Part shown: piece by piece, positions 1-64,000 of the stretch | Layout: every line of letters starts with the position of its first letter | How positions within the stretch are numbered: the first letter of the stretch is position 1 | The notes under the pieces: generated by a model | Seen by the model: only the letters and a program-made list of their open reading frames with translations | What the model was told of the DNA's origin: nothing | The model's database searches: none | DNA from: a virus | Lineage: Duplodnaviria > Heunggongvirae > Uroviricota > Caudoviricetes | Reading direction: 5' to 3' (one strand) | Length of the DNA stretch: 64,000 nt | Virus record (IMG/VR): IMGVR_UViG_3300031867_000014 | Coordinates: 1-64,000 of that record | Position numbers and translations under genes: made by a program

Positions 1-17587: not shown

Positions 17588-18860
17588 ATTTTTTGATACC
17601 AGTGCTTTATTATCTGGATATAAACTTGACATCGAAGATTGGAATTTTATTAGTAACATTGTATTTGAAGAATTAGAACATATAAAGACATCATAGAACA
17701 AAGATGAAGCAATTAAATATAAAGCACGCTCCCTTGTGCGCTATTTAATGAAACATCGAGAACTATGGACATATAGTTGTGATGCTACACCAAAGCAGAT
17801 TGAAAAACTCCTTTCACGAAGCTCATATTTAGCAGACAACAATGATGGTAAATTAATTTGTGAAGCACGGTTATTGGCGCAATATTACCACTGTGATTCT
17901 GGTTTACCAGAAGATAAAAATCGCGAGCCAATTTTATATTTTATAACATCTGATGCATCTCAATATTTGCTCGCTACTTCATATCCAGAATTACATGCAA
18001 TGTATTATCAAGAGACGGCTCATAAAGAAGAACTCTGGACTGGGTACAAGGACGTCTACTTTGATGATGATATAGAAATGGCTTAGATTTATGAGCACCC
18101 TGAAGAGAATACAATGAAACTTGCTACTAATGAGTATGCAAAAGTATTCTATATGGGAGAACTTGCTGATCTAGTAAAATGGAATGGTGAAACACTCGAA
18201 GCCATTAAATATAAAGATTAGAATAGTGATTATTTCGGCAAGATTCAACCGCGCAATACTGAATAGAAATTATTCTTTGACTTATTACAGAATCGTGATA
18301 TTGAAATTAAATTAGTAAGAGGACAATACGGTTCGGGTAAAACTTTTTTGGCATTGGTACATGCTTTGAATTATATCAAGTGGCATAAATTTGACAAAAT
18401 CGTATATGTGAGAAATAATGTAGAAGTCGCTGGATCTCAAAGATTAGGCGCACTTCCAGGTGAGCAAGAGGATAAGTTAATGCCTTATATGATGCCGATG
18501 GCCGATATCTTGGGCGATGAAGAGGCTTTACGGCAAGAGTTAGAAATGGGTACTATTGAACCTGTGCATTTAGGTTTTATACGTGGGCGTAGCTTCAAAA
18601 ACTCTATTGTGTTTGTAGATGAAGCCGAGAATCTCACAACAGACAATATCAAGTTAATAGTGGGTCGTATAGGTGAGGGAAGTGAGCTCTGGGTACTTGG
18701 AGATGAATCCCAAACTGACTCTGATGTTTTCCGGAAAAATAGCGGCATAGCTTCACTTGTAAATAGCTTGAAAGGGAATCCGCACTTTGGTACGGTGGAA
18801 CTTCAGAAATCAGAAAGAAGTGCTATTGCTCAACTTGCCGCAGAGATCAGGGGTGCATAA
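17559..18860 (+). CDS. phoH: PhoH2-like protein (N-terminal PIN domain plus PhoH P-loop ATPase); 4 in-frame TAG codons (17694, 18084, 18219, 18264)
   Basis: TTG 17559 (RBS AAGGAAGA, 9 nt) runs in frame through ORF 17736..18086 and into ORF 18348..18860. PIN 'IKFFDTSALL' is followed by PhoH 'GQYGSGKTF...VFVDEAENLT...LGDESQTD'. The ORF caller split it into pieces. Confidence 0.7.
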
Positions 18861-18880
18861 AGCACCCCTTTTCTTTTGCT
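18847..18880 (+). terminator. intrinsic terminator
   Basis: ggggtgc-ataa-agcacccc followed by a T-run. Confidence 0.65.
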
Positions 18881-18896
18881 CTTGTTAGCTGTAGAG

Positions 18897-18925
18897 TTGA
18901 AAAAATAAAAAATATATGGTATAAT
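18897..18925 (+). promoter_or_regulatory. early promoter (TTGAAA, 17 nt, TGgTATAAT)
   Basis: Family member. Confidence 0.7.
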
Positions 18926-18954
18926 ATATGTAGAAATGAAGAAAGGATGAAAAT

Positions 18955-20883
18955 ATGGCAGTTACAGTCGATTATGGTGTAAAAGATATAAAAACGCTCG
19001 GCAGTATGGAAGCCATACGCACCCGTCCCGGCATGTACATCGGTTCAGTCGGCCCCGAAGGAGTATGGCAAATTGCTTTGGAAATTATTTCTAATGCAGT
19101 TGACGAATACTTGATCGGTGCGTGCGATGAAATTCATGTATTTGTTGAAGGCCCCCGAGTTATCATTTCAGATAATGGGCGCGGAGTTCCTTTCGGCAAG
19201 AATGAAGATGGCGAAGAAACTCTTGTAAATGTATATACAAAATTGCATACAGGTGCTAAATTTGATAGCAATGGAAATACTGGATATAATACGTCTGGTG
19301 GTATGAATGGTGTTGGTGCAAAAGCAACTAACGCTCTTTCCAGTGCATTTACAGTAGAGAGTAGACGCGACGGTAAACGAGCATATGCAATGTTTTCTCG
19401 TGGGGAATTAGGTAAGTATGAGGAAACAGCCTGGCCCGAAAAGAATATTGTTCCATACTGGCCTGATCGAGGAACGATTGTGCAATTTATCCCTGATCCA
19501 GAAATTTTTAAAGAAGGTATTGAATTAAATCACGATCAACTTCGTAAACAACTACAAGAACTTGCATATTTGTCTCCTGGATTAAAGTTTGTTCTTACCA
19601 TTGATGGCAAGAAAGAGGAAATTGCCAGTAAAAATGGACTTTTAGATTATCTGGAAGACCTTACCTCGGGCAAAGAGAAATTGACTACACCATTTTATGC
19701 AGAAAGTAGTGAAAATCGTATCGGTGTACGGGTAGCTCTACAATATACTAATCAATATACTGATACATATAAGATTTTTACAAATAGTATTCCGAATACC
19801 GCGGGAACTCATTTAACAGGATTTAGAACTGCATTAACGCAGGCGATGAATATTTATGCGAGAAATAAAAAACTTCTCAAGGAAAAAGATGATAATTTAA
19901 CCGGAGAAGATCTAAAGGAGGGGCTGACTCTTGTCCTTAGTCTCACGATGCCCGATCCGGTCTTCAGTGGCCAGACAAAAGGCACGCTTACTTCGGCAGA
20001 AGGCCGGACAGTGGTTCAACGCCTCTGTTCAAAGAGTCTTGCAGATTGGCTGGAAACACATGAGCGAGACGCAAAAGCAATCATTAATAAAGCTATACTC
20101 GCCAGAACTGCACGCGACAAAGCAAGGAAAGCAAAAGAAGCGGTTAGGGGAACAGCAGCTAGTAAGGCAGCCCGTATTACCTTACCAGGCAAACTCGCGG
20201 ACTGTTCAAGCAAAACCCGGAGTGAGTGCGAGGTATTTATCGTCGAGGGAGATTCGGCGGCTGGTAGCGCAAAAGAAGCTCGTAATCGAGACACGCAAGC
20301 CATCCTTCCTATCCGTGGTAAAATCCTTAATGTTCTCAAAGCGGATCTTGCGAAAGCAATGTCCAACGAAGAAATCAAAAGTATGATCGTTGGATTTGGT
20401 TTACAAGTCCAAAATAATAAGATTGTTTTAGATGAAAGTAAATTGCGTTATGGTAAAATAATTATCATGGCTGATGCTGACGTTGATGGTGATCATATCC
20501 GCTGTTTGTTCCTTACTTTCATTTGGAAATTCTGTCCAGAATTGATAGAGAAGGGATATATTTATGCGGCTGTGCCTCCTTTGTATCGAATTATTAAGGG
20601 TAAAACCTCATTCTACATTAAAGATGATGCTGCCCTTGCCGATTATAGGGCTAAAAACCCAGGGTTATCTTATGAACTTCGGCGCTTTAAAGGTCTGGGC
20701 GAACAATCAGTTGACGAACTTTCTGAGTCTACAATGGCGCCCGGTACGAGAACTCTTAAGCAGATCACAATGACTGATGCAATCGCTGCAAGTAATGTAT
20801 TTAACAGCTTAATGGGTGAAAGTGCTACATTAAGAAAGAAATTTATAGAGGAGAATGCTTTCCGTGCCAAAGTTGACGTGTAA
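18955..20883 (+). CDS. type IIA topoisomerase subunit B (GyrB/ParE-like ATPase plus TOPRIM 'EGDSAAGSAK')
   Basis: GHKL and TOPRIM motifs; 642 aa. Confidence 0.85.
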   Translation: MAVTVDYGVKDIKTLGSMEAIRTRPGMYIGSVGPEGVWQIALEIISNAVDEYLIGACDEIHVFVEGPRVIISDNGRGVPFGKNEDGEETLVNVYTKLHTGAKFDSNGNTGYNTSGGMNGVGAKATNALSSAFTVESRRDGKRAYAMFSRGELGKYEETAWPEKNIVPYWPDRGTIVQFIPDPEIFKEGIELNHDQLRKQLQELAYLSPGLKFVLTIDGKKEEIASKNGLLDYLEDLTSGKEKLTTPFYAESSENRIGVRVALQYTNQYTDTYKIFTNSIPNTAGTHLTGFRTALTQAMNIYARNKKLLKEKDDNLTGEDLKEGLTLVLSLTMPDPVFSGQTKGTLTSAEGRTVVQRLCSKSLADWLETHERDAKAIINKAILARTARDKARKAKEAVRGTAASKAARITLPGKLADCSSKTRSECEVFIVEGDSAAGSAKEARNRDTQAILPIRGKILNVLKADLAKAMSNEEIKSMIVGFGLQVQNNKIVLDESKLRYGKIIIMADADVDGDHIRCLFLTFIWKFCPELIEKGYIYAAVPPLYRIIKGKTSFYIKDDAALADYRAKNPGLSYELRRFKGLGEQSVDELSESTMAPGTRTLKQITMTDAIAASNVFNSLMGESATLRKKFIEENAFRAKVDV

Positions 20884-21478
20884 AAAGATATGGGGCCATT
20901 TGCGGACAGTGCAAACTCACCGCAAATGGGTGCGCCGGTTTTGCCGTTGGGCTGGCATACCTTGGCGCGGGTTGGTTCATGATTTAAGTAAATATAGTCC
21001 AAAAGAATTTTGGGAGTCAGCTCGATATTGGAGCGGAACACGTTCTCCTATTGAAGCTGCAAAAGAAGATAAGGGCGTATCATATGCCTGGATGCATCAC
21101 AAAGGACGCAATAGCCATCACTATGAATATTGGATGGACAATTTTGATAAGGGTGGCGTCGCCCGTATGATGCCTGAAAAAGACTTTACTGAAATGATAT
21201 GTGATATGCTCGGTGCCAGTATGGCTTATTGTGGTAATAAGGATCATTGTATGTTCCAACGTTGCCGTGAATACTGGGATGCGCATCGTAAGCGTGGCTG
21301 CGCTATGCATAAAATGAATCAAATCATGTGTGATATTATTTTTTCAGATTTGGCACACGCTGAACATCCAGAATTGCATAATTGCTTAACTACCCCCACT
21401 CCTAAAGAAATGCTTAAATCAAAATATATTCAACATGTATGGAAGGCGAATAGTAGTAATGCTGGAAATTTATACTGA
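20855..21478 (+). CDS. HD-domain-like metal-dependent phosphohydrolase (putative)
   Basis: 'LVHDLSKY...HHKGRNSHH' segment; start codon uncertain. Confidence 0.45.
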   Translation: MLSVPKLTCKKIWGHLRTVQTHRKWVRRFCRWAGIPWRGLVHDLSKYSPKEFWESARYWSGTRSPIEAAKEDKGVSYAWMHHKGRNSHHYEYWMDNFDKGGVARMMPEKDFTEMICDMLGASMAYCGNKDHCMFQRCREYWDAHRKRGCAMHKMNQIMCDIIFSDLAHAEHPELHNCLTTPTPKEMLKSKYIQHVWKANSSNAGNLY

Positions 21479-22043
21479 TGGTTCCTCAACAAAAACTCGT
21501 TCTGGCTGGGGTTTTGTGGTTGTGGGCGATAATAAACAATTATATACTGCCGCCGGCGAAGAGCGTGGAGCCACTAATCAGCGTATGGAATTACGAGCAG
21601 CTCTTGAAGCCTTAAAATGGTGGGAAAAAGGCCCACCTGCGGCATATCCTGATGTAGATCCTGAAGTTACCATTTATAGTGATAGTGCATATTTTTGCAA
21701 TTGTTATTTTGATAAATGGTGGATTAATTGGGAAAATAATGGATGGGTCAATAGTAAGAAAGAACCTGTTGCTAATCAAGATCTTTGGAAAGAATTAGTG
21801 ATTTATTTTAAAAATCCATATGTTCATATTGCTAAAGTAAAAGGACATAGTGGGCATACATATAATGAATTGGCTGATAAATTAGCCACAGGAGTTAAAC
21901 TTAGAGATGAACAATTGACAATTAATGAAAAAGATGATAAAATAAATATAGAGTTGAGTGAGATTCTCTTAGATTATTCAATGCGTAAGTATCCAGTAGA
22001 TGAAACGATCAAGAGAATTAGAAAGGTGTGTAATTGTGAGTAA
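21459..22043 (+). CDS. ribonuclease H (RNase HI-like)
   Basis: 'LEIYTDGSS...GWG' N-terminal and 'GHSGHTYNELADKLA' C-terminal RNase H motifs. Confidence 0.75.
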   Translation: MLEIYTDGSSTKTRSGWGFVVVGDNKQLYTAAGEERGATNQRMELRAALEALKWWEKGPPAAYPDVDPEVTIYSDSAYFCNCYFDKWWINWENNGWVNSKKEPVANQDLWKELVIYFKNPYVHIAKVKGHSGHTYNELADKLATGVKLRDEQLTINEKDDKINIELSEILLDYSMRKYPVDETIKRIRKVCNCE

Positions 22044-24417
22044 TATTGTTCAAGCCCCTATTGTAGAAGAAGTCGAACAGTCATTCTTAGATTATTCACT
22101 TTCTGTTATTACTGATCGAGCCATTCCTGCAGTTGAGGACGGTTTGAAACCAGTTATGCGTCGTATTTTGTGGTGTATGGCGGAAAGTGGATACAAAAGT
22201 GATAAACAATATGTGAAATGCGCTAGACCTGTTGGTGATACAATGGGTAAATATCATCCGCATGGAGATAGTTCAATATATGGCGCATTAGTCGGAGCAA
22301 GTCAGCCCTGGAATATGCGGTATCCTTTAATTGATTTCCATGGGAATAATGGTAGCCGTGATGGTGATCCACCTGCGGCAATGCGTTATACAGAGTGTCG
22401 TTTAAGTAAGATTAGTGAAGCGACATTAACAGGTATTAAAAAGGATACCGTAGATTGGATCCCTAATTTTGATGAAACCACTGAAGAACCAGTTTATCTG
22501 CCTGGTATATTTCCAAACTTAATGTGTAATGGGACAACTGGTATTGCAGTTGCAATGGCTTGTTCATTTGCTCCACATAATCTTGGTGAAGTTATGGATG
22601 GTGCTATCGCATATCTTGATGGTACAGCAAAAACTTCAGTTGATTTATTGAATTATATCAAAGGACCCGACTTTCCAACGGGTGGTATAATCATTAATGA
22701 AAAAGAATTTAGAGCCGCATATACAAGTGGTAAAGGTCGGGTCAGATTACGCGCCGAGTATGTGGTTGAAAAAAATAAAAACGGTACTGAAACACTTGTC
22801 TTTACTTCAATCCCGTATAAGATTTCTAAAGAAACACTTATGTCAGATGTGGATGCCTTATGTGAAGAAGGTAAACTTACTGGCATTACTGAAATACGGG
22901 ATGAAAGTAATAAGCTGGGAGTACGATTGGTACTTGTTCTACAGAAGGGAACTAATGCTGATGTTGTTGCATCCCGACTGTTTGAGTTAACTGATTTAGA
23001 AACAACTTTTAGTATCAACCAAGTGGCTCTGGTAGATAAAACACCAAAACAATTAACTTTGGTTGATATGATAAAATATTATATAGATCATCAAAAAGAT
23101 GTGTATCGTCGTAAAAATGAATATGAAAAAGCTCAATTAGATAAACGTATTCATATTCTTGAAGGATTATGCCGAGCACTTGAAGATATTGATAATGTCA
23201 TCAAAACAATCAAGAGCTCTAAGGATAAATCCGCGGCACGTGATGCATTAGTAAGTCAGTATAAATTTACAGTAGCACAGGCTGATGCAATTTTAGGAAT
23301 GACGTTAAGCCGTTTGGCAAATATGGAAAAAATTGCAATTCAGAATGAAAAAACTGAAAAAGAAGCTGAACGGGCAATTATTCTGGCGCGTCTTAATGAT
23401 GAAACAATTTTTAATCGAGATTTAAAAACTGAATTAACTACATTTAAGAACGCTTTTAATGATACTCGTCGAACTCAAATCACCAATATTGAGATCACAA
23501 AAGAAGAAAAAGAAATTTCTCAGATTATCCCCGAGGATGTTGTGGTGATTGTAACGGATGCAGGAAATGCAAAACGAGTACCAATAAAGAATTTTAAGAG
23601 TCAGAAACGAAATGGTAAAGGCATTAAAACACAAGATGATATTACCATGGCCACCATTAATACCAATACGGTGGAAGTAATCTTGGTCTTTACAAATACA
23701 GGTAGAGTATATCGTCTTGGAGTAGATCAGATTCCAGAAGGTACACAAGCTACAAGAGGAACCGCAATTAGTACAATGGTTGATATGGTGCCTGGTGAAA
23801 AAGTTGTAGCAATTACTTCAATGAGCCGAACTGAAAAAGATAAATATGTATGGTTTGCAACTCGTAACGGTATTATTAAAAAAACCAATATAAGTGAATA
23901 CGAAGGTGCAAAACGTAAAGCAGGAGTGCAGGCTCTTGGATTGCGCGAAGGGGATAGCTTAGTAAGCGTTTGGATTAAAGAAAATACAGACATTCTTCTC
24001 TTAACTGCGAAAGGTATGGGCATTAAATTTGATGGATCAACTATTGGCGCGACTGGAAGATCTGCTGTCGGGGTCCAAGGGATTAAACTTAACACTGAAG
24101 ATTACGTCGCAGCGGCTTGCGGAGTTACCGACGGGCAAGTATTCATTGGATATAGTGATGGATCGGGTAAACGTCTTGACGTATCAGAATTTACTCGACA
24201 GGGACGAGGTGGAAAAGGTCTTAAAGTGGTATCACAAAGTCCAGCCGTGGCTATCTTGGGACAACTCAGTGACTCTGAAATGATTTTTGTAAGTGGTGAA
24301 AAAAGTTCTATATGCGTCAAAATTGGCGATATAACCATGGGTAGTAGAACTAGTAGTCCGATTAAGATAATTAAAGATACAAGAATTGTATCCGCAGCGA
24401 GGGTTTCAAATGAGTAA
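22036..24417 (+). CDS. type IIA topoisomerase subunit A (GyrA/ParC-like)
   Basis: 'DGLKPVMRRILW' and an active-site Tyr region; start GTG 22036; C-terminal beta-pinwheel repeats. Confidence 0.85.
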   Translation: MSNIVQAPIVEEVEQSFLDYSLSVITDRAIPAVEDGLKPVMRRILWCMAESGYKSDKQYVKCARPVGDTMGKYHPHGDSSIYGALVGASQPWNMRYPLIDFHGNNGSRDGDPPAAMRYTECRLSKISEATLTGIKKDTVDWIPNFDETTEEPVYLPGIFPNLMCNGTTGIAVAMACSFAPHNLGEVMDGAIAYLDGTAKTSVDLLNYIKGPDFPTGGIIINEKEFRAAYTSGKGRVRLRAEYVVEKNKNGTETLVFTSIPYKISKETLMSDVDALCEEGKLTGITEIRDESNKLGVRLVLVLQKGTNADVVASRLFELTDLETTFSINQVALVDKTPKQLTLVDMIKYYIDHQKDVYRRKNEYEKAQLDKRIHILEGLCRALEDIDNVIKTIKSSKDKSAARDALVSQYKFTVAQADAILGMTLSRLANMEKIAIQNEKTEKEAERAIILARLNDETIFNRDLKTELTTFKNAFNDTRRTQITNIEITKEEKEISQIIPEDVVVIVTDAGNAKRVPIKNFKSQKRNGKGIKTQDDITMATINTNTVEVILVFTNTGRVYRLGVDQIPEGTQATRGTAISTMVDMVPGEKVVAITSMSRTEKDKYVWFATRNGIIKKTNISEYEGAKRKAGVQALGLREGDSLVSVWIKENTDILLLTAKGMGIKFDGSTIGATGRSAVGVQGIKLNTEDYVAAACGVTDGQVFIGYSDGSGKRLDVSEFTRQGRGGKGLKVVSQSPAVAILGQLSDSEMIFVSGEKSSICVKIGDITMGSRTSSPIKIIKDTRIVSAARVSNE

Positions 24418-25441
24418 TGTGTTATGTATTGAACCTATGAAAATCAATAAAATTCCCGAGGGTAAAGAGGATCTCTTTCCCTCTATTTGTGCATCTGGTC
24501 AATATTTCGCGCAATTAAAAAAGGATGGTTACTGGTATCAATATGAGCGACAAGAAAATGAATGTTATCTTTGGAGTAGAACAACTTCTAAAGTAACTGG
24601 CACTCTTGCCGAAAAAGGTGCTAATGTACCACATATTATGGAAGCATTAGCGCCATTACCTGCGGGCACAGTAATAATCGGTGAGATTTATTATCCCGGA
24701 AAACGCAGTAAGGATGTTACTCCAATTATGGGGTCTTTGCCTGATAAAGCCATAGAACGTCAAAATGGAGAGTATGGTAAACTTCATTATTATATTCATG
24801 ATATTATTTATTATCGTGGTACAAATTTAATGAATTATGGCGCATGGATTCGTTATAAAATTTTAGAGCAAGTTTGGAATCAATTTCATTTATCAAATTG
24901 CCCTTATTTAGAACTTGCAGCAATAGTCGAAGATGATATTCAAGAAGCTGTAGCTGCAGCACTACAAGCCGGAGAAGAAGGTATGGTTCTTAAGAAGAAA
25001 ACTGCTCCATACACGCCAGGCAAACGACCAGTTTGGGATACAATTAAAATCAAGAAAACTGATACTTGTGATGCAATTATTCTTGCGGCCTGTGAGCCGA
25101 CTAAAGAATATACAGGTAAAGAATTAGATACATGGCCCTATTGGGAAGATGGCGTACCTGTAACTAAACCATATGCTCTTGGATGGAAAACTGCTATTGA
25201 AATTGGGGCCTATGATGGTGATAAAATTATTTCAATAGGTACAGTATCGTCTGGCTTAACAGATGAAATGCGCGAAGGACTTGCAAAACATCCTGAAGAG
25301 TATATCGGAAAAGTATGTGAACTTGCTGGCATGGAAAAAGATCATGCCGCACATACTTTACGACACTTTCATTTTAAGGGGCTTAGACCCGATAAAGATC
25401 CACGAGATTGTATACTAAAGGAGATTTTTAATAATGAGTGA
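24410..25441 (+). CDS. ATP-dependent DNA ligase
   Basis: Motif I 'LKKDGYW' (KxDG); 344 aa. Confidence 0.8.
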   Translation: MSNVLCIEPMKINKIPEGKEDLFPSICASGQYFAQLKKDGYWYQYERQENECYLWSRTTSKVTGTLAEKGANVPHIMEALAPLPAGTVIIGEIYYPGKRSKDVTPIMGSLPDKAIERQNGEYGKLHYYIHDIIYYRGTNLMNYGAWIRYKILEQVWNQFHLSNCPYLELAAIVEDDIQEAVAAALQAGEEGMVLKKKTAPYTPGKRPVWDTIKIKKTDTCDAIILAACEPTKEYTGKELDTWPYWEDGVPVTKPYALGWKTAIEIGAYDGDKIISIGTVSSGLTDEMREGLAKHPEEYIGKVCELAGMEKDHAAHTLRHFHFKGLRPDKDPRDCILKEIFNNE

Positions 25442-25787
25442 GCATATTTTAGATCCTAAATCTTTCGCTTTTGATGCTGATGCAGAAGAATTTGCTTATC
25501 AAAAGTTAGAAGATTATGTTAATACCCATTTTGTTGCTGATGATAATAATGGTACTTTAACTATTCCAGCAGAATTTAAAGCATTAATTGAAGCTTATAA
25601 AAATACCACTACTGATATTACGACCGATTATGATTTTCTCCGTATTATTTTTAAAACCGCCGTGCGCATGGTTGATAAATATTATACTTTGCGTACTTGG
25701 GTAGAAAAACAGGTAAAGAATAATCCAGATCTTGCTGCATTATATGAGAAGTTCATTGATAGTCAAGAGTTTCGTGTAAATCATTAA
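25434..25787 (+). CDS. hypothetical protein
   Basis: 117 aa ORF, translationally coupled. Confidence 0.45.
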   Translation: MSEHILDPKSFAFDADAEEFAYQKLEDYVNTHFVADDNNGTLTIPAEFKALIEAYKNTTTDITTDYDFLRIIFKTAVRMVDKYYTLRTWVEKQVKNNPDLAALYEKFIDSQEFRVNH

Positions 25788-25792
25788 CTTAA

Positions 25793-25821
25793 TTGATTTT
25801 TCAAAAAATTTTTTATATAAT
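25793..25821 (+). promoter_or_regulatory. early promoter (TTGATT, 17 nt, TATAAT)
   Basis: Family member. Confidence 0.6.
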
Positions 25822-25854
25822 ATACTTGTAAGATAAAGAAAGGAAAATCTTACT

Positions 25855-26055
25855 GTGACGAAAAAACAGTTAAAGCAGCTTGCCAAGAAAATGGCTGAAT
25901 TGGAATATACCATCCAAACCAGTCAGGACAAGAATGCCATTGATCTCGCTAAAGATAAAATGATCAAGGCTCAGGAATCAGCTGATATGGAACTCGAGGA
26001 AATGGTACTGCTGGACGAGATGATTCAAAAATATTTATCAGAAAAAAATATTTGA
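25855..26055 (+). CDS. small coiled-coil protein
   Basis: GTG start downstream of RBS AAAGGAAA. Confidence 0.4.
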   Translation: MTKKQLKQLAKKMAELEYTIQTSQDKNAIDLAKDKMIKAQESADMELEEMVLLDEMIQKYLSEKNI

Positions 26056-26080
26056 ATTTCTCAAAAATTTATGGTATAAT
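26052..26080 (+). promoter_or_regulatory. early promoter (TTGAAT, 17 nt, TGgTATAAT)
   Basis: Family member. Confidence 0.65.
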
Positions 26081-26180
26081 ATCCGTAGATAATAACTGAT
26101 AGGCAAACCCTTCAGATTATTATATACAAAATACTATTAATATTGAAGAAGCTCTGTAAGAGCAAAAAGGAGAATGTATT

Positions 26181-26459
26181 ATGGCTGCTATGAAGGAAAA
26201 TACTAAAAAGGTTATTACTTATCTGCAGGGTCTGGCCCCAACTGACAACGTGACTGCCGCTGATGTGGCTGAAGCTCTCGGTCTTGAGAAGCGTAGTGTT
26301 GATGGTATCTTCACTAGTGCTATTCAGCGTAAGAGCTATGGCGTTCGTGAGGAAGCCGAAATTGAGTTGGCCGATGGTACCCATCAGAAGGTTAAGTTCC
26401 TCAAGCTCACCGATGCTGGCCGCGCTCTCGATGTGAATGCGGATCCTGACGCCGAGTAA
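26181..26459 (+). CDS. hypothetical small protein (GC-richer, probably acquired)
   Basis: RBS AAAGGAGAA; followed by a terminator. Confidence 0.5.
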   Translation: MAAMKENTKKVITYLQGLAPTDNVTAADVAEALGLEKRSVDGIFTSAIQRKSYGVREEAEIELADGTHQKVKFLKLTDAGRALDVNADPDAE

Positions 26460-26480
26460 TTTAGGAATAAGTATTTCACA

Positions 26481-26520
26481 GGGGATTTGACAGTCAGTTA
26501 AATCCCCTTTCTTTAACTTT
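26481..26520 (+). terminator. intrinsic terminator
   Basis: ggggattt-gacagtcagtt-aaatcccc followed by a T-run. Confidence 0.65.
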
Positions 26521-26532
26521 TGAGGTGGGACT

Positions 26533-27528
26533 ATGGATATAACGATCATAGGACTCGCAATTGCCGCACTCTGTTTTTTAGGAATCATTTTTCTGTCAGC
26601 GTACAATCTGCGAAAACTACGAAGTGAAGAAAATAGTCTCAAAAATCGCGTAAATTAGTTACGTGAAGAAGAAGCTGACCGCGAGAAAGATTTAGCTACC
26701 ATTAAAAATTTAGTTGCTGAAAATTTGCATAAGAATGAATTGGTAGAACAAGAGGTAGCAAATAACGAGCGTCGTAAGCAAGATTTAAATAATGATATTG
26801 CGGATCAAGTTGAAAATATTGAACGTTTGAAATCATCTTTTGAAACCACAAAAGAAGAATTTGAAAAGAAATATCTGGCTGACCGCAAGAATTGGTTAGA
26901 TGATCGACAAGCGGAATATTTACAAATGCAGACAGATTTTGTAGAACAATTCCGTGAAGATAATAAACGTAAATTAGCAGCAGCACAAGAACTTAATGAA
27001 ACATTAGAAGAATTACGTTCTGCTGTTGATTCTGCAACAGAAGTAGCCAAGCGTCATGCAGAAAAAGAAAATTTCATATCTTTCCACTCGTTACAACTTG
27101 CCGCAGGAGCAAAAGAAGATATTGCGAGAATCCATACAATTTTGCCAAGCGTATCCACAATATGCGCTGAAGCGATTGCAAAAGTTATATGGAAAGTTTA
27201 TTATGAAAAAGCCTACACAGACATGGTGGGACGTGTGTTGGGAACAAGATCTTATACAGGTATTTATCGAATTACTAACAGTGTAAACGATATGTGCTAT
27301 ATTGGACAAGCTGTTGATATTGCCGACCGTTGGCGTCAACATATTAAACGTGCTCTTGGAGCAGAGCCACGTACACAAAATAAACTTTATCCAGCTATGT
27401 ATGAACTTGGTCCTGAGAATTTTACTTTTGAAGTTATAGAGGAATGTTCAAGAGAAAAATTGAATGAACGTGAAGATTATTGGCAAGATTTCTATCATGC
27501 AAAAGAATATGGGTATAGTATAAAATGA
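26533..27528 (+). CDS. membrane-anchored coiled-coil protein with a C-terminal GIY-YIG nuclease domain; 1 in-frame TAG (26656)
   Basis: ATG 26533 (RBS GAGGTGGG) encodes a TM helix, reads through TAG into ORF 26725..27528, and ends in GIY-YIG 'GIYRITN...YIGQA...R...E'. Confidence 0.55.
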
Positions 27529-27538
27529 GGACAAATTT

Positions 27539-27835
27539 GTGGAAAACATTCGAGGGTATGAACCAGAAAAGTTTATGCAATTATTGCAAAAAATGCCCCA
27601 AGGAATATCTTTATCCAATATGCCCGGGACCGAAAAATGGGCCGACATTAAAGTGTTTGAAGGAGAACCTTATACACCGGATACGTATGTACCGGAGTTT
27701 CTTAGCGACTATTTGGTGGGCTTGGAGTACTTACGGCAAACCTTCAATAGGGATAAGAATATGGATGTCTATAACGCATTAATTAACGCCATGCCCGTTG
27801 GTCTATTTTTTGCTTTGTATGATGCAGCAAATTGA
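27539..27835 (+). CDS. hypothetical protein
   Basis: 98 aa ORF. Confidence 0.45.
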   Translation: MENIRGYEPEKFMQLLQKMPQGISLSNMPGTEKWADIKVFEGEPYTPDTYVPEFLSDYLVGLEYLRQTFNRDKNMDVYNALINAMPVGLFFALYDAAN

Positions 27836-27860
27836 CTTTTCTCAAAAATTTTGATATAAT
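27833..27860 (+). promoter_or_regulatory. early promoter (TTGACT, 16-17 nt, TGaTATAAT)
   Basis: Family member. Confidence 0.65.
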
Positions 27861-27892
27861 ATATATAGAAAATGAGGAAAGGATAAGTGCGC

Positions 27893-28255
27893 ATGACAAA
27901 ACAGCAAGAATTTTTGGAATTTTGGAATTATTTAACGCATGAAGTCGCTGGTGATGTTGAAGTGCCAGAAAATGTTCAGGCATATATCAATGCACTAAGT
28001 GATAATGGTGCAGTAGAAAAACCGGCATTTACTGAGAATGGTAGAAATATCCTCGCATATTTGCAGGGACAGCCAGCTCAGATGTATAAGGCAAGAGATA
28101 TTGCAGAAGGTATGGGAATTACATCTAAAGCAGTATCTGGAGCCATGAGAAAACTTGTTTCTGATGGTTATGTAGAAAAGGTTGGTAAAGACCCCGTAGT
28201 ATATACTATCACAGAAAAAGGTAAAAATGTAGAATTTGAAGGAGAAAATGAGTAA
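27893..28255 (+). CDS. winged-helix (MarR-like HTH) protein
   Basis: 'ARDIAEGMGITSKAVSGAMRKLVSDGYVEK' helix-turn-helix motif. Confidence 0.5.
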   Translation: MTKQQEFLEFWNYLTHEVAGDVEVPENVQAYINALSDNGAVEKPAFTENGRNILAYLQGQPAQMYKARDIAEGMGITSKAVSGAMRKLVSDGYVEKVGKDPVVYTITEKGKNVEFEGENE

Positions 28256-29190
28256 TGAAAAAGAATTTTATTAACGAAACGCATATTGAGGGTCTGCTTT
28301 ACGACCATAAGCTTGAGAAGAAAATTACTGGCGCACAGTCCAAGAATCCTGGCACTGAATTCATCGCAGGTACTATCAGTGTTGCAACTGATGATAAGAT
28401 GGAGAATGTTGTCCAGATCCATTATACTTATGTAACTGCAACCACCGCCAAGGGCAATGCGAATGCTTCTTTCGCGGCGCTGGAGAAGATTATCAACGAG
28501 AATCCTACGGTTCTGAATGTTGGAGCTGATAAGGCAATTAAGGTTCGTTGTGATAGCACGATCAACCTGCTTGAGTGGTATCGTGAAGTAACGGATGAAA
28601 AGCCTGTGTCTATTATGCGCAATGAAGGCGGTTTCATTCATATTGTAACCTCTATTAATGAGGATGAAAAGCAGCGCAATACCTTTAAAGCTGATGTGGT
28701 TATCACCAGCGTTAAGGATGTTGAAGCTGATCCCGAAAAGAATATGGATGCATATGTCCGTGTTCGTGGTTGTGTATTCGATTTCCGTAAGGCATTGCTC
28801 CCTGTCGAATTTGTGGTTCGTAGCAAGGGCGGTATGAACTACTTCAGCGGTCTTGAAGCAAGTCCTAAGCATCCGGTATTCACTTGTGTGTGGGGCCGTC
28901 AGCTTAGTCAGACTGTTGTAACCAAGACTGTTACTGAGTCTGCATTTGGTGAGGATGAAGTTCGTGAGCGTCAGACCACGACTCGTGAGTATGTAATTAG
29001 CGGTGCGAGTAAGTCTCCTTACGAGTGGGATGATGAAGAAACGATCACGGCGGCTGAAATGAGCCAGGCCATGAGCGATCGTGAACTTTATCTGGCGTCT
29101 ATGAAGAAGCGTCAGGAAGAGTGGCAGGCGAATAAGGGCAGCGGTAGTGCGTCTGCGGTTTCTTCTGAAACAACTGGTTATAACTTTTAA
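28255..29190 (+). CDS. putative single-stranded-DNA-binding protein with an acidic C-terminal tail ending in F
   Basis: C-terminus '...SSETTGYNF' resembles an SSB tail; sits next to a Sak4-like ATPase; GC-richer. Confidence 0.4.
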   Translation: MKKNFINETHIEGLLYDHKLEKKITGAQSKNPGTEFIAGTISVATDDKMENVVQIHYTYVTATTAKGNANASFAALEKIINENPTVLNVGADKAIKVRCDSTINLLEWYREVTDEKPVSIMRNEGGFIHIVTSINEDEKQRNTFKADVVITSVKDVEADPEKNMDAYVRVRGCVFDFRKALLPVEFVVRSKGGMNYFSGLEASPKHPVFTCVWGRQLSQTVVTKTVTESAFGEDEVRERQTTTREYVISGASKSPYEWDDEETITAAEMSQAMSDRELYLASMKKRQEEWQANKGSGSASAVSSETTGYNF

Positions 29191-29209
29191 TTAAAGGAGG
29201 GCACGACAT

Positions 29210-30193
29210 ATGGGAATTTTGTCAAGCATTAAGCCCCATGTAGTAAGCCGTGACCTTCGTGGATATAGTGTGCTATTCTATGGCACTCCTAAGAGTGGCA
29301 AGACCACAATCGCGTCCCATTTTCCGGGCGCGGTTGTGTTCGCCTTCGAAAAGGGCTACTCTGCTATCCCTGGCATTATGGCAACTCCTGTGAACAGCTG
29401 GGGCGAATTCCGTAAACTTCTTATTGAATTGAAGGATGAGGAAACGAAAAAGCAGTTCCAGACCGTAATTATTGACACCGCAGATATTGCATATGATTAT
29501 TGTGAAAAATATATCTGCGATGACAATAATGTAGATACTATTGGCGATATCCCCTATGGTAAGGGTTATAGCCTTGTGCATGATGAATTTGACTCTTGTA
29601 TTCGTAAGATCATCCAGCTTGGATATGGTTTGGTTTTGATTTCTCATAGCACTGACCGTGTTGAGAAAGATGAACAGGGCAATGAATATACTCGTATGGA
29701 GCCTACTCTGGATAAACGTGGTCGTTTGATCTGCGAAAGAACTTGTGATATTATTGGACTTAGTCGTCCTTATAAGAATGAAGATGGTACTATTGAAACA
29801 CGTCTTTATCTTCGTGAAACACCTCGCTATGTTGCCGGTTCTCGTTTCAAGTATATGCCTGATTATATTGTGTTCACTTATGAAAATCTTGTGAAAGCAA
29901 TAGGTGAGGCTATTGATAAAGAGGCAGCCGAGCATGACGGCAAACTAGTAACTGATGAACGTGAAAATAACTATATCGAAAAGAAAGAGCAAATTCCGCC
30001 ACTGGCAGATATGAAGAAAGAAGCTGAAACATTATTTGGTGGATTGATGGAAAAAGATCCAGCAAATCGTATGCAGATTTCTAAAATTATCGCTGAATAT
30101 CTCGGCCAGGGCAAGACCTTCAAGGATACAACCGAAAAGGATGCTGAAAAGGTTTGGCTCATTATTCAGGAACTTCGTCGTCTTATGAAGTGA
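29210..30193 (+). CDS. Sak4-like RecA-fold ATPase (AAA_24 family) associated with phage recombination
   Basis: 'LFYGTPKSGKTT' Walker A plus AAA_24 architecture. Confidence 0.7.
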   Translation: MGILSSIKPHVVSRDLRGYSVLFYGTPKSGKTTIASHFPGAVVFAFEKGYSAIPGIMATPVNSWGEFRKLLIELKDEETKKQFQTVIIDTADIAYDYCEKYICDDNNVDTIGDIPYGKGYSLVHDEFDSCIRKIIQLGYGLVLISHSTDRVEKDEQGNEYTRMEPTLDKRGRLICERTCDIIGLSRPYKNEDGTIETRLYLRETPRYVAGSRFKYMPDYIVFTYENLVKAIGEAIDKEAAEHDGKLVTDERENNYIEKKEQIPPLADMKKEAETLFGGLMEKDPANRMQISKIIAEYLGQGKTFKDTTEKDAEKVWLIIQELRRLMK

Positions 30194-30212
30194 GCCTCTT
30201 AGAGATAATGAA

Positions 30213-30255
30213 GCGGGTGTCTAAAGCACCCGCTTGACTTTTATCTCTTTTTTTG
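30213..30255 (+). terminator. intrinsic terminator overlapping the next promoter's -35
   Basis: gcgggtg-tctaaa-gcacccgc followed by a T-run. Confidence 0.65.
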
Positions 30256-30263
30256 ATATAATA
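30235..30263 (+). promoter_or_regulatory. early promoter (TTGACT, 17 nt, TGaTATAAT)
   Basis: Family member. Confidence 0.7.
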
Positions 30264-30295
30264 TATATAGGAATGAAGCATAAAGGAGTAAAAAG

Positions 30296-30466
30296 ATGTT
30301 CTTCACCCCAGCACAGATATGTATTATAGGTTTAATTATTGTCGCGGCAGTTGTATCTGTGTTTCAGATTAAGCAACAGCCTAAAAAAGCATGGCCCTGG
30401 ATCATTGGATATTGGGTCTTATTGACAATTAAGAATATTGTAGATTTATTGATGGCGGTGTTATAA
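30296..30466 (+). CDS. small membrane protein (2 TM segments, 56 aa)
   Basis: RBS AAAGGAG; hydrophobic helices. Confidence 0.4.
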   Translation: MFFTPAQICIIGLIIVAAVVSVFQIKQQPKKAWPWIIGYWVLLTIKNIVDLLMAVL

Positions 30467-30467
30467 A

Positions 30468-30992
30468 ATGGCGAAAAAGTCAGCTGTAAAATGTCCATAT
30501 TGTGGCAAAACATTCTTTCGAGAAACAGAAGAATATGTGCAGATTAACAGCCGACGGTATGCACATAAGGCTTGTTATGATCGTCACAATGCTGAGTTAA
30601 CACAAGAAGAACGAGATAAAGACATACTATGTAAGTTTATTAAAAAATTATTTGGAATTGAAACTATTCCTGCAAAAATAACAAAACAAATGCAGGATTA
30701 TCATGATAATAAACAATATACTTACAGTGGAATGTATAAAAGTTTAGTTTGGTTTTATGAAATCAAAAAGAATCCAATAGAAAAAGCTAATGGCGGTATT
30801 GGAATCATTCCATATGTTTATGAAAATGCTCGCAATTATTATACCGCAATGTGGCAAGCACAACAACAAAATCAAGCAAAACCGATCGAACAATGGAAAC
30901 CGAATGTGATTGAAATTCACATTCCACCACCTCAACGTAAACCGATGAAAACTCATAAGTTTGCGTTTATGGACGAAGGAGAAGAAGAATAA
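30468..30992 (+). CDS. zinc-finger protein, hypothetical
   Basis: CPYCG...HKACYDRH. Confidence 0.5.
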   Translation: MAKKSAVKCPYCGKTFFRETEEYVQINSRRYAHKACYDRHNAELTQEERDKDILCKFIKKLFGIETIPAKITKQMQDYHDNKQYTYSGMYKSLVWFYEIKKNPIEKANGGIGIIPYVYENARNYYTAMWQAQQQNQAKPIEQWKPNVIEIHIPPPQRKPMKTHKFAFMDEGEEE

Positions 30993-32539
30993 TGGCATCA
31001 AAATATGTTGATAACACAGCAATCGTACAAGTGATTGGCTGTATCTATAATGATCCTTCTATTTTGGATGCCGATGATGTATATAATATTAGTGAAGATG
31101 ATTTTCCAGATGAATTCCACCGTATCTTAATTGGCGCAATGTTTAGATTGCATGATAGCGGTGTTGATCGTATGAACCTGGAAGTCATTAATGACTATTT
31201 TGAGAATCATCCTAAATATAAGGCTACTTTTGAAGCGAATCGTGGTAACGAATATCTTGATAAAGTAAGTGAAGTAGCGATTCGATCTACATTTGATTAT
31301 TATTATAAGCGCATGAGAAAATTTACATTATTGCGCATGTATGATAATCTTGGTATGGATGTCTCTTGGCTTTATGATCCAGATAATGTTTTGGATACAA
31401 AGAAAAAAGAAGCACAAGAGGAATGGTTTGACAATGTAACTCCTGCAGAAATTGCAGATAAAATTGATAATAGAATTGATGCGCTACGATCTAAATTTGT
31501 GGACAATGATGATGGCGCAGGCTCATTTAAAGCTGGCGACGATATTGAAGAACTTATCACAAAGTTTGAAACAGTTCCTGACGTTGGTGTTCAGCTTTAT
31601 GGTAACTATATCAATACTATTACAAGAGGAGCCAGATTGGGTAAGTTTTATTTACGTTCCGCGCCAACTGGAATCGGAAAAACAAGAAGTATGATCGCTG
31701 ATGCTTGTTATATTGGTTGTGATTACTTTTATGATGAACAATTCGGCTGGCGAAAAAATGGTAAAGCATTTCCAACTTTATTTATTGGAACTGAACAAGA
31801 TAAGGAAGAAATTCAAACCATGATGTTAGCTTTCTTATCCAATGTAAATGAAGAACATATTCTAACTGGTCGATATGAAAATGATGAACGTGAAAGGGTA
31901 TTTCGCGCGGCACAAGTTATAAAAGAAAGTCCATTATATATTGAAGTTTTACCAGAATTTAACTTGCAAGATGTTGAAAATACAATTAAACGAAATCTAA
32001 GAGATAAAGATATACAGTATGTATTCCATGATTATATTCATACAAGTATTAAAATCTTAGAAGAAATTAGCCGTCGCGCTGGTAAAGTTACTCTTCGTGA
32101 GGATAATATTCTATTTCTTTTAAGCGCAAAGATCAAGGATATATGTGTAAAACATAATGTCTTTATTATGAGCGCAACACAGTTAAATGGTGATTATCAA
32201 GATAGCAAAACACCTGATCAAAACTTACTTCGCGGTGCTAAAGCTATTGCTGATAAAATTGACTATGGTTCTATTCTTTTGCCCGTAAAAGAACAGGACC
32301 TCGGTAGTTTGGAAACGATTTTACAAAAGAATCCACAGTTTCCAACTCCAAAAATAAAATTATCCATATACAAAAATCGTCGTGGTAGATATAAGAGCGT
32401 AATTCTCTGGTGTGATGCTGATTTAGGCACTTGCCGCATTAAGCCACTATTTATGACCGATTTCCAGTATGAATGGATTGGAATTGATGAATTAAAGATT
32501 GTAGTAGATGAATTTAGTGCATTTGAGGAGGACGAATAA
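30992..32539 (+). CDS. replicative DNA helicase (DnaB-like, SF4)
   Basis: N-terminal DnaB domain followed by a RecA-like core 'APTGIGKT'. Confidence 0.8.
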   Translation: MASKYVDNTAIVQVIGCIYNDPSILDADDVYNISEDDFPDEFHRILIGAMFRLHDSGVDRMNLEVINDYFENHPKYKATFEANRGNEYLDKVSEVAIRSTFDYYYKRMRKFTLLRMYDNLGMDVSWLYDPDNVLDTKKKEAQEEWFDNVTPAEIADKIDNRIDALRSKFVDNDDGAGSFKAGDDIEELITKFETVPDVGVQLYGNYINTITRGARLGKFYLRSAPTGIGKTRSMIADACYIGCDYFYDEQFGWRKNGKAFPTLFIGTEQDKEEIQTMMLAFLSNVNEEHILTGRYENDERERVFRAAQVIKESPLYIEVLPEFNLQDVENTIKRNLRDKDIQYVFHDYIHTSIKILEEISRRAGKVTLREDNILFLLSAKIKDICVKHNVFIMSATQLNGDYQDSKTPDQNLLRGAKAIADKIDYGSILLPVKEQDLGSLETILQKNPQFPTPKIKLSIYKNRRGRYKSVILWCDADLGTCRIKPLFMTDFQYEWIGIDELKIVVDEFSAFEEDE

Positions 32540-32540
32540 G

Positions 32541-32738
32541 ATGGCTAAGAAAAATAAGAACAATGTAACTGCACAGAAGACGCCTGAAGTAGCTGGTCGT
32601 GCGATTGGATATTCCATGACGGCTGATGCTTATAAAGGTATGCTGGATGAATTTAAGACTCCAGATGCAGTATTGGCTTATATTAACCAGACTTATGGAT
32701 TGCTGGGAACGGTAACTGAAATTGTAATCGAGGGATAA
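32541..32738 (+). CDS. small hypothetical protein
   Basis: ATG 32541 with RBS GAGGAGG. Confidence 0.4.
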   Translation: MAKKNKNNVTAQKTPEVAGRAIGYSMTADAYKGMLDEFKTPDAVLAYINQTYGLLGTVTEIVIEG

Positions 32739-32740
32739 AC

Positions 32741-33850
32741 ATGAGATTTGACAAGGACGAAATCAAGGAACAATTAACTCCGGAAATGGTCGAAGAAGTA
32801 GTCCGTGATTTCGGCGGTGACCCGCAAGATACAAATTTTGGTTTCATTGCGGGCACCATCTGTCATAATCATCCTGGTGAAGGGAGTCATAAACTTTACT
32901 ATTATGCAAACACCAGATTGTTTAGATGTTACACAGGATGCGACGCCACCTTCGACGTGTTCGAACTTGTATGTAAAGTCCATAATCTCAGCAGTCCTAA
33001 AGAATCACAATGGGGACTTGTTGATGGAGTTCGATACATCGCTTCTAAATTCGGAATTAGCGGGGCAGCCGCTGCCGAAGAAGAACAATGGGGAGCAGTC
33101 CCAAACTGGCAAATTTTTGAAAAATATGATAAAATAAAAGTAAGTAAAGAAGATCAAAAGCGGATTCAGCTCAAAGAATATGATCCAATTATTTTAGATA
33201 GAATGTGCTATCCACGAATCGCTGATTGGCTTGATGCCGGAATGAAGCAAGATGTGCTTGCGGCAAATCGTATTGGATTCTGTCCTTTGACTGACCAAAT
33301 AACTATTCCGCATTTTGATAAAGACGGCCGCTTTATAGGATTGCGTGGTAGATTTCTTGGTAAACAAGAAGCTGAAATGTATGGAAAATATCGTCCTATG
33401 TTTCTTAACGGACAAATGTACAATCATCCTTTAGGGTTAAATCTTTATAATCTTAACAATAGTAAGCAACAGATAAGCAAAATTAAGAAAGCCATAGTAT
33501 TTGAGGGCGAAAAATCTTGTTTGTTCTATCAATCATATTTTGGTCATGATGTAGATATTTCTGTCGCTTGTTGCGGTAGTGCAGTAAGTTCTTTCCAAAT
33601 GGAATTATTAATGCAATGTGGAGCTAAGGAAATTATTATCGCTTTTGATAGACAGTTTCAAACTCGTAATGATGATGAATTTAAACATTTGGTAAAGAAT
33701 TTAAAAGCTATACATGGTAAATATAAAAATTATGTCAATATAAGTTTTATCTTTGATAAAGATTGTAAGTATTTAGGATACAAAGATAGCCCAATAGATT
33801 GTGGGGCGGAGACCTTTGTTACATTATTTAAGAATAGAGTGGTATTATAA
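32741..33850 (+). CDS. DNA primase (zinc ribbon plus TOPRIM, DnaG-like)
   Basis: CHNH...C..C zinc-binding segment; TOPRIM 'VFEGEKS' and 'AFDRQ'. Confidence 0.75.
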   Translation: MRFDKDEIKEQLTPEMVEEVVRDFGGDPQDTNFGFIAGTICHNHPGEGSHKLYYYANTRLFRCYTGCDATFDVFELVCKVHNLSSPKESQWGLVDGVRYIASKFGISGAAAAEEEQWGAVPNWQIFEKYDKIKVSKEDQKRIQLKEYDPIILDRMCYPRIADWLDAGMKQDVLAANRIGFCPLTDQITIPHFDKDGRFIGLRGRFLGKQEAEMYGKYRPMFLNGQMYNHPLGLNLYNLNNSKQQISKIKKAIVFEGEKSCLFYQSYFGHDVDISVACCGSAVSSFQMELLMQCGAKEIIIAFDRQFQTRNDDEFKHLVKNLKAIHGKYKNYVNISFIFDKDCKYLGYKDSPIDCGAETFVTLFKNRVVL

Positions 33851-35584
33851 ATGGAAATTAAGTTGAGATATGGTGGTGAAAATCTGGATCCAATTAGTAA
33901 AATTTTATATACAAGAGATACTGATTGGTCTTTTCTAAAGCCAAGTCCGGATGACGAATTGCCGCCCGAGGATTTGGATAATATAGAAGCTGCGGCGAGA
34001 CGTATACTGAGTGCTTTGGTGCATCAAGAACAGGTATACGTCCAAGTAGACAGTGATTGTGATGGTTATACTTCCGCTGCATTGCTTTTAAACTATATGC
34101 ATGATATTGCACCTGCAACGGTAGAAAGTAAATGGAAATATGCGTTACATAAAAACAAAACACATGGTATCTGTGAAGAAACCATCCCAGAAGGAACAAC
34201 TCTTGTCATTGCTCCAGACTCGTCTTCGAACGAATGTGCCATACACATGGACTTGCACGAACGTGGAATCGACTGCGTCGTCTTGGACCACCATGAATTC
34301 GAACTGGAGCCAAACGAAACAGCCATCATCGTCAATAACCAGAGTGGCAACTATGCCAATCGTGGATTGTCAGGGGTGGGTGTCGTTTACAAAACTTTAC
34401 AAGTAATTGATAAGTTACGTAATAAAGTTGGAGCAGTTACTTATTATCAGGATATTGTAGCTGTAGGTTTAATTGGAGATATGATGGATCAGCGTTATGC
34501 TGAAACAAATTATTATATTAATGAAGGTTTAAAGATTTTTAATAATCCTTTCTTTGTATATCTTGCAGATAAAAATGATTATTCAATGAAGAGCAAGCGG
34601 ACACCGCATTCGGTTGCTTGGTTTATTGTACCGTTTATTAATGCAGTTACAAGAGTAGGCTCTGATGAAGATAAATTATTAGTTTTTGAATCAATGTTGA
34701 CTTGGAAAGCTGGGCAATTAATTCCAAGTGATAAACGTGGTGCTAAAGGGCAAGAAGAATTACGGGTAGTCCAGGCTGTGCGGCATGCCTCTAACATCAA
34801 GCGGCACCAAGACGATGAAAAGAAAAAGCTGCTCGATGAAATGTATATGAAAATTGAAAAATATAATTTGTTAATCGAGCCACTTTTGATTATTCAGAAT
34901 AAGGGATTGACTGATGATGACCCTATTCGTGGTATTACTGGGTTGGTGGCTAATGCTCTTATGGCCGAATATACCAAACCGACTCTTATCCTTAATGAAA
35001 CAACAGATCCAGAAACTGGGGAAACGATTTGGTCTGGAAGTGGACGAGGATTTAACACAGCTGGTGTTACTAATTGGCGTGATTTTATTAGTAATAGTGG
35101 GTATGCCATTTTTGCCCAAGGTCATGCCATGGCTTTTGGTGTGGCTTTTACCGCCACTAATCTGGAAAATTTTAAACAATTCGTAAGAGAAAAATTTGGT
35201 AATACTAAATTTGAAAAAACTTATGAAGTAGATTTCATATGGACTATGAATGATACTTTTGATAATATAATTTTAGATATTGGACGCTATAAAGATGTTT
35301 GGGGACAAGGCGTACCCGAACCTGTTGTAGCGATTGAACATATTAAAATTGATGACCCAGTTACAATAAGTCTTTTAAGTAAAGGTACTTTACGTATTGA
35401 TCTTAAGCCACATCAAACATCTATTATTAAATTTGGTAGTAATGTAGATGAATATCAAAAACTTTTAGGTAAAACTATTACAGTAATTGGTAATTGTCAA
35501 ATTAATGATTATATGGGACGAGAAACTCCTCAAATCCAAGTCATTGATTATTTCTTTGAAACTGTTTCGACGTGGGATTTTTGA
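33851..35584 (+). CDS. DHH-family phosphoesterase (RecJ-like exonuclease)
   Basis: 'DCDGYTSAA' and 'LDHHE' DHH motifs plus a DHHA1-like C-terminus. Confidence 0.75.
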   Translation: MEIKLRYGGENLDPISKILYTRDTDWSFLKPSPDDELPPEDLDNIEAAARRILSALVHQEQVYVQVDSDCDGYTSAALLLNYMHDIAPATVESKWKYALHKNKTHGICEETIPEGTTLVIAPDSSSNECAIHMDLHERGIDCVVLDHHEFELEPNETAIIVNNQSGNYANRGLSGVGVVYKTLQVIDKLRNKVGAVTYYQDIVAVGLIGDMMDQRYAETNYYINEGLKIFNNPFFVYLADKNDYSMKSKRTPHSVAWFIVPFINAVTRVGSDEDKLLVFESMLTWKAGQLIPSDKRGAKGQEELRVVQAVRHASNIKRHQDDEKKKLLDEMYMKIEKYNLLIEPLLIIQNKGLTDDDPIRGITGLVANALMAEYTKPTLILNETTDPETGETIWSGSGRGFNTAGVTNWRDFISNSGYAIFAQGHAMAFGVAFTATNLENFKQFVREKFGNTKFEKTYEVDFIWTMNDTFDNIILDIGRYKDVWGQGVPEPVVAIEHIKIDDPVTISLLSKGTLRIDLKPHQTSIIKFGSNVDEYQKLLGKTITVIGNCQINDYMGRETPQIQVIDYFFETVSTWDF

Positions 35585-35609
35585 CAATCAAAGAAAGATA
35601 TGATATAAT
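35581..35609 (+). promoter_or_regulatory. early promoter (TTGACA, 17 nt, TGaTATAAT)
   Basis: The -35 overlaps the stop codon of the RecJ-like gene. Confidence 0.7.
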
Positions 35610-35637
35610 ATAAAGAGAATGGGAATAGGAGATTGTT

Positions 35638-36816
35638 ATGATACTTACGGCGAAACAAGAACAAGGTTTGCGAATTGCAGTAGAACGATTTAAAAATAAT
35701 GAACCTTATACTGTAATCGCTGGATATGCTGGGGTTGGTAAATCAACTCTAATCCGTTTTATTATTGCAGCGCTTGATTTAGATCCACGGCATATTGCTT
35801 ATATTGCATATACTGGTAAGGCTGCACAAGTTTTAAGAAATAAGGGCTGTCCCAATGCTATGACAGCACATCGACTTTTGTATAATTCACGTCCAAGAGA
35901 AGATGGAACCTTTATGCATATCCCAAAGGATAGTTTAAGTCCTTATAAATTAATTGTAGTTGATGAAGTTTCTATGCTTCCTAAAAAAATGTGGGAGTTA
36001 TTACTTTATCATGGCATTCATGTAATTGCTATTGGTGATCCAGGCCAGTTGCCGCCAGTAGCAGCAGATAATAACAATGCTTTAGCACATCCGCATATCT
36101 TTTTAGATGAAGTTATGCGACAAGCTGCTGAAAGTGAAATTATCCAACTAACAATGCAAATTCGAGCTGGGGAACCATTGAAATATTATCAAGGTAATGA
36201 AGTTCGAGTTGTAGATAGAAATGAACTTTTAAAACCAGGTTTTCTTTTCTGGGGTGACCAAATTATTGTTGGTAAAAATGACACTCGTAATTATATCAAT
36301 GATAATATGCGCAAAAGCCTTTGGAAGGAACAATATCAAGTTGAACCCATTATTGGCGATCGTATTATTTGCTTACATAATGATTGGGAAGTTGTTAATG
36401 AAACCAGTGATGCTCTTGTAAATGGATTAACCGGAACTCTTACAGGTATTACTTATACAAATGATAATCCATTTATGGATAAAACACCAATTATTGATTT
36501 TCAACCAGATATTGAGGGTGTAGCTCCATTCATGGGATTAGAAGCTGATTATAAACTTTTAACTGAGAAAAAGCCTTTGATTACACGCGGCTATGATGGA
36601 ACTTGGCGGCATATTCCCAAACAATTCCATCCGGAAGAATTTGACTATGGTTATGCTATTACCTGCCATAAAGCACAAGGTTCTGAATTCAATAAAGTGA
36701 TTGTGCTGGAAGAATTCTTAAAAAGTGAAAAGCGTGAAGATCATATTAAATGGCTATATACTGCAGCGACACGAGCTGCGCAAAAACTTATCGTGGTCAA
36801 AAACTTTCATATTTGA
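35638..36816 (+). CDS. RecD/Pif1-like SF1 helicase
   Basis: 'GYAGVGKST', 'VDEVSM' and 'CHKAQGSEF' motifs. Confidence 0.8.
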   Translation: MILTAKQEQGLRIAVERFKNNEPYTVIAGYAGVGKSTLIRFIIAALDLDPRHIAYIAYTGKAAQVLRNKGCPNAMTAHRLLYNSRPREDGTFMHIPKDSLSPYKLIVVDEVSMLPKKMWELLLYHGIHVIAIGDPGQLPPVAADNNNALAHPHIFLDEVMRQAAESEIIQLTMQIRAGEPLKYYQGNEVRVVDRNELLKPGFLFWGDQIIVGKNDTRNYINDNMRKSLWKEQYQVEPIIGDRIICLHNDWEVVNETSDALVNGLTGTLTGITYTNDNPFMDKTPIIDFQPDIEGVAPFMGLEADYKLLTEKKPLITRGYDGTWRHIPKQFHPEEFDYGYAITCHKAQGSEFNKVIVLEEFLKSEKREDHIKWLYTAATRAAQKLIVVKNFHI

Positions 36817-36841
36817 TAAATATGTAAAAATATGATATAAT
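36813..36841 (+). promoter_or_regulatory. early promoter (TTGATA, 17 nt, TGaTATAAT)
   Basis: Family member. Confidence 0.7.
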
Positions 36842-36865
36842 ATAATAAAGAATGAAGAAAGAGGA

Positions 36866-39800
36866 TTGTTGGATATGGCGTTCTTTAATGACCACAATCA
36901 CACCGTATATAGCAATCTTAGACTTGTGGATTGTATCAATAAGCCGAAAGATCTAATTGATAGAGCAATTCAGTTAGGTCTTTCGGGTCTTGCTATAACT
37001 GACCATGAGGCTCTATGTTGTCATATTGAAGTAAATCAGTATGCGAAGAAAATTAAAGAACAGCATCCTGATTTTAAAATTGCGTTAGGTAATGAGATTT
37101 ATCTTACTGATACGCGTGAACCCCGTCAACAATATTATCATTTTATCTTGATCGCAAAAGATGCATTGGGCCATAAGGCTCTTCGTATTTTAAGTTCAAA
37201 AGCTTGGTATAATACATATTATTGGGTACAAGAGCGTGTTCCTACTCTTAAAAGTGAACTAGAAGAAGTTATGAAAGAGTATAAAGGACATGTAATTGCA
37301 ACCACCGCATGTATGGGCGGTGAAGCTTCTTCTATGTTAATGAGAGAAGCATTGGCTGCAAAAGCGGGTTTACAAGATGAACAAGCACATGCTCAATTGA
37401 CCAAGTTTATTGATTGGTGTATTAAAGTTTTTGGTAAAGAAGATTTCTATATCGAATGCGCGCCAAGTGCTTATGCAGATCAGATTGAATGTAATCATAA
37501 ATTATTGAGATTAGCTATGTCAGAAGATCTTAAGATGATTCCTGGCACAGATAGTCATTATCTTTCAAAAGATTTACGATTCGCACATAAGGCATATTTG
37601 AATTCAAAAGATGGTGAACGTGAAGTTGATGAATTCTATCAGTATGCATATCTTATGAGCGAAGAAGAAGCTCGGAATCTGCTCCGTTTAAGTTTTAATG
37701 ATGAAGCGATTTTGGATTGGCTTTTTGAAAATACTCAGATTTTGCAGAATAGCATTGAAGATTATTCTCTTGAACGTCCTCAACAGATTCCGATGGTTTC
37801 AATTAATCCTCCTGCGCCTGCTGCGTGGTGGGGTGTAAATAATCCATACGCTGATGATTTTGGTAGTGATGGATGTTATAAAACTTTAGGTTCATTGTTC
37901 ACGTCCTCAGAGCCTCAAGAGCGTCAGTGGGTAAATGATGTTTGGGAGGCACTCAATGAGAAAATTGGGTTTTGGGGAGATCATGAAGATTATGTGGCAA
38001 GACTGGAGACGGAAGCAGACGTTATTAAGTTTATTGGCGAGCGTCTTGGTACTTGTCTGTTCGCTTACTTTAATACTTTCAAGCATTATATTGATTTGTT
38101 TTGGGAGTGCGGTTCCATTGTGGGTCCTGGTCGTGGCAGCGCTACTGGGTTCCTTAGCAACTATCTTCTTGGCATTACGCAACTCGACCCGATGAAATGG
38201 AATCTTCCTTGGTGGAGATTCTTGAACAAAGAACGTGCGGAATTGCCAGACATTGATATTGATTTGGCACCAAGTGTTCGTCCCGAGATTTTTAAACGAA
38301 TTCGGGAAGAACGTGGAGAACTTGGATGTGTACAGGTTGTAACATTTGGTACAGAAGGTACAAAAAGTGCTATTCAGACAGCTTGCCGTGGTTATCGGTA
38401 TCAAGATGAAGATGGCAAAGAATTATATCCAGATGGAATCGATAATGATATTGCATTATATTTGAGTTCATTAATCCCACAAGAACGTGGATTTTTGTGG
38501 AGTTTGGATGATTGTATTAAAGGTAATGCAGATTTAGGTCGTCGTCCTGTTCATACATTAATCGCTGAATTGAATAAATATCCTGGACTATTAGAAATCA
38601 TTCAGAATATTGAAGGTGTTGTTAAACAGCGTGGTATTCATGCATCTGGCACAATTTTGTATGATGCAAATCATATCTTTGATACCGCCGCAATTATGCG
38701 TAGTAAAGAAGGAGATTTAACTACTTGTTATGATCTTCATATGTGTGAAGCGGCTGGCGATACAAAATATGACTTCTTGGTCACTGAAGTTTGCGATAAG
38801 ATGATTCAATGTTTGAATCTTTTAAAAGCAGATGGTGCGGTTGAAGATATGAGTTTGCGTGAACTATATGATAAGTATCTTCATCCAGAAGTGATTGATA
38901 CAACTGATCCACAAATTTGGGAACATCTTGCGGCAGGTGATGTATTGGACGTCTTCCAGTTCAATAGCGGTGTTGGTTTAGCGATGGCGAAAGCTATTAA
39001 AGCAACCAACCCTCTTGAAATGACTGCAGCAAATGCTATGATGCGTTTGATGTCTGAGCCTGGAATGGAAAGTCAGCAAGATCGTTATGTGCGTATTCGT
39101 GATGGTGGTTTGATTCAGTTTGATAAAGAAATGCATCGAGCCAAGTTGCCAGAGAAAATGATTGCAGCAATGCATAAATATTGTGATACATATTATGGTT
39201 GTTGCGCAATTCAGGAACAGATGATGCAAATCTTGATGGATCCTGATATTGCCAGTTTTAGTTTGAAAGATGCGAATGATGCACGCAAGATTGTTGCGAA
39301 AAAGCAGATGAAGCGTATTCCCGAATTGCGGCAAAAGGTATATGATGCAGTAGGAGAAAATGCAGATTATATCTGGGAAATCGCAGTTCGTCCGCAGTTA
39401 GGATATGCGTTTAGTTTGAATCATAGTTTGCCATATAGTTTTGTCGGTATTCAAACGATCATTCTAGCAACTAAGTTTAGTCCAGTTTATTGGAGTACAG
39501 CATGTTTGATTGTTAATAGTGGCGCAGTAGATCCCGATGCTGGCGGTCAGACAAATTATGGTAAAATTGCTAAAGCAGTTAATGACATGAAGAGTCGTGG
39601 GATTGATATTGAGCCTGTAGACATTAACACGTCAAATTATGAATTTACTCCTAATGCCGAAAAGAATCAAGTAATGTTCGGCATGAAAGGTCTATTGAAT
39701 GTCGGTGATGATATAATCGCGCAGATTATTGAAAAACGTCCATATAAGAGTTTCTTAGATTTTATAGGGCGTGTCAAGATCACTCGGCAGCCAATGATTT

Positions 39801-40762
39801 CGTTGATTAAAGCAGGCGCATTTGATCATTTTGATGAGCGTAAAAAAATTATGGCTCAATATCTATGGATGACTTGTGATAAAAAGAAGAGAATCACTCT
39901 TCAGAATATGGCAGGTTTAATTCGTAGAAATATGTTGCCAGCAGAATTAAATGATCAGCGTCGAGTATTTGAATTCAATAGATATCTCAAAGATCAATGT
40001 AAACACCCGATAGCACCAGGTGGATATCTATTGGACGAAAGAGCGATGGGGTTCTTGCAAACTTATGAGCGAGAGCTTGACATTGAAATCAAAGCGGGTG
40101 CATATTGGATTAATGAAAAAGTATGGGATAAAGAATATCAGCGGCAAATGGATAAAGTGCGCGAATGGATGAAAAATAATCAAGCAGAAGCACTTTATCA
40201 GTTAAACAAGACAATTTTCCAAGAAGATTGGAATAAATATGCAATGGGGAACTATTCGTCATGGGAAATGGAAGTTATGTGCTTCTATTATCATGAACAT
40301 GAATTAGCCAATGTGAATCGCACAAGATATGGCCTCAGTGATTATGCTCAGTTGCCAGAAGAACCAGTGGTGGAAACTCTATGGCGGAATCGTATTCCGA
40401 TTTATAGATTAAGTCGTATCGCAGGAACAGTGATTGCAAAGAATAAGATTAAATCTACCATTGATCTTTTGACAACATCCGGAGTTGTAACCGTGAAATT
40501 TTCAAAAGAGTTTTTCGCATTATTTGATCGTCAGATCAGTCAACGTGGCGCGGATGGTGTGAAACATGTGGTTGAAAAATCATGGTTCAATCGTGGAAGT
40601 ATGTTGGTCGTAACAGGTATGCGCCGTGGTGATGAATTTGTATCGAAGAAATATTCAGCGACTCCTGGACATCAGTTGTATAAAATTGATACGATATTTG
40701 CTAACGGCAACATAGCACTGAGAGCAGAAAGAGCACAGGGAGAAAGCGATGAAAGCGAGTAA
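36866..40762 (+). CDS. DNA polymerase III alpha subunit (PHP domain plus DnaE/PolC-type catalytic core)
   Basis: N-terminal PHP 'HNHTVYS...ITDHE'; 1298 aa. Confidence 0.85.
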   Translation: MLDMAFFNDHNHTVYSNLRLVDCINKPKDLIDRAIQLGLSGLAITDHEALCCHIEVNQYAKKIKEQHPDFKIALGNEIYLTDTREPRQQYYHFILIAKDALGHKALRILSSKAWYNTYYWVQERVPTLKSELEEVMKEYKGHVIATTACMGGEASSMLMREALAAKAGLQDEQAHAQLTKFIDWCIKVFGKEDFYIECAPSAYADQIECNHKLLRLAMSEDLKMIPGTDSHYLSKDLRFAHKAYLNSKDGEREVDEFYQYAYLMSEEEARNLLRLSFNDEAILDWLFENTQILQNSIEDYSLERPQQIPMVSINPPAPAAWWGVNNPYADDFGSDGCYKTLGSLFTSSEPQERQWVNDVWEALNEKIGFWGDHEDYVARLETEADVIKFIGERLGTCLFAYFNTFKHYIDLFWECGSIVGPGRGSATGFLSNYLLGITQLDPMKWNLPWWRFLNKERAELPDIDIDLAPSVRPEIFKRIREERGELGCVQVVTFGTEGTKSAIQTACRGYRYQDEDGKELYPDGIDNDIALYLSSLIPQERGFLWSLDDCIKGNADLGRRPVHTLIAELNKYPGLLEIIQNIEGVVKQRGIHASGTILYDANHIFDTAAIMRSKEGDLTTCYDLHMCEAAGDTKYDFLVTEVCDKMIQCLNLLKADGAVEDMSLRELYDKYLHPEVIDTTDPQIWEHLAAGDVLDVFQFNSGVGLAMAKAIKATNPLEMTAANAMMRLMSEPGMESQQDRYVRIRDGGLIQFDKEMHRAKLPEKMIAAMHKYCDTYYGCCAIQEQMMQILMDPDIASFSLKDANDARKIVAKKQMKRIPELRQKVYDAVGENADYIWEIAVRPQLGYAFSLNHSLPYSFVGIQTIILATKFSPVYWSTACLIVNSGAVDPDAGGQTNYGKIAKAVNDMKSRGIDIEPVDINTSNYEFTPNAEKNQVMFGMKGLLNVGDDIIAQIIEKRPYKSFLDFIGRVKITRQPMISLIKAGAFDHFDERKKIMAQYLWMTCDKKKRITLQNMAGLIRRNMLPAELNDQRRVFEFNRYLKDQCKHPIAPGGYLLDERAMGFLQTYERELDIEIKAGAYWINEKVWDKEYQRQMDKVREWMKNNQAEALYQLNKTIFQEDWNKYAMGNYSSWEMEVMCFYYHEHELANVNRTRYGLSDYAQLPEEPVVETLWRNRIPIYRLSRIAGTVIAKNKIKSTIDLLTTSGVVTVKFSKEFFALFDRQISQRGADGVKHVVEKSWFNRGSMLVVTGMRRGDEFVSKKYSATPGHQLYKIDTIFANGNIALRAERAQGESDESE

Positions 40763-41330
40763 AGTTATTGTGTGTCTTGTGGGCAAGAGTGGGTCAGGTA
40801 AAGACACTCTTGCTCGCAAACTCGCGGAACAGGTGGGTTGGAATAATGTAGTATCCTGCACGACCCGACCCAAGCGAGAATATGAAGTTGAAGGTAAAGA
40901 TTATTACTTTTTAACCGATGAAGAATTCGCGCAGAAAGTCTTGAATGGTGATATGTTAGAAGTAACATATTTTAATACTTGGCACTATGGAACAATGAAA
41001 TCTGCGCTAAGTAATGGAATCAATGTTGGTGTTTGGAATCCCGAAGGATATGATTGCTTGCGGGAAAGTGTAAAATATGATCCAGATATTAAGCTATTTG
41101 CTTATTATTTAAAGTGTGATGATAAAACTCGTCTACTACGACAGCTGAATCGAGAAGAACATCCAGATGTGCATGAAATTGTGCGCCGCTTCGGCACAGA
41201 CGAAGAAGATTTTGAATGGCTTGAGGATGATGATATTCCTATTTTATGGAATGAAGATATGACTAATATGCGCGTGAATGCTATCAATATTTCGACCGCA
41301 GTTAGTGAGTATTTGGACGATGTTGTTTAA
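40749..41330 (+). CDS. deoxynucleoside monophosphate kinase (T4 gp1-like P-loop kinase)
   Basis: 'VGKSGSGKDT' Walker A motif. Confidence 0.6.
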   Translation: MKASKVIVCLVGKSGSGKDTLARKLAEQVGWNNVVSCTTRPKREYEVEGKDYYFLTDEEFAQKVLNGDMLEVTYFNTWHYGTMKSALSNGINVGVWNPEGYDCLRESVKYDPDIKLFAYYLKCDDKTRLLRQLNREEHPDVHEIVRRFGTDEEDFEWLEDDDIPILWNEDMTNMRVNAINISTAVSEYLDDVV

Positions 41331-41377
41331 GCAATTTATCTCAACTACCATATATAGTATACGCCTATAAAGGGGGA

Positions 41378-43642
41378 TTGTATACCTTGATTACAAAACG
41401 TGATGGTCGAAAAGTAGAATTTGATGGCGACAAAATCCGCATCGCTGTGGCTCGCGCATACTGGGATCCAGAATATGCACCAGAAAAGCCATTCCCGCCA
41501 TATGTGGAAGATATTGTTACCTATATTGAAGAAGAGAATGAAGCTTATGATATTTCAGTAGAAGAAATCCAGGATATTGTTGAAGACTTTTTAATGAAAT
41601 ATGATCCAGCTACAGCTCGACGTTATATTCGTTATCGTTATAAGAAAGAAGTTATCCGCGAACAGAAGGATGATTTCTTTATGCGTTTGAAACCAAAAAT
41701 TGAAGCAACAGCAGTTCAGAATCAAAATGCCAATGTTGATGAATATTCATTTGGTGGGCGTAAAGGCGAAACTGATTCTGAGGTTATGAAAGAATATGCG
41801 CTAAAATTCTGTATGAGTGATATGGCGCGTAAGAATCATGAAGAAAACATGATTTATACTCATGATCTTGATGCATATGCTGTTGGTATGCATAATTGTT
41901 TAACTATTCCTTTTGATGACTTACTTGCAAAGGGATTTAATGTGCGACAAACTGATGTGCGGCCTGCGAATAGTGTAAATACCGCAATGCAGCTTGTGGC
42001 AGTTATTTTCCAGTTGCAGTCTTTGCAGCAGTTTGGTGGTGTAAGCGCCAGTCATTTAGACTGGACTATGGTACCATATGTGCGCAAATCTTTTTATAAA
42101 CATTATTGTGATGGATTAAAATATTTAATGGATATGGATGATGCATCTATTAATGATGATATTGATTTTCCATTCGCAAAAGATGTGAGTATTGATGATC
42201 GTAATGCGTATCATCGTGAAAAGCCTTATAAATATGCTTGGGATATGACCCGCAAAGAACTATTCCAAGCTGTTGAAGGAATGTATCATAATCTTAATAC
42301 TTTACAGAGCAGATCTGGTAATCAGCTGCCATTTACTTCAATTAACTATGGAACCTGCACATTAACGGAAGGTCGTTGGGTAATTGAAGCATTATTGCAG
42401 GGATCTATTAAGGGCGTAGGCAAATTACATCGTACACCTATTTTCCCGTGTGGTATTTTCCAGCTGATGAAAGGAGTTAATCGTGAACCAGGAGACCCAA
42501 ACTACGACATGTATCGTCTTGCGCTTGAATCCACAGCACGCAGACTTTATCCAAACTATGCAAACTGTGATTGGTCAGGCAATGCTGGTTTCGATCGACA
42601 AGATCCTTGCACCTATTTTAGTACTATGGGATGCCGGACTGCCAATGGAGCAGACATTAACGCTGAACCTGGAGTCAATCCACAACGTAAAGATGGACGA
42701 GGTAATCTCTGCCCGGTTACCATCATTCTCCCAACAATCGCAATGATGGCCAAGGAGGCCGTGGAGGCTGGCACGCGCGGGGACGATGACGGCAATTCAA
42801 AATCACTCTGGGAAATTTTCATGGCAATTCTTGATAAAAAGATCGTCGAAGCAAAAGATCAGCTTATTGAACGCTATGAATATATGTGTAAACAAGATCC
42901 ACGATCTGCACAGTTTATGTATGAAAATAATACTATGCTAGGTTATCATCCTGAACAAGGTATCCGTTCTGCTCTGCGACATGGAACATTGGTAATTGGT
43001 CAGCTGGGTCTTGCAGAAACTCTTGAGATTCTTGTCGGCACAAACCAGTGCCATCCAGAAGGCATGGAAGCTGCAAAGAAAATTGAGCAACTCTTTAAAG
43101 ATCGTTGCGCACAATTTAAGCAGGATTACAAATTAAACTTCGGCGTCTATTATACTCCTGCAGAAAATCTTTGCTATACTGCCATGAAGAAATTTAAGAA
43201 ACGCTATGGCTCAATTCCTCACGTATCGGATCATGAATACTTTACAAATTCTATTCATGTTCCAGTGTGGGAAAAGGTTGGCGTGCTTGATAAAATTGAT
43301 ATTGAATCACAATTAACTGGTTATAGTAATGCTGGTTGCATTACGTATGTTGAATTAGAGACTGGCATTGTAAATAACTTGGAAGCTATGGAACAAATTG
43401 TAAACTATGCTATGGATCATGATATTCCATATTTTGCAATCAATGTTCCAAATGATACTTGCCTGGAATGCGGCTATACCGGAGAATTTAATGATCGTTG
43501 TCCTCTCTGTCATAGTACCCATATCCAACAGTTACGTCGTGTAACTGGTTATCTTACAGGCAACTATAAGACAGCGTTCAACTGGGGAAAACAAAAAGAA
43601 GCAGAAGAACGTGTAAAGCATACGGGGAGGATGGATACATAA
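41378..43642 (+). CDS. nrdD: anaerobic ribonucleoside-triphosphate reductase
   Basis: C-terminal glycyl-radical 'RVTGYL' and CxxC..CxxC zinc ribbon; ATP-cone-like N-terminus. Confidence 0.85.
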   Translation: MYTLITKRDGRKVEFDGDKIRIAVARAYWDPEYAPEKPFPPYVEDIVTYIEEENEAYDISVEEIQDIVEDFLMKYDPATARRYIRYRYKKEVIREQKDDFFMRLKPKIEATAVQNQNANVDEYSFGGRKGETDSEVMKEYALKFCMSDMARKNHEENMIYTHDLDAYAVGMHNCLTIPFDDLLAKGFNVRQTDVRPANSVNTAMQLVAVIFQLQSLQQFGGVSASHLDWTMVPYVRKSFYKHYCDGLKYLMDMDDASINDDIDFPFAKDVSIDDRNAYHREKPYKYAWDMTRKELFQAVEGMYHNLNTLQSRSGNQLPFTSINYGTCTLTEGRWVIEALLQGSIKGVGKLHRTPIFPCGIFQLMKGVNREPGDPNYDMYRLALESTARRLYPNYANCDWSGNAGFDRQDPCTYFSTMGCRTANGADINAEPGVNPQRKDGRGNLCPVTIILPTIAMMAKEAVEAGTRGDDDGNSKSLWEIFMAILDKKIVEAKDQLIERYEYMCKQDPRSAQFMYENNTMLGYHPEQGIRSALRHGTLVIGQLGLAETLEILVGTNQCHPEGMEAAKKIEQLFKDRCAQFKQDYKLNFGVYYTPAENLCYTAMKKFKKRYGSIPHVSDHEYFTNSIHVPVWEKVGVLDKIDIESQLTGYSNAGCITYVELETGIVNNLEAMEQIVNYAMDHDIPYFAINVPNDTCLECGYTGEFNDRCPLCHSTHIQQLRRVTGYLTGNYKTAFNWGKQKEAEERVKHTGRMDT

Positions 43643-44178
43643 TGCGTTACGCCGGTATTATATATGATGATACCGCTGCGGCACCTGGCTTATGTTTATC
43701 TTTTTATACTCAGGGTTGTCCCATTCATTGTCCTGGATGTCACAACCCTGAGACCTGGGATGAAAATGGTGGACATGAATTCACCAGTCAAACTATTGAT
43801 AATATTATACACGGACTTACAAAAAATAATATTCAACGTAGTTTTGCTATCTTGGGTGGCGAGCCTTTGGCTCCATATAATTTATTTTTAACAGCCATGG
43901 TGGTATCGACAATTCGTGATCATTTGCCGCAAGTGCCTATTTGGATTTGGACAGGTTATACCATGGAAGAAGTTATACAGAATACAAGTTCACCACATTT
44001 AAGAGCGATTCTTTCTAAAGTGAATGTATTAGTAACTGGACCTTTCGTAGAAGCAGAACGTGATATAACTTTAAAATGGCGTGGTTCACGCAATCAAAAA
44101 GTATTCCGATTTGATGACACAAAAAATTTATGGTATAATATAGAAAATGAGGAAGAGGAGTTTAGAATAAATGTCTGA
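43642..44178 (+). CDS. nrdG: anaerobic RNR activating enzyme (radical SAM)
   Basis: 'GCPIHCPGC' cluster; coupled to nrdD. Confidence 0.8.
   Translation: MRYAGIIYDDTAAAPGLCLSFYTQGCPIHCPGCHNPETWDENGGHEFTSQTIDNIIHGLTKNNIQRSFAILGGEPLAPYNLFLTAMVVSTIRDHLPQVPIWIWTGYTMEEVIQNTSSPHLRAILSKVNVLVTGPFVEAERDITLKWRGSRNQKVFRFDDTKNLWYNIENEEEEFRINV
44110..44139 (+). promoter_or_regulatory. early promoter inside the 3' end of nrdG (TTGATG, 18 nt, TGgTATAAT)
   Basis: Family motif followed by 'ATAGAAAATGAGGAAGAGGAG'. Confidence 0.55.
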
Positions 44179-44632
44179 AACACAAGAACCTATTTTTATG
44201 GAACAAGATGAATATTTAGAGTATTTGCGTAATCAGATTAAAGGAAATCCCGAATTAGCATCTACTCCTATTGCTCAGCTAAATATGTATCAAATGAATA
44301 AAGATTTGGTCAAAGGTTTAAAACATATGAACAATATGGCCATTAATAAAGCCCTCGAAAAAGTTGCAGAATGGTTTAAACCTGAAATTTCTCATTATGC
44401 GCTACTTAATCATGAACATCATTATTTTACGATTTTTGAAGCTTCGGATCATATGAGCACTGAGTCATTTATTGCCGCACTTAAAGATATTCTTATGAAT
44501 TATTATGGCGATAATGATATTCGGGCGATTGATGTTCAAGACGATGGTGCAGTAGAAATTTGGGCTATGTGGGATCAAGAGCCTACAGTTGCTTATCTCT
44601 TTCCATATAGTCAAGGAGTTGTATATTATTAA
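44171..44632 (+). CDS. hypothetical protein
   Basis: 153 aa ORF. Confidence 0.5.
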   Translation: MSETQEPIFMEQDEYLEYLRNQIKGNPELASTPIAQLNMYQMNKDLVKGLKHMNNMAINKALEKVAEWFKPEISHYALLNHEHHYFTIFEASDHMSTESFIAALKDILMNYYGDNDIRAIDVQDDGAVEIWAMWDQEPTVAYLFPYSQGVVYY

Positions 44633-44895
44633 TGGATAAAATTGGATATTTAGATTTTAGTGTGGTTAATCCAACTTTGTTCACTTTCGTTGATGACAGC
44701 GGAACTGAGCATAGATATGAGTTTGAAGTACAAGAGCCACAAGATTGTATTAAGACAGTTGCGACATTAATTCAGCAACATGGTCTTACTAAAGTAGTAT
44801 GCAATAAAATTGGTTATGGTCTGTGCGGTAGTATTTCACAGCATCTAAGAACCGTTTATGGTAATACTAATTGTTTCTTTGAATTAAACGATTAA
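44632..44895 (+). CDS. hypothetical protein
   Basis: 87 aa ORF, coupled. Confidence 0.45.
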   Translation: MDKIGYLDFSVVNPTLFTFVDDSGTEHRYEFEVQEPQDCIKTVATLIQQHGLTKVVCNKIGYGLCGSISQHLRTVYGNTNCFFELND

Positions 44896-44906
44896 GGAGA
44901 AAATAT

Positions 44907-45140
44907 ATGGCGCGTTATCTATTGAATGTTGTTGAAACTTATCGAGTCCCTACTGTAAATGAGGCACTTGAAATGCGTGATGAAATGAATAGTGCGGCAG
45001 AATATGAGCTACAGTCTTTTCAGTACACCACGAAATTTAATAAGAAAACTGAAGAAGAATATCAGATTGTAAAGGTTAAGAAAGTTATCAATACTGAGAA
45101 AGATCCAGTTTCTGGAGTGCAGGTGCATTATGAGTATTAA
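44907..45140 (+). CDS. hypothetical protein
   Basis: 77 aa ORF with RBS AAGGAGAA. Confidence 0.45.
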   Translation: MARYLLNVVETYRVPTVNEALEMRDEMNSAAEYELQSFQYTTKFNKKTEEEYQIVKVKKVINTEKDPVSGVQVHYEY

Positions 45141-45732
45141 GGCTGGATTTGAAAAGATTAGTAAATATGCTGATGATCCGGGAGTAATTATTCCATATAG
45201 AAAGACTAAAAATTCTGCGGGTTATGATTTCTATGTGGCCGAAGATACAGTAATTCCCGCTTATGAAAGTTATATTCTTAAAGATTTCGAGAATGAACTC
45301 GCGGGGGATCTTACTGAATATTATCATAGTTTTGAAGAGTTTTTAAAGACTACTCCATATGATTTAGGAACGGTGGCATTATTTACCAAGAAGTATAAAA
45401 AGAAAACTACATTGGTTCCAACAGGTGTAAAGGCTTATATGCCGGAAGGTTACTACCTACAGTTGAGTATGCGATCAAGTCTTCCTCATAAGCACTGGAT
45501 TATGATCGCTAATGCACCTGGAATTATTGATGCAGATTATTATAATAATCCTGATAACGAAGGCCATATTTACTTCCAGCTCGTAAACTTCCTACCGTTT
45601 GATGTAGAATTACGCAAAGGCGATTGTATCGGTCAAGGCATTTTCTTACCTTATGGCGTAATTGAAAATGATAGCGCGGAAGGCGATCGTGAAGGCGGGT
45701 TTGGCTCTACCGATGAAAATCCTAGCACTTGA
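45130..45732 (+). CDS. dUTPase/dCTP-deaminase family protein
   Basis: 'NSAGYD' and 'GIIDADY' dUTPase-fold motifs. Confidence 0.7.
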   Translation: MSIKAGFEKISKYADDPGVIIPYRKTKNSAGYDFYVAEDTVIPAYESYILKDFENELAGDLTEYYHSFEEFLKTTPYDLGTVALFTKKYKKKTTLVPTGVKAYMPEGYYLQLSMRSSLPHKHWIMIANAPGIIDADYYNNPDNEGHIYFQLVNFLPFDVELRKGDCIGQGIFLPYGVIENDSAEGDREGGFGSTDENPST

Positions 45733-46198
45733 TTAGGCCACCTAGACCACTGGGTGGTCTACTTGGATTGATGGAGCCTTGACCGATTTCGGCAAATTTA
45801 CATATGATGATGCCGATATACATAAGCGCATACATAAAGTATGCACTTAGATTGAAATACTTTTACTTCAATAGAAACCAGATAAATTGGTTCTTGAAGA
45901 TATACAAATGCAAATTAATAATGTAGCGACATTTTAGAAGCTAGCCTGGCTTCAAGGTGCTATTATTGAGACTTGCTGGAAACTCGGATTGCCTGTGGAA
46001 CTGAGCCGCCCCTCTGAATGGCGTGCGGCATGTAATCTCTTGAAAGGTCAAGATAAGCACCGAGACAACCAAAAGAAAGTTGCTCAAGAGTGGGTCATGA
46101 AGAAGTTTGGGAAGAAATGCACACAAGATGAAGCAGATGCAATTTGCATTGGTTACGCGGCAAGTCTTGCCGAAGATAATGAAATGAATTGGGAGTGA
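45713..46198 (+). CDS. ruvC: RuvC-family Holliday junction resolvase; 5 in-frame TAG codons (45734, 45743, 45848, 45872, 45935)
   Basis: ATG 45713 overlaps the dUTPase-family gene end. The translation 'MKILALDQATQTTGWS...LVLEDIQ...DEADAICIG' has the RuvC N-terminal, central and C-terminal acidic motifs, with Q at each TAG. The ORF caller found only the C-terminal 69 aa. Confidence 0.75.
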
Positions 46199-46203
46199 GT
46201 ATT

Positions 46204-46617
46204 GTGGAGTGGGCAACTATTATTAGTGAAATCTTTACAGTAGTCTTGATCCCTCTTCTTGGTATTGTAACTAAATATTTTATTCAGTTTATCAATATCA
46301 AAGCCGCAGAACTTAAGCAGAAGAAAGAAGATGCACTTTATCAAAAGTATATCGACATGCTTAATACTACAATTGTAAATGCGGTAACCACTACTACACA
46401 GACGTATGTGAATTCTTTGAAGTCACAAGGTAAGTTTGATGCTGAAGCACAAGCAGAAGCTTTTAATAAGACTTATCAGTCCGTTATTTCGGTATTGGGC
46501 GAAGAGGCTCAGACATATCTCAGCAGCGCGATTGGCGATTTAAATGAGTATATCCGTACTGCTATTGAACGTCAAGTGCTCGTTGATAAGTTAATTCCGT
46601 CAACTACAAATGGGTAA
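46204..46617 (+). CDS. holin-like membrane protein (N-terminal TM segment, charged C-terminus)
   Basis: GTG 46204 with RBS GGGAG; start uncertain (ORF 46189..46617). Confidence 0.45.
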   Translation: MEWATIISEIFTVVLIPLLGIVTKYFIQFINIKAAELKQKKEDALYQKYIDMLNTTIVNAVTTTTQTYVNSLKSQGKFDAEAQAEAFNKTYQSVISVLGEEAQTYLSSAIGDLNEYIRTAIERQVLVDKLIPSTTNG

Positions 46618-46662
46618 AAAAAAATTTGGGGCGACTCATTAAGAGTCGCCCCATTTTTTTTA
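46618..46662. terminator. bidirectional intrinsic terminator between convergent transcription units
   Basis: A-run, then ggggcgactc-atta-agagtcgcccc, then a T-run. Confidence 0.75.
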
Positions 46663-47232
46663 TTTCTCTTCAGAATGATCATGTAAAGGAAGTGCACGAA
46701 TACGCTCATCCCAAACATCCATGTGGCCATTGCCACCAAGATTATGATAAAGAGTTAAACGTTCATTATATTGCATTAATTCAATCGGAGTTATATAACC
46801 ACGCTCTATATAAACTTTACATGCCGCAATAAGATTTTGTAAATGTAAATCGAGAACACCACGTTGTAACAAACGTGCGTCTTTTTTACTGTCTTTCATT
46901 TCATCTCGGATTTCTTTAACTGATAACTAAAGATCTTTTACAGTAAGTAAGATTTCATTATCAATCTTAGTGCTGGCTGCTTCTGCTTGCTCAAATTTTT
47001 TATCAATTGCTTCATTCATGGTTTTGATTTGACAAGCACATTTTTCAGCCATAACATCTGATTCACGTGCCATGTCATCCCACTCCTTTTGCTTACGAGT
47101 TTTTGCTCCTAATTGTTGATCTCTTTTTTTAGGATCAATTACTCGTTTTACAATCCAACCAATGAGGCCAGCGGCTAATACCGGAATGCCCCACTTTACT
47201 AAGGTTTCTAAGACCAAAGCCCAAGTCACCAT
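46660..47232 (-). CDS. membrane protein (N-terminal TM; candidate spanin or holin-associated); 1 in-frame TAG (46927)
   Basis: ORFs 46927..47232 and 46660..46899 are in frame across a TAG. Confidence 0.55.
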
Positions 47233-47255
47233 TGGAAACTCCTCCTTTACAGTTA

Positions 47256-47462
47256 TTAGCCTAGGACTTCATCGTCTTCATCGTTAGACTCACAACTGTC
47301 ATTAGATGCGAGTTCCGCGATTGCTTTATAATTTTCTGCAATCTTTTTGTAGTTTTCTACACCGGCTTTTGCAGTATATCCGAGACGCAATGATACATAA
47401 GCTGTCGTAAGATATGCAAAAATATTTTGGGCAAAAGCACCAAGCTCAGGTCTCAATAACAA
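47256..47462 (-). CDS. holin-like small membrane protein
   Basis: Hydrophobic N-terminal half and acidic C-terminus; start uncertain and may extend upstream. Confidence 0.4.
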   Translation of the reverse strand: MLLRPELGAFAQNIFAYLTTAYVSLRLGYTAKAGVENYKKIAENYKAIAELASNDSCESNDEDDEVLG

Positions 47463-47532
47463 AATAATAAGTAAAACAAGCGAAAGAAAAACCCACGTAA
47501 TTACATCAATTATCGTGAGTTTTTTACTAAAT

Positions 47533-49221
47533 TCAAGAGGCTACTTTCGCTTTTGCTAAGAGCGACGCTAAGACTTTTGCTTGCGCTTCGCTGTCGCATT
47601 CGATTCTGACATAATATTTATTGTTGTTCTCTGAGCCATCTACTTTTACCAAATATGTATTTTTCATATAGCCGGACTTTCCGTTCCAGGTGATAGCTGA
47701 CCATTCGCCTTCAACAGCGGTTACATCTACGATCTGTCCGAATTTTACTGTCGTAACAATGCTAGTAGAAGTACTAGGACCGCTACGCATATTCACAGTA
47801 GAGCCAGAAGTTCCGGTTACTTTAGCTTGATAAGCCACCTTAATCACCTCAGGTTCATTCTCCTGATCTCCTTCTTGTGGATCAGGTTCTGTTGATGGAG
47901 TCTCTACTCCAGATTTTTCATATAGTAATTTTTCTGTCGCGGTATCTACAATACCATTTGCAGTAAGACCATTTTTAGTTTGGAAACTAATTAAAGCTTT
48001 TTCAGTTTCGGCGCCGAAATCACTATCAGCTCCATATTTAGGCAAGGTCTCACCAACTTTTAACAACATTTCTTGTAATAATTTAACACTCGCACCGTAG
48101 GCTCCACGTTTTAAATTAGAAATGGTAATCACAATATTAGCACCATTATCATATAAACCCGCTGGAATACCCCAATGGGTCCAACGTCCATATGCTTTAA
48201 TAGTGCTTTTTACCACACCAATTTTACTGCCTGCGGCATGAATAAATGTTTGACCATCACCTAAATATAAACCAGTATGGCCCATTTTTCCAGTTGATGC
48301 ATCTTTGCGATAAAGGCAGCACACTTTATCTGCTGGCAATGTATCAATTGTACCTTTGACTTCAAATTTCGTTTTGTTCCATTGAGAAGTTGCACCAGAA
48401 ACCATTTGAATACCAACCTATTTCATAGCTTGTTGGACAAATCCTTGACAGTCAAATACTTGTTTGCCAATCCATTTACTAACAATAGATGGGTCCACAT
48501 GATCTGGATATTGATTATGTTTAGAATTAATTAAGGCTTGCGTACACGTTTGACCTGCTGTGCCCCAAATATAACCACATTGTGGATCTAATTTCGAGTA
48601 GGCCCAGTCCACAACTACCTGAGCTTTTGTTTTTTCAGCCACAGGAACCACTTCCTTTTCGGTGCCGTAATTGCTACGGACTTCTGTGCCGGGGTAATAA
48701 AACGCCAAGATTTCTTTATAATTAAAACCTTGTTTTGCCATTTCTTTCGCGCCAGTCTAGGACATGCCGACCCCATGTCCATTTTTTGTCTTGGTATCAT
48801 AAGGGTCATCTTTTGAAATAAGATAACCTCTTACACCGCCCCATACTTCTTGTGAAGAACGAATACGTCCACCATTTGATGCGCTATACACGCAAGTTCC
48901 GCACAAACCGTTATTGTAATATAAGACTTCCCCTTTTGTCTCTTCTACAGCTTGCATTGCATTAGGATATGAAGAGGAAATTCTAGACGCACGGAACGCT
49001 TGATCAATAGAACTTTTATCTGTAATATACCCTTTTCCTTTTGATCTTGATAATGCGAATGTACGAGCTGCTACTGCTTGTGCTTTGCATGCCTCAAGAA
49101 GAGAATTACCAATTTCACTTGGTACTACACCCTTACAATATTCTTCCATATCTAAAAGGACTTCTTCAGCACCATACTTGGTTAAATTCTCTTCTCGAGA
49201 TAATTTTACCTTAATCTGCAT
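47533..49221 (-). CDS. multidomain cell-wall hydrolase: SpoIID/LytB domain, NlpC/P60 peptidase, PG-binding domain and SH3; 2 in-frame TAG codons (48757, 48418)
   Basis: Three ORFs are in frame across TAGs. The first TAG sits exactly where the SpoIID family has Gln ('GHGVGMS-Q-TGAKEMA'). The NlpC/P60 Cys motif 'FDCQGFV' and His motif 'HTGLYLGDGQTFIHAAG' span the second TAG. Ends with TGA. Confidence 0.85.
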
Positions 49222-49522
49222 AACTTAACACCAAACTTACATTGCGATTATTAGATTCGATAGTAAAATTATCTTGCAAATAATCACATTGTAAATTACG
49301 ATTAATATTATAAACTTGTCTACCCTCATGAGTTATAGAAATATTTGTAATGACATCATGCACACAAGCTTCTACGGCAGTAACAGTAGTATCTATGTTT
49401 TCATCAATAGCAAAATAAATTACAATAGGAGCAGAATCAGATTGTCTGCTAACATGCATCCACTGAAATTCAGTAGCATTAAAATTAACAGAGCCATTAG
49501 CAGTTGTTAAAGTAACAGTCAT
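49211..49522 (-). CDS. hypothetical virion/late protein
   Basis: RBS AGGAGG; TAA stop. Confidence 0.5.
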   Translation of the reverse strand: MTVTLTTANGSVNFNATEFQWMHVSRQSDSAPIVIYFAIDENIDTTVTAVEACVHDVITNISITHEGRQVYNINRNLQCDYLQDNFTIESNNRNVSLVLSYAD

Positions 49523-49540
49523 ATCTTATAACCTCCTATT

Positions 49541-49849
49541 TTATTCTTCAGGCTCCGTAACGTAAATTGTAATACTAATCTGGCCATGGAAACCTGTTGC
49601 ATCTACACTTATACTATATCTGGTTAATTTACCAATGATAGTGTTAAGTGCAATAACTTCATTAGATTCATCGTCTAAAATCTTTAATGAGTTAATATTG
49701 TCAGTAATATATTGAGTTAAGTGATCAGAAAAATCAATTAAATCTAAATTCAAAATATAATTAACATTTGGATCAGAAAAATCCGCATAACCATCCATAT
49801 ATTGGATATTAATGCTTTCATCCAATTTATTATTGAGAATTAAACGCAT
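49541..49849 (-). CDS. hypothetical late protein
   Basis: RBS AGGAGGG; TAA stop. Confidence 0.5.
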   Translation of the reverse strand: MRLILNNKLDESINIQYMDGYADFSDPNVNYILNLDLIDFSDHLTQYITDNINSLKILDDESNEVIALNTIIGKLTRYSISVDATGFHGQISITIYVTEPEE

Positions 49850-49866
49850 TATATAACCCTCCTTAA

Positions 49867-51804
49867 TTATCGTACTTTAATCCAAATACGATTATTGACT
49901 TTTACATTGCCTGTACCCCAAGTTTCATACTCTGGAATTTCTGAAACAATACCTACAATACAATCAGGATACATCATTATTTCTTCACGAGTCATAATAT
50001 CAACAGTGCCATTGGGCGCTGAACAAACGGCCATGCCCGCATGATATTCTGAACGATCACGGTATGGATAAACTAAAACTCGACCAGAAACAGCTAAAGG
50101 CGTTTTAGTAGTTTCAGTTTCACCAATAGCAAAACCAAATGTGTCTGATACTACCGATGCGCCTGGAAGTAATCTTTTATCTGTAATATTTAAAGAACCA
50201 TCGTCATTATCTACAACACATTGTCCTGGTTGAGCTTCTTTATTAGTTTTACGTAATTCAGCATAGTCATTCCAAACAGCACCATAAATTAATGCATCTG
50301 TTTCTGTTTTTTTAGTCGTACCATTTGCAGAGATATAAAGACCAAAATAAGTACTAGCTGTACTATCAGCCAAGTAACGGTATGCGTATATACGATTACG
50401 GACAACGCCACTAGTATCAACATAACAATATAACATACCCAAACGATTTTTTGCAGCAGTACCAGTACCAGCTTCTAAAATCTAAATATAAGGACCAGTT
50501 GATGCACTTGGATTTGTACCTTTAGTAACTGTCGTACGTAAACCTAAATTACCAGTTAAAGTTCCACCGCTTAATTTTAAATATGTGCTATCATGATTAT
50601 GATTACCGACGGCAACAGTTGTGGCCGTAGTACCAGTAGGAAGTGTAAATGCCAATGCACCAGCACCACCATTGGCAGTTGCTGTATATGTAAAATTACT
50701 CCAAGAACCTGTTGTATGATAATAGTTAGTGGTAGTATCTGCTGGTGTTTTAAACACAACTGTTGTTCCGCCCGCTGTCAATGTATAAGCTGTATCGGCA
50801 GCCAAATTTATAGTAGCTGTACCGCCAGCTGCTAAACTTGTAGTATGAGTGTGATTACCAGCCGCCGCGGTGGATGCAGTGCTACCTATTGTTAATAATG
50901 TAGGCATAGTAAAAATTACTGATGATCCACCTGCTGTTAATTTATATTTTCCTGCAGATGCAAGTGTAATACTGCTTGTACCAGTATCAGTAGCCAGAGA
51001 TGCAGTATGTGTATGATTACCAGCTGCAGCAGTAGTTGCAGTAGAACCAATTTTAGGTGCATATGTATCTGGTTTACCAGTCACATTACTCCAAGCAACT
51101 CCACCAGCAGTACCAGTACAATTGCCGGTGATGGATGCGGTAATACCACCGGGCACTGTTATATGACCAGTTGATGGATTAATGGTTGCTACTTTAGTGG
51201 TATCATTAGGAATAACACCATATAAATCTTTACTACCAGAAGTAAAAGCAGTATATGCACCAGCATTACTAGTAGAGGCACCGACAATTGGTAACTCTGT
51301 TGTTGATGCAAGAGCATAAGTCCGCTGTAATGTATTCGTGTTTGTATCATAATAAGCATTAGTGCGCCAATCGGTACCTGTCCAGGTCATTACCATTACA
51401 GTACCCGCTGGATAATGCGTGGTTAAACGTGTATTACCAGCATAGACTGCATAGGCTGATGTTTGAGAGCCATCAGCTAAAGTTAAAATTAAAGATGCAT
51501 TACCACTACCGTCTTTTGGTAATCTATATGCAATCGTTTTACCAACATATAATGCTGGACTTCTGGTAACACCAGTCCAGGTACCAGTTGCTGCAGTTTG
51601 TGTACCATTAATATATTCAACACCGTCTAAAGACGTATCCGCTTGGGCTGCATTTAAACATATGCGGCTAGTTAAAGAAGCACTAGTTGCGGTGCTAAGA
51701 TCTACATAAAACTTATGATCATCGGTCGTAACATAGCAATAGCCTTCTGTACTATTGGCCGGTAAATTTGCGGCCAAGCCTTTTTTTATTTTAAAAAGTG
51801 CCAA
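49867..51804 (-). CDS. tail fiber protein with internal 'AAAGNHTHT.SLA' repeats; 1 in-frame TAG (50482)
   Basis: ORFs 50482..51804 and 49867..50442 are in frame across a TAG. TTG start with RBS GTGAGGTG. Repeats are visible at both DNA and protein level. Confidence 0.7.
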
Positions 51805-51830
51805 TCTTCAGCACCTCACTTATATTTAAA

Positions 51831-53702
51831 TTAGAATGTATCCCAGGTTACGCCACCATAAATATCGACACCTGCGATAGTAGCAAATTTATCACCTGCA
51901 CTAAAGTAAGTAGTTAAACCAATATTATGAGTCTTACCTTCAATAGCAGTGACGTGACCTTCTTTTGATACAGTTAAACGAGGAATTGTGAAAGAAATCT
52001 TATTACTACTTACAGATAAATCGCCGCCAGTAGAACCAATATTAGATTGAGCGGCACTAAATGGCTTTGGATGTGAGATAGTAATTACATTAGATTTTGA
52101 AGTACGAACTGTAATACTATTTTCACCAGTTAATTTGATGCCCTGGAGATATGGTTTTGTTGTCGTGGTTAAATCGCTATATGCACCTAGACATAAATTA
52201 AGATAAGCGACGTTATCACTGGCGGTAGATTCAGTTTGATTAGCATCTGCCGCTTTAGAAGAAGTAAATCCGCAATTTAATCTAAAGGAAGCAGTACGAC
52301 CATTAAATGTGGTGGTAGCAGTATTTGAATTTAATGCCAAACTTAATGATTGAGCTGTAGTAGTTGCAACACCTGTACCAACAGTAATTTCCGTTGCGCT
52401 AGTTACTTTATTAGAACTATTCATTGCTGCAACATAGAATAATTTACTGTTAGATGACATTTGAATCAAATCGCCAACTTGTACGTCTGAATAAGTTTTA
52501 TTGACAGGAGTTGTATCAGTAGAACTATCAATTTTTAAATTTAATAATGCTTCTTTTGGCATTAAACTTGCTGGGATTGTCCAACCAGTTGCGCCTGAAC
52601 CCCAGTCAATTGCCCCTAATTGAATATTACTTGCTGGTGCGGCGCCGACACTATTATAAGAAATTGTGCGGCCATCAGAACCATTATAACTACCAGTCGT
52701 ACCACTATCACCATTACCTGTAGTAGAAAATGCTAATGTAGCTGGGTTAGCAACACCCGCATCCTATATGTCAGCCCAAGTTTTAAATCCATAACCTTCA
52801 ATATCACTTGTTGTCACAGCAGTAGCCGCTGTTACATGACCTAATGCATCTACGGTTACTTTATATAAATTAGCTGCATAAGCAGTATGTGATGGGTGCG
52901 TATAAATAGTTAAAGTTTTATCGGCCAAAGCAGTATAACCGCTTGAAGTAAGAGCATGACCAAGAATTTTTAATTGACCATTTGCTGGTGTACTAAGTGC
53001 ATTTTGAATACCTTCTAGCAAACGTGGGCCATTAATTAATCTAGCCGTAGTAGCGGATGCTGAAGTAATTTCAGCTTTAGTTGCTAAAGCATATGTCGTA
53101 TTGGTATCTCTATTTAAGTCATTTAATGCAATCCAATTTGTTCCATCGTAATAGAAAATAACAGTACGATTAGCACACAGCATATTTTTAGTAAGTGCTG
53201 CTACAGAATAACTACTTTTAATATCTTTGGCATTAGTGGCTTGGCTACCTGATTCTAACACTAATTTAGTCGGCGCTACGCCACTTGAGTTAGATGCTGC
53301 AGTAAATTTAATTGCTACCAATGTACCAAGAACAGGGTCATTATTAGCATCCATTGGTAATACACCATTTGCCATTGTTGCTGTTTTAACGGCAGTGGCA
53401 TCAGTTGATGCACAAGTTGCATAAAGACCAATACCAGGTACAATAAGGTTAGATGTCTAACTACCATCATAATTTTGTACTGTTAAACCACCAACCGCAG
53501 TAGCGGTACCAGTAAGAGTAGTAATAGCAGATGTTGCATCATCAGCCAATTCTGCATTAAGTTTATATAAAGCTATATCTGGTAATTTAACACCAAGATA
53601 ATGATTAGCAGTATCAAAATATAATGCACCATCAGCCGCAGAACTTGATGCAGGCATACCAGTGCCATATTTTACTGACAATAAAGTTGTTGTATCAGCC
53701 AT
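51831..53702 (-). CDS. tail fiber/receptor-binding-like protein; 2 in-frame TAG codons (53457, 52764)
   Basis: ORFs 53457..53702, 52764..53375 and 51831..52562 are in frame with open gaps. ATG 53700 is preceded by TGA at 53723 of the upstream gene. Confidence 0.7.
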
Positions 53703-53722
53703 ATAGTTTTACACCGTCCTTC

Positions 53723-54316
53723 TCATAAATCATTCCACCATAAAGTAGTATTTCGCATAATGCCTGCCAATACCTCATCCAAACTATAAGCATTCAACAG
53801 CCCACTTTCATATTTGGCGGCAACAGATGGAATACTTTTCATTACGGTACTACTGGCTGGCTTTGTACGTAAACTATATGTTAATTCATGCGTGGTTAAA
53901 TCAATTTGGAACAAATGAAATGCAAATTCTAATGTTCCAGCTTGGATAGATGCATTACCATGAATACACCATCCGAAAATAATATTGCCAGGTTCACTTG
54001 CAATATCTTTTACAATAATAGGAGCTATATAGCTTTCTCCCTTGGCATTAACATATTCTACAACCAAAACCATCTACAATAAATCAACACCATCATAATA
54101 ACGCGGCATACGGAAATAAAGAGTCTCCGCATAATGATCTTCACTTACTGAAATAAATTTATTATACGGAGAACTCTTTAAATTAATCTCACGATTGATC
54201 AAGTCAACATCAATAATACGTGATTTATCATATGATTGTGTTAATACCATCGTACGATGGTGTGTTTGTACTTCTGTTAATAGATCAAGGAAGGCTTGTT
54301 CATTGATCATTGCCAT
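53723..54316 (-). CDS. baseplate/tail-associated protein, paralogous to the N-terminus of the 54342..56141 protein; 1 in-frame TAG (54074)
   Basis: ORFs 54074..54316 and 53723..54073 are adjacent and in frame across a TAG. Shared motifs with the downstream protein: 'LYFRMPRYYDGVDL' vs 'LWFQVPRFYDMTDL' and 'AGTLEF'. Confidence 0.65.
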
Positions 54317-54341
54317 AAAAACCCTCCTTGGTAAATATTAA

Positions 54342-56141
54342 TTATATAGTCACTTGAATAATATTAGCACCTTCAACAATTTGATTGTGCTCATCACGAT
54401 AATATTGTTCATAACCATTAATACCATGACATACAACTTCTGCAACGAAAACAGTTACTGAATACAAACCAGCCGCTGCAGATGGAACCAATTCTGATAA
54501 ATCAAATGATGCATCTGCACCAATAACAAATGGTTCTGGTAAACTGATATTTGTGAATGTCTGTGCGCCAACTGGAGCAAGAGATAAACGATAACGATAT
54601 TCACTATCAGTGTAAGCACCATTAATGTGGACATTAATCTTCTTGGCATTATTTTCATCAATAGAAAGCATAATATCAGAAGTAGTTAAAAGACGAGGCC
54701 ATTCATGAGCTTCAACAGATGGTGTAATGGCTTCAGTAATCATTAAGTTCTTTACGTTACGTGCTTTCGCATAATACTTGCCGCGTTCAGTCAATACACG
54801 AGATAAATCATTTTCTTCAGTAACAACAATGTTATCAGACATTGGAGTATCATTCTTATACCAGCAATAATCTACACGGCCATTGGCTGAAGCAAAATCA
54901 ATATCAAAATCAACCTTTGCTGGCTCACCGGCATTAACATAAATGTGAGGCGGTATTACCGGAGTTTCTTTTAACTTAATCTGAGTAGCTTCTTCCAAAG
55001 TTACAGTTTCAGTTTGCACATAACGAATACCATTATAATTGGAAACTTCTGGATTAATAATTTTGTTGCCAACATATACACGATACTTACCGGGTACATT
55101 AGTAGTTAATGTACTACTTGAACCATCTGCAGCAGTAACAATTTGTACATTTGGAGTAGCCTCTAACTTTGCTGGGTCAAAATCTACGCCTTCACCATGT
55201 TCACCGACTAAATTATTATTCCAATACCATTGATATACAATCTGTGCATTTGGAGTAACAACTTCATTAGCTTCATTGCGTGCTTTCAAATCACCAGTAG
55301 TTTCGTCTACAAATAAAGTTAAACCAGCATTATCTGGACTAATTGCGCCAACAGTAAATGTGATAGTATTGGTTTCAACATCAAGATCATATTTACCTTG
55401 AGTAAGCGTAGGACGTAAGATAGGCTCTGCCGCATCCAAAGAATTAACAATTTCACTATAAATTGCACGATTACGTACGATCTGATCAAAATTATCATCC
55501 AAACGGACAGTAGTACCAATTGTCATACCAGGCTTAATGACTAATTTTGCTGGCTGCAAATATAAACTGAATTGGGTCTGTGTAACATCGTTTTCATCTG
55601 TTGCAACAGAATAGAAACGAATACTAAATTCCAAAGTACCTGCGACCAAAGCAGCATTTTTACTGATATACCATCCAAAGTATAAAGTTTCACCATCGCA
55701 ATATTTAGCAAAAGGAGGAGTGTTATATACTTCTTCATCTACACCAGAACGATTAGTATTGCGCCAAGTAATATCAATATTACAAGTCATTAAATCTGTC
55801 ATATCATAGAAACGTGGTACTTGGAACCACAAGAATTCAGCTAAATGATCACCGACAACGCCGACACCATTTTGCGCGAAAATTTTAGGGACAGTAACCA
55901 CACGAGCTTCGGTATCAATCTTGAAAGTTTCTTCATTGAATGGAACACGAGCATAAATTGGATAACGCTTGTGACCATTCTTTAAAAACTTTGCTAAAGC
56001 TCTATAATAAATATCTAAAAGGTTAGAGCCTAAACCAAGAATATTATCACCAAGAGTTTCATTAGCGTCGAATTCAAATTGAGTTTTGAAATCAGGATCA
56101 TTAATGAACTTATCTTGCAAACTTTTTAAAGTTGTGATCAT
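54342..56141 (-). CDS. tail/baseplate structural protein (599 aa)
   Basis: RBS GAAGGGAG; an intact ORF with no TAG. Confidence 0.6.
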   Translation of the reverse strand: MITTLKSLQDKFINDPDFKTQFEFDANETLGDNILGLGSNLLDIYYRALAKFLKNGHKRYPIYARVPFNEETFKIDTEARVVTVPKIFAQNGVGVVGDHLAEFLWFQVPRFYDMTDLMTCNIDITWRNTNRSGVDEEVYNTPPFAKYCDGETLYFGWYISKNAALVAGTLEFSIRFYSVATDENDVTQTQFSLYLQPAKLVIKPGMTIGTTVRLDDNFDQIVRNRAIYSEIVNSLDAAEPILRPTLTQGKYDLDVETNTITFTVGAISPDNAGLTLFVDETTGDLKARNEANEVVTPNAQIVYQWYWNNNLVGEHGEGVDFDPAKLEATPNVQIVTAADGSSSTLTTNVPGKYRVYVGNKIINPEVSNYNGIRYVQTETVTLEEATQIKLKETPVIPPHIYVNAGEPAKVDFDIDFASANGRVDYCWYKNDTPMSDNIVVTEENDLSRVLTERGKYYAKARNVKNLMITEAITPSVEAHEWPRLLTTSDIMLSIDENNAKKINVHINGAYTDSEYRYRLSLAPVGAQTFTNISLPEPFVIGADASFDLSELVPSAAAGLYSVTVFVAEVVCHGINGYEQYYRDEHNQIVEGANIIQVTI

Positions 56142-56165
56142 ATAGTATATCTCCCTTCTGTATAA

Positions 56166-56215
56166 TAAAAAAACGCGGAGTAGAGAGAAAACTTGTCTCT
56201 ACTCCGCTTATCTCT
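56166..56215 (-). terminator. intrinsic terminator (12 bp stem gcggagtagaga/tctctactccgc) for minus-strand transcripts
   Basis: On the minus strand the hairpin is followed by T7. Confidence 0.7.
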
Positions 56216-56245
56216 CTTTGTTTTATCAAAAAAACAATGATTACT

Positions 56246-56458
56246 TTAATTATTTATGTCCTTCTCAATCCAATCTGGTAAATCGCAAGGATAAATAATA
56301 ATAGGACTATATACGCAATGTTGAGTACGTGTATTATATAAATACTTATAAGGTTCAGGAGATAACCACACACAGCGCAAATAAGTTTCTTCACCAGAAT
56401 CATTTGGCGCATTATGATAGTGACCTAAAGAATCTTCATATAAATAAGCCATTAGCAT
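56246..56458 (-). CDS. small hypothetical late protein
   Basis: RBS AAGGAAGGAG; an upstream TGA separates it from the giant ORF. Confidence 0.5.
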   Translation of the reverse strand: MLMAYLYEDSLGHYHNAPNDSGEETYLRCVWLSPEPYKYLYNTRTQHCVYSPIIIYPCDLPDWIEKDINN

Positions 56459-56479
56459 ATGTCATAATCTCCTTCCTTA

Positions 56480-59400
56480 TTAAGATGTAAATAATACTGT
56501 AGTAGCGATAGAATCATTCGCAACTTTTGGAACCGCACCAAAATGTGTTTCTTTCCAAGTCTTAAATGAACTATCAAGAGCATAAAATGCTTCTGCACTC
56601 TGTTCTAAATTAGCAGCTGTACTATTTTGTATAGTAATGATAACATTTTTTAACTTCGCCTAATTCAAACAATTTTCATTGAAATTATAAGCTCCAGCCT
56701 TTAAGCGTACTGCGTCTAATGTCCAATAAATTGTATCATTAAATGTAACGCCATAAAATGCTCCAGCTTCCATACCCATAATATTTGCACTAATTGAAGT
56801 TAAAACAACAGAGGTGTTACCAAAAACGTTTGCTTTTAATTGAGTAACATTATTTGGAACAAAAGCTAAACGTAAATTAGAACAATTGTAGAAAGCACTA
56901 GAACCTAATGTCTGTAAGTTTTGACCGCTACGAGTATATGCGGCTTCATCCTCAAACATTGATAATTGTGAACAACCATTAAATGCACTATTACCAATCT
57001 CAGTAATATATGGGAATAGGTAAGAAGCAGCCCAGCATAAATTTGTACATTGAGCGAATGCATTAGCACCAATATTGGCGAGATAAGTAATATTGACTTC
57101 TGCCGCATTATCATGTTGAGCATCATATAATGCTACTGTTGTTAAACCAACACAGTTTTCAAAACATGAACGTCCAATATATCTTATGGCTTGTGGGAAA
57201 CGTGCAACATCTAATGTTGTGCAATTCTTAAATGTATAAGCACCAAGAGTAACCATTGCTGCTGGTAAAGCAGTACCAACTTTTAAGCTATTACAATACA
57301 TAAAAGCGCCTTCTGCGGTAGAATTGTTTTCACCAATCATTTTTAAATTTGGACAACCAGCAAAATCTACATAATCCAAATTATAACCAGCAAAAGCAAA
57401 GGAATGAATATATTGTAAAGTATTACCAGCTTCAAAATAAATGCGGCGTAATGGCGCATCCGTAGCAGAAGCTAATGCTTCTTCTAAAGCGGGCTTAGCA
57501 CTTGCTGTAGTACCGGGATCAGCTAATTTTTTCACATAATAATTCGCTGCTCGTTTAGTATTATTTAAACCAACAACAGTCTAACCATTATATGTTTTTG
57601 GTATAGTAACCGCGGTATATGGATAATTATCCTTCAAAGTTAACATTACACCAGTAATTGTGCTAGAATCTGCAGTTACTTGTTGTGTTACTGACGATGA
57701 AGTAAACCAGCTTTCAGCTGTCGCAACATCTTGCATATTCTATGGATTACTAAATTGTGGATAAATTTTAACAGTATAACTATTATTTTCACTACCATGA
57801 GTTACTTGTTTCCATTCATTACCCCAATTAATTGTGGTATATACTGTCGTATGTGTTCTATCATTTTCATCACAAACGATTTTTACAATACCCAAATTTA
57901 AAGTGGCAGGATCAGTAGCAGATTCACGATAACGTACCGATTGTACATTAGCTACACCAGCTGTTAATGGATCGTCGGAATTATAGAATTTAACTGTATA
58001 ACGAGTAATTTCTGCAACATATACTGGATAAAAATTAACTTCACGATGCTTATTATCAGGAGTCAATGCAAAATCATCAGCAAAAGTATAAGTAGTACCA
58101 TTATATACATATAAGTTGTCTGTCTTAATGTATTCATTTAATTCTGCTTGCTTTTCTTCTTCAGTCACAGCATTAGCACTTGGCGTCCAAATATTATTTT
58201 CATTTAATAAATCAATAATTTCATCACTCTTATAATAAGTTATTTCACTATTATAAGTTGTTGGATTATTTTCATTAATCGTTGTCCAAGAGACATCTAC
58301 ATAAATACTAGAAGCTGCACGCGCTGCTGCATGTGCTTGCGCTAAAGCCGCTTCTGGATTTTGAGATTGATTAGTTGCTGCTTCAATAAACAAGTCAGTG
58401 TCTTCATCATCAGAAGTCTTAAAACCAACCAAACGATAAGTATATTGTACTTCTTTCGGCTTACCAAATTCACGGACATCTAAATGTGCACATAATTGCT
58501 GCGCAGATAATGTTGGCACAACATCAAAAGTATACTATTTAGTAAAATTAGTAATTGCAGTTTTATTAGTATTAAAGAATGAAACAGTATAAGAAGATGT
58601 TACTAAATCATTAGTATCATAAGCGATCTCTAAATTTGGATAACAACCACTATATTTTTCTTTAATTGCAACTGCATTAAGGCCATAATTCATACCGTTA
58701 TTAATTTTAATGGTACCACCAACATAATAACGTGTTGCAACTTTTGAGTTAGAAGTCGTAGACCATGGAGCAGAACCTTCAAGACCAGCTGTAGTAATTA
58801 ATTGATTTAAAATTGGGAAATCAACAATCATTGTGCCACTGGCATCAAGAGTACATTCAGTTGGATCTGTTGGATCTAATTTCCAATTCAAATCTGTTAA
58901 TTGAATATGCGCGACTGCATTGGTTTTATTCTTTGCAGCCTTAAATAAAGATTTTGTATCTAATTTTGGACAACCAGAAATATCTAAGTAGTCCAAACTT
59001 TCCCAACCATCATTATCACATTGTACTGTGGTTAATAATGGCTAATCATGTAATGCTAAAGTAGTTAATGTATTAGGTACATAAACTGTCTCTAAAATAC
59101 CGCCAACCGGGAATGATACAGTATTCAAATATGTATTTTTTGCAGAGAAGATTCTTAAATAGGTATTTGAAGATACATCTGCTGCCGTTAAAGACATATA
59201 TTGATTATCTAAGTTGGCCACTTGTAACAATGGATATAAACCACCATCAAAACGAGTCCATGGATTCTTTTCATTATTACCATTCAAACCGCGATTATTG
59301 CGTTGAGCTTGCTGATAAGCATTAAGAGATACATCAAATTCACGCAATTTAAATTGAGTATTAACACCACTATTATTAGTAACGTTAATATTAGCCATAC

Positions 59401-62400
59401 CCAAATAACCCAAATTACCTAAATGAGTAATATTTTGTACGAATAGCATTATAGCTTCTTGTTCATCAGTTGGCATATTATCAAAGCGTACAGCATTTGT
59501 CTCGCCTTCTGGAATATAAATTGGACCACGTGGGCTGCCTTGCGTTAAAGAGTTAGCACTAAAGTTGATCCAAACATAACTTGAGTCATCAGCAGTTAAA
59601 TTCAAAGTATACTATTTACGTTCAGTCTCAGTATAGTCTGAACTAGCTGGTAATGGATTTACACGGAAGCTATATTTAAATGCGGAACCATCTGCAGCAT
59701 ATTTACCATCCAAAAGCAACAAGCGACGTTTAAGCCATTGTTTACGATGCTCAGAACGAGTACCTTGTGCCGCATATAACAAATCAGAATAGTTAGTGTC
59801 ACGCACTTGCCAATACTGAGAATGATCGGGTTGTTGATACTCAGAATTATCCTGCTCATTTGCGACACTATCAATTAAGACGTGTTGACCACTTGAATTG
59901 TATAACCAGTTAGGTTCATCTTTCGGACGAATATACTTATACCATTCATCTTGGTTAATTAATGTTTCTACCCAAGCATTAGCTAATTTATTATTATAAG
60001 TATTAAGTAAGAAATTCAAATTCAAATTACCTTTACGCATCTGACGATACATAACAGCAACAGGACTTGAATAACCATTTGCAAAACACAATCTAAAGTT
60101 AGCCCATAAAACGCTATATTCACCAGAACCGTTAGGATCAATATTACCCTATGCATCACGTGGATAATCTGCAGTTGTATTATAAATACCGAAATTAGTA
60201 TCACGTACATCATAACGATATACTAATTTACCAGTATTATTAACACCCATTGCCGTGTCCATATCGTAGAAAATAGGATACCAAATACCAGTACCAGTTT
60301 CATTATCAGCATCATATGAGACCATCATCATATTTTTCGCACGACTGTCCATTAATACTTCTAATTCTGTCATAATATAATAGAAAGTAACAAAATCACG
60401 ATCCATATGTCTATCAAATTCATTTTTAAATTTTGCTAAACGATATTCGGCAGAATCGGTCGTATAAGTTACACCATCTAAAGTAACTTCTGGAATTGGA
60501 TTATTGGTCGCTGTTTTCATATTGGTAGACGCTAACCAATTTAAAAATGCACTAAATGCACGTTTATCTGTCATCTACTGATTATCATAATCAGGATAAC
60601 GTGATTCATAACCCGCGATCCAAATTGGGTATGGATCTGTCATGCCAATCTATTGATTATTTTCATCATAAGTTGGTTTTGGATCTTTATCAGCATTATC
60701 ATCCCATGGAGTTCTAAATGATGTCAAATCATTATTATTGTTTTTCATTTCCCAGCATTGAATGGAATTACGCTTTTCTTTATAAAGATATAATGGAGCA
60801 GTCTTTAAATAATTTGCATAATTCTTTGCAGCAGTTTCTTCACTATTCGGTGTCCATGGCACCATTTGATAAATACCATCTTGTAATACATACTTATAGT
60901 AAGTTTGTTCAGGATCATAAGGTAAATCTTTAGGCGAATCAACAATCGCTTCATACCCTGGTACAAAATCATTACCGTTCTTTACAAAACCAAAACCAGT
61001 AGCTTCATCAGAGAAGAAACCGAATAAATCAGCTTGGCTCTTATCTAAGTTAAAATTATAACGACCAATATATTCATATTTATCAAATGAATCTTCGCCA
61101 GTAAAACCGTTTGCATCTGTAGGATCAATACCAACCGGATAATAAAAGATAACACATGGACGACCTTTAATGGCAGTCAATAATGTTGTATTAGCATATT
61201 GATGACTAGTATTTTTTAAAGCTGCTTTTGGAGTTAATTCAATATTAGCAGAAGCATATAAATCATTGAGCTAATTAGCAGTACCAGTATTATGTGACAT
61301 AGAGCTATCCATATAATCAGCTTTCAATGTAAATATTTTACAAGCCGGAATATCAGAAAATAATTTATATTTCTTTTTTACAGTATTAAGACGTAAGTTT
61401 TTAACCGGATATTCTAATGAAGATGTGCCCTGTGGATAAATTGTACAATGCCATCTATCAGCAGATGTAGCTGTAAAACCAATAATTTTACCTTGAGAAT
61501 TTTTCTAAATAGACTCCATATTAATACCAAAGCAACGATCTTCATCATTAGGATCAACGAAATATGCTTCTACATAACGGTAGTCTTTTTTATCAAAATA
61601 TGGTAAACTAACTTCTGCATTATCGGCACTTTGTGTCATCTTAGTACCTTTTTTATCAGTACGATAACCACCACGTAATACCAAATAAGGAATTGATGCA
61701 CTTTCAATAACTTTTTGTAAAGATACATAAGAATATTTACCTGCGGCATTATATTCAGTAACGTTATTTGCTGCTTTACGAGCCATGGCAGCGTCTGCAT
61801 CGCCCAAACCAGCTAAATAGTTATCTAATACGGCTTCTGCACTTAAAGCTTTACCATAGAAACGGAAATTATATAATTCAATATCTGCATATGTAGAATC
61901 GAAAATAGTAGCAGTTAAAATACCTTCACCAGAGTCTTGACGCAAACGCATATTAGAATCACGCGCAACAATGCCTGAAAGTACACCATTAACATATACA
62001 TAAATATAATTGCGTGGTGTACGTGTATCAATATCAGCATCATTACGAGCGATAACATAACAAATATGTACGCGTTCATCTGCACTATAATAAGCCACTA
62101 AACCATTAACATTATCACCAACTACGCCTTTAGTCTGCATATCAGTTAATACTTTAGTGCTAGTATCAGTTAATGCAAAATAGTCACCAGTAGCAATAAT
62201 ACCTACAACAGGTTCATCTGATTCCCAGTTTTCACGTTGTGTATTATAACTGGCACAATTAATAATACGCTGTTTACGATCACGAATATTAGAAATTTTT
62301 ACATCAAATTCAATAGTCTTACCAGTCGTAATAGCGCCTGTATAAGATGCAGTGTTACTATTAAAAGCGCCATAGAAAGGTGCGACAGGGAAGGTCAATT

Positions 62401-64000
62401 TTGCACCATTGTTCAATACTAATTTATTTTTATTAGCATTAACCGCAAACCAACCATTAGTAGTCCAGTTAAAATTCTTAAATTGAGCTTCCACAATAGT
62501 ATTACCAATAGCTTGCGCGCCACCCGCCGCAGTTTCTTGCCCATCTGGATTAAACCAAGTTGTAGACCAATTCTCCTTATTAGGAGAAGTTTCATTCTTA
62601 TCTGGTGTAAAATCGAATTGAGCATCAGCAGTAACAATAGGCATAACACCAGAACTACCTGAAATTGTATATTCTTGTGGACTAGTAACTGTTTGTTTGT
62701 TAGCACCACTACCAACTGTTAAGACTAATTGGTATACACCTTCATTTTCAAATGCTACATCCCACGTTAAATTCTAACCAATAGTAAAATTCTGTAAGAT
62801 ATCACGATCAATCACAAAAATACCATTATCATTTTTCTTGTACATCAAAAGATGTCCTTCTAATGAAGTCACTTGCGCAGAAGGATAAGAAACACGATAA
62901 ACAACTTTTACATTGGACGCATAGGCGGCATATGATGATTCAGAAGGCCAAGATAATACATTAATACGAGGCACTGGATTCGATGGATCAACGAACATAA
63001 CACTTTGTGATAATGTAGCGCTTGTAATAGTTGTATTACCGATAGTGCCGCTTACTTGAGTAATTACTGTAACAGGACGACCTGCCTGATATGTTAAAGT
63101 AATATGTGAAGCAGTACCATTAGTGATATTTAAAATTTCACCAGTCTGATAAGAAGTACCATACTGTTGGTCAATTACTGAATAAATAATTTTTGGATTA
63201 CGAATTAATGCAGAGTCATAACGAGGTACAACACCATATGATGCATCACCATCAAAGTCTTGAAGTGACTCGGTTTCTGGAGTTACATACAAAGATGCTA
63301 AAGCTAAAGATAAAGTTTGTGATGCACTTCTATTATTACCATCAGTAAAGATTACTGCTAAACTATATTGATGGTTTTCAGAAAAGGTATGTCTATCTAA
63401 CTGTTCATGAATATAATTTTTAATATCGTAATCAACAATGGTATTTCTAGTTGCACTTGGTTGAATATTTTCCATTGTAAATAATTTTGTATTACTGCTG
63501 CGATCATAAACCTCAATATCAATTTGATTGGTTAAACCTTCAATTTCAGATTCTGAATAAGCAACATAACGCAAAATCATTGAATCAGCGGTAGTAGAAT
63601 ATGCAACAGAACGACTAACAAGAGTCGCTGCAAATGTACTGGCTACACCACCACCACCAGTACCGCCACCACCAGAGCCATTACCCGCAACGGTCATGCG
63701 GCGAGTTGTCACTAATTGTAATGTTTCATCTACGCGGTCTACACGGAAAAATGAACCATTAGTTTCATCAAAAATGACATCATCGGTTTTTGGTAAATTA
63801 ATAACAACGGGTTCATCTGGATCGGTTAAATCTAATACGCCTTCGATTTCGTTAAAGTAGAAATTAAAATCAGTTTCAACTTCAGCGAATTCTTTTGAGC
63901 TGTAAAAGAATCCACTAGATCCACCAAATGCTAAACGATCATGTAAGGTATGTGATTCAGAATCAGTAAAATCACAATCTAAATAAATCTTTTTAGTATC
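56480..64000 (-). CDS. giant (>2500 aa) virion adhesin/tail protein with C-terminal BspA-type leucine-rich repeats; at least 12 in-frame TAG codons; the 5' end lies beyond the window
   Basis: Eleven consecutive ORF-track pieces (62774..63712 down to 56660..57535) are all in one frame across TAGs, with open gaps (extra TAGs at 57581, 60575 and ~61270). The frame is still open beyond 63712 to the window edge. It ends with TAA at 56480. LRR_5-like repeats 'AFxxCxxLxxI' and a Gly-rich 'GNGSGGGGTGGGG' segment are present. Confidence 0.7.

Follow-up and report, generated by a model that had tools for sequence, protein, structure and literature searches.

The phage DNA analysed here, a stretch of 64,000 nucleotides referred to as the window, raises the question of whether an apparently intergenic region behind a dUTPase gene holds a complete gene interrupted by five amber codons, how these codons are read, and what their concentration at this place means. 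On the plus strand, positions 45713-46198 were found by translation to form a single frame of 161 codons followed by a TGA stop. The internal stops of this frame were exclusively TAG (five, at codons 8, 11, 46, 54 and 75), with no TAA or TGA. The sequence-only reading had described a RuvC resolvase with five amber codons, complete at 161 aa if TAG is read as glutamine. Frame, homology and codon comparison agree with it, and the coding sequence of a RuvC-like Holliday-junction resolvase (45713..46198, +, TAG as Gln) is backed by Pfam, PHROG and homologues.

Standard-code ORF listing returned, as had been stated, only a 69-aa fragment starting at TTG (45989-46198), besides a 40-aa piece. The motifs LALDxAT..TGWS, LVLEDIQ and DEADAICIG, which had been claimed for the product, were each found in the translation. 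The preceding gene was, as proposed, a dUTPase (45130..45732, +; Pfam dUTPase 7.9e-16, PHROG 135). The RuvC start does lie inside this gene, but the overlap comprises its last 20 nt (45713-45732) and not 19 nt as first reported.

The gene is real. The identical 486 nt, including all five TAGs, were present in four independent ENA assemblies, which rules out an assembly artefact, and code-15 gene calls on the identical contigs listed the 161-aa RuvC. ORF length is weak evidence in this window because long spurious antisense ORFs occur in it; the case for the gene was built on homology and on codon-level comparison with relatives, not on ORF length.

Of the two Pfam profiles suggested for the protein, RuvC PF02075 matched above threshold (26.7 bits, gathering score 22.2, residues 32-146, with TAG as Gln) and PF07066 gave no match. 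The Holliday-junction-resolvase families PHROG 159, 827 and 1770 matched the ORF over its full length (residues 1-153), and 281 homologues of the protein were found. The catalytic D, E, D, D residues were present as D7, E62, D139 and D142 and were invariant across 47 homologues. Asp7 (GAT, 45731..45733, +), whose codon overlaps the dUTPase TGA stop, and Glu62 (GAA, 45896..45898, +) aligned with D7 and E66 of E. coli RuvC (1hjr), respectively. The third and fourth catalytic carboxylates, in Asp139-Glu-Ala-Asp142 (46127..46138, +), aligned with the DxxD of P. aeruginosa RuvC (6lw3).

The fold was tested on P0002, a homologue 83% identical to the window RuvC, whose AlphaFold model had a pLDDT of 89.8. 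When this model was compared with the PDB by Foldseek, the best 14 matches were all RuvC, with TM values of 0.67-0.81, including RuvC of phage bIL67 (4ktw). The 161-aa product is a complete, conserved RuvC-family resolvase with an RNase H-like fold and a D-E-D-D metal-binding tetrad. The cut-offs of the NCBIfam RuvC equivalogs NF000711 and TIGR00228 were missed by far (26.5 bits where 163 are required, and 17.4 where 100.65 are). The protein is a divergent phage RuvC-like enzyme and not an orthologue of cellular RuvC.

Compared with bIL67 RuvC (4KTW; PMC3864405), 1HJR, 6LW3 and 4LD0, a common RuvC fold was observed (TM 0.72-0.81). The size (~160 aa) and the positions of the four catalytic carboxylates are equivalent to those of the bIL67 and bacterial enzymes, at a sequence identity of only 16-23%. 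The window RuvC is set apart from them by an invariant C-terminal motif, CTQDEADAICIG, and by its in-frame amber codons, of which the characterised RuvC enzymes (bIL67, bacterial) have none. A megablast search of deposited phages with positions 44000-47000 returned no match.

Five stops in the standard code, leaving ORFs of just 40 aa and 69 aa, are also what a decaying pseudogene would present, one inactivated by nonsense changes and translated at most in pieces, the 69-aa C-terminal ORF among them. Against this stands the composition of the stops, which are all TAG, with TAA, TGA and frameshifts absent both here and in 60+ orthologues. The frameshift in related genomes that the sequence-only reading had raised against itself was not found: in all of these orthologues the frames were intact and the architecture was one of read-through. 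In addition, the catalytic residues are invariant, the TAGs sit at Gln columns, and TAGs also occur inside the endolysin gene, the PhoH gene and an ORF of more than 2506 aa of the same genome. Four assemblies with identical sequence speak against decay as well, and the pseudogene reading is hardly credible and effectively refuted.

RuvC can be translated in full only where UAG specifies an amino acid, which comparison between genomes indicates to be glutamine. The argument was confined to DNA-level codon comparisons, as the large protein database renders TAG as Gln on recoded contigs, which makes the protein alignments A1 and A2 circular for Gln. TAG codon 8 (45734..45736, +; LALD-Q-AT) stands directly after Asp7, 2 nt past the dUTPase stop codon, and its alignment column held TAG in 13 genomes, CAA/CAG in 13 and Ala in 36 distant ones. 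Codon 11 (45743..45745, +) is CAG in L110, an 83%-identical relative. The TAG at codon 46 (45848..45850, +) is common to L110, L111, L007 and L008 and is replaced by a Gln codon in L002, and codon 75 (45935..45937, +; ATF-Q-KLA) is TAG in 22 genomes, CAA in 10 and Arg/Lys in the remainder. Codon 54 (45872..45874, +) falls in a variable column, with CAT in L110 and Trp, Tyr or His in distant relatives.

In the codon-level alignment, 34% of the cells opposite a TAG were Gln, against a background of 5%. TAG exchanged with CAA/CAG between genomes, including at the near-invariant Gln columns 65, 67, 81, 125 and 138, and the same exchange was observed between pairs of close relatives. The two TAGs of the window's endolysin stood opposite Gln in 12/12 and 9/15 homologues, respectively.

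TAG might still specify something other than Gln in the window phage, such as Glu, Trp or Tyr: codons 46 and 54 lie opposite Trp/Tyr in distant relatives, and a Glu reading appears to occur among distant relatives too. Within the close syntenic group, columns 8, 11, 46 and 75 nevertheless alternate with CAA/CAG, the endolysin TAGs of the window lie opposite Gln, and conserved Glu or Trp columns are not hit by any of the window's TAGs. Such a reading is very improbable.

Two variants of code use were noted among the relatives. In L035 and L059, both distant, TAG apparently stands for Glu. A code with TGA read as Trp was considered for the RuvC gene of L030, which has a TGA at an invariant Trp, but the genes around it, long ORFs of late type among them, follow the standard code; recoding was rejected, and the TGA is treated as an isolated nonsense change or error.

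In-frame TAG is not peculiar to RuvC in this genome. While RuvC holds five, four were counted in PhoH, two in the endolysin and 12 in the ORF of more than 2506 aa, and tail-fibre-like genes contain them as well. Block 18955-45732 contained 1 TAG against 285 CAA/CAG, and in-frame TAG was absent from the replication and nucleotide-metabolism genes directly upstream of RuvC on the same strand. The 54 ORFs of at least 90 aa ended in TAA (36) or TGA (18), which follows from calling them with TAG as sense, and the short ORF 2293-2598, taken in the standard code, ended at a TAG three codons short of a TGA. The highest TAG density of the window had been ascribed to RuvC. This holds per length, with 5 in 486 nt compared with at most 3 in 714 nt elsewhere among window ORFs of at least 90 aa. 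Relative to Gln-type codons, however, the RuvC share (38%) is high without being unique, with 36% in 810-2138 and 50% in 2613-3326.

A tRNA(CUA) gene was not found in the 64-kb window (source contig 73 kb) with a search tool that does pick up genes of this type. No suppressor tRNA was found within 8-10 kb of RuvC at ~70 related loci, nor in the relatives' flanks past the window's left end; for the giant protein at the window's right end, no relatives were found. Only a pattern scan modelled on the phAss-1 tRNA-Sup detected tRNA(CUA), in contigs of two RuvC-bearing relatives, in both cases in tRNA clusters. A Pfam scan of 30 window proteins yielded no release factor or aminoacyl-tRNA synthetase, and Rfam at gathering thresholds gave zero matches in the window.

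The placement of RuvC at an early-late boundary was borne out by gene order. It is the penultimate gene of a plus-strand replication and nucleotide-metabolism unit that faces a minus-strand lysis/tail module, and the two units converge across a bidirectional intrinsic terminator (46627..46653; 11-bp stem, 8 GC pairs, T-runs on both strands). This terminator follows the holin-like gene, and RuvC is separated by a terminator neither from the upstream genes nor from the holin-like gene. Given the 20-nt overlap and the lack of separating terminators, RuvC is therefore probably co-transcribed, and possibly translationally coupled, with early/middle genes.

The neighbours on both sides are free of in-frame TAG, or TAG-free for short. 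The dUTPase gene has none here and at most one in every relative. The downstream gene (46204..46617, +; start GTG 46204 or TTG 46189), with zero in-frame TAG, encodes a holin-like single-transmembrane protein, labelled by PHROG 13712 'holin' (7e-27) and by Pfam Holin_LLH below threshold only. Its Shine-Dalgarno sequence GGGAG (46191-46195) sits within the final RuvC codons, and this junction geometry is kept in the close relatives L110, L111, L002-L019 and L023 and absent in L020, L021 and L024.

The same contrast recurred in 19 syntenic relatives. Their RuvC genes held 3-9 TAGs each, at shifting Gln positions, whereas PolIII-alpha, Gmk, NrdD, NrdG, three small ORFs and dUTPase held practically none. 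TAG stood at codon 8 in 12/19 relatives, and the first TAG fell within codon 15 in 13/19. The TAG share of Gln-type codons was 41.6% for RuvC, 1.3% for the eight upstream genes, 3.8% for the holin-like gene and 21% for two lysis-module genes. The RuvC share exceeded that of the lysis-module genes in 10/13 loci, although the excess was only ~2-fold. By the pooled Fisher test (p = 8e-7, uncorrected for phylogeny and taken over phylogenetically non-independent loci), RuvC is preferentially recoded in the sense of Borges et al. Within RuvC, the TAG share was 54% in the 5' half and 29% in the 3' half.

A reason for such an island of in-frame TAGs can be drawn from published work. Phage RuvC, when expressed, nicks replication forks and fragments DNA, and it has been proposed as a DNA debrancher for packaging; bIL67 RuvC, T4 endonuclease VII and T7 endonuclease I have been assigned the clearing of junctions before packaging (PMC3864405). 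Borges et al. (bioRxiv 10.1101/2021.08.26.457843) have put forward recoding as a way of blocking the translation of late genes, among them a nuclease that lies within an early gene. The window RuvC is likely a nuclease that nicks forks and removes branches; it would share transcripts with the early genes and, as we infer for the last step, stay untranslated until amber suppression sets in.

As long as no UAG-decoding tRNA is active, ribosomes would halt at codon 8 and again at codons 11, 46, 54 and 75. The halted products would lack Glu62 or the C-terminal Asp139/Asp142, and active nuclease would not be made. Once amber suppression is established, presumably by a phage tRNA(CUA) encoded outside the window, as in relatives, full-length RuvC would be produced. 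It would then resolve Holliday junctions, and remove branches of other kinds, in replicated concatemers ahead of packaging. With several TAGs, more of them in the 5' half, an enzyme that would otherwise nick replication forks would be timed and kept in check after transcription. A late resolvase gated by suppression had already been put forward in the sequence-only reading, and the conserved TAG island lends it comparative support, though sequence by itself is no demonstration. For RuvC, we infer the probable timing of transcription, the coupling to dUTPase and the kinetics of suppression.

Several observations count against gating. tRNA(CUA), release factor and aminoacyl-tRNA synthetase were not found in the 64-kb window, the excess of RuvC over the lysis-module genes is ~2-fold, and two window genes have a similar TAG share. 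The RuvC homologue of phAss-1 has no in-frame TAG although phAss-1 recodes TAG, and the adjacent holin-like gene has none either, though the same logic predicts its gating.

Some of these observations would suit passive tolerance, in which RuvC is needed late and at low level and synonymous drift from CAG/CAA to TAG has no regulatory role. The two other window genes at 36% and 50% fit it, as do the quick turnover of TAG positions between close relatives, the TAG-free RuvC of phAss-1 and the scarcity of CAG wherever TAG occurs, which agrees with simple C-to-T drift. Drift of this kind accounts less well for a TAG share twice that of the lysis-module genes across 19 genomes, for the 5'-half bias, and for at least three TAGs in all syntenic RuvC orthologues. 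RuvC is moreover embedded in, and overlaps, a TAG-free operon, and nothing visible apart from the TAGs sets its expression off from that of dUTPase. Passive tolerance is a possible but rather unlikely explanation.

The geometry of the downstream junction allows another arrangement, in which the RuvC TAGs chiefly gate the TAG-free holin-like gene and delay holin until the code has switched. A stop at codon 8 would leave ~460 nt untranslated, with coupling lost or polarity as the result. The holin-like start lies 4-8 nt past the RuvC stop with GGGAG within the last RuvC codons, a junction that is conserved in the close relatives named above and missing in L020, L021 and L024, and a lysis-type gene is here almost TAG-free in 19 genomes. 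According to a suggestion of Borges et al. (bioRxiv 10.1101/2021.08.26.457843), heavy recoding of a gene can also strengthen a block on translation within the same transcript. However, MFE folds of 20 RuvC/holin junction sequences contained no conserved hairpin hiding the Shine-Dalgarno sequence or start codon, and the strong, well-spaced Shine-Dalgarno sequence would permit independent initiation. The holin label comes from one PHROG family, with Pfam Holin_LLH sub-threshold, and a second transmembrane protein, this one with in-frame TAGs, adjoins the endolysin. Gating directed chiefly at the holin-like gene is improbable. Also unlikely is a combined reading, in which the TAG island is a selected timing device, and not drift, that holds back both the fork-nicking nuclease transcribed together with early genes and, by translational coupling or polarity, the holin-like gene 5 nt downstream.

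The window phage can be compared with known code-15 phages whose recoding falls mainly on late and lysis genes (Borges et al., bioRxiv 10.1101/2021.08.26.457843; Peters et al., PMC9523058). Here as there, TAG occurs in tail, lysis and late-type genes and opposite Gln, replication genes are compatible with the standard code, and tRNA(CUA) is found in related genomes. In the phages of Borges et al., too, a few gene families are far more recoded than others, a reported example being an intron homing endonuclease inside an early gene (bioRxiv 10.1101/2021.08.26.457843). Their set differs from the window phage, where recoding is heaviest in a RuvC resolvase family whose gene lies at the replication operon's 3' end; neither 'resolvase' nor 'RuvC' occurs in that preprint. 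A further difference is the TAG-free holin-like gene, since lysis genes are preferred recoding targets in crAss-like and Agate phages.

The Phassvirus/phAss-1 group (GenBank 'Caudoviricetes code 15 clade'; PMC10607447) was likened to the window phage on account of gut genomes of ~130-140 kb, hosts predicted to be Clostridia and numerous ORFs recoded at TAG. phAss-1 and the window share the local order NrdD, NrdG, small ORFs and RuvC homologue. The best isolate matches of the window RuvC were Enterococcus phage EF1-like phages, which have been named as possible members of the phAss-1 family (PMC10607447). The phAss-1 RuvC homologue, annotated 'hypothetical protein' and free of in-frame TAG, has only 31% identity. 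Directly upstream of NrdD, phAss-1 carries two tRNA-Sup(CTA) genes, whereas the window has a 264-nt gap with no tRNA.

T4 endonuclease VII (gp49) and T7 endonuclease I (gp3) have the same proposed role, late debranching before packaging (PMC3864405). Their folds are unrelated to that of the window RuvC. The timing of the T4 and T7 nucleases is set mainly at the transcriptional level, whereas the recoded codons are the only visible timing device here.

As code-15 gene callers already find it, the RuvC gene is a clear case of a known recoding trick and not a new kind of system, and the known picture of phage recoding is unchanged by it. For this phage group, standard-code annotation leaves a ~625-nt gap at an essential-looking DNA-processing enzyme and breaks the endolysin into pieces, so that such contigs need code-15-aware gene calling. 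If the joint timing of nuclease and holin-like gene were true, the code switch would time DNA debranching and lysis from one recoded gene. The locus offers a clean natural contrast, with a fork-dangerous nuclease that overlaps a TAG-free gene and differs from its neighbours only by 3-9 amber codons. The notion that phages time translation by switching their genetic code during infection could be tested well at this locus, which carries it beyond lysis and structural genes to an enzyme that processes DNA.

The RuvC-like resolvase frame opens with an ATG at 45713 and runs for 161 codons to a TGA at 46196-46198 (45713-46198, +). Exactly five stops lie inside it, all of them TAG (codons 8, 11, 46, 54 and 75), with no TAA and no TGA, and standard-code ORF listing across the region returned only pieces of 40 and 69 aa. 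The identical 486 nt, including all five TAGs, were found in four independent ENA assemblies, so that the TAGs are not a sequencing artefact. Standard-code calls on two short ENA contigs leave about 625 nt of the region blank and break the endolysin into pieces; two long contigs called with TAG as sense already list the product of 161 aa, weakly matched by the Pfam RuvC model. The gene is already called by pipelines aware of code 15 (TAG read as Gln); it is an unusually clean new instance of a known phenomenon and not a novel type of system. Opposite Pfam-supported genes there are long antisense ORFs without stops (3659-5266, 9547-10488 and 28168-29190, all on the minus strand; 313-535 codons), and ORF length alone is therefore poor coding evidence in this genome.

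With TAG translated as Gln, the product scored 26.7 bits against the Pfam RuvC model (gathering score 22.2) and matched three PHROG Holliday-junction-resolvase families over residues 1 to about 153. Aligned to E. coli RuvC (1HJR) through its LALD and LEDIQ segments, the homologue profile placed D7 on D7 and E62 on E66, and a single-sequence match placed D139 and D142 on the DxxD pair of P. aeruginosa RuvC (6LW3). These residues, invariant in 47 homologues, correspond to the known catalytic carboxylates (D7, E66, D138 and D141 in E. coli; D8, E71, D145 and D149 in bIL67 RuvC; PMC3864405). A structure was modelled on an 83%-identical homologue, P0002, as a stand-in (mean pLDDT 89.8), and its best 14 PDB matches were all RuvC, bacterial and from phage bIL67, with TM of 0.67-0.81. 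Since the protein falls below the NCBIfam equivalog cut-off for cellular RuvC, it is a divergent phage RuvC-like enzyme and not a bacterial orthologue. The sequence-only reading of a RuvC hidden behind five amber codons was correct and well observed. A pseudogene is excluded in practice, as the stops are all TAG, the catalytic residues invariant and the four assemblies identical.

Two kinds of evidence on the meaning of TAG were set aside. The 54 window ORFs of 90 aa or more all terminate with TAA or TGA, which is not independent evidence because TAG had already been set as sense in calling them, and protein alignments are circular because the large protein database renders TAG as Gln on recoded contigs. 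Codons were therefore compared at the DNA level among 62 non-identical RuvC orthologues. The near-invariant Gln columns 65, 67, 81, 125 and 138 carried TAG in 5-13 genomes each, and Gln made up 34% of the cells aligned in TAG columns versus a 5% background. Against the 83%-identical RuvC of the related locus L110, codons 8 and 46 are TAG in both; codons 11 and 75, TAG in the window, are CAG and CAA in L110, and codons 53 and 113, CAA in the window, are TAG in L110. The two TAGs of the window endolysin aligned with Gln in 12/12 and 9/15 homologues. TAG stands for Gln in the window phage; that it encodes another amino acid there is unlikely in view of the TAG/CAA/CAG swaps with L110 and the endolysin alignments.

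Unusual stop codons were observed in other relatives. In the distant relatives L035 (IMGVR_UViG_3300031994_000011; RuvC ORF about 7763-8501) and L059 (IMGVR_UViG_3300021399_000108; about 7715-8510), in-frame TAGs align with Glu and not with Gln. Across the whole loci, the TAG-aligned cells were Glu in 33-35% and Asp in 11%, with Gln outside the top six. At conserved columns, TAG fell on 10 Glu, 1 Asp and 0 Gln in L035 and on 4 Glu and 0 Gln in L059; the same analysis of three control loci gave Gln at 6/6, 6/8 and 7/7 positions. One of these TAGs occupies the catalytic Glu position of RuvC, which is invariant (69/69 homologues). Both loci are candidates for a TAG-to-Glu reassignment, which deserves separate attention, as no report of such a code in phages was found in the literature searched. 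In L030 (IMGVR_UViG_3300028048_000052), RuvC (about 7983-8483) contains a single in-frame TGA at an invariant Trp (60/60 homologues); its neighbours, long late-type ORFs among them, follow the standard code, and an isolated nonsense change or sequencing error is likelier than TGA recoding.

TAG recoding in this phage is genome-wide, with in-frame TAGs in many genes of the window. The plus-strand block at 18955-45732, encoding gyrase B and A, ligase, RNase H, DnaB, RecJ, an SF1 helicase, Pol III alpha, guanylate kinase, NrdD, NrdG and dUTPase, contains one TAG versus 285 CAA/CAG. Two TAGs occur in the SpoIID/NlpC-P60/SH3 endolysin (47533-49221, -), one or two in each of several tail-fibre-like genes and 12 in an ORF of more than 2506 aa (56480-64000, -). 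The PhoH-like ATPase gene (17529-18860, +; four TAGs) forms a second TAG island amid plus-strand genes otherwise lacking in-frame TAG, and the phAss-1 paper (PMC10607447) also counts PhoH as one of its variably recoded ORFs. Auxiliary genes without in-frame TAG (5334-7267, 10509-11006 and 11875-12813, all +) encode a nucleoside 2-deoxyribosyltransferase, a xanthine/uracil-family permease, a NADAR domain protein and an SPFH/Band 7 protein. The highest TAG density, claimed earlier for RuvC, holds per nucleotide, because the protein is Gln-rich; as a share of Gln-type codons, its 5/13 is matched by two other window genes.

Codon usage suggests that TAG arose mainly through C-to-T change of CAG, which is absent or reduced where the TAG share is high. 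The window genes highest in TAG share have no CAG at all (810-2138: 7 CAA, 4 TAG; 2613-3326: 3 CAA, 3 TAG; RuvC: 8 CAA, 5 TAG), and genes without in-frame TAG use CAG freely. Relatives show the pattern too: of the Gln-type codons, CAG makes up 12% in RuvC against 35% upstream.

The TAG island in RuvC is conserved. Nineteen syntenic relatives (RuvC identity 47-84%) keep the order NrdD, NrdG, three small ORFs, dUTPase, RuvC and holin-like gene, with a converging lysis module downstream. RuvC carries 3-9 TAGs in all 19, and the eight upstream genes essentially none. Pooled TAG shares were 41.6% in RuvC (TAG 104, CAA 115, CAG 31), 1.3% in the eight upstream genes (18, 873, 490), 3.8% in the holin-like gene (5, 72, 56) and 21% in ORF190 plus endolysin (54, 177, 25); p-values on these shares are indicative only, because the 19 loci are phylogenetically non-independent. 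The share in RuvC exceeded that in the lysis-module genes in 10 of the 13 loci having both. It reached 54% in the 5' half of RuvC and 29% in the 3' half; a TAG lies within the first 15 codons in 13/19 relatives, and at least one precedes the C-terminal catalytic pair in 19/19. Neutral TAG drift in a late, low-abundance gene, the main rival to regulation of RuvC by its TAGs, would account for much of this pattern, and is considered possible but rather unlikely.

RuvC begins inside the preceding dUTPase gene (45130-45732), within the sequence coding its conserved C-terminal motif. The overlap noted previously exists, with a length of 20 nt and not 19. The dUTPase TGA spans RuvC codons 6-7, so that the first TAG trails it by 2 nt. 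The stretch from the upstream genes through RuvC to the holin-like gene contains no terminator-like site, and a strong bidirectional terminator at 46627-46653 ends both converging units. The start within dUTPase and the lack of a clear Shine-Dalgarno sequence of its own suggest that RuvC is co-transcribed, and possibly translationally coupled, with this gene without in-frame TAG. In an attractive alternative, the RuvC TAGs would gate the holin-like gene through polarity or coupling; against it, no conserved RNA structure was found at the junction of the two genes.

A 190-aa protein (46660-47232, -) with an N-terminal transmembrane segment, a coiled-coil region and one TAG adjoins the endolysin, and its gene and the holin-like gene converge on one terminator; relatives have up to four TAGs (L004, counted jointly with the endolysin). 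Possibly this protein is the true holin, or else a lysis regulator; the plus-strand "holin", lacking in-frame TAG, would then be something else.

The best isolate matches of the RuvC were Enterococcus EF1-like phages (37% identity), and distant homologues were located on contigs that had been binned into MAGs of Clostridia, Oscillospiraceae and Bacilli. A Bacillota host would fit the endolysin domains and Shine-Dalgarno usage. Phage phAss-1 (L071, OQ749652.1), placed in the GenBank "Caudoviricetes code 15 clade" with a predicted Clostridia host (PMC10607447), has the NrdD-NrdG-...-RuvC arrangement in common with the window, but in-frame TAG is absent from its RuvC. This homologue (6001-6510) is annotated "hypothetical protein", and a small upstream CDS of only 91 aa bears the label thymidylate synthase ThyX.

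Neither a tRNA nor an Rfam family was detected in the 64-kb window, and the 8-10 kb around RuvC held no tRNA in some 70 related loci; ARAGORN recognises CUA tRNAs, as demonstrated on phAss-1. A pattern scan built from the phAss-1 tRNA-Sup located tRNA(CUA) genes, in tRNA clusters, on the contigs of relatives L020 and L029, which also bear TAG-containing RuvC genes, making a phage-encoded suppressor outside the window plausible. The tRNA(CUA) genes of two relatives (L158:1519-1611, L139:7777-7866) and one of the two in phAss-1 (L071:1659-1749) share the anticodon stem-loop GGTCTCTAAAACC; their length of about 90 nt implies a long extra arm or insertion, unusual for a Gln-type tRNA. In the window, guanylate kinase and the NrdD ATG are separated by about 264 nt (41331-41593), a gap that has no Rfam match and whose length is kept in relatives (L002 1611-1875, L072 6201-6465); phAss-1 has its tRNA-Sup genes at this position.

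RuvC enzymes of phages nick replication forks and, upon expression, fragment both chromosomal and plasmid DNA; their proposed role is debranching of DNA for packaging (PMC3864405). Borges et al. (bioRxiv 10.1101/2021.08.26.457843) proposed that recoded stops block late-gene translation until the phage alters the cell's decoding, and described a preferentially recoded nuclease within an early gene; resolvases are absent from their text. The sequence and its comparisons establish the identity of the gene, its catalytic residues, the reading of TAG as Gln, the conservation of the TAG island and the layout of the operon; transcription timing, coupling, suppression kinetics and the biological role of RuvC are what we infer here. 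Taken together, the operon context, fork nicking by phage RuvC and the proposal of Borges et al. make gating by UAG the most likely mechanism: UAG at codon 8 and beyond would stop active RuvC from being made from the early/middle transcript, and later amber suppression would release its production.

Follow-up and report, generated by a model that had tools for sequence, protein, structure and literature searches.

In-frame TAG codons, probably read as glutamine, in the lysin and other genes of a tailed phage

Two TAG codons in a lysin frame

Is the amber codon TAG a stop in this phage, or is it read as an amino acid? The question is raised by a minus-strand lysin gene (47533..49221) in the 64-kb window, i.e., the whole stretch of DNA analyzed here, which appears under the standard code as three ORFs: 48757..49221 (154 aa, ending in TAG), 48418..48741 (107 aa, ending in TAG), and 47533..48405 (290 aa). 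All three share one frame, and reading through their junctions yields a 562-aa protein from a single 562-codon frame, interrupted by two TAGs only and terminated by TGA; the split at two TAGs and the shared frame are as an earlier sequence-only reading had described. Family models matched two catalytic domains in this product, namely SpoIID/LytB (aa 23–184; TIGR02669 SpoIID_LytB, 1e-45; PF08486, 2.8e-17) and NlpC/P60 (aa ~250–340; Pfam NLPC_P60, PF00877, aa 253–338, 1.1e-7), followed by PG_binding_1 (aa 376–433) and SH3_3 (aa 474–524) domains. The lysin resembles the SpoIID/LytB family in both model matches and in the motif GHGVGMSQxGA, and the NlpC/P60 family in its PF00877 match and retained Cys-His pair. 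It differs from both families in that the two catalytic domains are joined to PG_binding_1 and SH3_3 within a phage lysin, and in that one conserved Gln per catalytic domain is spelled TAG.

The first TAG (codon 155, 48757–48759) takes the Q position of the SpoIID motif GHGVGMS-Q-xGA, which it completes as GHGVGMS-[TAG]-TGA, while the second (codon 268, 48418–48420; context QAMK-[TAG]-VGI) lies between the NlpC/P60 catalytic Cys258 and His315 and is spanned by the PF00877 match. D257-C258 and H315 were invariant in a 28-sequence alignment, in the papain-like Cys-then-His order. Aligned lysin homologues carried Q in 26/27 cases at codon 155 and in 20/27 at codon 268, with the limit that relatives' lysins in the public protein database are already translated with TAG as Q and that, since this holds for many database homologues, some of their Q may be TAG. 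At the SpoIID site matching codon 155, Q is also found in PDB 4RWR, 5TXU, and 5I1T, solved structures that read GHGVGMSQ(Y/W)GA. Majority-Q columns make up 14 of the 562 positions in the 28-sequence alignment, and both TAGs are among them (P ~6e-4). Both placements proposed from the letters alone were borne out. Among close relatives, codon 155 is CAA/CAG in L001 and L006 and TAG in L003, codon 268 is CAA in L001, L003, and L006 and TAG in L002, and lysins at 81–97% identity carry TAGs at other sites within the gene. A blastn search with the lysin gave no match in the GenBank phage collection. Because a stop codon occupies a near-invariant motif residue, this lysin offers a clean teaching example.

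TAG usage across the window

Over the whole window, 11 of 58 genes proved to contain in-frame TAGs, at least 36 in total, and none of the 11 has an in-frame TAA or TGA, so that the earlier claim of interruptions by TAG and never by TAA or TGA holds well beyond the lysin. Conversely, the 58 curated genes terminate with TAA (41) or TGA (17), and none with TAG. Beside the lysin, a membrane protein (46660..47232, minus strand) with an N-terminal TM helix and similarity to PHROG 4105/4257 (function unknown) has one TAG (46927–46929) that aligns with CAA/CAG in L001, L002, and L006; it is possibly a holin or lysis regulator. The densest recoding among window genes was found in a RuvC-like Holliday-junction resolvase (45713..46198, plus strand; Pfam RuvC, 27 bits), in which 5 of 161 codons are TAG (codon starts 45734, 45743, 45848, 45872, and 45935). 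TAG75 of RuvC is common to L001, L002, L003, and L006, and 33 of 37 IMG/VR RuvC homologues carry TAGs; alignment of the RuvC TAG sites to PDB structures was weak.

A late block of tail-fibre/baseplate-like genes (49867..56141, minus strand) includes 49867..51804 (TAG 50482–50484), 51831..53702 (TAGs 52764–52766 and 53457–53459), 53723..54316 (TAG 54074–54076), and the TAG-free 54342..56141. Beyond it, a giant late ORF on the same strand (56480..64000), with a BspA-type LRR at its C-terminus, runs for >2506 codons and past the window end. This ORF contains 12 in-frame TAGs, no TGA, and only a terminal TAA, whereas its two alternative frames hold 93 and 344 TAA+TGA, and from base composition the probability of encountering no TAA/TGA over 2506 codons is ~4e-62. 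At the left end (810..3326, plus strand), a further block of recoded late genes encodes a structural-type protein (810..2138; 4 TAGs at 1299, 1431, 1680, and 1911) and another lysin-like protein carrying SH3_3 at its C-terminus (2568..3326; 3 TAGs at 2871, 3135, and 3246). PHROG and Pfam returned no function for most tail-region proteins.

The early/replication module (3418..45732, plus strand) is readable with the standard code, TAG-free except for ClpP and PhoH, and uses TAA or TGA as stops. It includes RNA-repair genes, RNA ligase, topoisomerase II subunits, DNA ligase, DnaB, primase, RecJ, and Pol III alpha, along with guanylate kinase, NrdD/NrdG, and dUTPase, and its replication and nucleotide-metabolism genes are translatable by an unmodified host. 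The two exceptions lie at 16958..18860 (plus strand), inside a block otherwise devoid of TAG: a ClpP-like protease with one TAG (17015) and a PIN-PhoH ATPase with four (17694, 18084, 18219, and 18264). PhoH TAG246 stands opposite a Q of PDB 3B85, and ClpP TAG20 opposite a D. Overall, recoding is concentrated in the blocks of tail-fibre and lysis genes, with RuvC, PhoH, and ClpP in addition, while early genes are host-code readable; since PhoH, ClpP, and RuvC fall outside the classical late set, the "late-gene" rule is a loose one here. An apparent depletion of CAG in TAG-bearing genes was set aside, as it reflects the ordinary AT-richness of late genes, in which GAG and AAG are equally low. 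As a separate observation that may merit a closer look, the RNA-repair genes (Ro-like/vWA protein, RNA ligase, and polynucleotide kinase) have almost no A-ending codons.

Relatives, tRNA(CUA), and the meaning of TAG

TAGs in metagenomic relatives (L001–L006 and L078) affect the lysin, RuvC, the lysin-adjacent membrane protein, and tail genes, some at identical positions, and the suggestion that the set of recoded genes is specific to this genome therefore does not stand. The closest large relative, the 149-kb IMG/VR contig IMGVR_UViG_3300028833_000076, is syntenic with the window at 60–92% amino acid identity, and TAG interrupts its genes for RuvC, the membrane protein, and a baseplate-like product. 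A 155-aa protein at the left edge of the window matched 66 IMG/VR loci, which have only that module in common. No window protein had an identical counterpart in the assembly collection, and a 46-mer taken from the start of the window had no exact match in IMG/VR. In-frame TGA opposite W was also observed in relatives.

No tRNA was detected in the 64-kb window by ARAGORN or Rfam, nor any other Rfam family, and about 40 window proteins scanned (a subset of the ORFs) included no release-factor or tRNA-synthetase domain, hence the decoding agent is unseen in the window. The 149-kb relative, however, carries a 12-tRNA array including a tRNA(CUA) (L299, 1810–1901), and tRNA(CUA) genes were found in several other family contigs. 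These tRNAs measure 86–95 nt and have a 20-nt insertion in the variable region (extra arm); in an approximate comparison with reference tRNAs, their D and anticodon arms are closer to tRNA-Trp (72–83% identity) than to tRNA-Gln (63–73%). The more tRNA-Trp-like body and the 20-nt arm make their charging uncertain, and this unusual long-arm tRNA(CUA) may merit further attention. Within 10 kb of nrdD, no tRNA was found in 80 family loci.

Could the TAGs instead be real stops, i.e., mark pseudogenes, amber mutants, assembly errors, or separate small proteins? This would fit the splitting of the genes by a standard-code ORF caller and the presence of ATG codons 5–6 codons past each lysin TAG. Yet these ATGs lack the AGGAGG-type ribosome-binding site seen at neighbouring genes, termination would place the NlpC/P60 Cys on one fragment and the His on another, all 36 interruptions are TAG with the frame kept throughout and TAA/TGA absent, TAG terminates 0/58 genes, and the same genes are TAG-interrupted in independent assemblies (ENA, NCBI, Logan, and IMG/VR). 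TAG is thus a sense codon in the window, and its reading as a stop is already contradicted and very improbable. Some anaerobic Firmicutes decode UAG as pyrrolysine, and with an anaerobic Clostridia-type bacterium as host, a host or phage Pyl system might come to mind, all the more as ARAGORN labels every CUA tRNA "tRNA-Pyl". This label derives from the anticodon only, however, and tRNA-Pyl has an atypical structure unlike the canonical tRNA model, whereas the CUA tRNAs of relatives fit the standard model from end to end (55 bits) and have the canonical T-loop GGTTCGAAT. With no Pyl genes among the window proteins scanned, and with TAG sites aligned to Gln rather than Lys-like positions, pyrrolysine is a hardly credible meaning for these codons.

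Sequence comparison makes Gln by far the best-supported meaning. The non-TAG codons of close relatives opposite window TAGs are CAA/CAG in 11 cases and others in 4, and across 80 IMG/VR family loci, relatives' in-frame TAGs face a window Q in 98 of 268 cases (next, E in 39), a ~10-fold over-representation of Q without any excess of W (3/268), with counts across relatives being phylogenetically non-independent. A sense meaning other than Gln could nevertheless be envisioned, be it Trp, Glu, or Ser/Leu/Tyr via a long-arm (class II-like) tRNA, or mixed decoding, given the length, insertion, and Trp-like arms of the relatives' tRNA(CUA), and the residues facing some TAGs: D in ClpP; W, Y, R, K, A, and L in RuvC relatives, including W opposite RuvC TAG46 in 21 relatives; and E, D, or K opposite several TAGs. 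In addition, many Gram-positive bacteria have no GlnRS and obtain Gln-tRNA via transamidation, so that Gln charging of a CUA tRNA is non-trivial. On the other hand, the two sites under the strongest constraint (SpoIID SQ and PhoH GQ) are occupied by Q in standard-code homologues, the excess opposite TAG concerns Q and not W, and close relatives swap TAG for CAA as well as CAG; as CAA is two mutations away from TAG, these exchanges favour synonymy over mutational proximity. Moreover, an amber suppressor derived from tRNA-Trp, su7 of E. coli, is charged largely with Gln. Taken together, we regard a non-Gln meaning as improbable, and the TAG-to-Gln assignment (code 15) advanced from sequence alone is upheld by the Q alignments, the TAG–CAA/CAG exchanges in relatives, and the absence of TAG terminators. 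Peptides with Gln at TAG, such as GHGVGMSQTGAK, would be proof.

Known recoded phages and a possible translation schedule

TAG-to-Gln recoding as seen here is an already described phenomenon, and the published picture is unchanged. Protein-level proof of Gln at TAG comes from crAss-like phages only, two of which were covered by metaproteomics (Peters 2022, PMC9523058). Crassvirales and Lak megaphages have the same TAG reassignment and late-gene bias, but have Bacteroidetes hosts and genomes unrelated to the window, the replication genes of which resemble SPbeta-like and phAss-1-type Firmicutes phages, and the lysin of which is a Gram-positive-type SpoIID + NlpC/P60 + SH3 enzyme. An anaerobic Gram-positive host had been taken as new for recoding, which precedents contradict: Borges et al. 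(bioRxiv 10.1101/2021.08.26.457843) described alternatively coded phage clades with Firmicutes or Bacteroidetes as predicted hosts, reporting Firmicutes-infecting members and a bias of recoding toward late and lysis genes, and Babkin et al. 2023 (PMC10607447) described phAss-1, which reads TAG as Gln and is predicted to infect Clostridia. As described, the code-15 clades of Borges et al. (e.g., Agate, Jade, Sapphire, Garnet, and Amethyst) resemble the window and its relatives: structural and lysis genes are recoded TAG-to-Gln with standard-code-compatible replication genes, recoded modules are scattered along the genome, some members encode a suppressor tRNA(CUA), a single family can include phages of code 15, code 4, and code 11, and the genomes are 100–200 kb in size, sampled from the gut of animals and humans. 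In that study, TAG terminates 34 of the 146 genes of a standard-code Agate phage. The dense recoding of RuvC and that of PhoH and ClpP are unmentioned in that paper.

Among GenBank phages, the window Pol III alpha is best matched by that of phAss-1 (OQ749652; proposed Phassvirus group), which has homologues for 18 of the 58 window proteins, including NrdD/G, topoisomerase II, RecJ, DNA ligase, NADAR, PhoH, and RuvC. Recoding of TAG to Gln affects ~28% of phAss-1 ORFs, its variably recoded genes include ClpP, PhoH, holin, and tail fibre, and it carries tRNA-Sup(CUA), one with the same long extra arm. Amino acid identity to the window is only 24–43%, however, and no late gene is in common. Membership in the Phassvirus genus was rejected, as this requires ≥80% nucleotide identity and synteny including structural genes, which the window does not show. 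The phAss-1 suppressor tRNAs lie directly upstream of nrdD, a location where the window has none: the candidate region proved to be NrdD ATP-cone coding sequence with no RNA gene.

Very probably, then, the window represents ~64 kb from a large tailed phage that infects anaerobic Clostridia and uses genetic code 15 in part of its genome, with TAG read as Gln; the full genome would probably span 130–180 kb. We infer a suppressor tRNA in this genome, along with its charging and a role in timing. In the likeliest mechanism, host release factor 1 would terminate at TAG early in infection, leaving only a 154-residue stub of the lysin and ending RuvC translation after 7 residues. A phage-encoded amber-suppressor tRNA(CUA), the gene of which would lie outside the window, would then build up and insert Gln at TAG, allowing the lysin, the resolvase, and virion proteins to be made at full length late in infection. 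The window adds a further lineage to the phages in which translation of lysis and packaging genes has to wait until the phage alters how the cell reads TAG, here a large, mostly rumen and gut lineage without a close GenBank relative. For annotation, table 15 is required, as table 11 fragments the lysin, the resolvase, tail fibres, and a >2500-residue protein.

A more speculative and, in our view, unlikely extension is that translation in this lineage proceeds in three tiers controlled by the supply of tRNAs. The RNA-repair set, nearly free of the A-ending codons served by phage-encoded U34 tRNAs, would form the first tier, this near-absence making it translatable before phage tRNAs exist or during attack on them. 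The AT-rich bulk of the genome would depend on the phage tRNA set, and RuvC, lysins, and virion genes would be TAG-locked until the unusual tRNA(CUA), with its Trp-like body and conserved 20-nt arm, arrives. Possible leads to novelty are the dense RuvC recoding, the odd suppressor tRNA, and the RNA-repair genes with their purged codon usage.

Glutamine sites in the lysin and its relatives

The lysin gene (47533..49221, minus strand) forms one frame of 562 codons with two interruptions, both TAG, at codons 155 (48757-48759) and 268 (48418-48420) in single-frame translation. As a sequence-only reading had correctly described, the standard code splits it into three minus-strand ORFs of 154 aa (48757..49221), 107 aa (48418..48741), and 290 aa (47533..48405). 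Pfam matched the fused protein to SpoIID (aa 23-102), NLPC_P60 (aa 253-338), PG_binding_1, and SH3_3, and NCBIfam TIGR02669 (SpoIID_LytB) matched it at 1e-45. Both placements proposed for the TAGs were borne out: TAG155 completes the SpoIID motif at its Gln position (GHGVGMS-TAG-TGA), and TAG268, across which the NLPC_P60 match runs, is flanked by the NlpC/P60 residues D257-C258 and H315, invariant in the alignment.

In the fused-protein alignment, the TAG155 column was Q in 26 of 27 database homologues, the remaining one being a deletion, and the TAG268 column was Q in 20/27, with E, A, or T in the others. Majority-Q columns make up 14 of the 562 lysin positions, and two random positions would both fall on one with P of about 6e-4. 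Since some homologues had already been translated with TAG as Q, we also compared solved structures from standard-code bacteria: at the TAG155 site, the SpoIID structures 4RWR (Bacillus anthracis) and 5TXU and 5I1T (Clostridioides difficile) read GHGVGMSQYGA and GHGVGMSQWGA. Elsewhere in the window, a Q of PDB 3B85 aligned with one TAG of the PhoH-like gene, and the ClpP-like gene's TAG aligned with D, i.e., a conserved Gln does not lie at every TAG site.

The nearest lysins, 81-97% identical over their full length and found on ENA, NCBI, and Logan metagenome contigs, are stored as full-length proteins, yet their loci fail to yield these proteins under table 11 because in-frame TAGs lie inside the gene, at codons partly different from those of the window. 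Among four close metagenomic relatives (L001, L002, L003, and L006), codon 155 is CAA, deleted, TAG, and CAG, respectively; codon 268 is CAA, TAG, CAA, and CAA; and codon 264, CAA in the window, is CAA, CAA, TAG, and TCT. Over all genes common with these relatives, window TAGs faced 17 TAG, 11 CAA/CAG, and 4 other codons. CAA lies two mutations away from TAG, so that exchange with CAA points to synonymous codons and not merely to mutational neighbours. For 80 more distant IMG/VR family loci, the window had Gln opposite 98 of 268 in-frame TAGs, an about ten-fold enrichment in counts that are not phylogenetically independent; Glu was second-commonest (39/268), and Trp was found at 3/268. Separately, the 97% identical lysin of L002 (1773-3440) has a 21-nt in-frame deletion that removes exactly GMS-TAG-TGA, the SpoIID motif core including the recoded codon, and retains the second TAG; either genuine variation or faulty assembly may account for the deletion.

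Distribution of TAG across the window

With TAA and TGA as sole stops, long ORFs fuse throughout the window. Among 58 curated genes, 41 end in TAA, 17 in TGA, and none in TAG, while at least 36 in-frame TAGs, and no in-frame TAA or TGA, occur in 11 of them, confirming that only TAG interrupts and that the frame is kept. A giant example, ORF 56480..64000 (>2506 codons), ends in a BspA-type LRR and contains 12 in-frame TAGs with no TAA or TGA before its stop, against 93 and 344 TAA+TGA in the two alternative frames. TAG-bearing genes comprise a minus-strand tail-fibre/lysis block (46.6-64 kb), a plus-strand late block (0.8-3.3 kb), RuvC (45713-46198; 5 TAGs in 161 codons), a PIN-PhoH ATPase (4 TAGs), and ClpP (1 TAG). 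The genes for RNA ligase, topoisomerase II, DNA ligase, DnaB, primase, RecJ, Pol III alpha, NrdD/NrdG, and dUTPase have none.

No window gene is more densely recoded than that of the RuvC-like resolvase. Its codon-75 TAG is common to all four close relatives compared, and a sum of 149 TAGs is spread over 33 of 37 IMG/VR homologues; the literature on phage recoding that we examined makes no mention of RuvC. In the late block, a second lysin-like gene (2568-3326), at the opposite window end, has three in-frame TAGs. Its product has a C-terminal SH3_3 and an N-terminal domain with a Cys that looks NlpC/P60-like by eye, with no Pfam match to that family; with both lysins recoded, the phage is predicted to have two recoded wall hydrolases. 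For the GIY-YIG protein (26533-27528), the probable start is 26533, giving it a TM helix and coiled coil; this start would add an in-frame TAG at 26656 for 37 TAGs in 12 genes, and 12/19 IMG/VR homologous loci have TAGs. NrdD starts at TTG 41378, behind a GGGGG ribosome-binding site, with the ATP-cone LITKRDGRKVEFDGDKIR (41378-41593). Database gene calls start relatives' NrdD 72 codons downstream of this TTG, and in L002 codon 72 of NrdD is an in-frame TGA. Among IMG/VR loci with homologues of the window NrdG (43642-44178; loci L076-L155), some family members have in-frame TGAs that face Trp (17 cases), so that the family also has TGA-to-Trp (code 4) phages, and others have TAGs even within NrdD, RecJ, and helicase genes.

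Decoding agent and competing readings

No tRNA or Rfam family was found in the 64-kb window, and none of about 40 window proteins scanned had a release-factor or aminoacyl-tRNA-synthetase domain. In IMG/VR this is a large phage family, whose contigs measure 100-200 kb. The stretch from DnaB to the tail genes is syntenic (60-92% aa identity) between the window and the closest large member (L299, IMGVR_UViG_3300028833_000076, 149 kb). That contig bears TAGs in RuvC (5) as well as in the membrane protein and a baseplate-like gene, and encodes elsewhere a 12-tRNA array. This array includes a 92-nt tRNA with anticodon CUA (1810-1901; Rfam tRNA model, 55 bits). Given this gene and similar tRNA(CUA) genes on other family contigs, we infer that a phage suppressor tRNA is likely the agent in the window's genome too. 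The tRNA(CUA) of relatives (L299, L225, L205, L213, L167, L215, and the TAG-to-Gln phage phAss-1 [L074], 12445-12532) are 86-95 nt long, with a ~20-nt variable-region insertion containing the conserved CTCTGAAG, a motif found exactly in 58 IMG/VR stretches; our literature search found no description of this extra arm. Anticodon-UUA tRNAs, of the ochre-suppressor type, occur in two arrays also holding tRNA(CUA) (L057 19795-19868, L185 2898-2972), and L057 also encodes tmRNA.

That the TAGs are real stops, delimiting pseudogenes, errors, or separate small proteins, can be excluded: TAG alone interrupts, the frame is preserved, and the same interruptions recur in independent assemblies. As fragments, moreover, the lysin would have its catalytic Cys and His on different pieces, and neither of the ATGs that closely follow the lysin TAGs is preceded by a good ribosome-binding site. 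Pyrrolysine is unlikely, since the relatives' tRNA is canonical, the TAG sites are Gln sites, and no pyl genes were seen among the window proteins scanned. The case for a sense codon other than Gln lies in the relatives' tRNA(CUA), which has the insertion, G73, an A1·C72 mismatch, and a D arm and anticodon arm resembling those of tRNA-Trp more than those of tRNA-Gln. However, Gln is the main amino acid charged on E. coli su7, a tRNA-Trp-derived amber suppressor, and this precedent would reconcile a Trp-like body with a Gln reading; we regard another amino acid as very improbable.

Host, published recoding, and codon-biased genes

Overall, the reading of TAG as Gln (code 15) is well supported, with Gln-aligned TAGs and no TAG terminators, and is a known phenomenon, correctly recognised, in a lineage that has no close relative in GenBank. 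The suggested anaerobic Gram-positive host was reasonable: all 29 lysin relatives in the genome collection (28-45% identity) come from MAGs assigned to Clostridia or related Bacillota taxa, with one Chloroflexota exception, many being gut Christensenellales of ruminants and humans. A Clostridia-type host also agrees with the anaerobic ribonucleotide reductase and with the Gram-positive-type lysin architecture. Contrary to what had been thought, such a host is not new, Firmicutes or Bacteroidetes hosts having been predicted for alternatively coded phage clades (Borges et al., bioRxiv 10.1101/2021.08.26.457843) and a Clostridia host for phAss-1, a 136-kb phage that has 41 TAG-containing ORFs and encodes three copies of tRNA-Sup-CTA (Babkin et al. 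2023, PMC10607447). Nor is the recoded gene set specific to this genome, since relatives carry TAGs in the lysin, RuvC, membrane protein, and baseplate-like gene. Borges et al. also reported structural and lysis genes in alternative code, standard-code replication genes in some clades, codes 11, 15, and 4 mixed within clades, and suppressor tRNAs in 35-40% of genomes; the window's split between TAG-bearing and TAG-free genes is the published code-15 phage pattern. For crAss-like phages, proteomics has proven TAG=Gln (Peters et al. 2022, PMC9523058), code-15-detecting gene callers exist (PMC11210395), a "Caudoviricetes code 15 clade" is listed in NCBI taxonomy, and the protein database had already translated relatives with TAG=Q. 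The best GenBank match of the window polymerase is phAss-1 (38%), with which the window has 18 replication and metabolism genes in common (24-43%).

Three RNA-repair-type genes of 48-50% G+C, i.e., a DUF2828/DUF7788 'RNA-binding protein' (3731-5248), the RNA ligase (9007-10428), and an AAA_33 kinase (14907-15407), nearly lack A-ending codons outside GNA. They use 0 AAA against 70 AAG for Lys and 0 CAA against 30 CAG for Gln, lack CCA, ACA, and AGA, and contain TTA, TCA, and ATA once each, with GAA (44), GTA (20), GCA, and GGA freely used. The bias is retained in relatives L345, L347, L356, L359, and L349 (57-85% aa identity) and missing in others (L351). One bias-keeping relative lies on a contig whose tRNA array serves CAA, CCA, ACA, AGA, and TCA, which suggests, as a lead rather than a result, that these genes are maintained in a form that can be translated when the phage tRNAs are absent. 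A weaker form of the same bias is seen at 28255-29190.

What the first reader, a model, noticed from the sequence alone, without database searches (positions are those of the whole stretch)
56480..64000. Giant (>2500 aa) recoded virion protein with BspA-type LRRs, fragmented into 11 or more pseudo-ORFs by standard-code callers
Eleven consecutive minus-strand ORFs share one frame, with 2-70 codon open gaps each closed only by TAG. That has a chance probability of roughly (1/3)^10. The ORF is still open at the window edge. The C-terminal region carries BspA-like leucine-rich repeats typical of surface-binding proteins of gut anaerobes. It is probably the main adsorption or tail-needle apparatus. 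Its recoding density is about 1 TAG per 600 nt.
Basis: partly seen in the sequence, partly recalled or inferred. Interest (0 to 1): 0.7.

Follow-up and report, generated by a model that had tools for sequence, protein, structure and literature searches.

The report
Giant amber-recoded phage tail-fibre gene
This is one 2,553-residue phage tail-fibre-type gene whose 12 in-frame TAG "stops" are almost certainly read as glutamine; it is a clear but already well-known kind of phage stop-codon recoding, in a known but unstudied family of giant proteins.

Summary
One minus-strand frame is open from 64000 to 56483. It is interrupted 12 times, always by TAG, and ends in TAA-TAA. The full gene is 2,553 codons, and its ATG with a strong ribosome-binding site lies 141 nt beyond the window edge. 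A public database already holds it translated with TAG=Gln.

Nine gene copies in related phages are each broken only by TAG, and eight complete ones were aligned. They carry 118 TAGs, mostly at different positions. The residue opposite a TAG is Gln 4 to 5 times more often than background (p about 1e-32). No internal ribosome-binding sites follow the TAGs. TAG never terminates a gene on the contig. Late genes carry 35 TAGs and 17 replication and metabolism genes carry none. The closest 149-kb relative encodes a CUA-anticodon tRNA in a region lying beyond our contig's end.

Verdict: real and correctly read, but a new member of known kinds. The "tail needle" idea has no support.

The parts
56480..64000 (-). 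Giant ORF: codons 48-2553 plus the TAA stop. The ATG start and first 47 codons lie 141 nt beyond the window edge.
   Evidence: The frame is open except for 12 TAGs. It is identical to database protein P0001 (2553 aa) with every TAG written as Q.
56477..56482 (-). Tandem terminators TAA-TAA that end the giant ORF
62774..62776 (-). In-frame TAG 1 (P0001 residue 456). The nearest ortholog has Gln CAA here.
61505..61507 (-). In-frame TAG 2 (residue 879). The nearest ortholog has Gln CAA.
61271..61273 (-). In-frame TAG 3 (residue 957). The nearest ortholog also has TAG.
60650..60652 (-). In-frame TAG 4 (residue 1164)
60575..60577 (-). In-frame TAG 5 (residue 1189)
60149..60151 (-). In-frame TAG 6 (residue 1331), inside the CotH-like core
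59612..59614 (-). In-frame TAG 7 (residue 1510)
59042..59044 (-). In-frame TAG 8 (residue 1700). The nearest ortholog has Gln CAG.
58535..58537 (-). In-frame TAG 9 (residue 1869). The nearest ortholog has Gln CAA.
57740..57742 (-). In-frame TAG 10 (residue 2134). Ortholog P0004 also has TAG.
57581..57583 (-). In-frame TAG 11 (residue 2187)
56660..56662 (-). In-frame TAG 12 (residue 2494). The 59 codons after it contain no ATG, GTG or TTG.
63692..64000 (-). Conserved all-beta N-terminal domain (the window holds residues 48-150). It contains the motif DG-LYFATD-KKIYLD, also present at the N-termini of four neighbouring fibre-like genes. Presumed virion-attachment module.
63644..63685 (-). Gly-rich linker GNGSGGGGTGGGGV
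   Evidence: Conserved as a poly-Gly stretch in all relatives.
62582..63634 (-). Beta-sandwich (Ig/FN3-like) region, residues about 170-520
59642..61504 (-). CotH-kinase-like core (residues 880-1500), the best-conserved part of the protein family
60332..60349 (-). Invariant motif D-S-R-A-K-N (residues 1265-1270). Candidate catalytic loop; this role is inferred.
   Evidence: D, R, K and N are invariant in the 9-sequence core alignment. Coordinates checked.
60245..60268 (-). Invariant motif Y-D-x-D-T-x-x-G (residues 1292-1299). Candidate metal-binding motif; this role is inferred.
58622..59464 (-). Internal LRR-like region (residues about 1560-1840)
   Evidence: Weak. Pfam LRR_8 is found in 2 of 4 orthologs, not in this protein.
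56591..57421 (-). C-terminal BspA-type leucine-rich repeats (residues about 2241-2517). Presumed receptor-binding module.
   Evidence: Pfam LRR_5 E=1.8e-28, three stretches. PDB profile hits 4fs7 at 2.6e-41 and 4gt6 at 3.6e-35.
56246..56458 (-). 70-aa ORF directly downstream. Its position and size (68-71 aa) are conserved after the giant gene in four loci. It may be a fibre assembly factor; that is a guess.

Best explanation
The region encodes most of one 2,553-aa late structural protein of a large tailed phage. Relatives have genomes of roughly 150-190 kb, and the host is probably a Clostridia-type Firmicute. This lineage reads TAG as a sense codon, most likely glutamine (genetic code 15).

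Proposed mechanism. Early genes for replication and nucleotide metabolism contain no TAG, so the host's standard machinery can translate them. A phage-encoded tRNA with anticodon CUA then accumulates. It is seen in the closest full-length relative, at a position beyond the end of our contig. Once it is present, ribosomes read through TAG in the late genes for fibres, lysin and holin-like proteins.

With 12 TAGs, full-length yield is the per-codon suppression efficiency to the 12th power: 28% at 0.9 and 0.02% at 0.5. This gene can therefore be made only when reassignment is nearly complete.

The product is a modular tail-fibre or receptor-binding protein. In order it has: an N-terminal all-beta domain whose motif is shared with four neighbouring fibre genes (virion attachment); a Gly linker; beta-sandwich spacers; a conserved CotH-kinase-like core of unknown role; LRR-like and repeat modules; and a C-terminal BspA LRR module that would contact the host surface.

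Shown: the reading frame, the TAG-only interruptions, the TAG/Gln correspondence, the late-gene bias, the domain homologies, and the suppressor tRNA in a relative. Inferred: the timing model, presence in the virion, the receptor-binding role, and any kinase activity.
For: Frame and TAGs. Full length, and a start codon preceded by gaaggagg.

One PHROG profile aligns as a single stretch over window residues 97-1709, crossing 8 TAGs.

Nine gene copies in related phages (P0001-P0004, L008-L012) are interrupted only by TAG; one of them (L011) is cut by its contig end. In an alignment of the eight complete orthologs, 118 TAGs fall in 104 columns. The residue opposite a TAG is Gln in 83 of 599 cases, against a 2.8% background (p=1.6e-32), and these are mostly CAA codons, two mutations away from TAG. 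TAG also falls in otherwise invariant Gln columns (Q23, Q904, Q1459). BLOSUM scoring ranks Q first at 36.0, then S at 17.9, with Y at -155 and L at -167.

Distant homologs in standard-code phages are single uninterrupted ORFs: Hankyphage 2,245 aa, NatCom_3357 1,673 aa, and a Clostridia MAG 2,054 aa.

There are no SD-preceded restarts. Stop usage is TAA/TGA only. The late module has 35 TAGs in 8,399 codons; 17 early genes have 0 in 8,638.

A tRNA(CUA) lies on the same 149-kb contig as a giant-gene ortholog.

Domains. Neighbourhood and shared N-terminal motif.

Literature: late-gene TAG recoding (bioRxiv 10.1101/2021.08.26.457843); proteomic proof of TAG=Gln in a fragmented tail-related protein of a crAss-like phage (PMC9523058).
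Against: No tRNA of any kind lies on the 73-kb contig itself, so the decoding agent for this particular phage is inferred from a relative.

That relative's CUA tRNA is unusual. It is 92 nt with a long variable arm and is not similar to the phage's own tRNA-Gln. Its amino-acid identity is therefore open, and Ser is the second-best fit.

There are no proteomic or virion data for this phage.

PHROG and Pfam give no 'tail' annotation for the giant protein itself. The N-terminal fold search found nothing specific.

The CotH-core model has low overall confidence (pLDDT 51.7).

A few plus-strand genes, including a PhoH-like gene, also carry TAGs, so the early/late split is not absolute.
Confidence: 0.9

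Rival explanations
1. TAG is reassigned, but to serine or another polar residue rather than glutamine. The decoder would be the long-variable-arm CUA tRNA, charged by SerRS, which recognises the variable arm rather than the anticodon.
For: The CUA tRNA of the closest full-length relative is 92 nt with a variable arm of about 20 nt, and is at most 52% identical to that phage's Gln, Ser and Leu tRNAs. In several clade members the CUA tRNA sits next to tRNA-Ser(UGA). Ser ranks second in the BLOSUM test. That SerRS recognises the long variable arm is my own knowledge.
Against: Gln is enriched 4.1-fold opposite TAG, while Ser is enriched only 1.4-fold. The Q score is twice the S score. In the closest pair, 10 of the 14 aligned P0002 TAG positions are Gln in P0001, one more is TAG in both, and only 2 are Ser. 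TAG sits in invariant Gln columns. TAG=Gln is the experimentally validated phage code (PMC9523058).
Confidence: 0.07
2. The TAGs are true stops. The region would then be a string of separate small genes, or a decaying pseudogene of a once-giant gene.
For: A standard-code reading gives 10-11 ORFs, and no suppressor tRNA lies on this contig.
Against: All 12 interruptions are TAG (P about 1e-9), and no TAA or TGA occurs in 2,507 codons. The segments have no RBS or nearby start, and the last has no start codon at all. Protein-level conservation runs across the TAGs in nine related gene copies, and the TAG positions differ between them. TAG never ends a gene on the contig. The same pattern is seen in the neighbouring fibre and lysin genes.
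Confidence: 0.01
3. Suppression is deliberately partial. The gene would then yield a ladder of N-terminal products ending at successive TAGs, all sharing the attachment domain, alongside a little full-length protein. The result would be fibres of several lengths.
For: Twelve TAGs make full-length yield very sensitive to suppression efficiency (arithmetic, inferred). Every truncation would retain the conserved N-terminal domain.
Against: TAG positions are not conserved between orthologs (12 of 104 TAG columns are shared), so no particular truncated product is under selection. The C-terminal LRR module is conserved in all orthologs, which implies that full-length protein matters. TAG is never used as a terminator elsewhere on the contig.
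Confidence: 0.05

Closest known systems
Genetic code 15 (TAG read as Gln) recoding of late genes in gut phages: crAss-like, Lak, the 'gemstone' clades of Borges et al. (bioRxiv 10.1101/2021.08.26.457843), Phassvirus (PMC10607447), and proteomic validation (PMC9523058)
   Same: TAG-only in-frame interruptions concentrated in structural and lysis genes, with TAG-free replication genes. TAG aligns with Gln in relatives. A CUA tRNA is encoded by a close relative. A tail-related protein is fragmented into many pseudo-ORFs under the standard code.
   Different: This is a different phage lineage. Its PolIII-alpha is closest to Phass-1, SPbeta-like and Enterococcus phages, at only about 38% identity. 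The suppressor tRNA of the nearest relative has a long variable arm. No suppressor lies on the available contig. Assignment to a named clade was not tested, because no terminase gene is in the window.
Giant (over 2,000 aa) CotH-domain multi-domain phage proteins, including the Hankyphage p00 DGR target and putative tail fibre (BK010646 31489-38226; PMC6199706, PMC12135933, PMC8008677, bioRxiv 10.1101/2024.11.15.621889 'domain group 3')
   Same: The size class is the same. Both have a conserved CotH-kinase-like core roughly 600-1,300 residues from the N-terminus, LRR modules, and a location in the tail-fibre gene block. There is direct sequence homology: tblastn 38% over 100 aa, and hmmer E about 1e-24 over 43% of the query.
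   Different: The C-terminal binding module here is a BspA LRR_5 array rather than a DGR-diversified C-type lectin. No TR/VR repeat lies nearby, and no reverse transcriptase showed up among the genes scanned. The gene is TAG-recoded. The host is probably a Firmicute rather than Bacteroides.
Bacillus CotH spore-coat protein kinase (PDB 5JDA/5JD9; Pfam PF08757)
   Different: Sequence identity is about 11%. The Pfam CotH model does not hit this protein directly. The domain carries large insertions and is embedded in a 2,553-aa structural protein. Catalytic competence is untested.
BspA-like LRR surface proteins of gut anaerobes (Pfam LRR_5; PDB 4fs7, 4gt6, 4h09)
   Same: The repeat type is the same, with a strong profile match.
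   Different: Here the repeats are the C-terminal module of a phage protein rather than part of a bacterial cell-surface adhesin.

Membership tests
Stop-codon-recoded phage genes (TAG as a sense codon, code 15) | In-frame stops of one type only, in an otherwise intact conserved ORF | tested here: met
   12 of 12 stops are TAG, with no TAA or TGA in 2,507 codons. Homology is continuous across the TAGs.
Stop-codon-recoded phage genes (TAG as a sense codon, code 15) | The recoded codon is not used as a terminator in the genome | tested here: met
   15 late genes and 24 plus-strand ORFs of 200 aa or more all end in TAA or TGA, none in TAG.
Stop-codon-recoded phage genes (TAG as a sense codon, code 15) | TAG aligns with glutamine in homologs | tested here: met
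   83 of 599 residues opposite TAG are Gln, against a 2.8% background (p=1.6e-32). Q ranks first in BLOSUM scoring.
Stop-codon-recoded phage genes (TAG as a sense codon, code 15) | A suppressor tRNA with anticodon CUA encoded by the phage | tested here: inconclusive
   There is none on the 73,465-bp contig. One is present in the closest full-length relative, at a syntenic position beyond our contig's end. The literature reports detection in only about 40% of TAG-recoded genomes (10.1101/2021.08.26.457843).
Stop-codon-recoded phage genes (TAG as a sense codon, code 15) | Peptides that span TAG positions | not testable with these tools
   This needs metaproteomics of the source sample.
Giant CotH-domain phage fibre and variable proteins | Sequence homology to family members over the core | tested here: met
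   hmmer E from 1e-24 to 1e-40 against proteins of 2,000-3,000 aa that carry Pfam CotH. The core profile finds 4,607 cluster representatives, mostly 1,400-2,900 aa.
Giant CotH-domain phage fibre and variable proteins | A CotH kinase-like fold in the core | tested here: met
Giant CotH-domain phage fibre and variable proteins | A DGR-diversified C-type lectin at the C-terminus (defines the DGR subgroup only) | tested here: not met
   The C-terminus is LRR_5. No TR/VR-like repeat involves the gene.
CotH protein kinases (Pfam PF08757) | A match to the Pfam model above its gathering threshold | tested here: not met
   There is no CotH hit for this protein, even at E up to 1. Only homologs hit the model.
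CotH protein kinases (Pfam PF08757) | Catalytic residues conserved, and kinase activity | not testable with these tools
   The invariant motifs DxRxKN and YDxDT exist, but no residue-level alignment to 5JDA could be obtained.
BspA-type LRR (Pfam LRR_5) | A match above the gathering threshold | tested here: met
   99.4 bits against a cut-off of 27.7, E=1.8e-28.
Phage tail fibre / receptor-binding protein | Presence in the virion and binding to the host surface | not testable with these tools
   The support is contextual only: the gene lies among fibre-like genes that share its N-terminal motif, upstream of the lysis genes, and it is homologous to the Hankyphage putative tail fibre.

The most novel reading that the evidence does not exclude
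The invariant CotH-kinase-like core may be catalytically active. The giant fibres of this very large family (over 1,500 diverged representatives) would then be virion-borne enzymes that phosphorylate or otherwise modify a host-surface or virion substrate during adsorption, with interchangeable C-terminal binding modules (BspA LRR here, DGR lectin in Hankyphage). Separately, the clade's long-variable-arm CUA tRNA may be a new structural class of phage amber suppressor.
Probability: 0.2. Interest if true: 0.6.

Novelty: new member of a known kind. Interest (0 to 1): 0.3.

Why it matters
On the practical side, this is a clean example of how standard-code gene calling shreds the largest and most host-specific gene of a recoded phage. 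Host-range and receptor-binding-protein predictions for such phages are wrong unless code 15 is applied.

On the biological side, a 12-TAG, 2,553-codon gene is an extreme test of how efficient phage-driven reassignment must be.

The analysis also links TAG-recoded, probably Firmicute-infecting large phages to the unstudied family of giant CotH-domain fibres already known from Bacteroides Hankyphages. The CotH-like core is shared across the family, while the C-terminal binding module differs between the two members compared here. None of this changes current understanding. The recoding and the protein family are both already described.

Tried and rejected
- Megablast of the gene and of 20 kb of the window against GenBank phages found nothing. 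An exact-match search in IMG/VR found nothing. Single-protein scans of IMG/VR and GTDB found no close relative.
- Profile searches of PDB sequences with the core alignments did not reach CotH; they returned only chance hits. No residue-level mapping of catalytic residues was therefore possible.
- Pfam at permissive thresholds gave nothing significant for the N-terminal motif, the region I had guessed to be LamG-like, the internal LRR, or the repeats I had guessed to be Listeria-Bacteroides-type. I have dropped those by-eye resemblances (Mtd_N, LamG, Flg_new) as claims.
- PHROGs gave no functional label for the giant protein and only weak fibre, needle or fibritin hits for two neighbours. 'Tail needle' is rejected for lack of any support.
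- A DGR was considered because of the Hankyphage homology. It is rejected because there is no TR/VR repeat and no lectin module.
- Pyrrolysine decoding was considered because ARAGORN labels CUA tRNAs 'Pyl'. It is rejected as a labelling convention: the tRNA does not resemble the short tRNA-Pyl (my own knowledge), and Lys-like residues are only 1.9-fold enriched opposite TAG, against 4.1-fold for Gln.
Full report
**Observation.** On the minus strand, the frame that begins at window position 64000 holds 12 stop codons before position 56482. All 12 are TAG. The frame then ends in TAA-TAA at 56482-56477. The other two sense frames of the same stretch hold 146 and 386 stops, of which only 18% are TAG. 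Twelve TAGs out of twelve therefore has a probability of about 1e-9. The absence of TAA and TGA over 2,507 codons has a probability between 1e-61 and 1e-99. Under the standard code, the frame breaks into 13 segments, ten of which are listed as ORFs of 40 aa or more.

**Source and full length.** The window is the reverse complement of positions 9062-73061 of an ENA metagenome contig (ERZ27256863 k141_1511219, 73,465 bp). On that contig the ORF begins 141 nt beyond the window edge, at an ATG preceded by gaaggagg, and is 2,553 codons long with the same 12 TAGs. The public protein collection already holds this product (P0001) with every TAG written as Q. A Logan assembly of SRR9036512 is identical over 12,465 bp, so the TAGs are not an artefact of one assembly.

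**Is it one protein?**
- A single PHROG profile (phrog_14959) aligns in one stretch over window residues 97-1709, crossing eight TAGs.
- Four database orthologs (P0001-P0004, 30-56% identical) and five IMG/VR loci (L008-L012) carry the same gene. Every copy is interrupted only by TAG, with 10-28 TAGs per complete gene.
- In an alignment of eight complete orthologs, 118 TAGs occupy 104 columns and only 12 columns are shared.
- The residue opposite a TAG is Gln in 83 of 599 comparisons, against a 2.8% background. Gln is the most enriched residue, at 4.1-fold (p=1.6e-32). These Gln codons are mostly CAA, two mutations from TAG, and TAG also falls in otherwise invariant Gln columns.
- BLOSUM scoring of all 20 candidate residues ranks Q first (36.0), then S (17.9) and E (7.5). 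Y and L score -155 and -167.
- More distant homologs in standard-code genomes are single uninterrupted ORFs: Hankyphage p00 at 2,245 aa, phage NatCom_3357 at 1,673 aa, and a Clostridia MAG at 2,054 aa.

- Real gene starts in this module, including the giant ORF's own, are preceded by AGGAGG or GGAGG.
- None of the next in-frame starts after the first 11 TAGs has such a motif. After the 12th TAG there is no ATG, GTG or TTG at all.
- The 7.5-kb sense strand holds only two SD-like pentamers, and neither lies upstream of an in-frame start.
- TAG never terminates a gene. The 15 late genes and 24 plus-strand ORFs of 200 aa or more all end in TAA or TGA.

**Genome context and mechanism.**
- The 16 genes of the fibre and lysis module carry 35 TAGs in 8,399 codons, 13.6% of Gln-type codons.
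- Seventeen replication and metabolism genes carry none in 8,638 codons. These include gyrase, PolIII-alpha, helicase, primase, ligase and NrdD.
- A few plus-strand genes do carry TAGs, among them a PhoH-like gene.
- This is the pattern described for recoded gut phages. There, early genes are readable by the host, and late structural and lysis genes require a code switch driven by a phage suppressor tRNA (bioRxiv 10.1101/2021.08.26.457843). Metaproteomics has shown TAG=Gln in a tail-related protein of a crAss-like phage that the standard code splits into six pieces (PMC9523058).

**The suppressor tRNA.**
- No tRNA or any Rfam family is found anywhere on the 73-kb contig.
- In the wider clade, a tRNA array lies upstream of the DUF2828 gene (window 3731-5248). 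Of the 60 such loci scanned, 32 contain a tRNA with anticodon CTA.
- The closest full-length relative is IMGVR_UViG_3300028833_000076, 149 kb. It carries a giant-gene ortholog with 10 TAGs, and its PolIII-alpha and DUF2828 are 75% and 81% identical to ours.
- In that relative the CTA tRNA lies 14.8 kb upstream of DUF2828. Rfam confirms it as a tRNA at 55 bits.
- Our contig ends 4.1 kb upstream of DUF2828, so the array would lie just beyond the assembly.
- The tRNA is odd. It is 92 nt with a variable arm of about 20 nt, and is at most 52% identical to that phage's own Gln, Ser and Leu tRNAs. I therefore keep 'TAG = Ser' as a minor rival.
- With 12 TAGs, full-length yield equals suppression efficiency to the 12th power, so near-complete reassignment is required (inference).

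**What the protein is.**
- Pfam finds LRR_5 (BspA type) at the C-terminus, E=1.8e-28. A profile of the orthologs hits the solved BspA-like LRR proteins 4fs7, 4gt6 and 4h09.
- The best-conserved part is a core of about 620 residues (880-1500), with invariant motifs QGTSS, KAD, NFNxDK, DxRxKN and YDxDTxxG.
- Pfam CotH does not hit this protein, but it hits 5 of 9 aligned homologs, best E 5e-10.
- An AF2 model of the core has low overall confidence (pLDDT 51.7). Even so, Foldseek's only two hits with E below 1 are B. cereus CotH kinase 5jda and 5jd9.
- A profile of the core finds 4,607 cluster representatives at 50% identity (1,562 at E of 1e-30 or better). Nearly all of the best 150 are 1,400-2,900 aa.
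- The literature has noted this family without studying it. [quoted passage not shown] Another describes DGR variable proteins of over 2,000 aa with CotH-kinase motifs, carbohydrate-binding motifs and LRRs in Bacteroides prophages (bioRxiv 10.1101/2024.11.15.621889).
- The Hankyphage member is the DGR target, called the putative tail fibre (PMC6199706, PMC12135933). It lies directly after the minor tail protein. The NatCom_3357 homolog lies downstream of the tape-measure and Dit genes.

**Neighbourhood.** The giant gene sits among fibre-like genes with coiled-coil or fibritin-like features and repeated GNHTHT motifs, upstream of a SpoIID-NlpC/P60-PG_binding-SH3 lysin. Five genes in the block, including the giant one, share an N-terminal motif, K-G...(D/E)G-LYF-TD...Y. 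A wider set of LRR_5-ending giants shares the whole N-terminal domain of about 130 aa plus a poly-Gly linker. A model of residues 1-300 (pLDDT 71.9) is all-beta, with no specific structural match. A role in virion attachment is therefore only an inference.

**Host.** Three things point to a Firmicute (Clostridia) host rather than Bacteroides. Strong SD sites precede the genes. The lysin architecture fits Gram-positive targets. The nearest PolIII-alpha relatives are Phass-1, SPbeta-like and Enterococcus phages, at about 38% identity, and the only GTDB hit is a Clostridia MAG. This was not tested further.

**Comparison and verdict.** The recoding is a textbook instance of phage code 15. The protein is a new, non-DGR, LRR-tipped member of the giant CotH-domain fibre family.

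Interest is modest at 0.3. The residual novelty lies in the unstudied kinase-like core of these fibres, and in the long-variable-arm CUA tRNA of the clade.

Noticed in passing
L114 1810-1901 (IMGVR_UViG_3300028833_000076); also L087 3720-3812, L092 8234-8324, L079 7259-7347, L053 782-872: The amber-suppressor (anticodon CTA) tRNAs of this phage clade fall into two size classes, 71-76 nt and 89-95 nt. The long class has a variable arm of about 20 nt, an A1:C72 mismatch and G73. It is conserved (92% identity between two relatives) yet at most 52% identical to the phages' own Gln, Ser and Leu tRNAs. Which amino acid it carries is unknown.
   Followed up: partly
window 1-5248 and L013; L034-L113: A tRNA array lies upstream of the DUF2828 (TROVE-like) gene in most relatives. 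Our contig ends 4.1 kb upstream of that gene, which probably explains why the 73-kb contig has no tRNA at all. Relatives' contigs run to 150-200 kb, so the contig is a fragment of a large genome.
   Followed up: yes
L114 3846-3959; window 3731-5248 (+): There is a sub-threshold Rfam YrlA (Y RNA-like) match (36 bits, E=5.6e-5) inside the relative's tRNA array. It lies in the same genome region as the DUF2828/DUF7788 gene, which I take to be TROVE/Ro60-like. That suggests a phage Ro60/Y-RNA-like pair.
   Followed up: no
window 49867-51807 (-): The database call for this fibre gene starts at the ATG at 51390, which has no SD. The conserved N-terminal fibre motif (KKGLAANLP...EGYCYVTTDD..FYVD) lies upstream of that. 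A TTG at 51804, with GAGGTG a few nt upstream, is the likelier start, giving about 645 aa instead of 507.
   Followed up: partly
window 56246-56458 (-): A 70-aa ORF directly follows the giant gene. Its position and size (68-71 aa) are conserved in four orthologous loci, though its sequence is weakly conserved. It may be a fibre assembly factor.
   Followed up: partly
window 807-2138 (+), 2565-3326 (+), 17514-18860 (+), 26524-27528 (+): Four plus-strand genes also carry in-frame TAGs (4, 3, 4 and 1): a repeat-rich surface-type protein, an SH3-domain protein, a PhoH-like ATPase and a coiled-coil protein. Recoding is therefore not confined to the minus-strand late block. PhoH is also listed among the TAG-containing genes of the Phassvirus group (PMC10607447).
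   Followed up: partly
window 50593-51065 (-): Diverged internal direct repeats in the neighbouring fibre gene encode repeated GST-A-(S/T)-TAAAGNHTHT motifs.
   Followed up: no
window 36875-40759 (+) against the giant gene: Between this phage and its IMG/VR relatives, PolIII-alpha is 65-78% identical while the giant fibre is only about 30% identical. The fibre evolves much faster than the replication core, as expected for a host-range determinant.
   Followed up: partly
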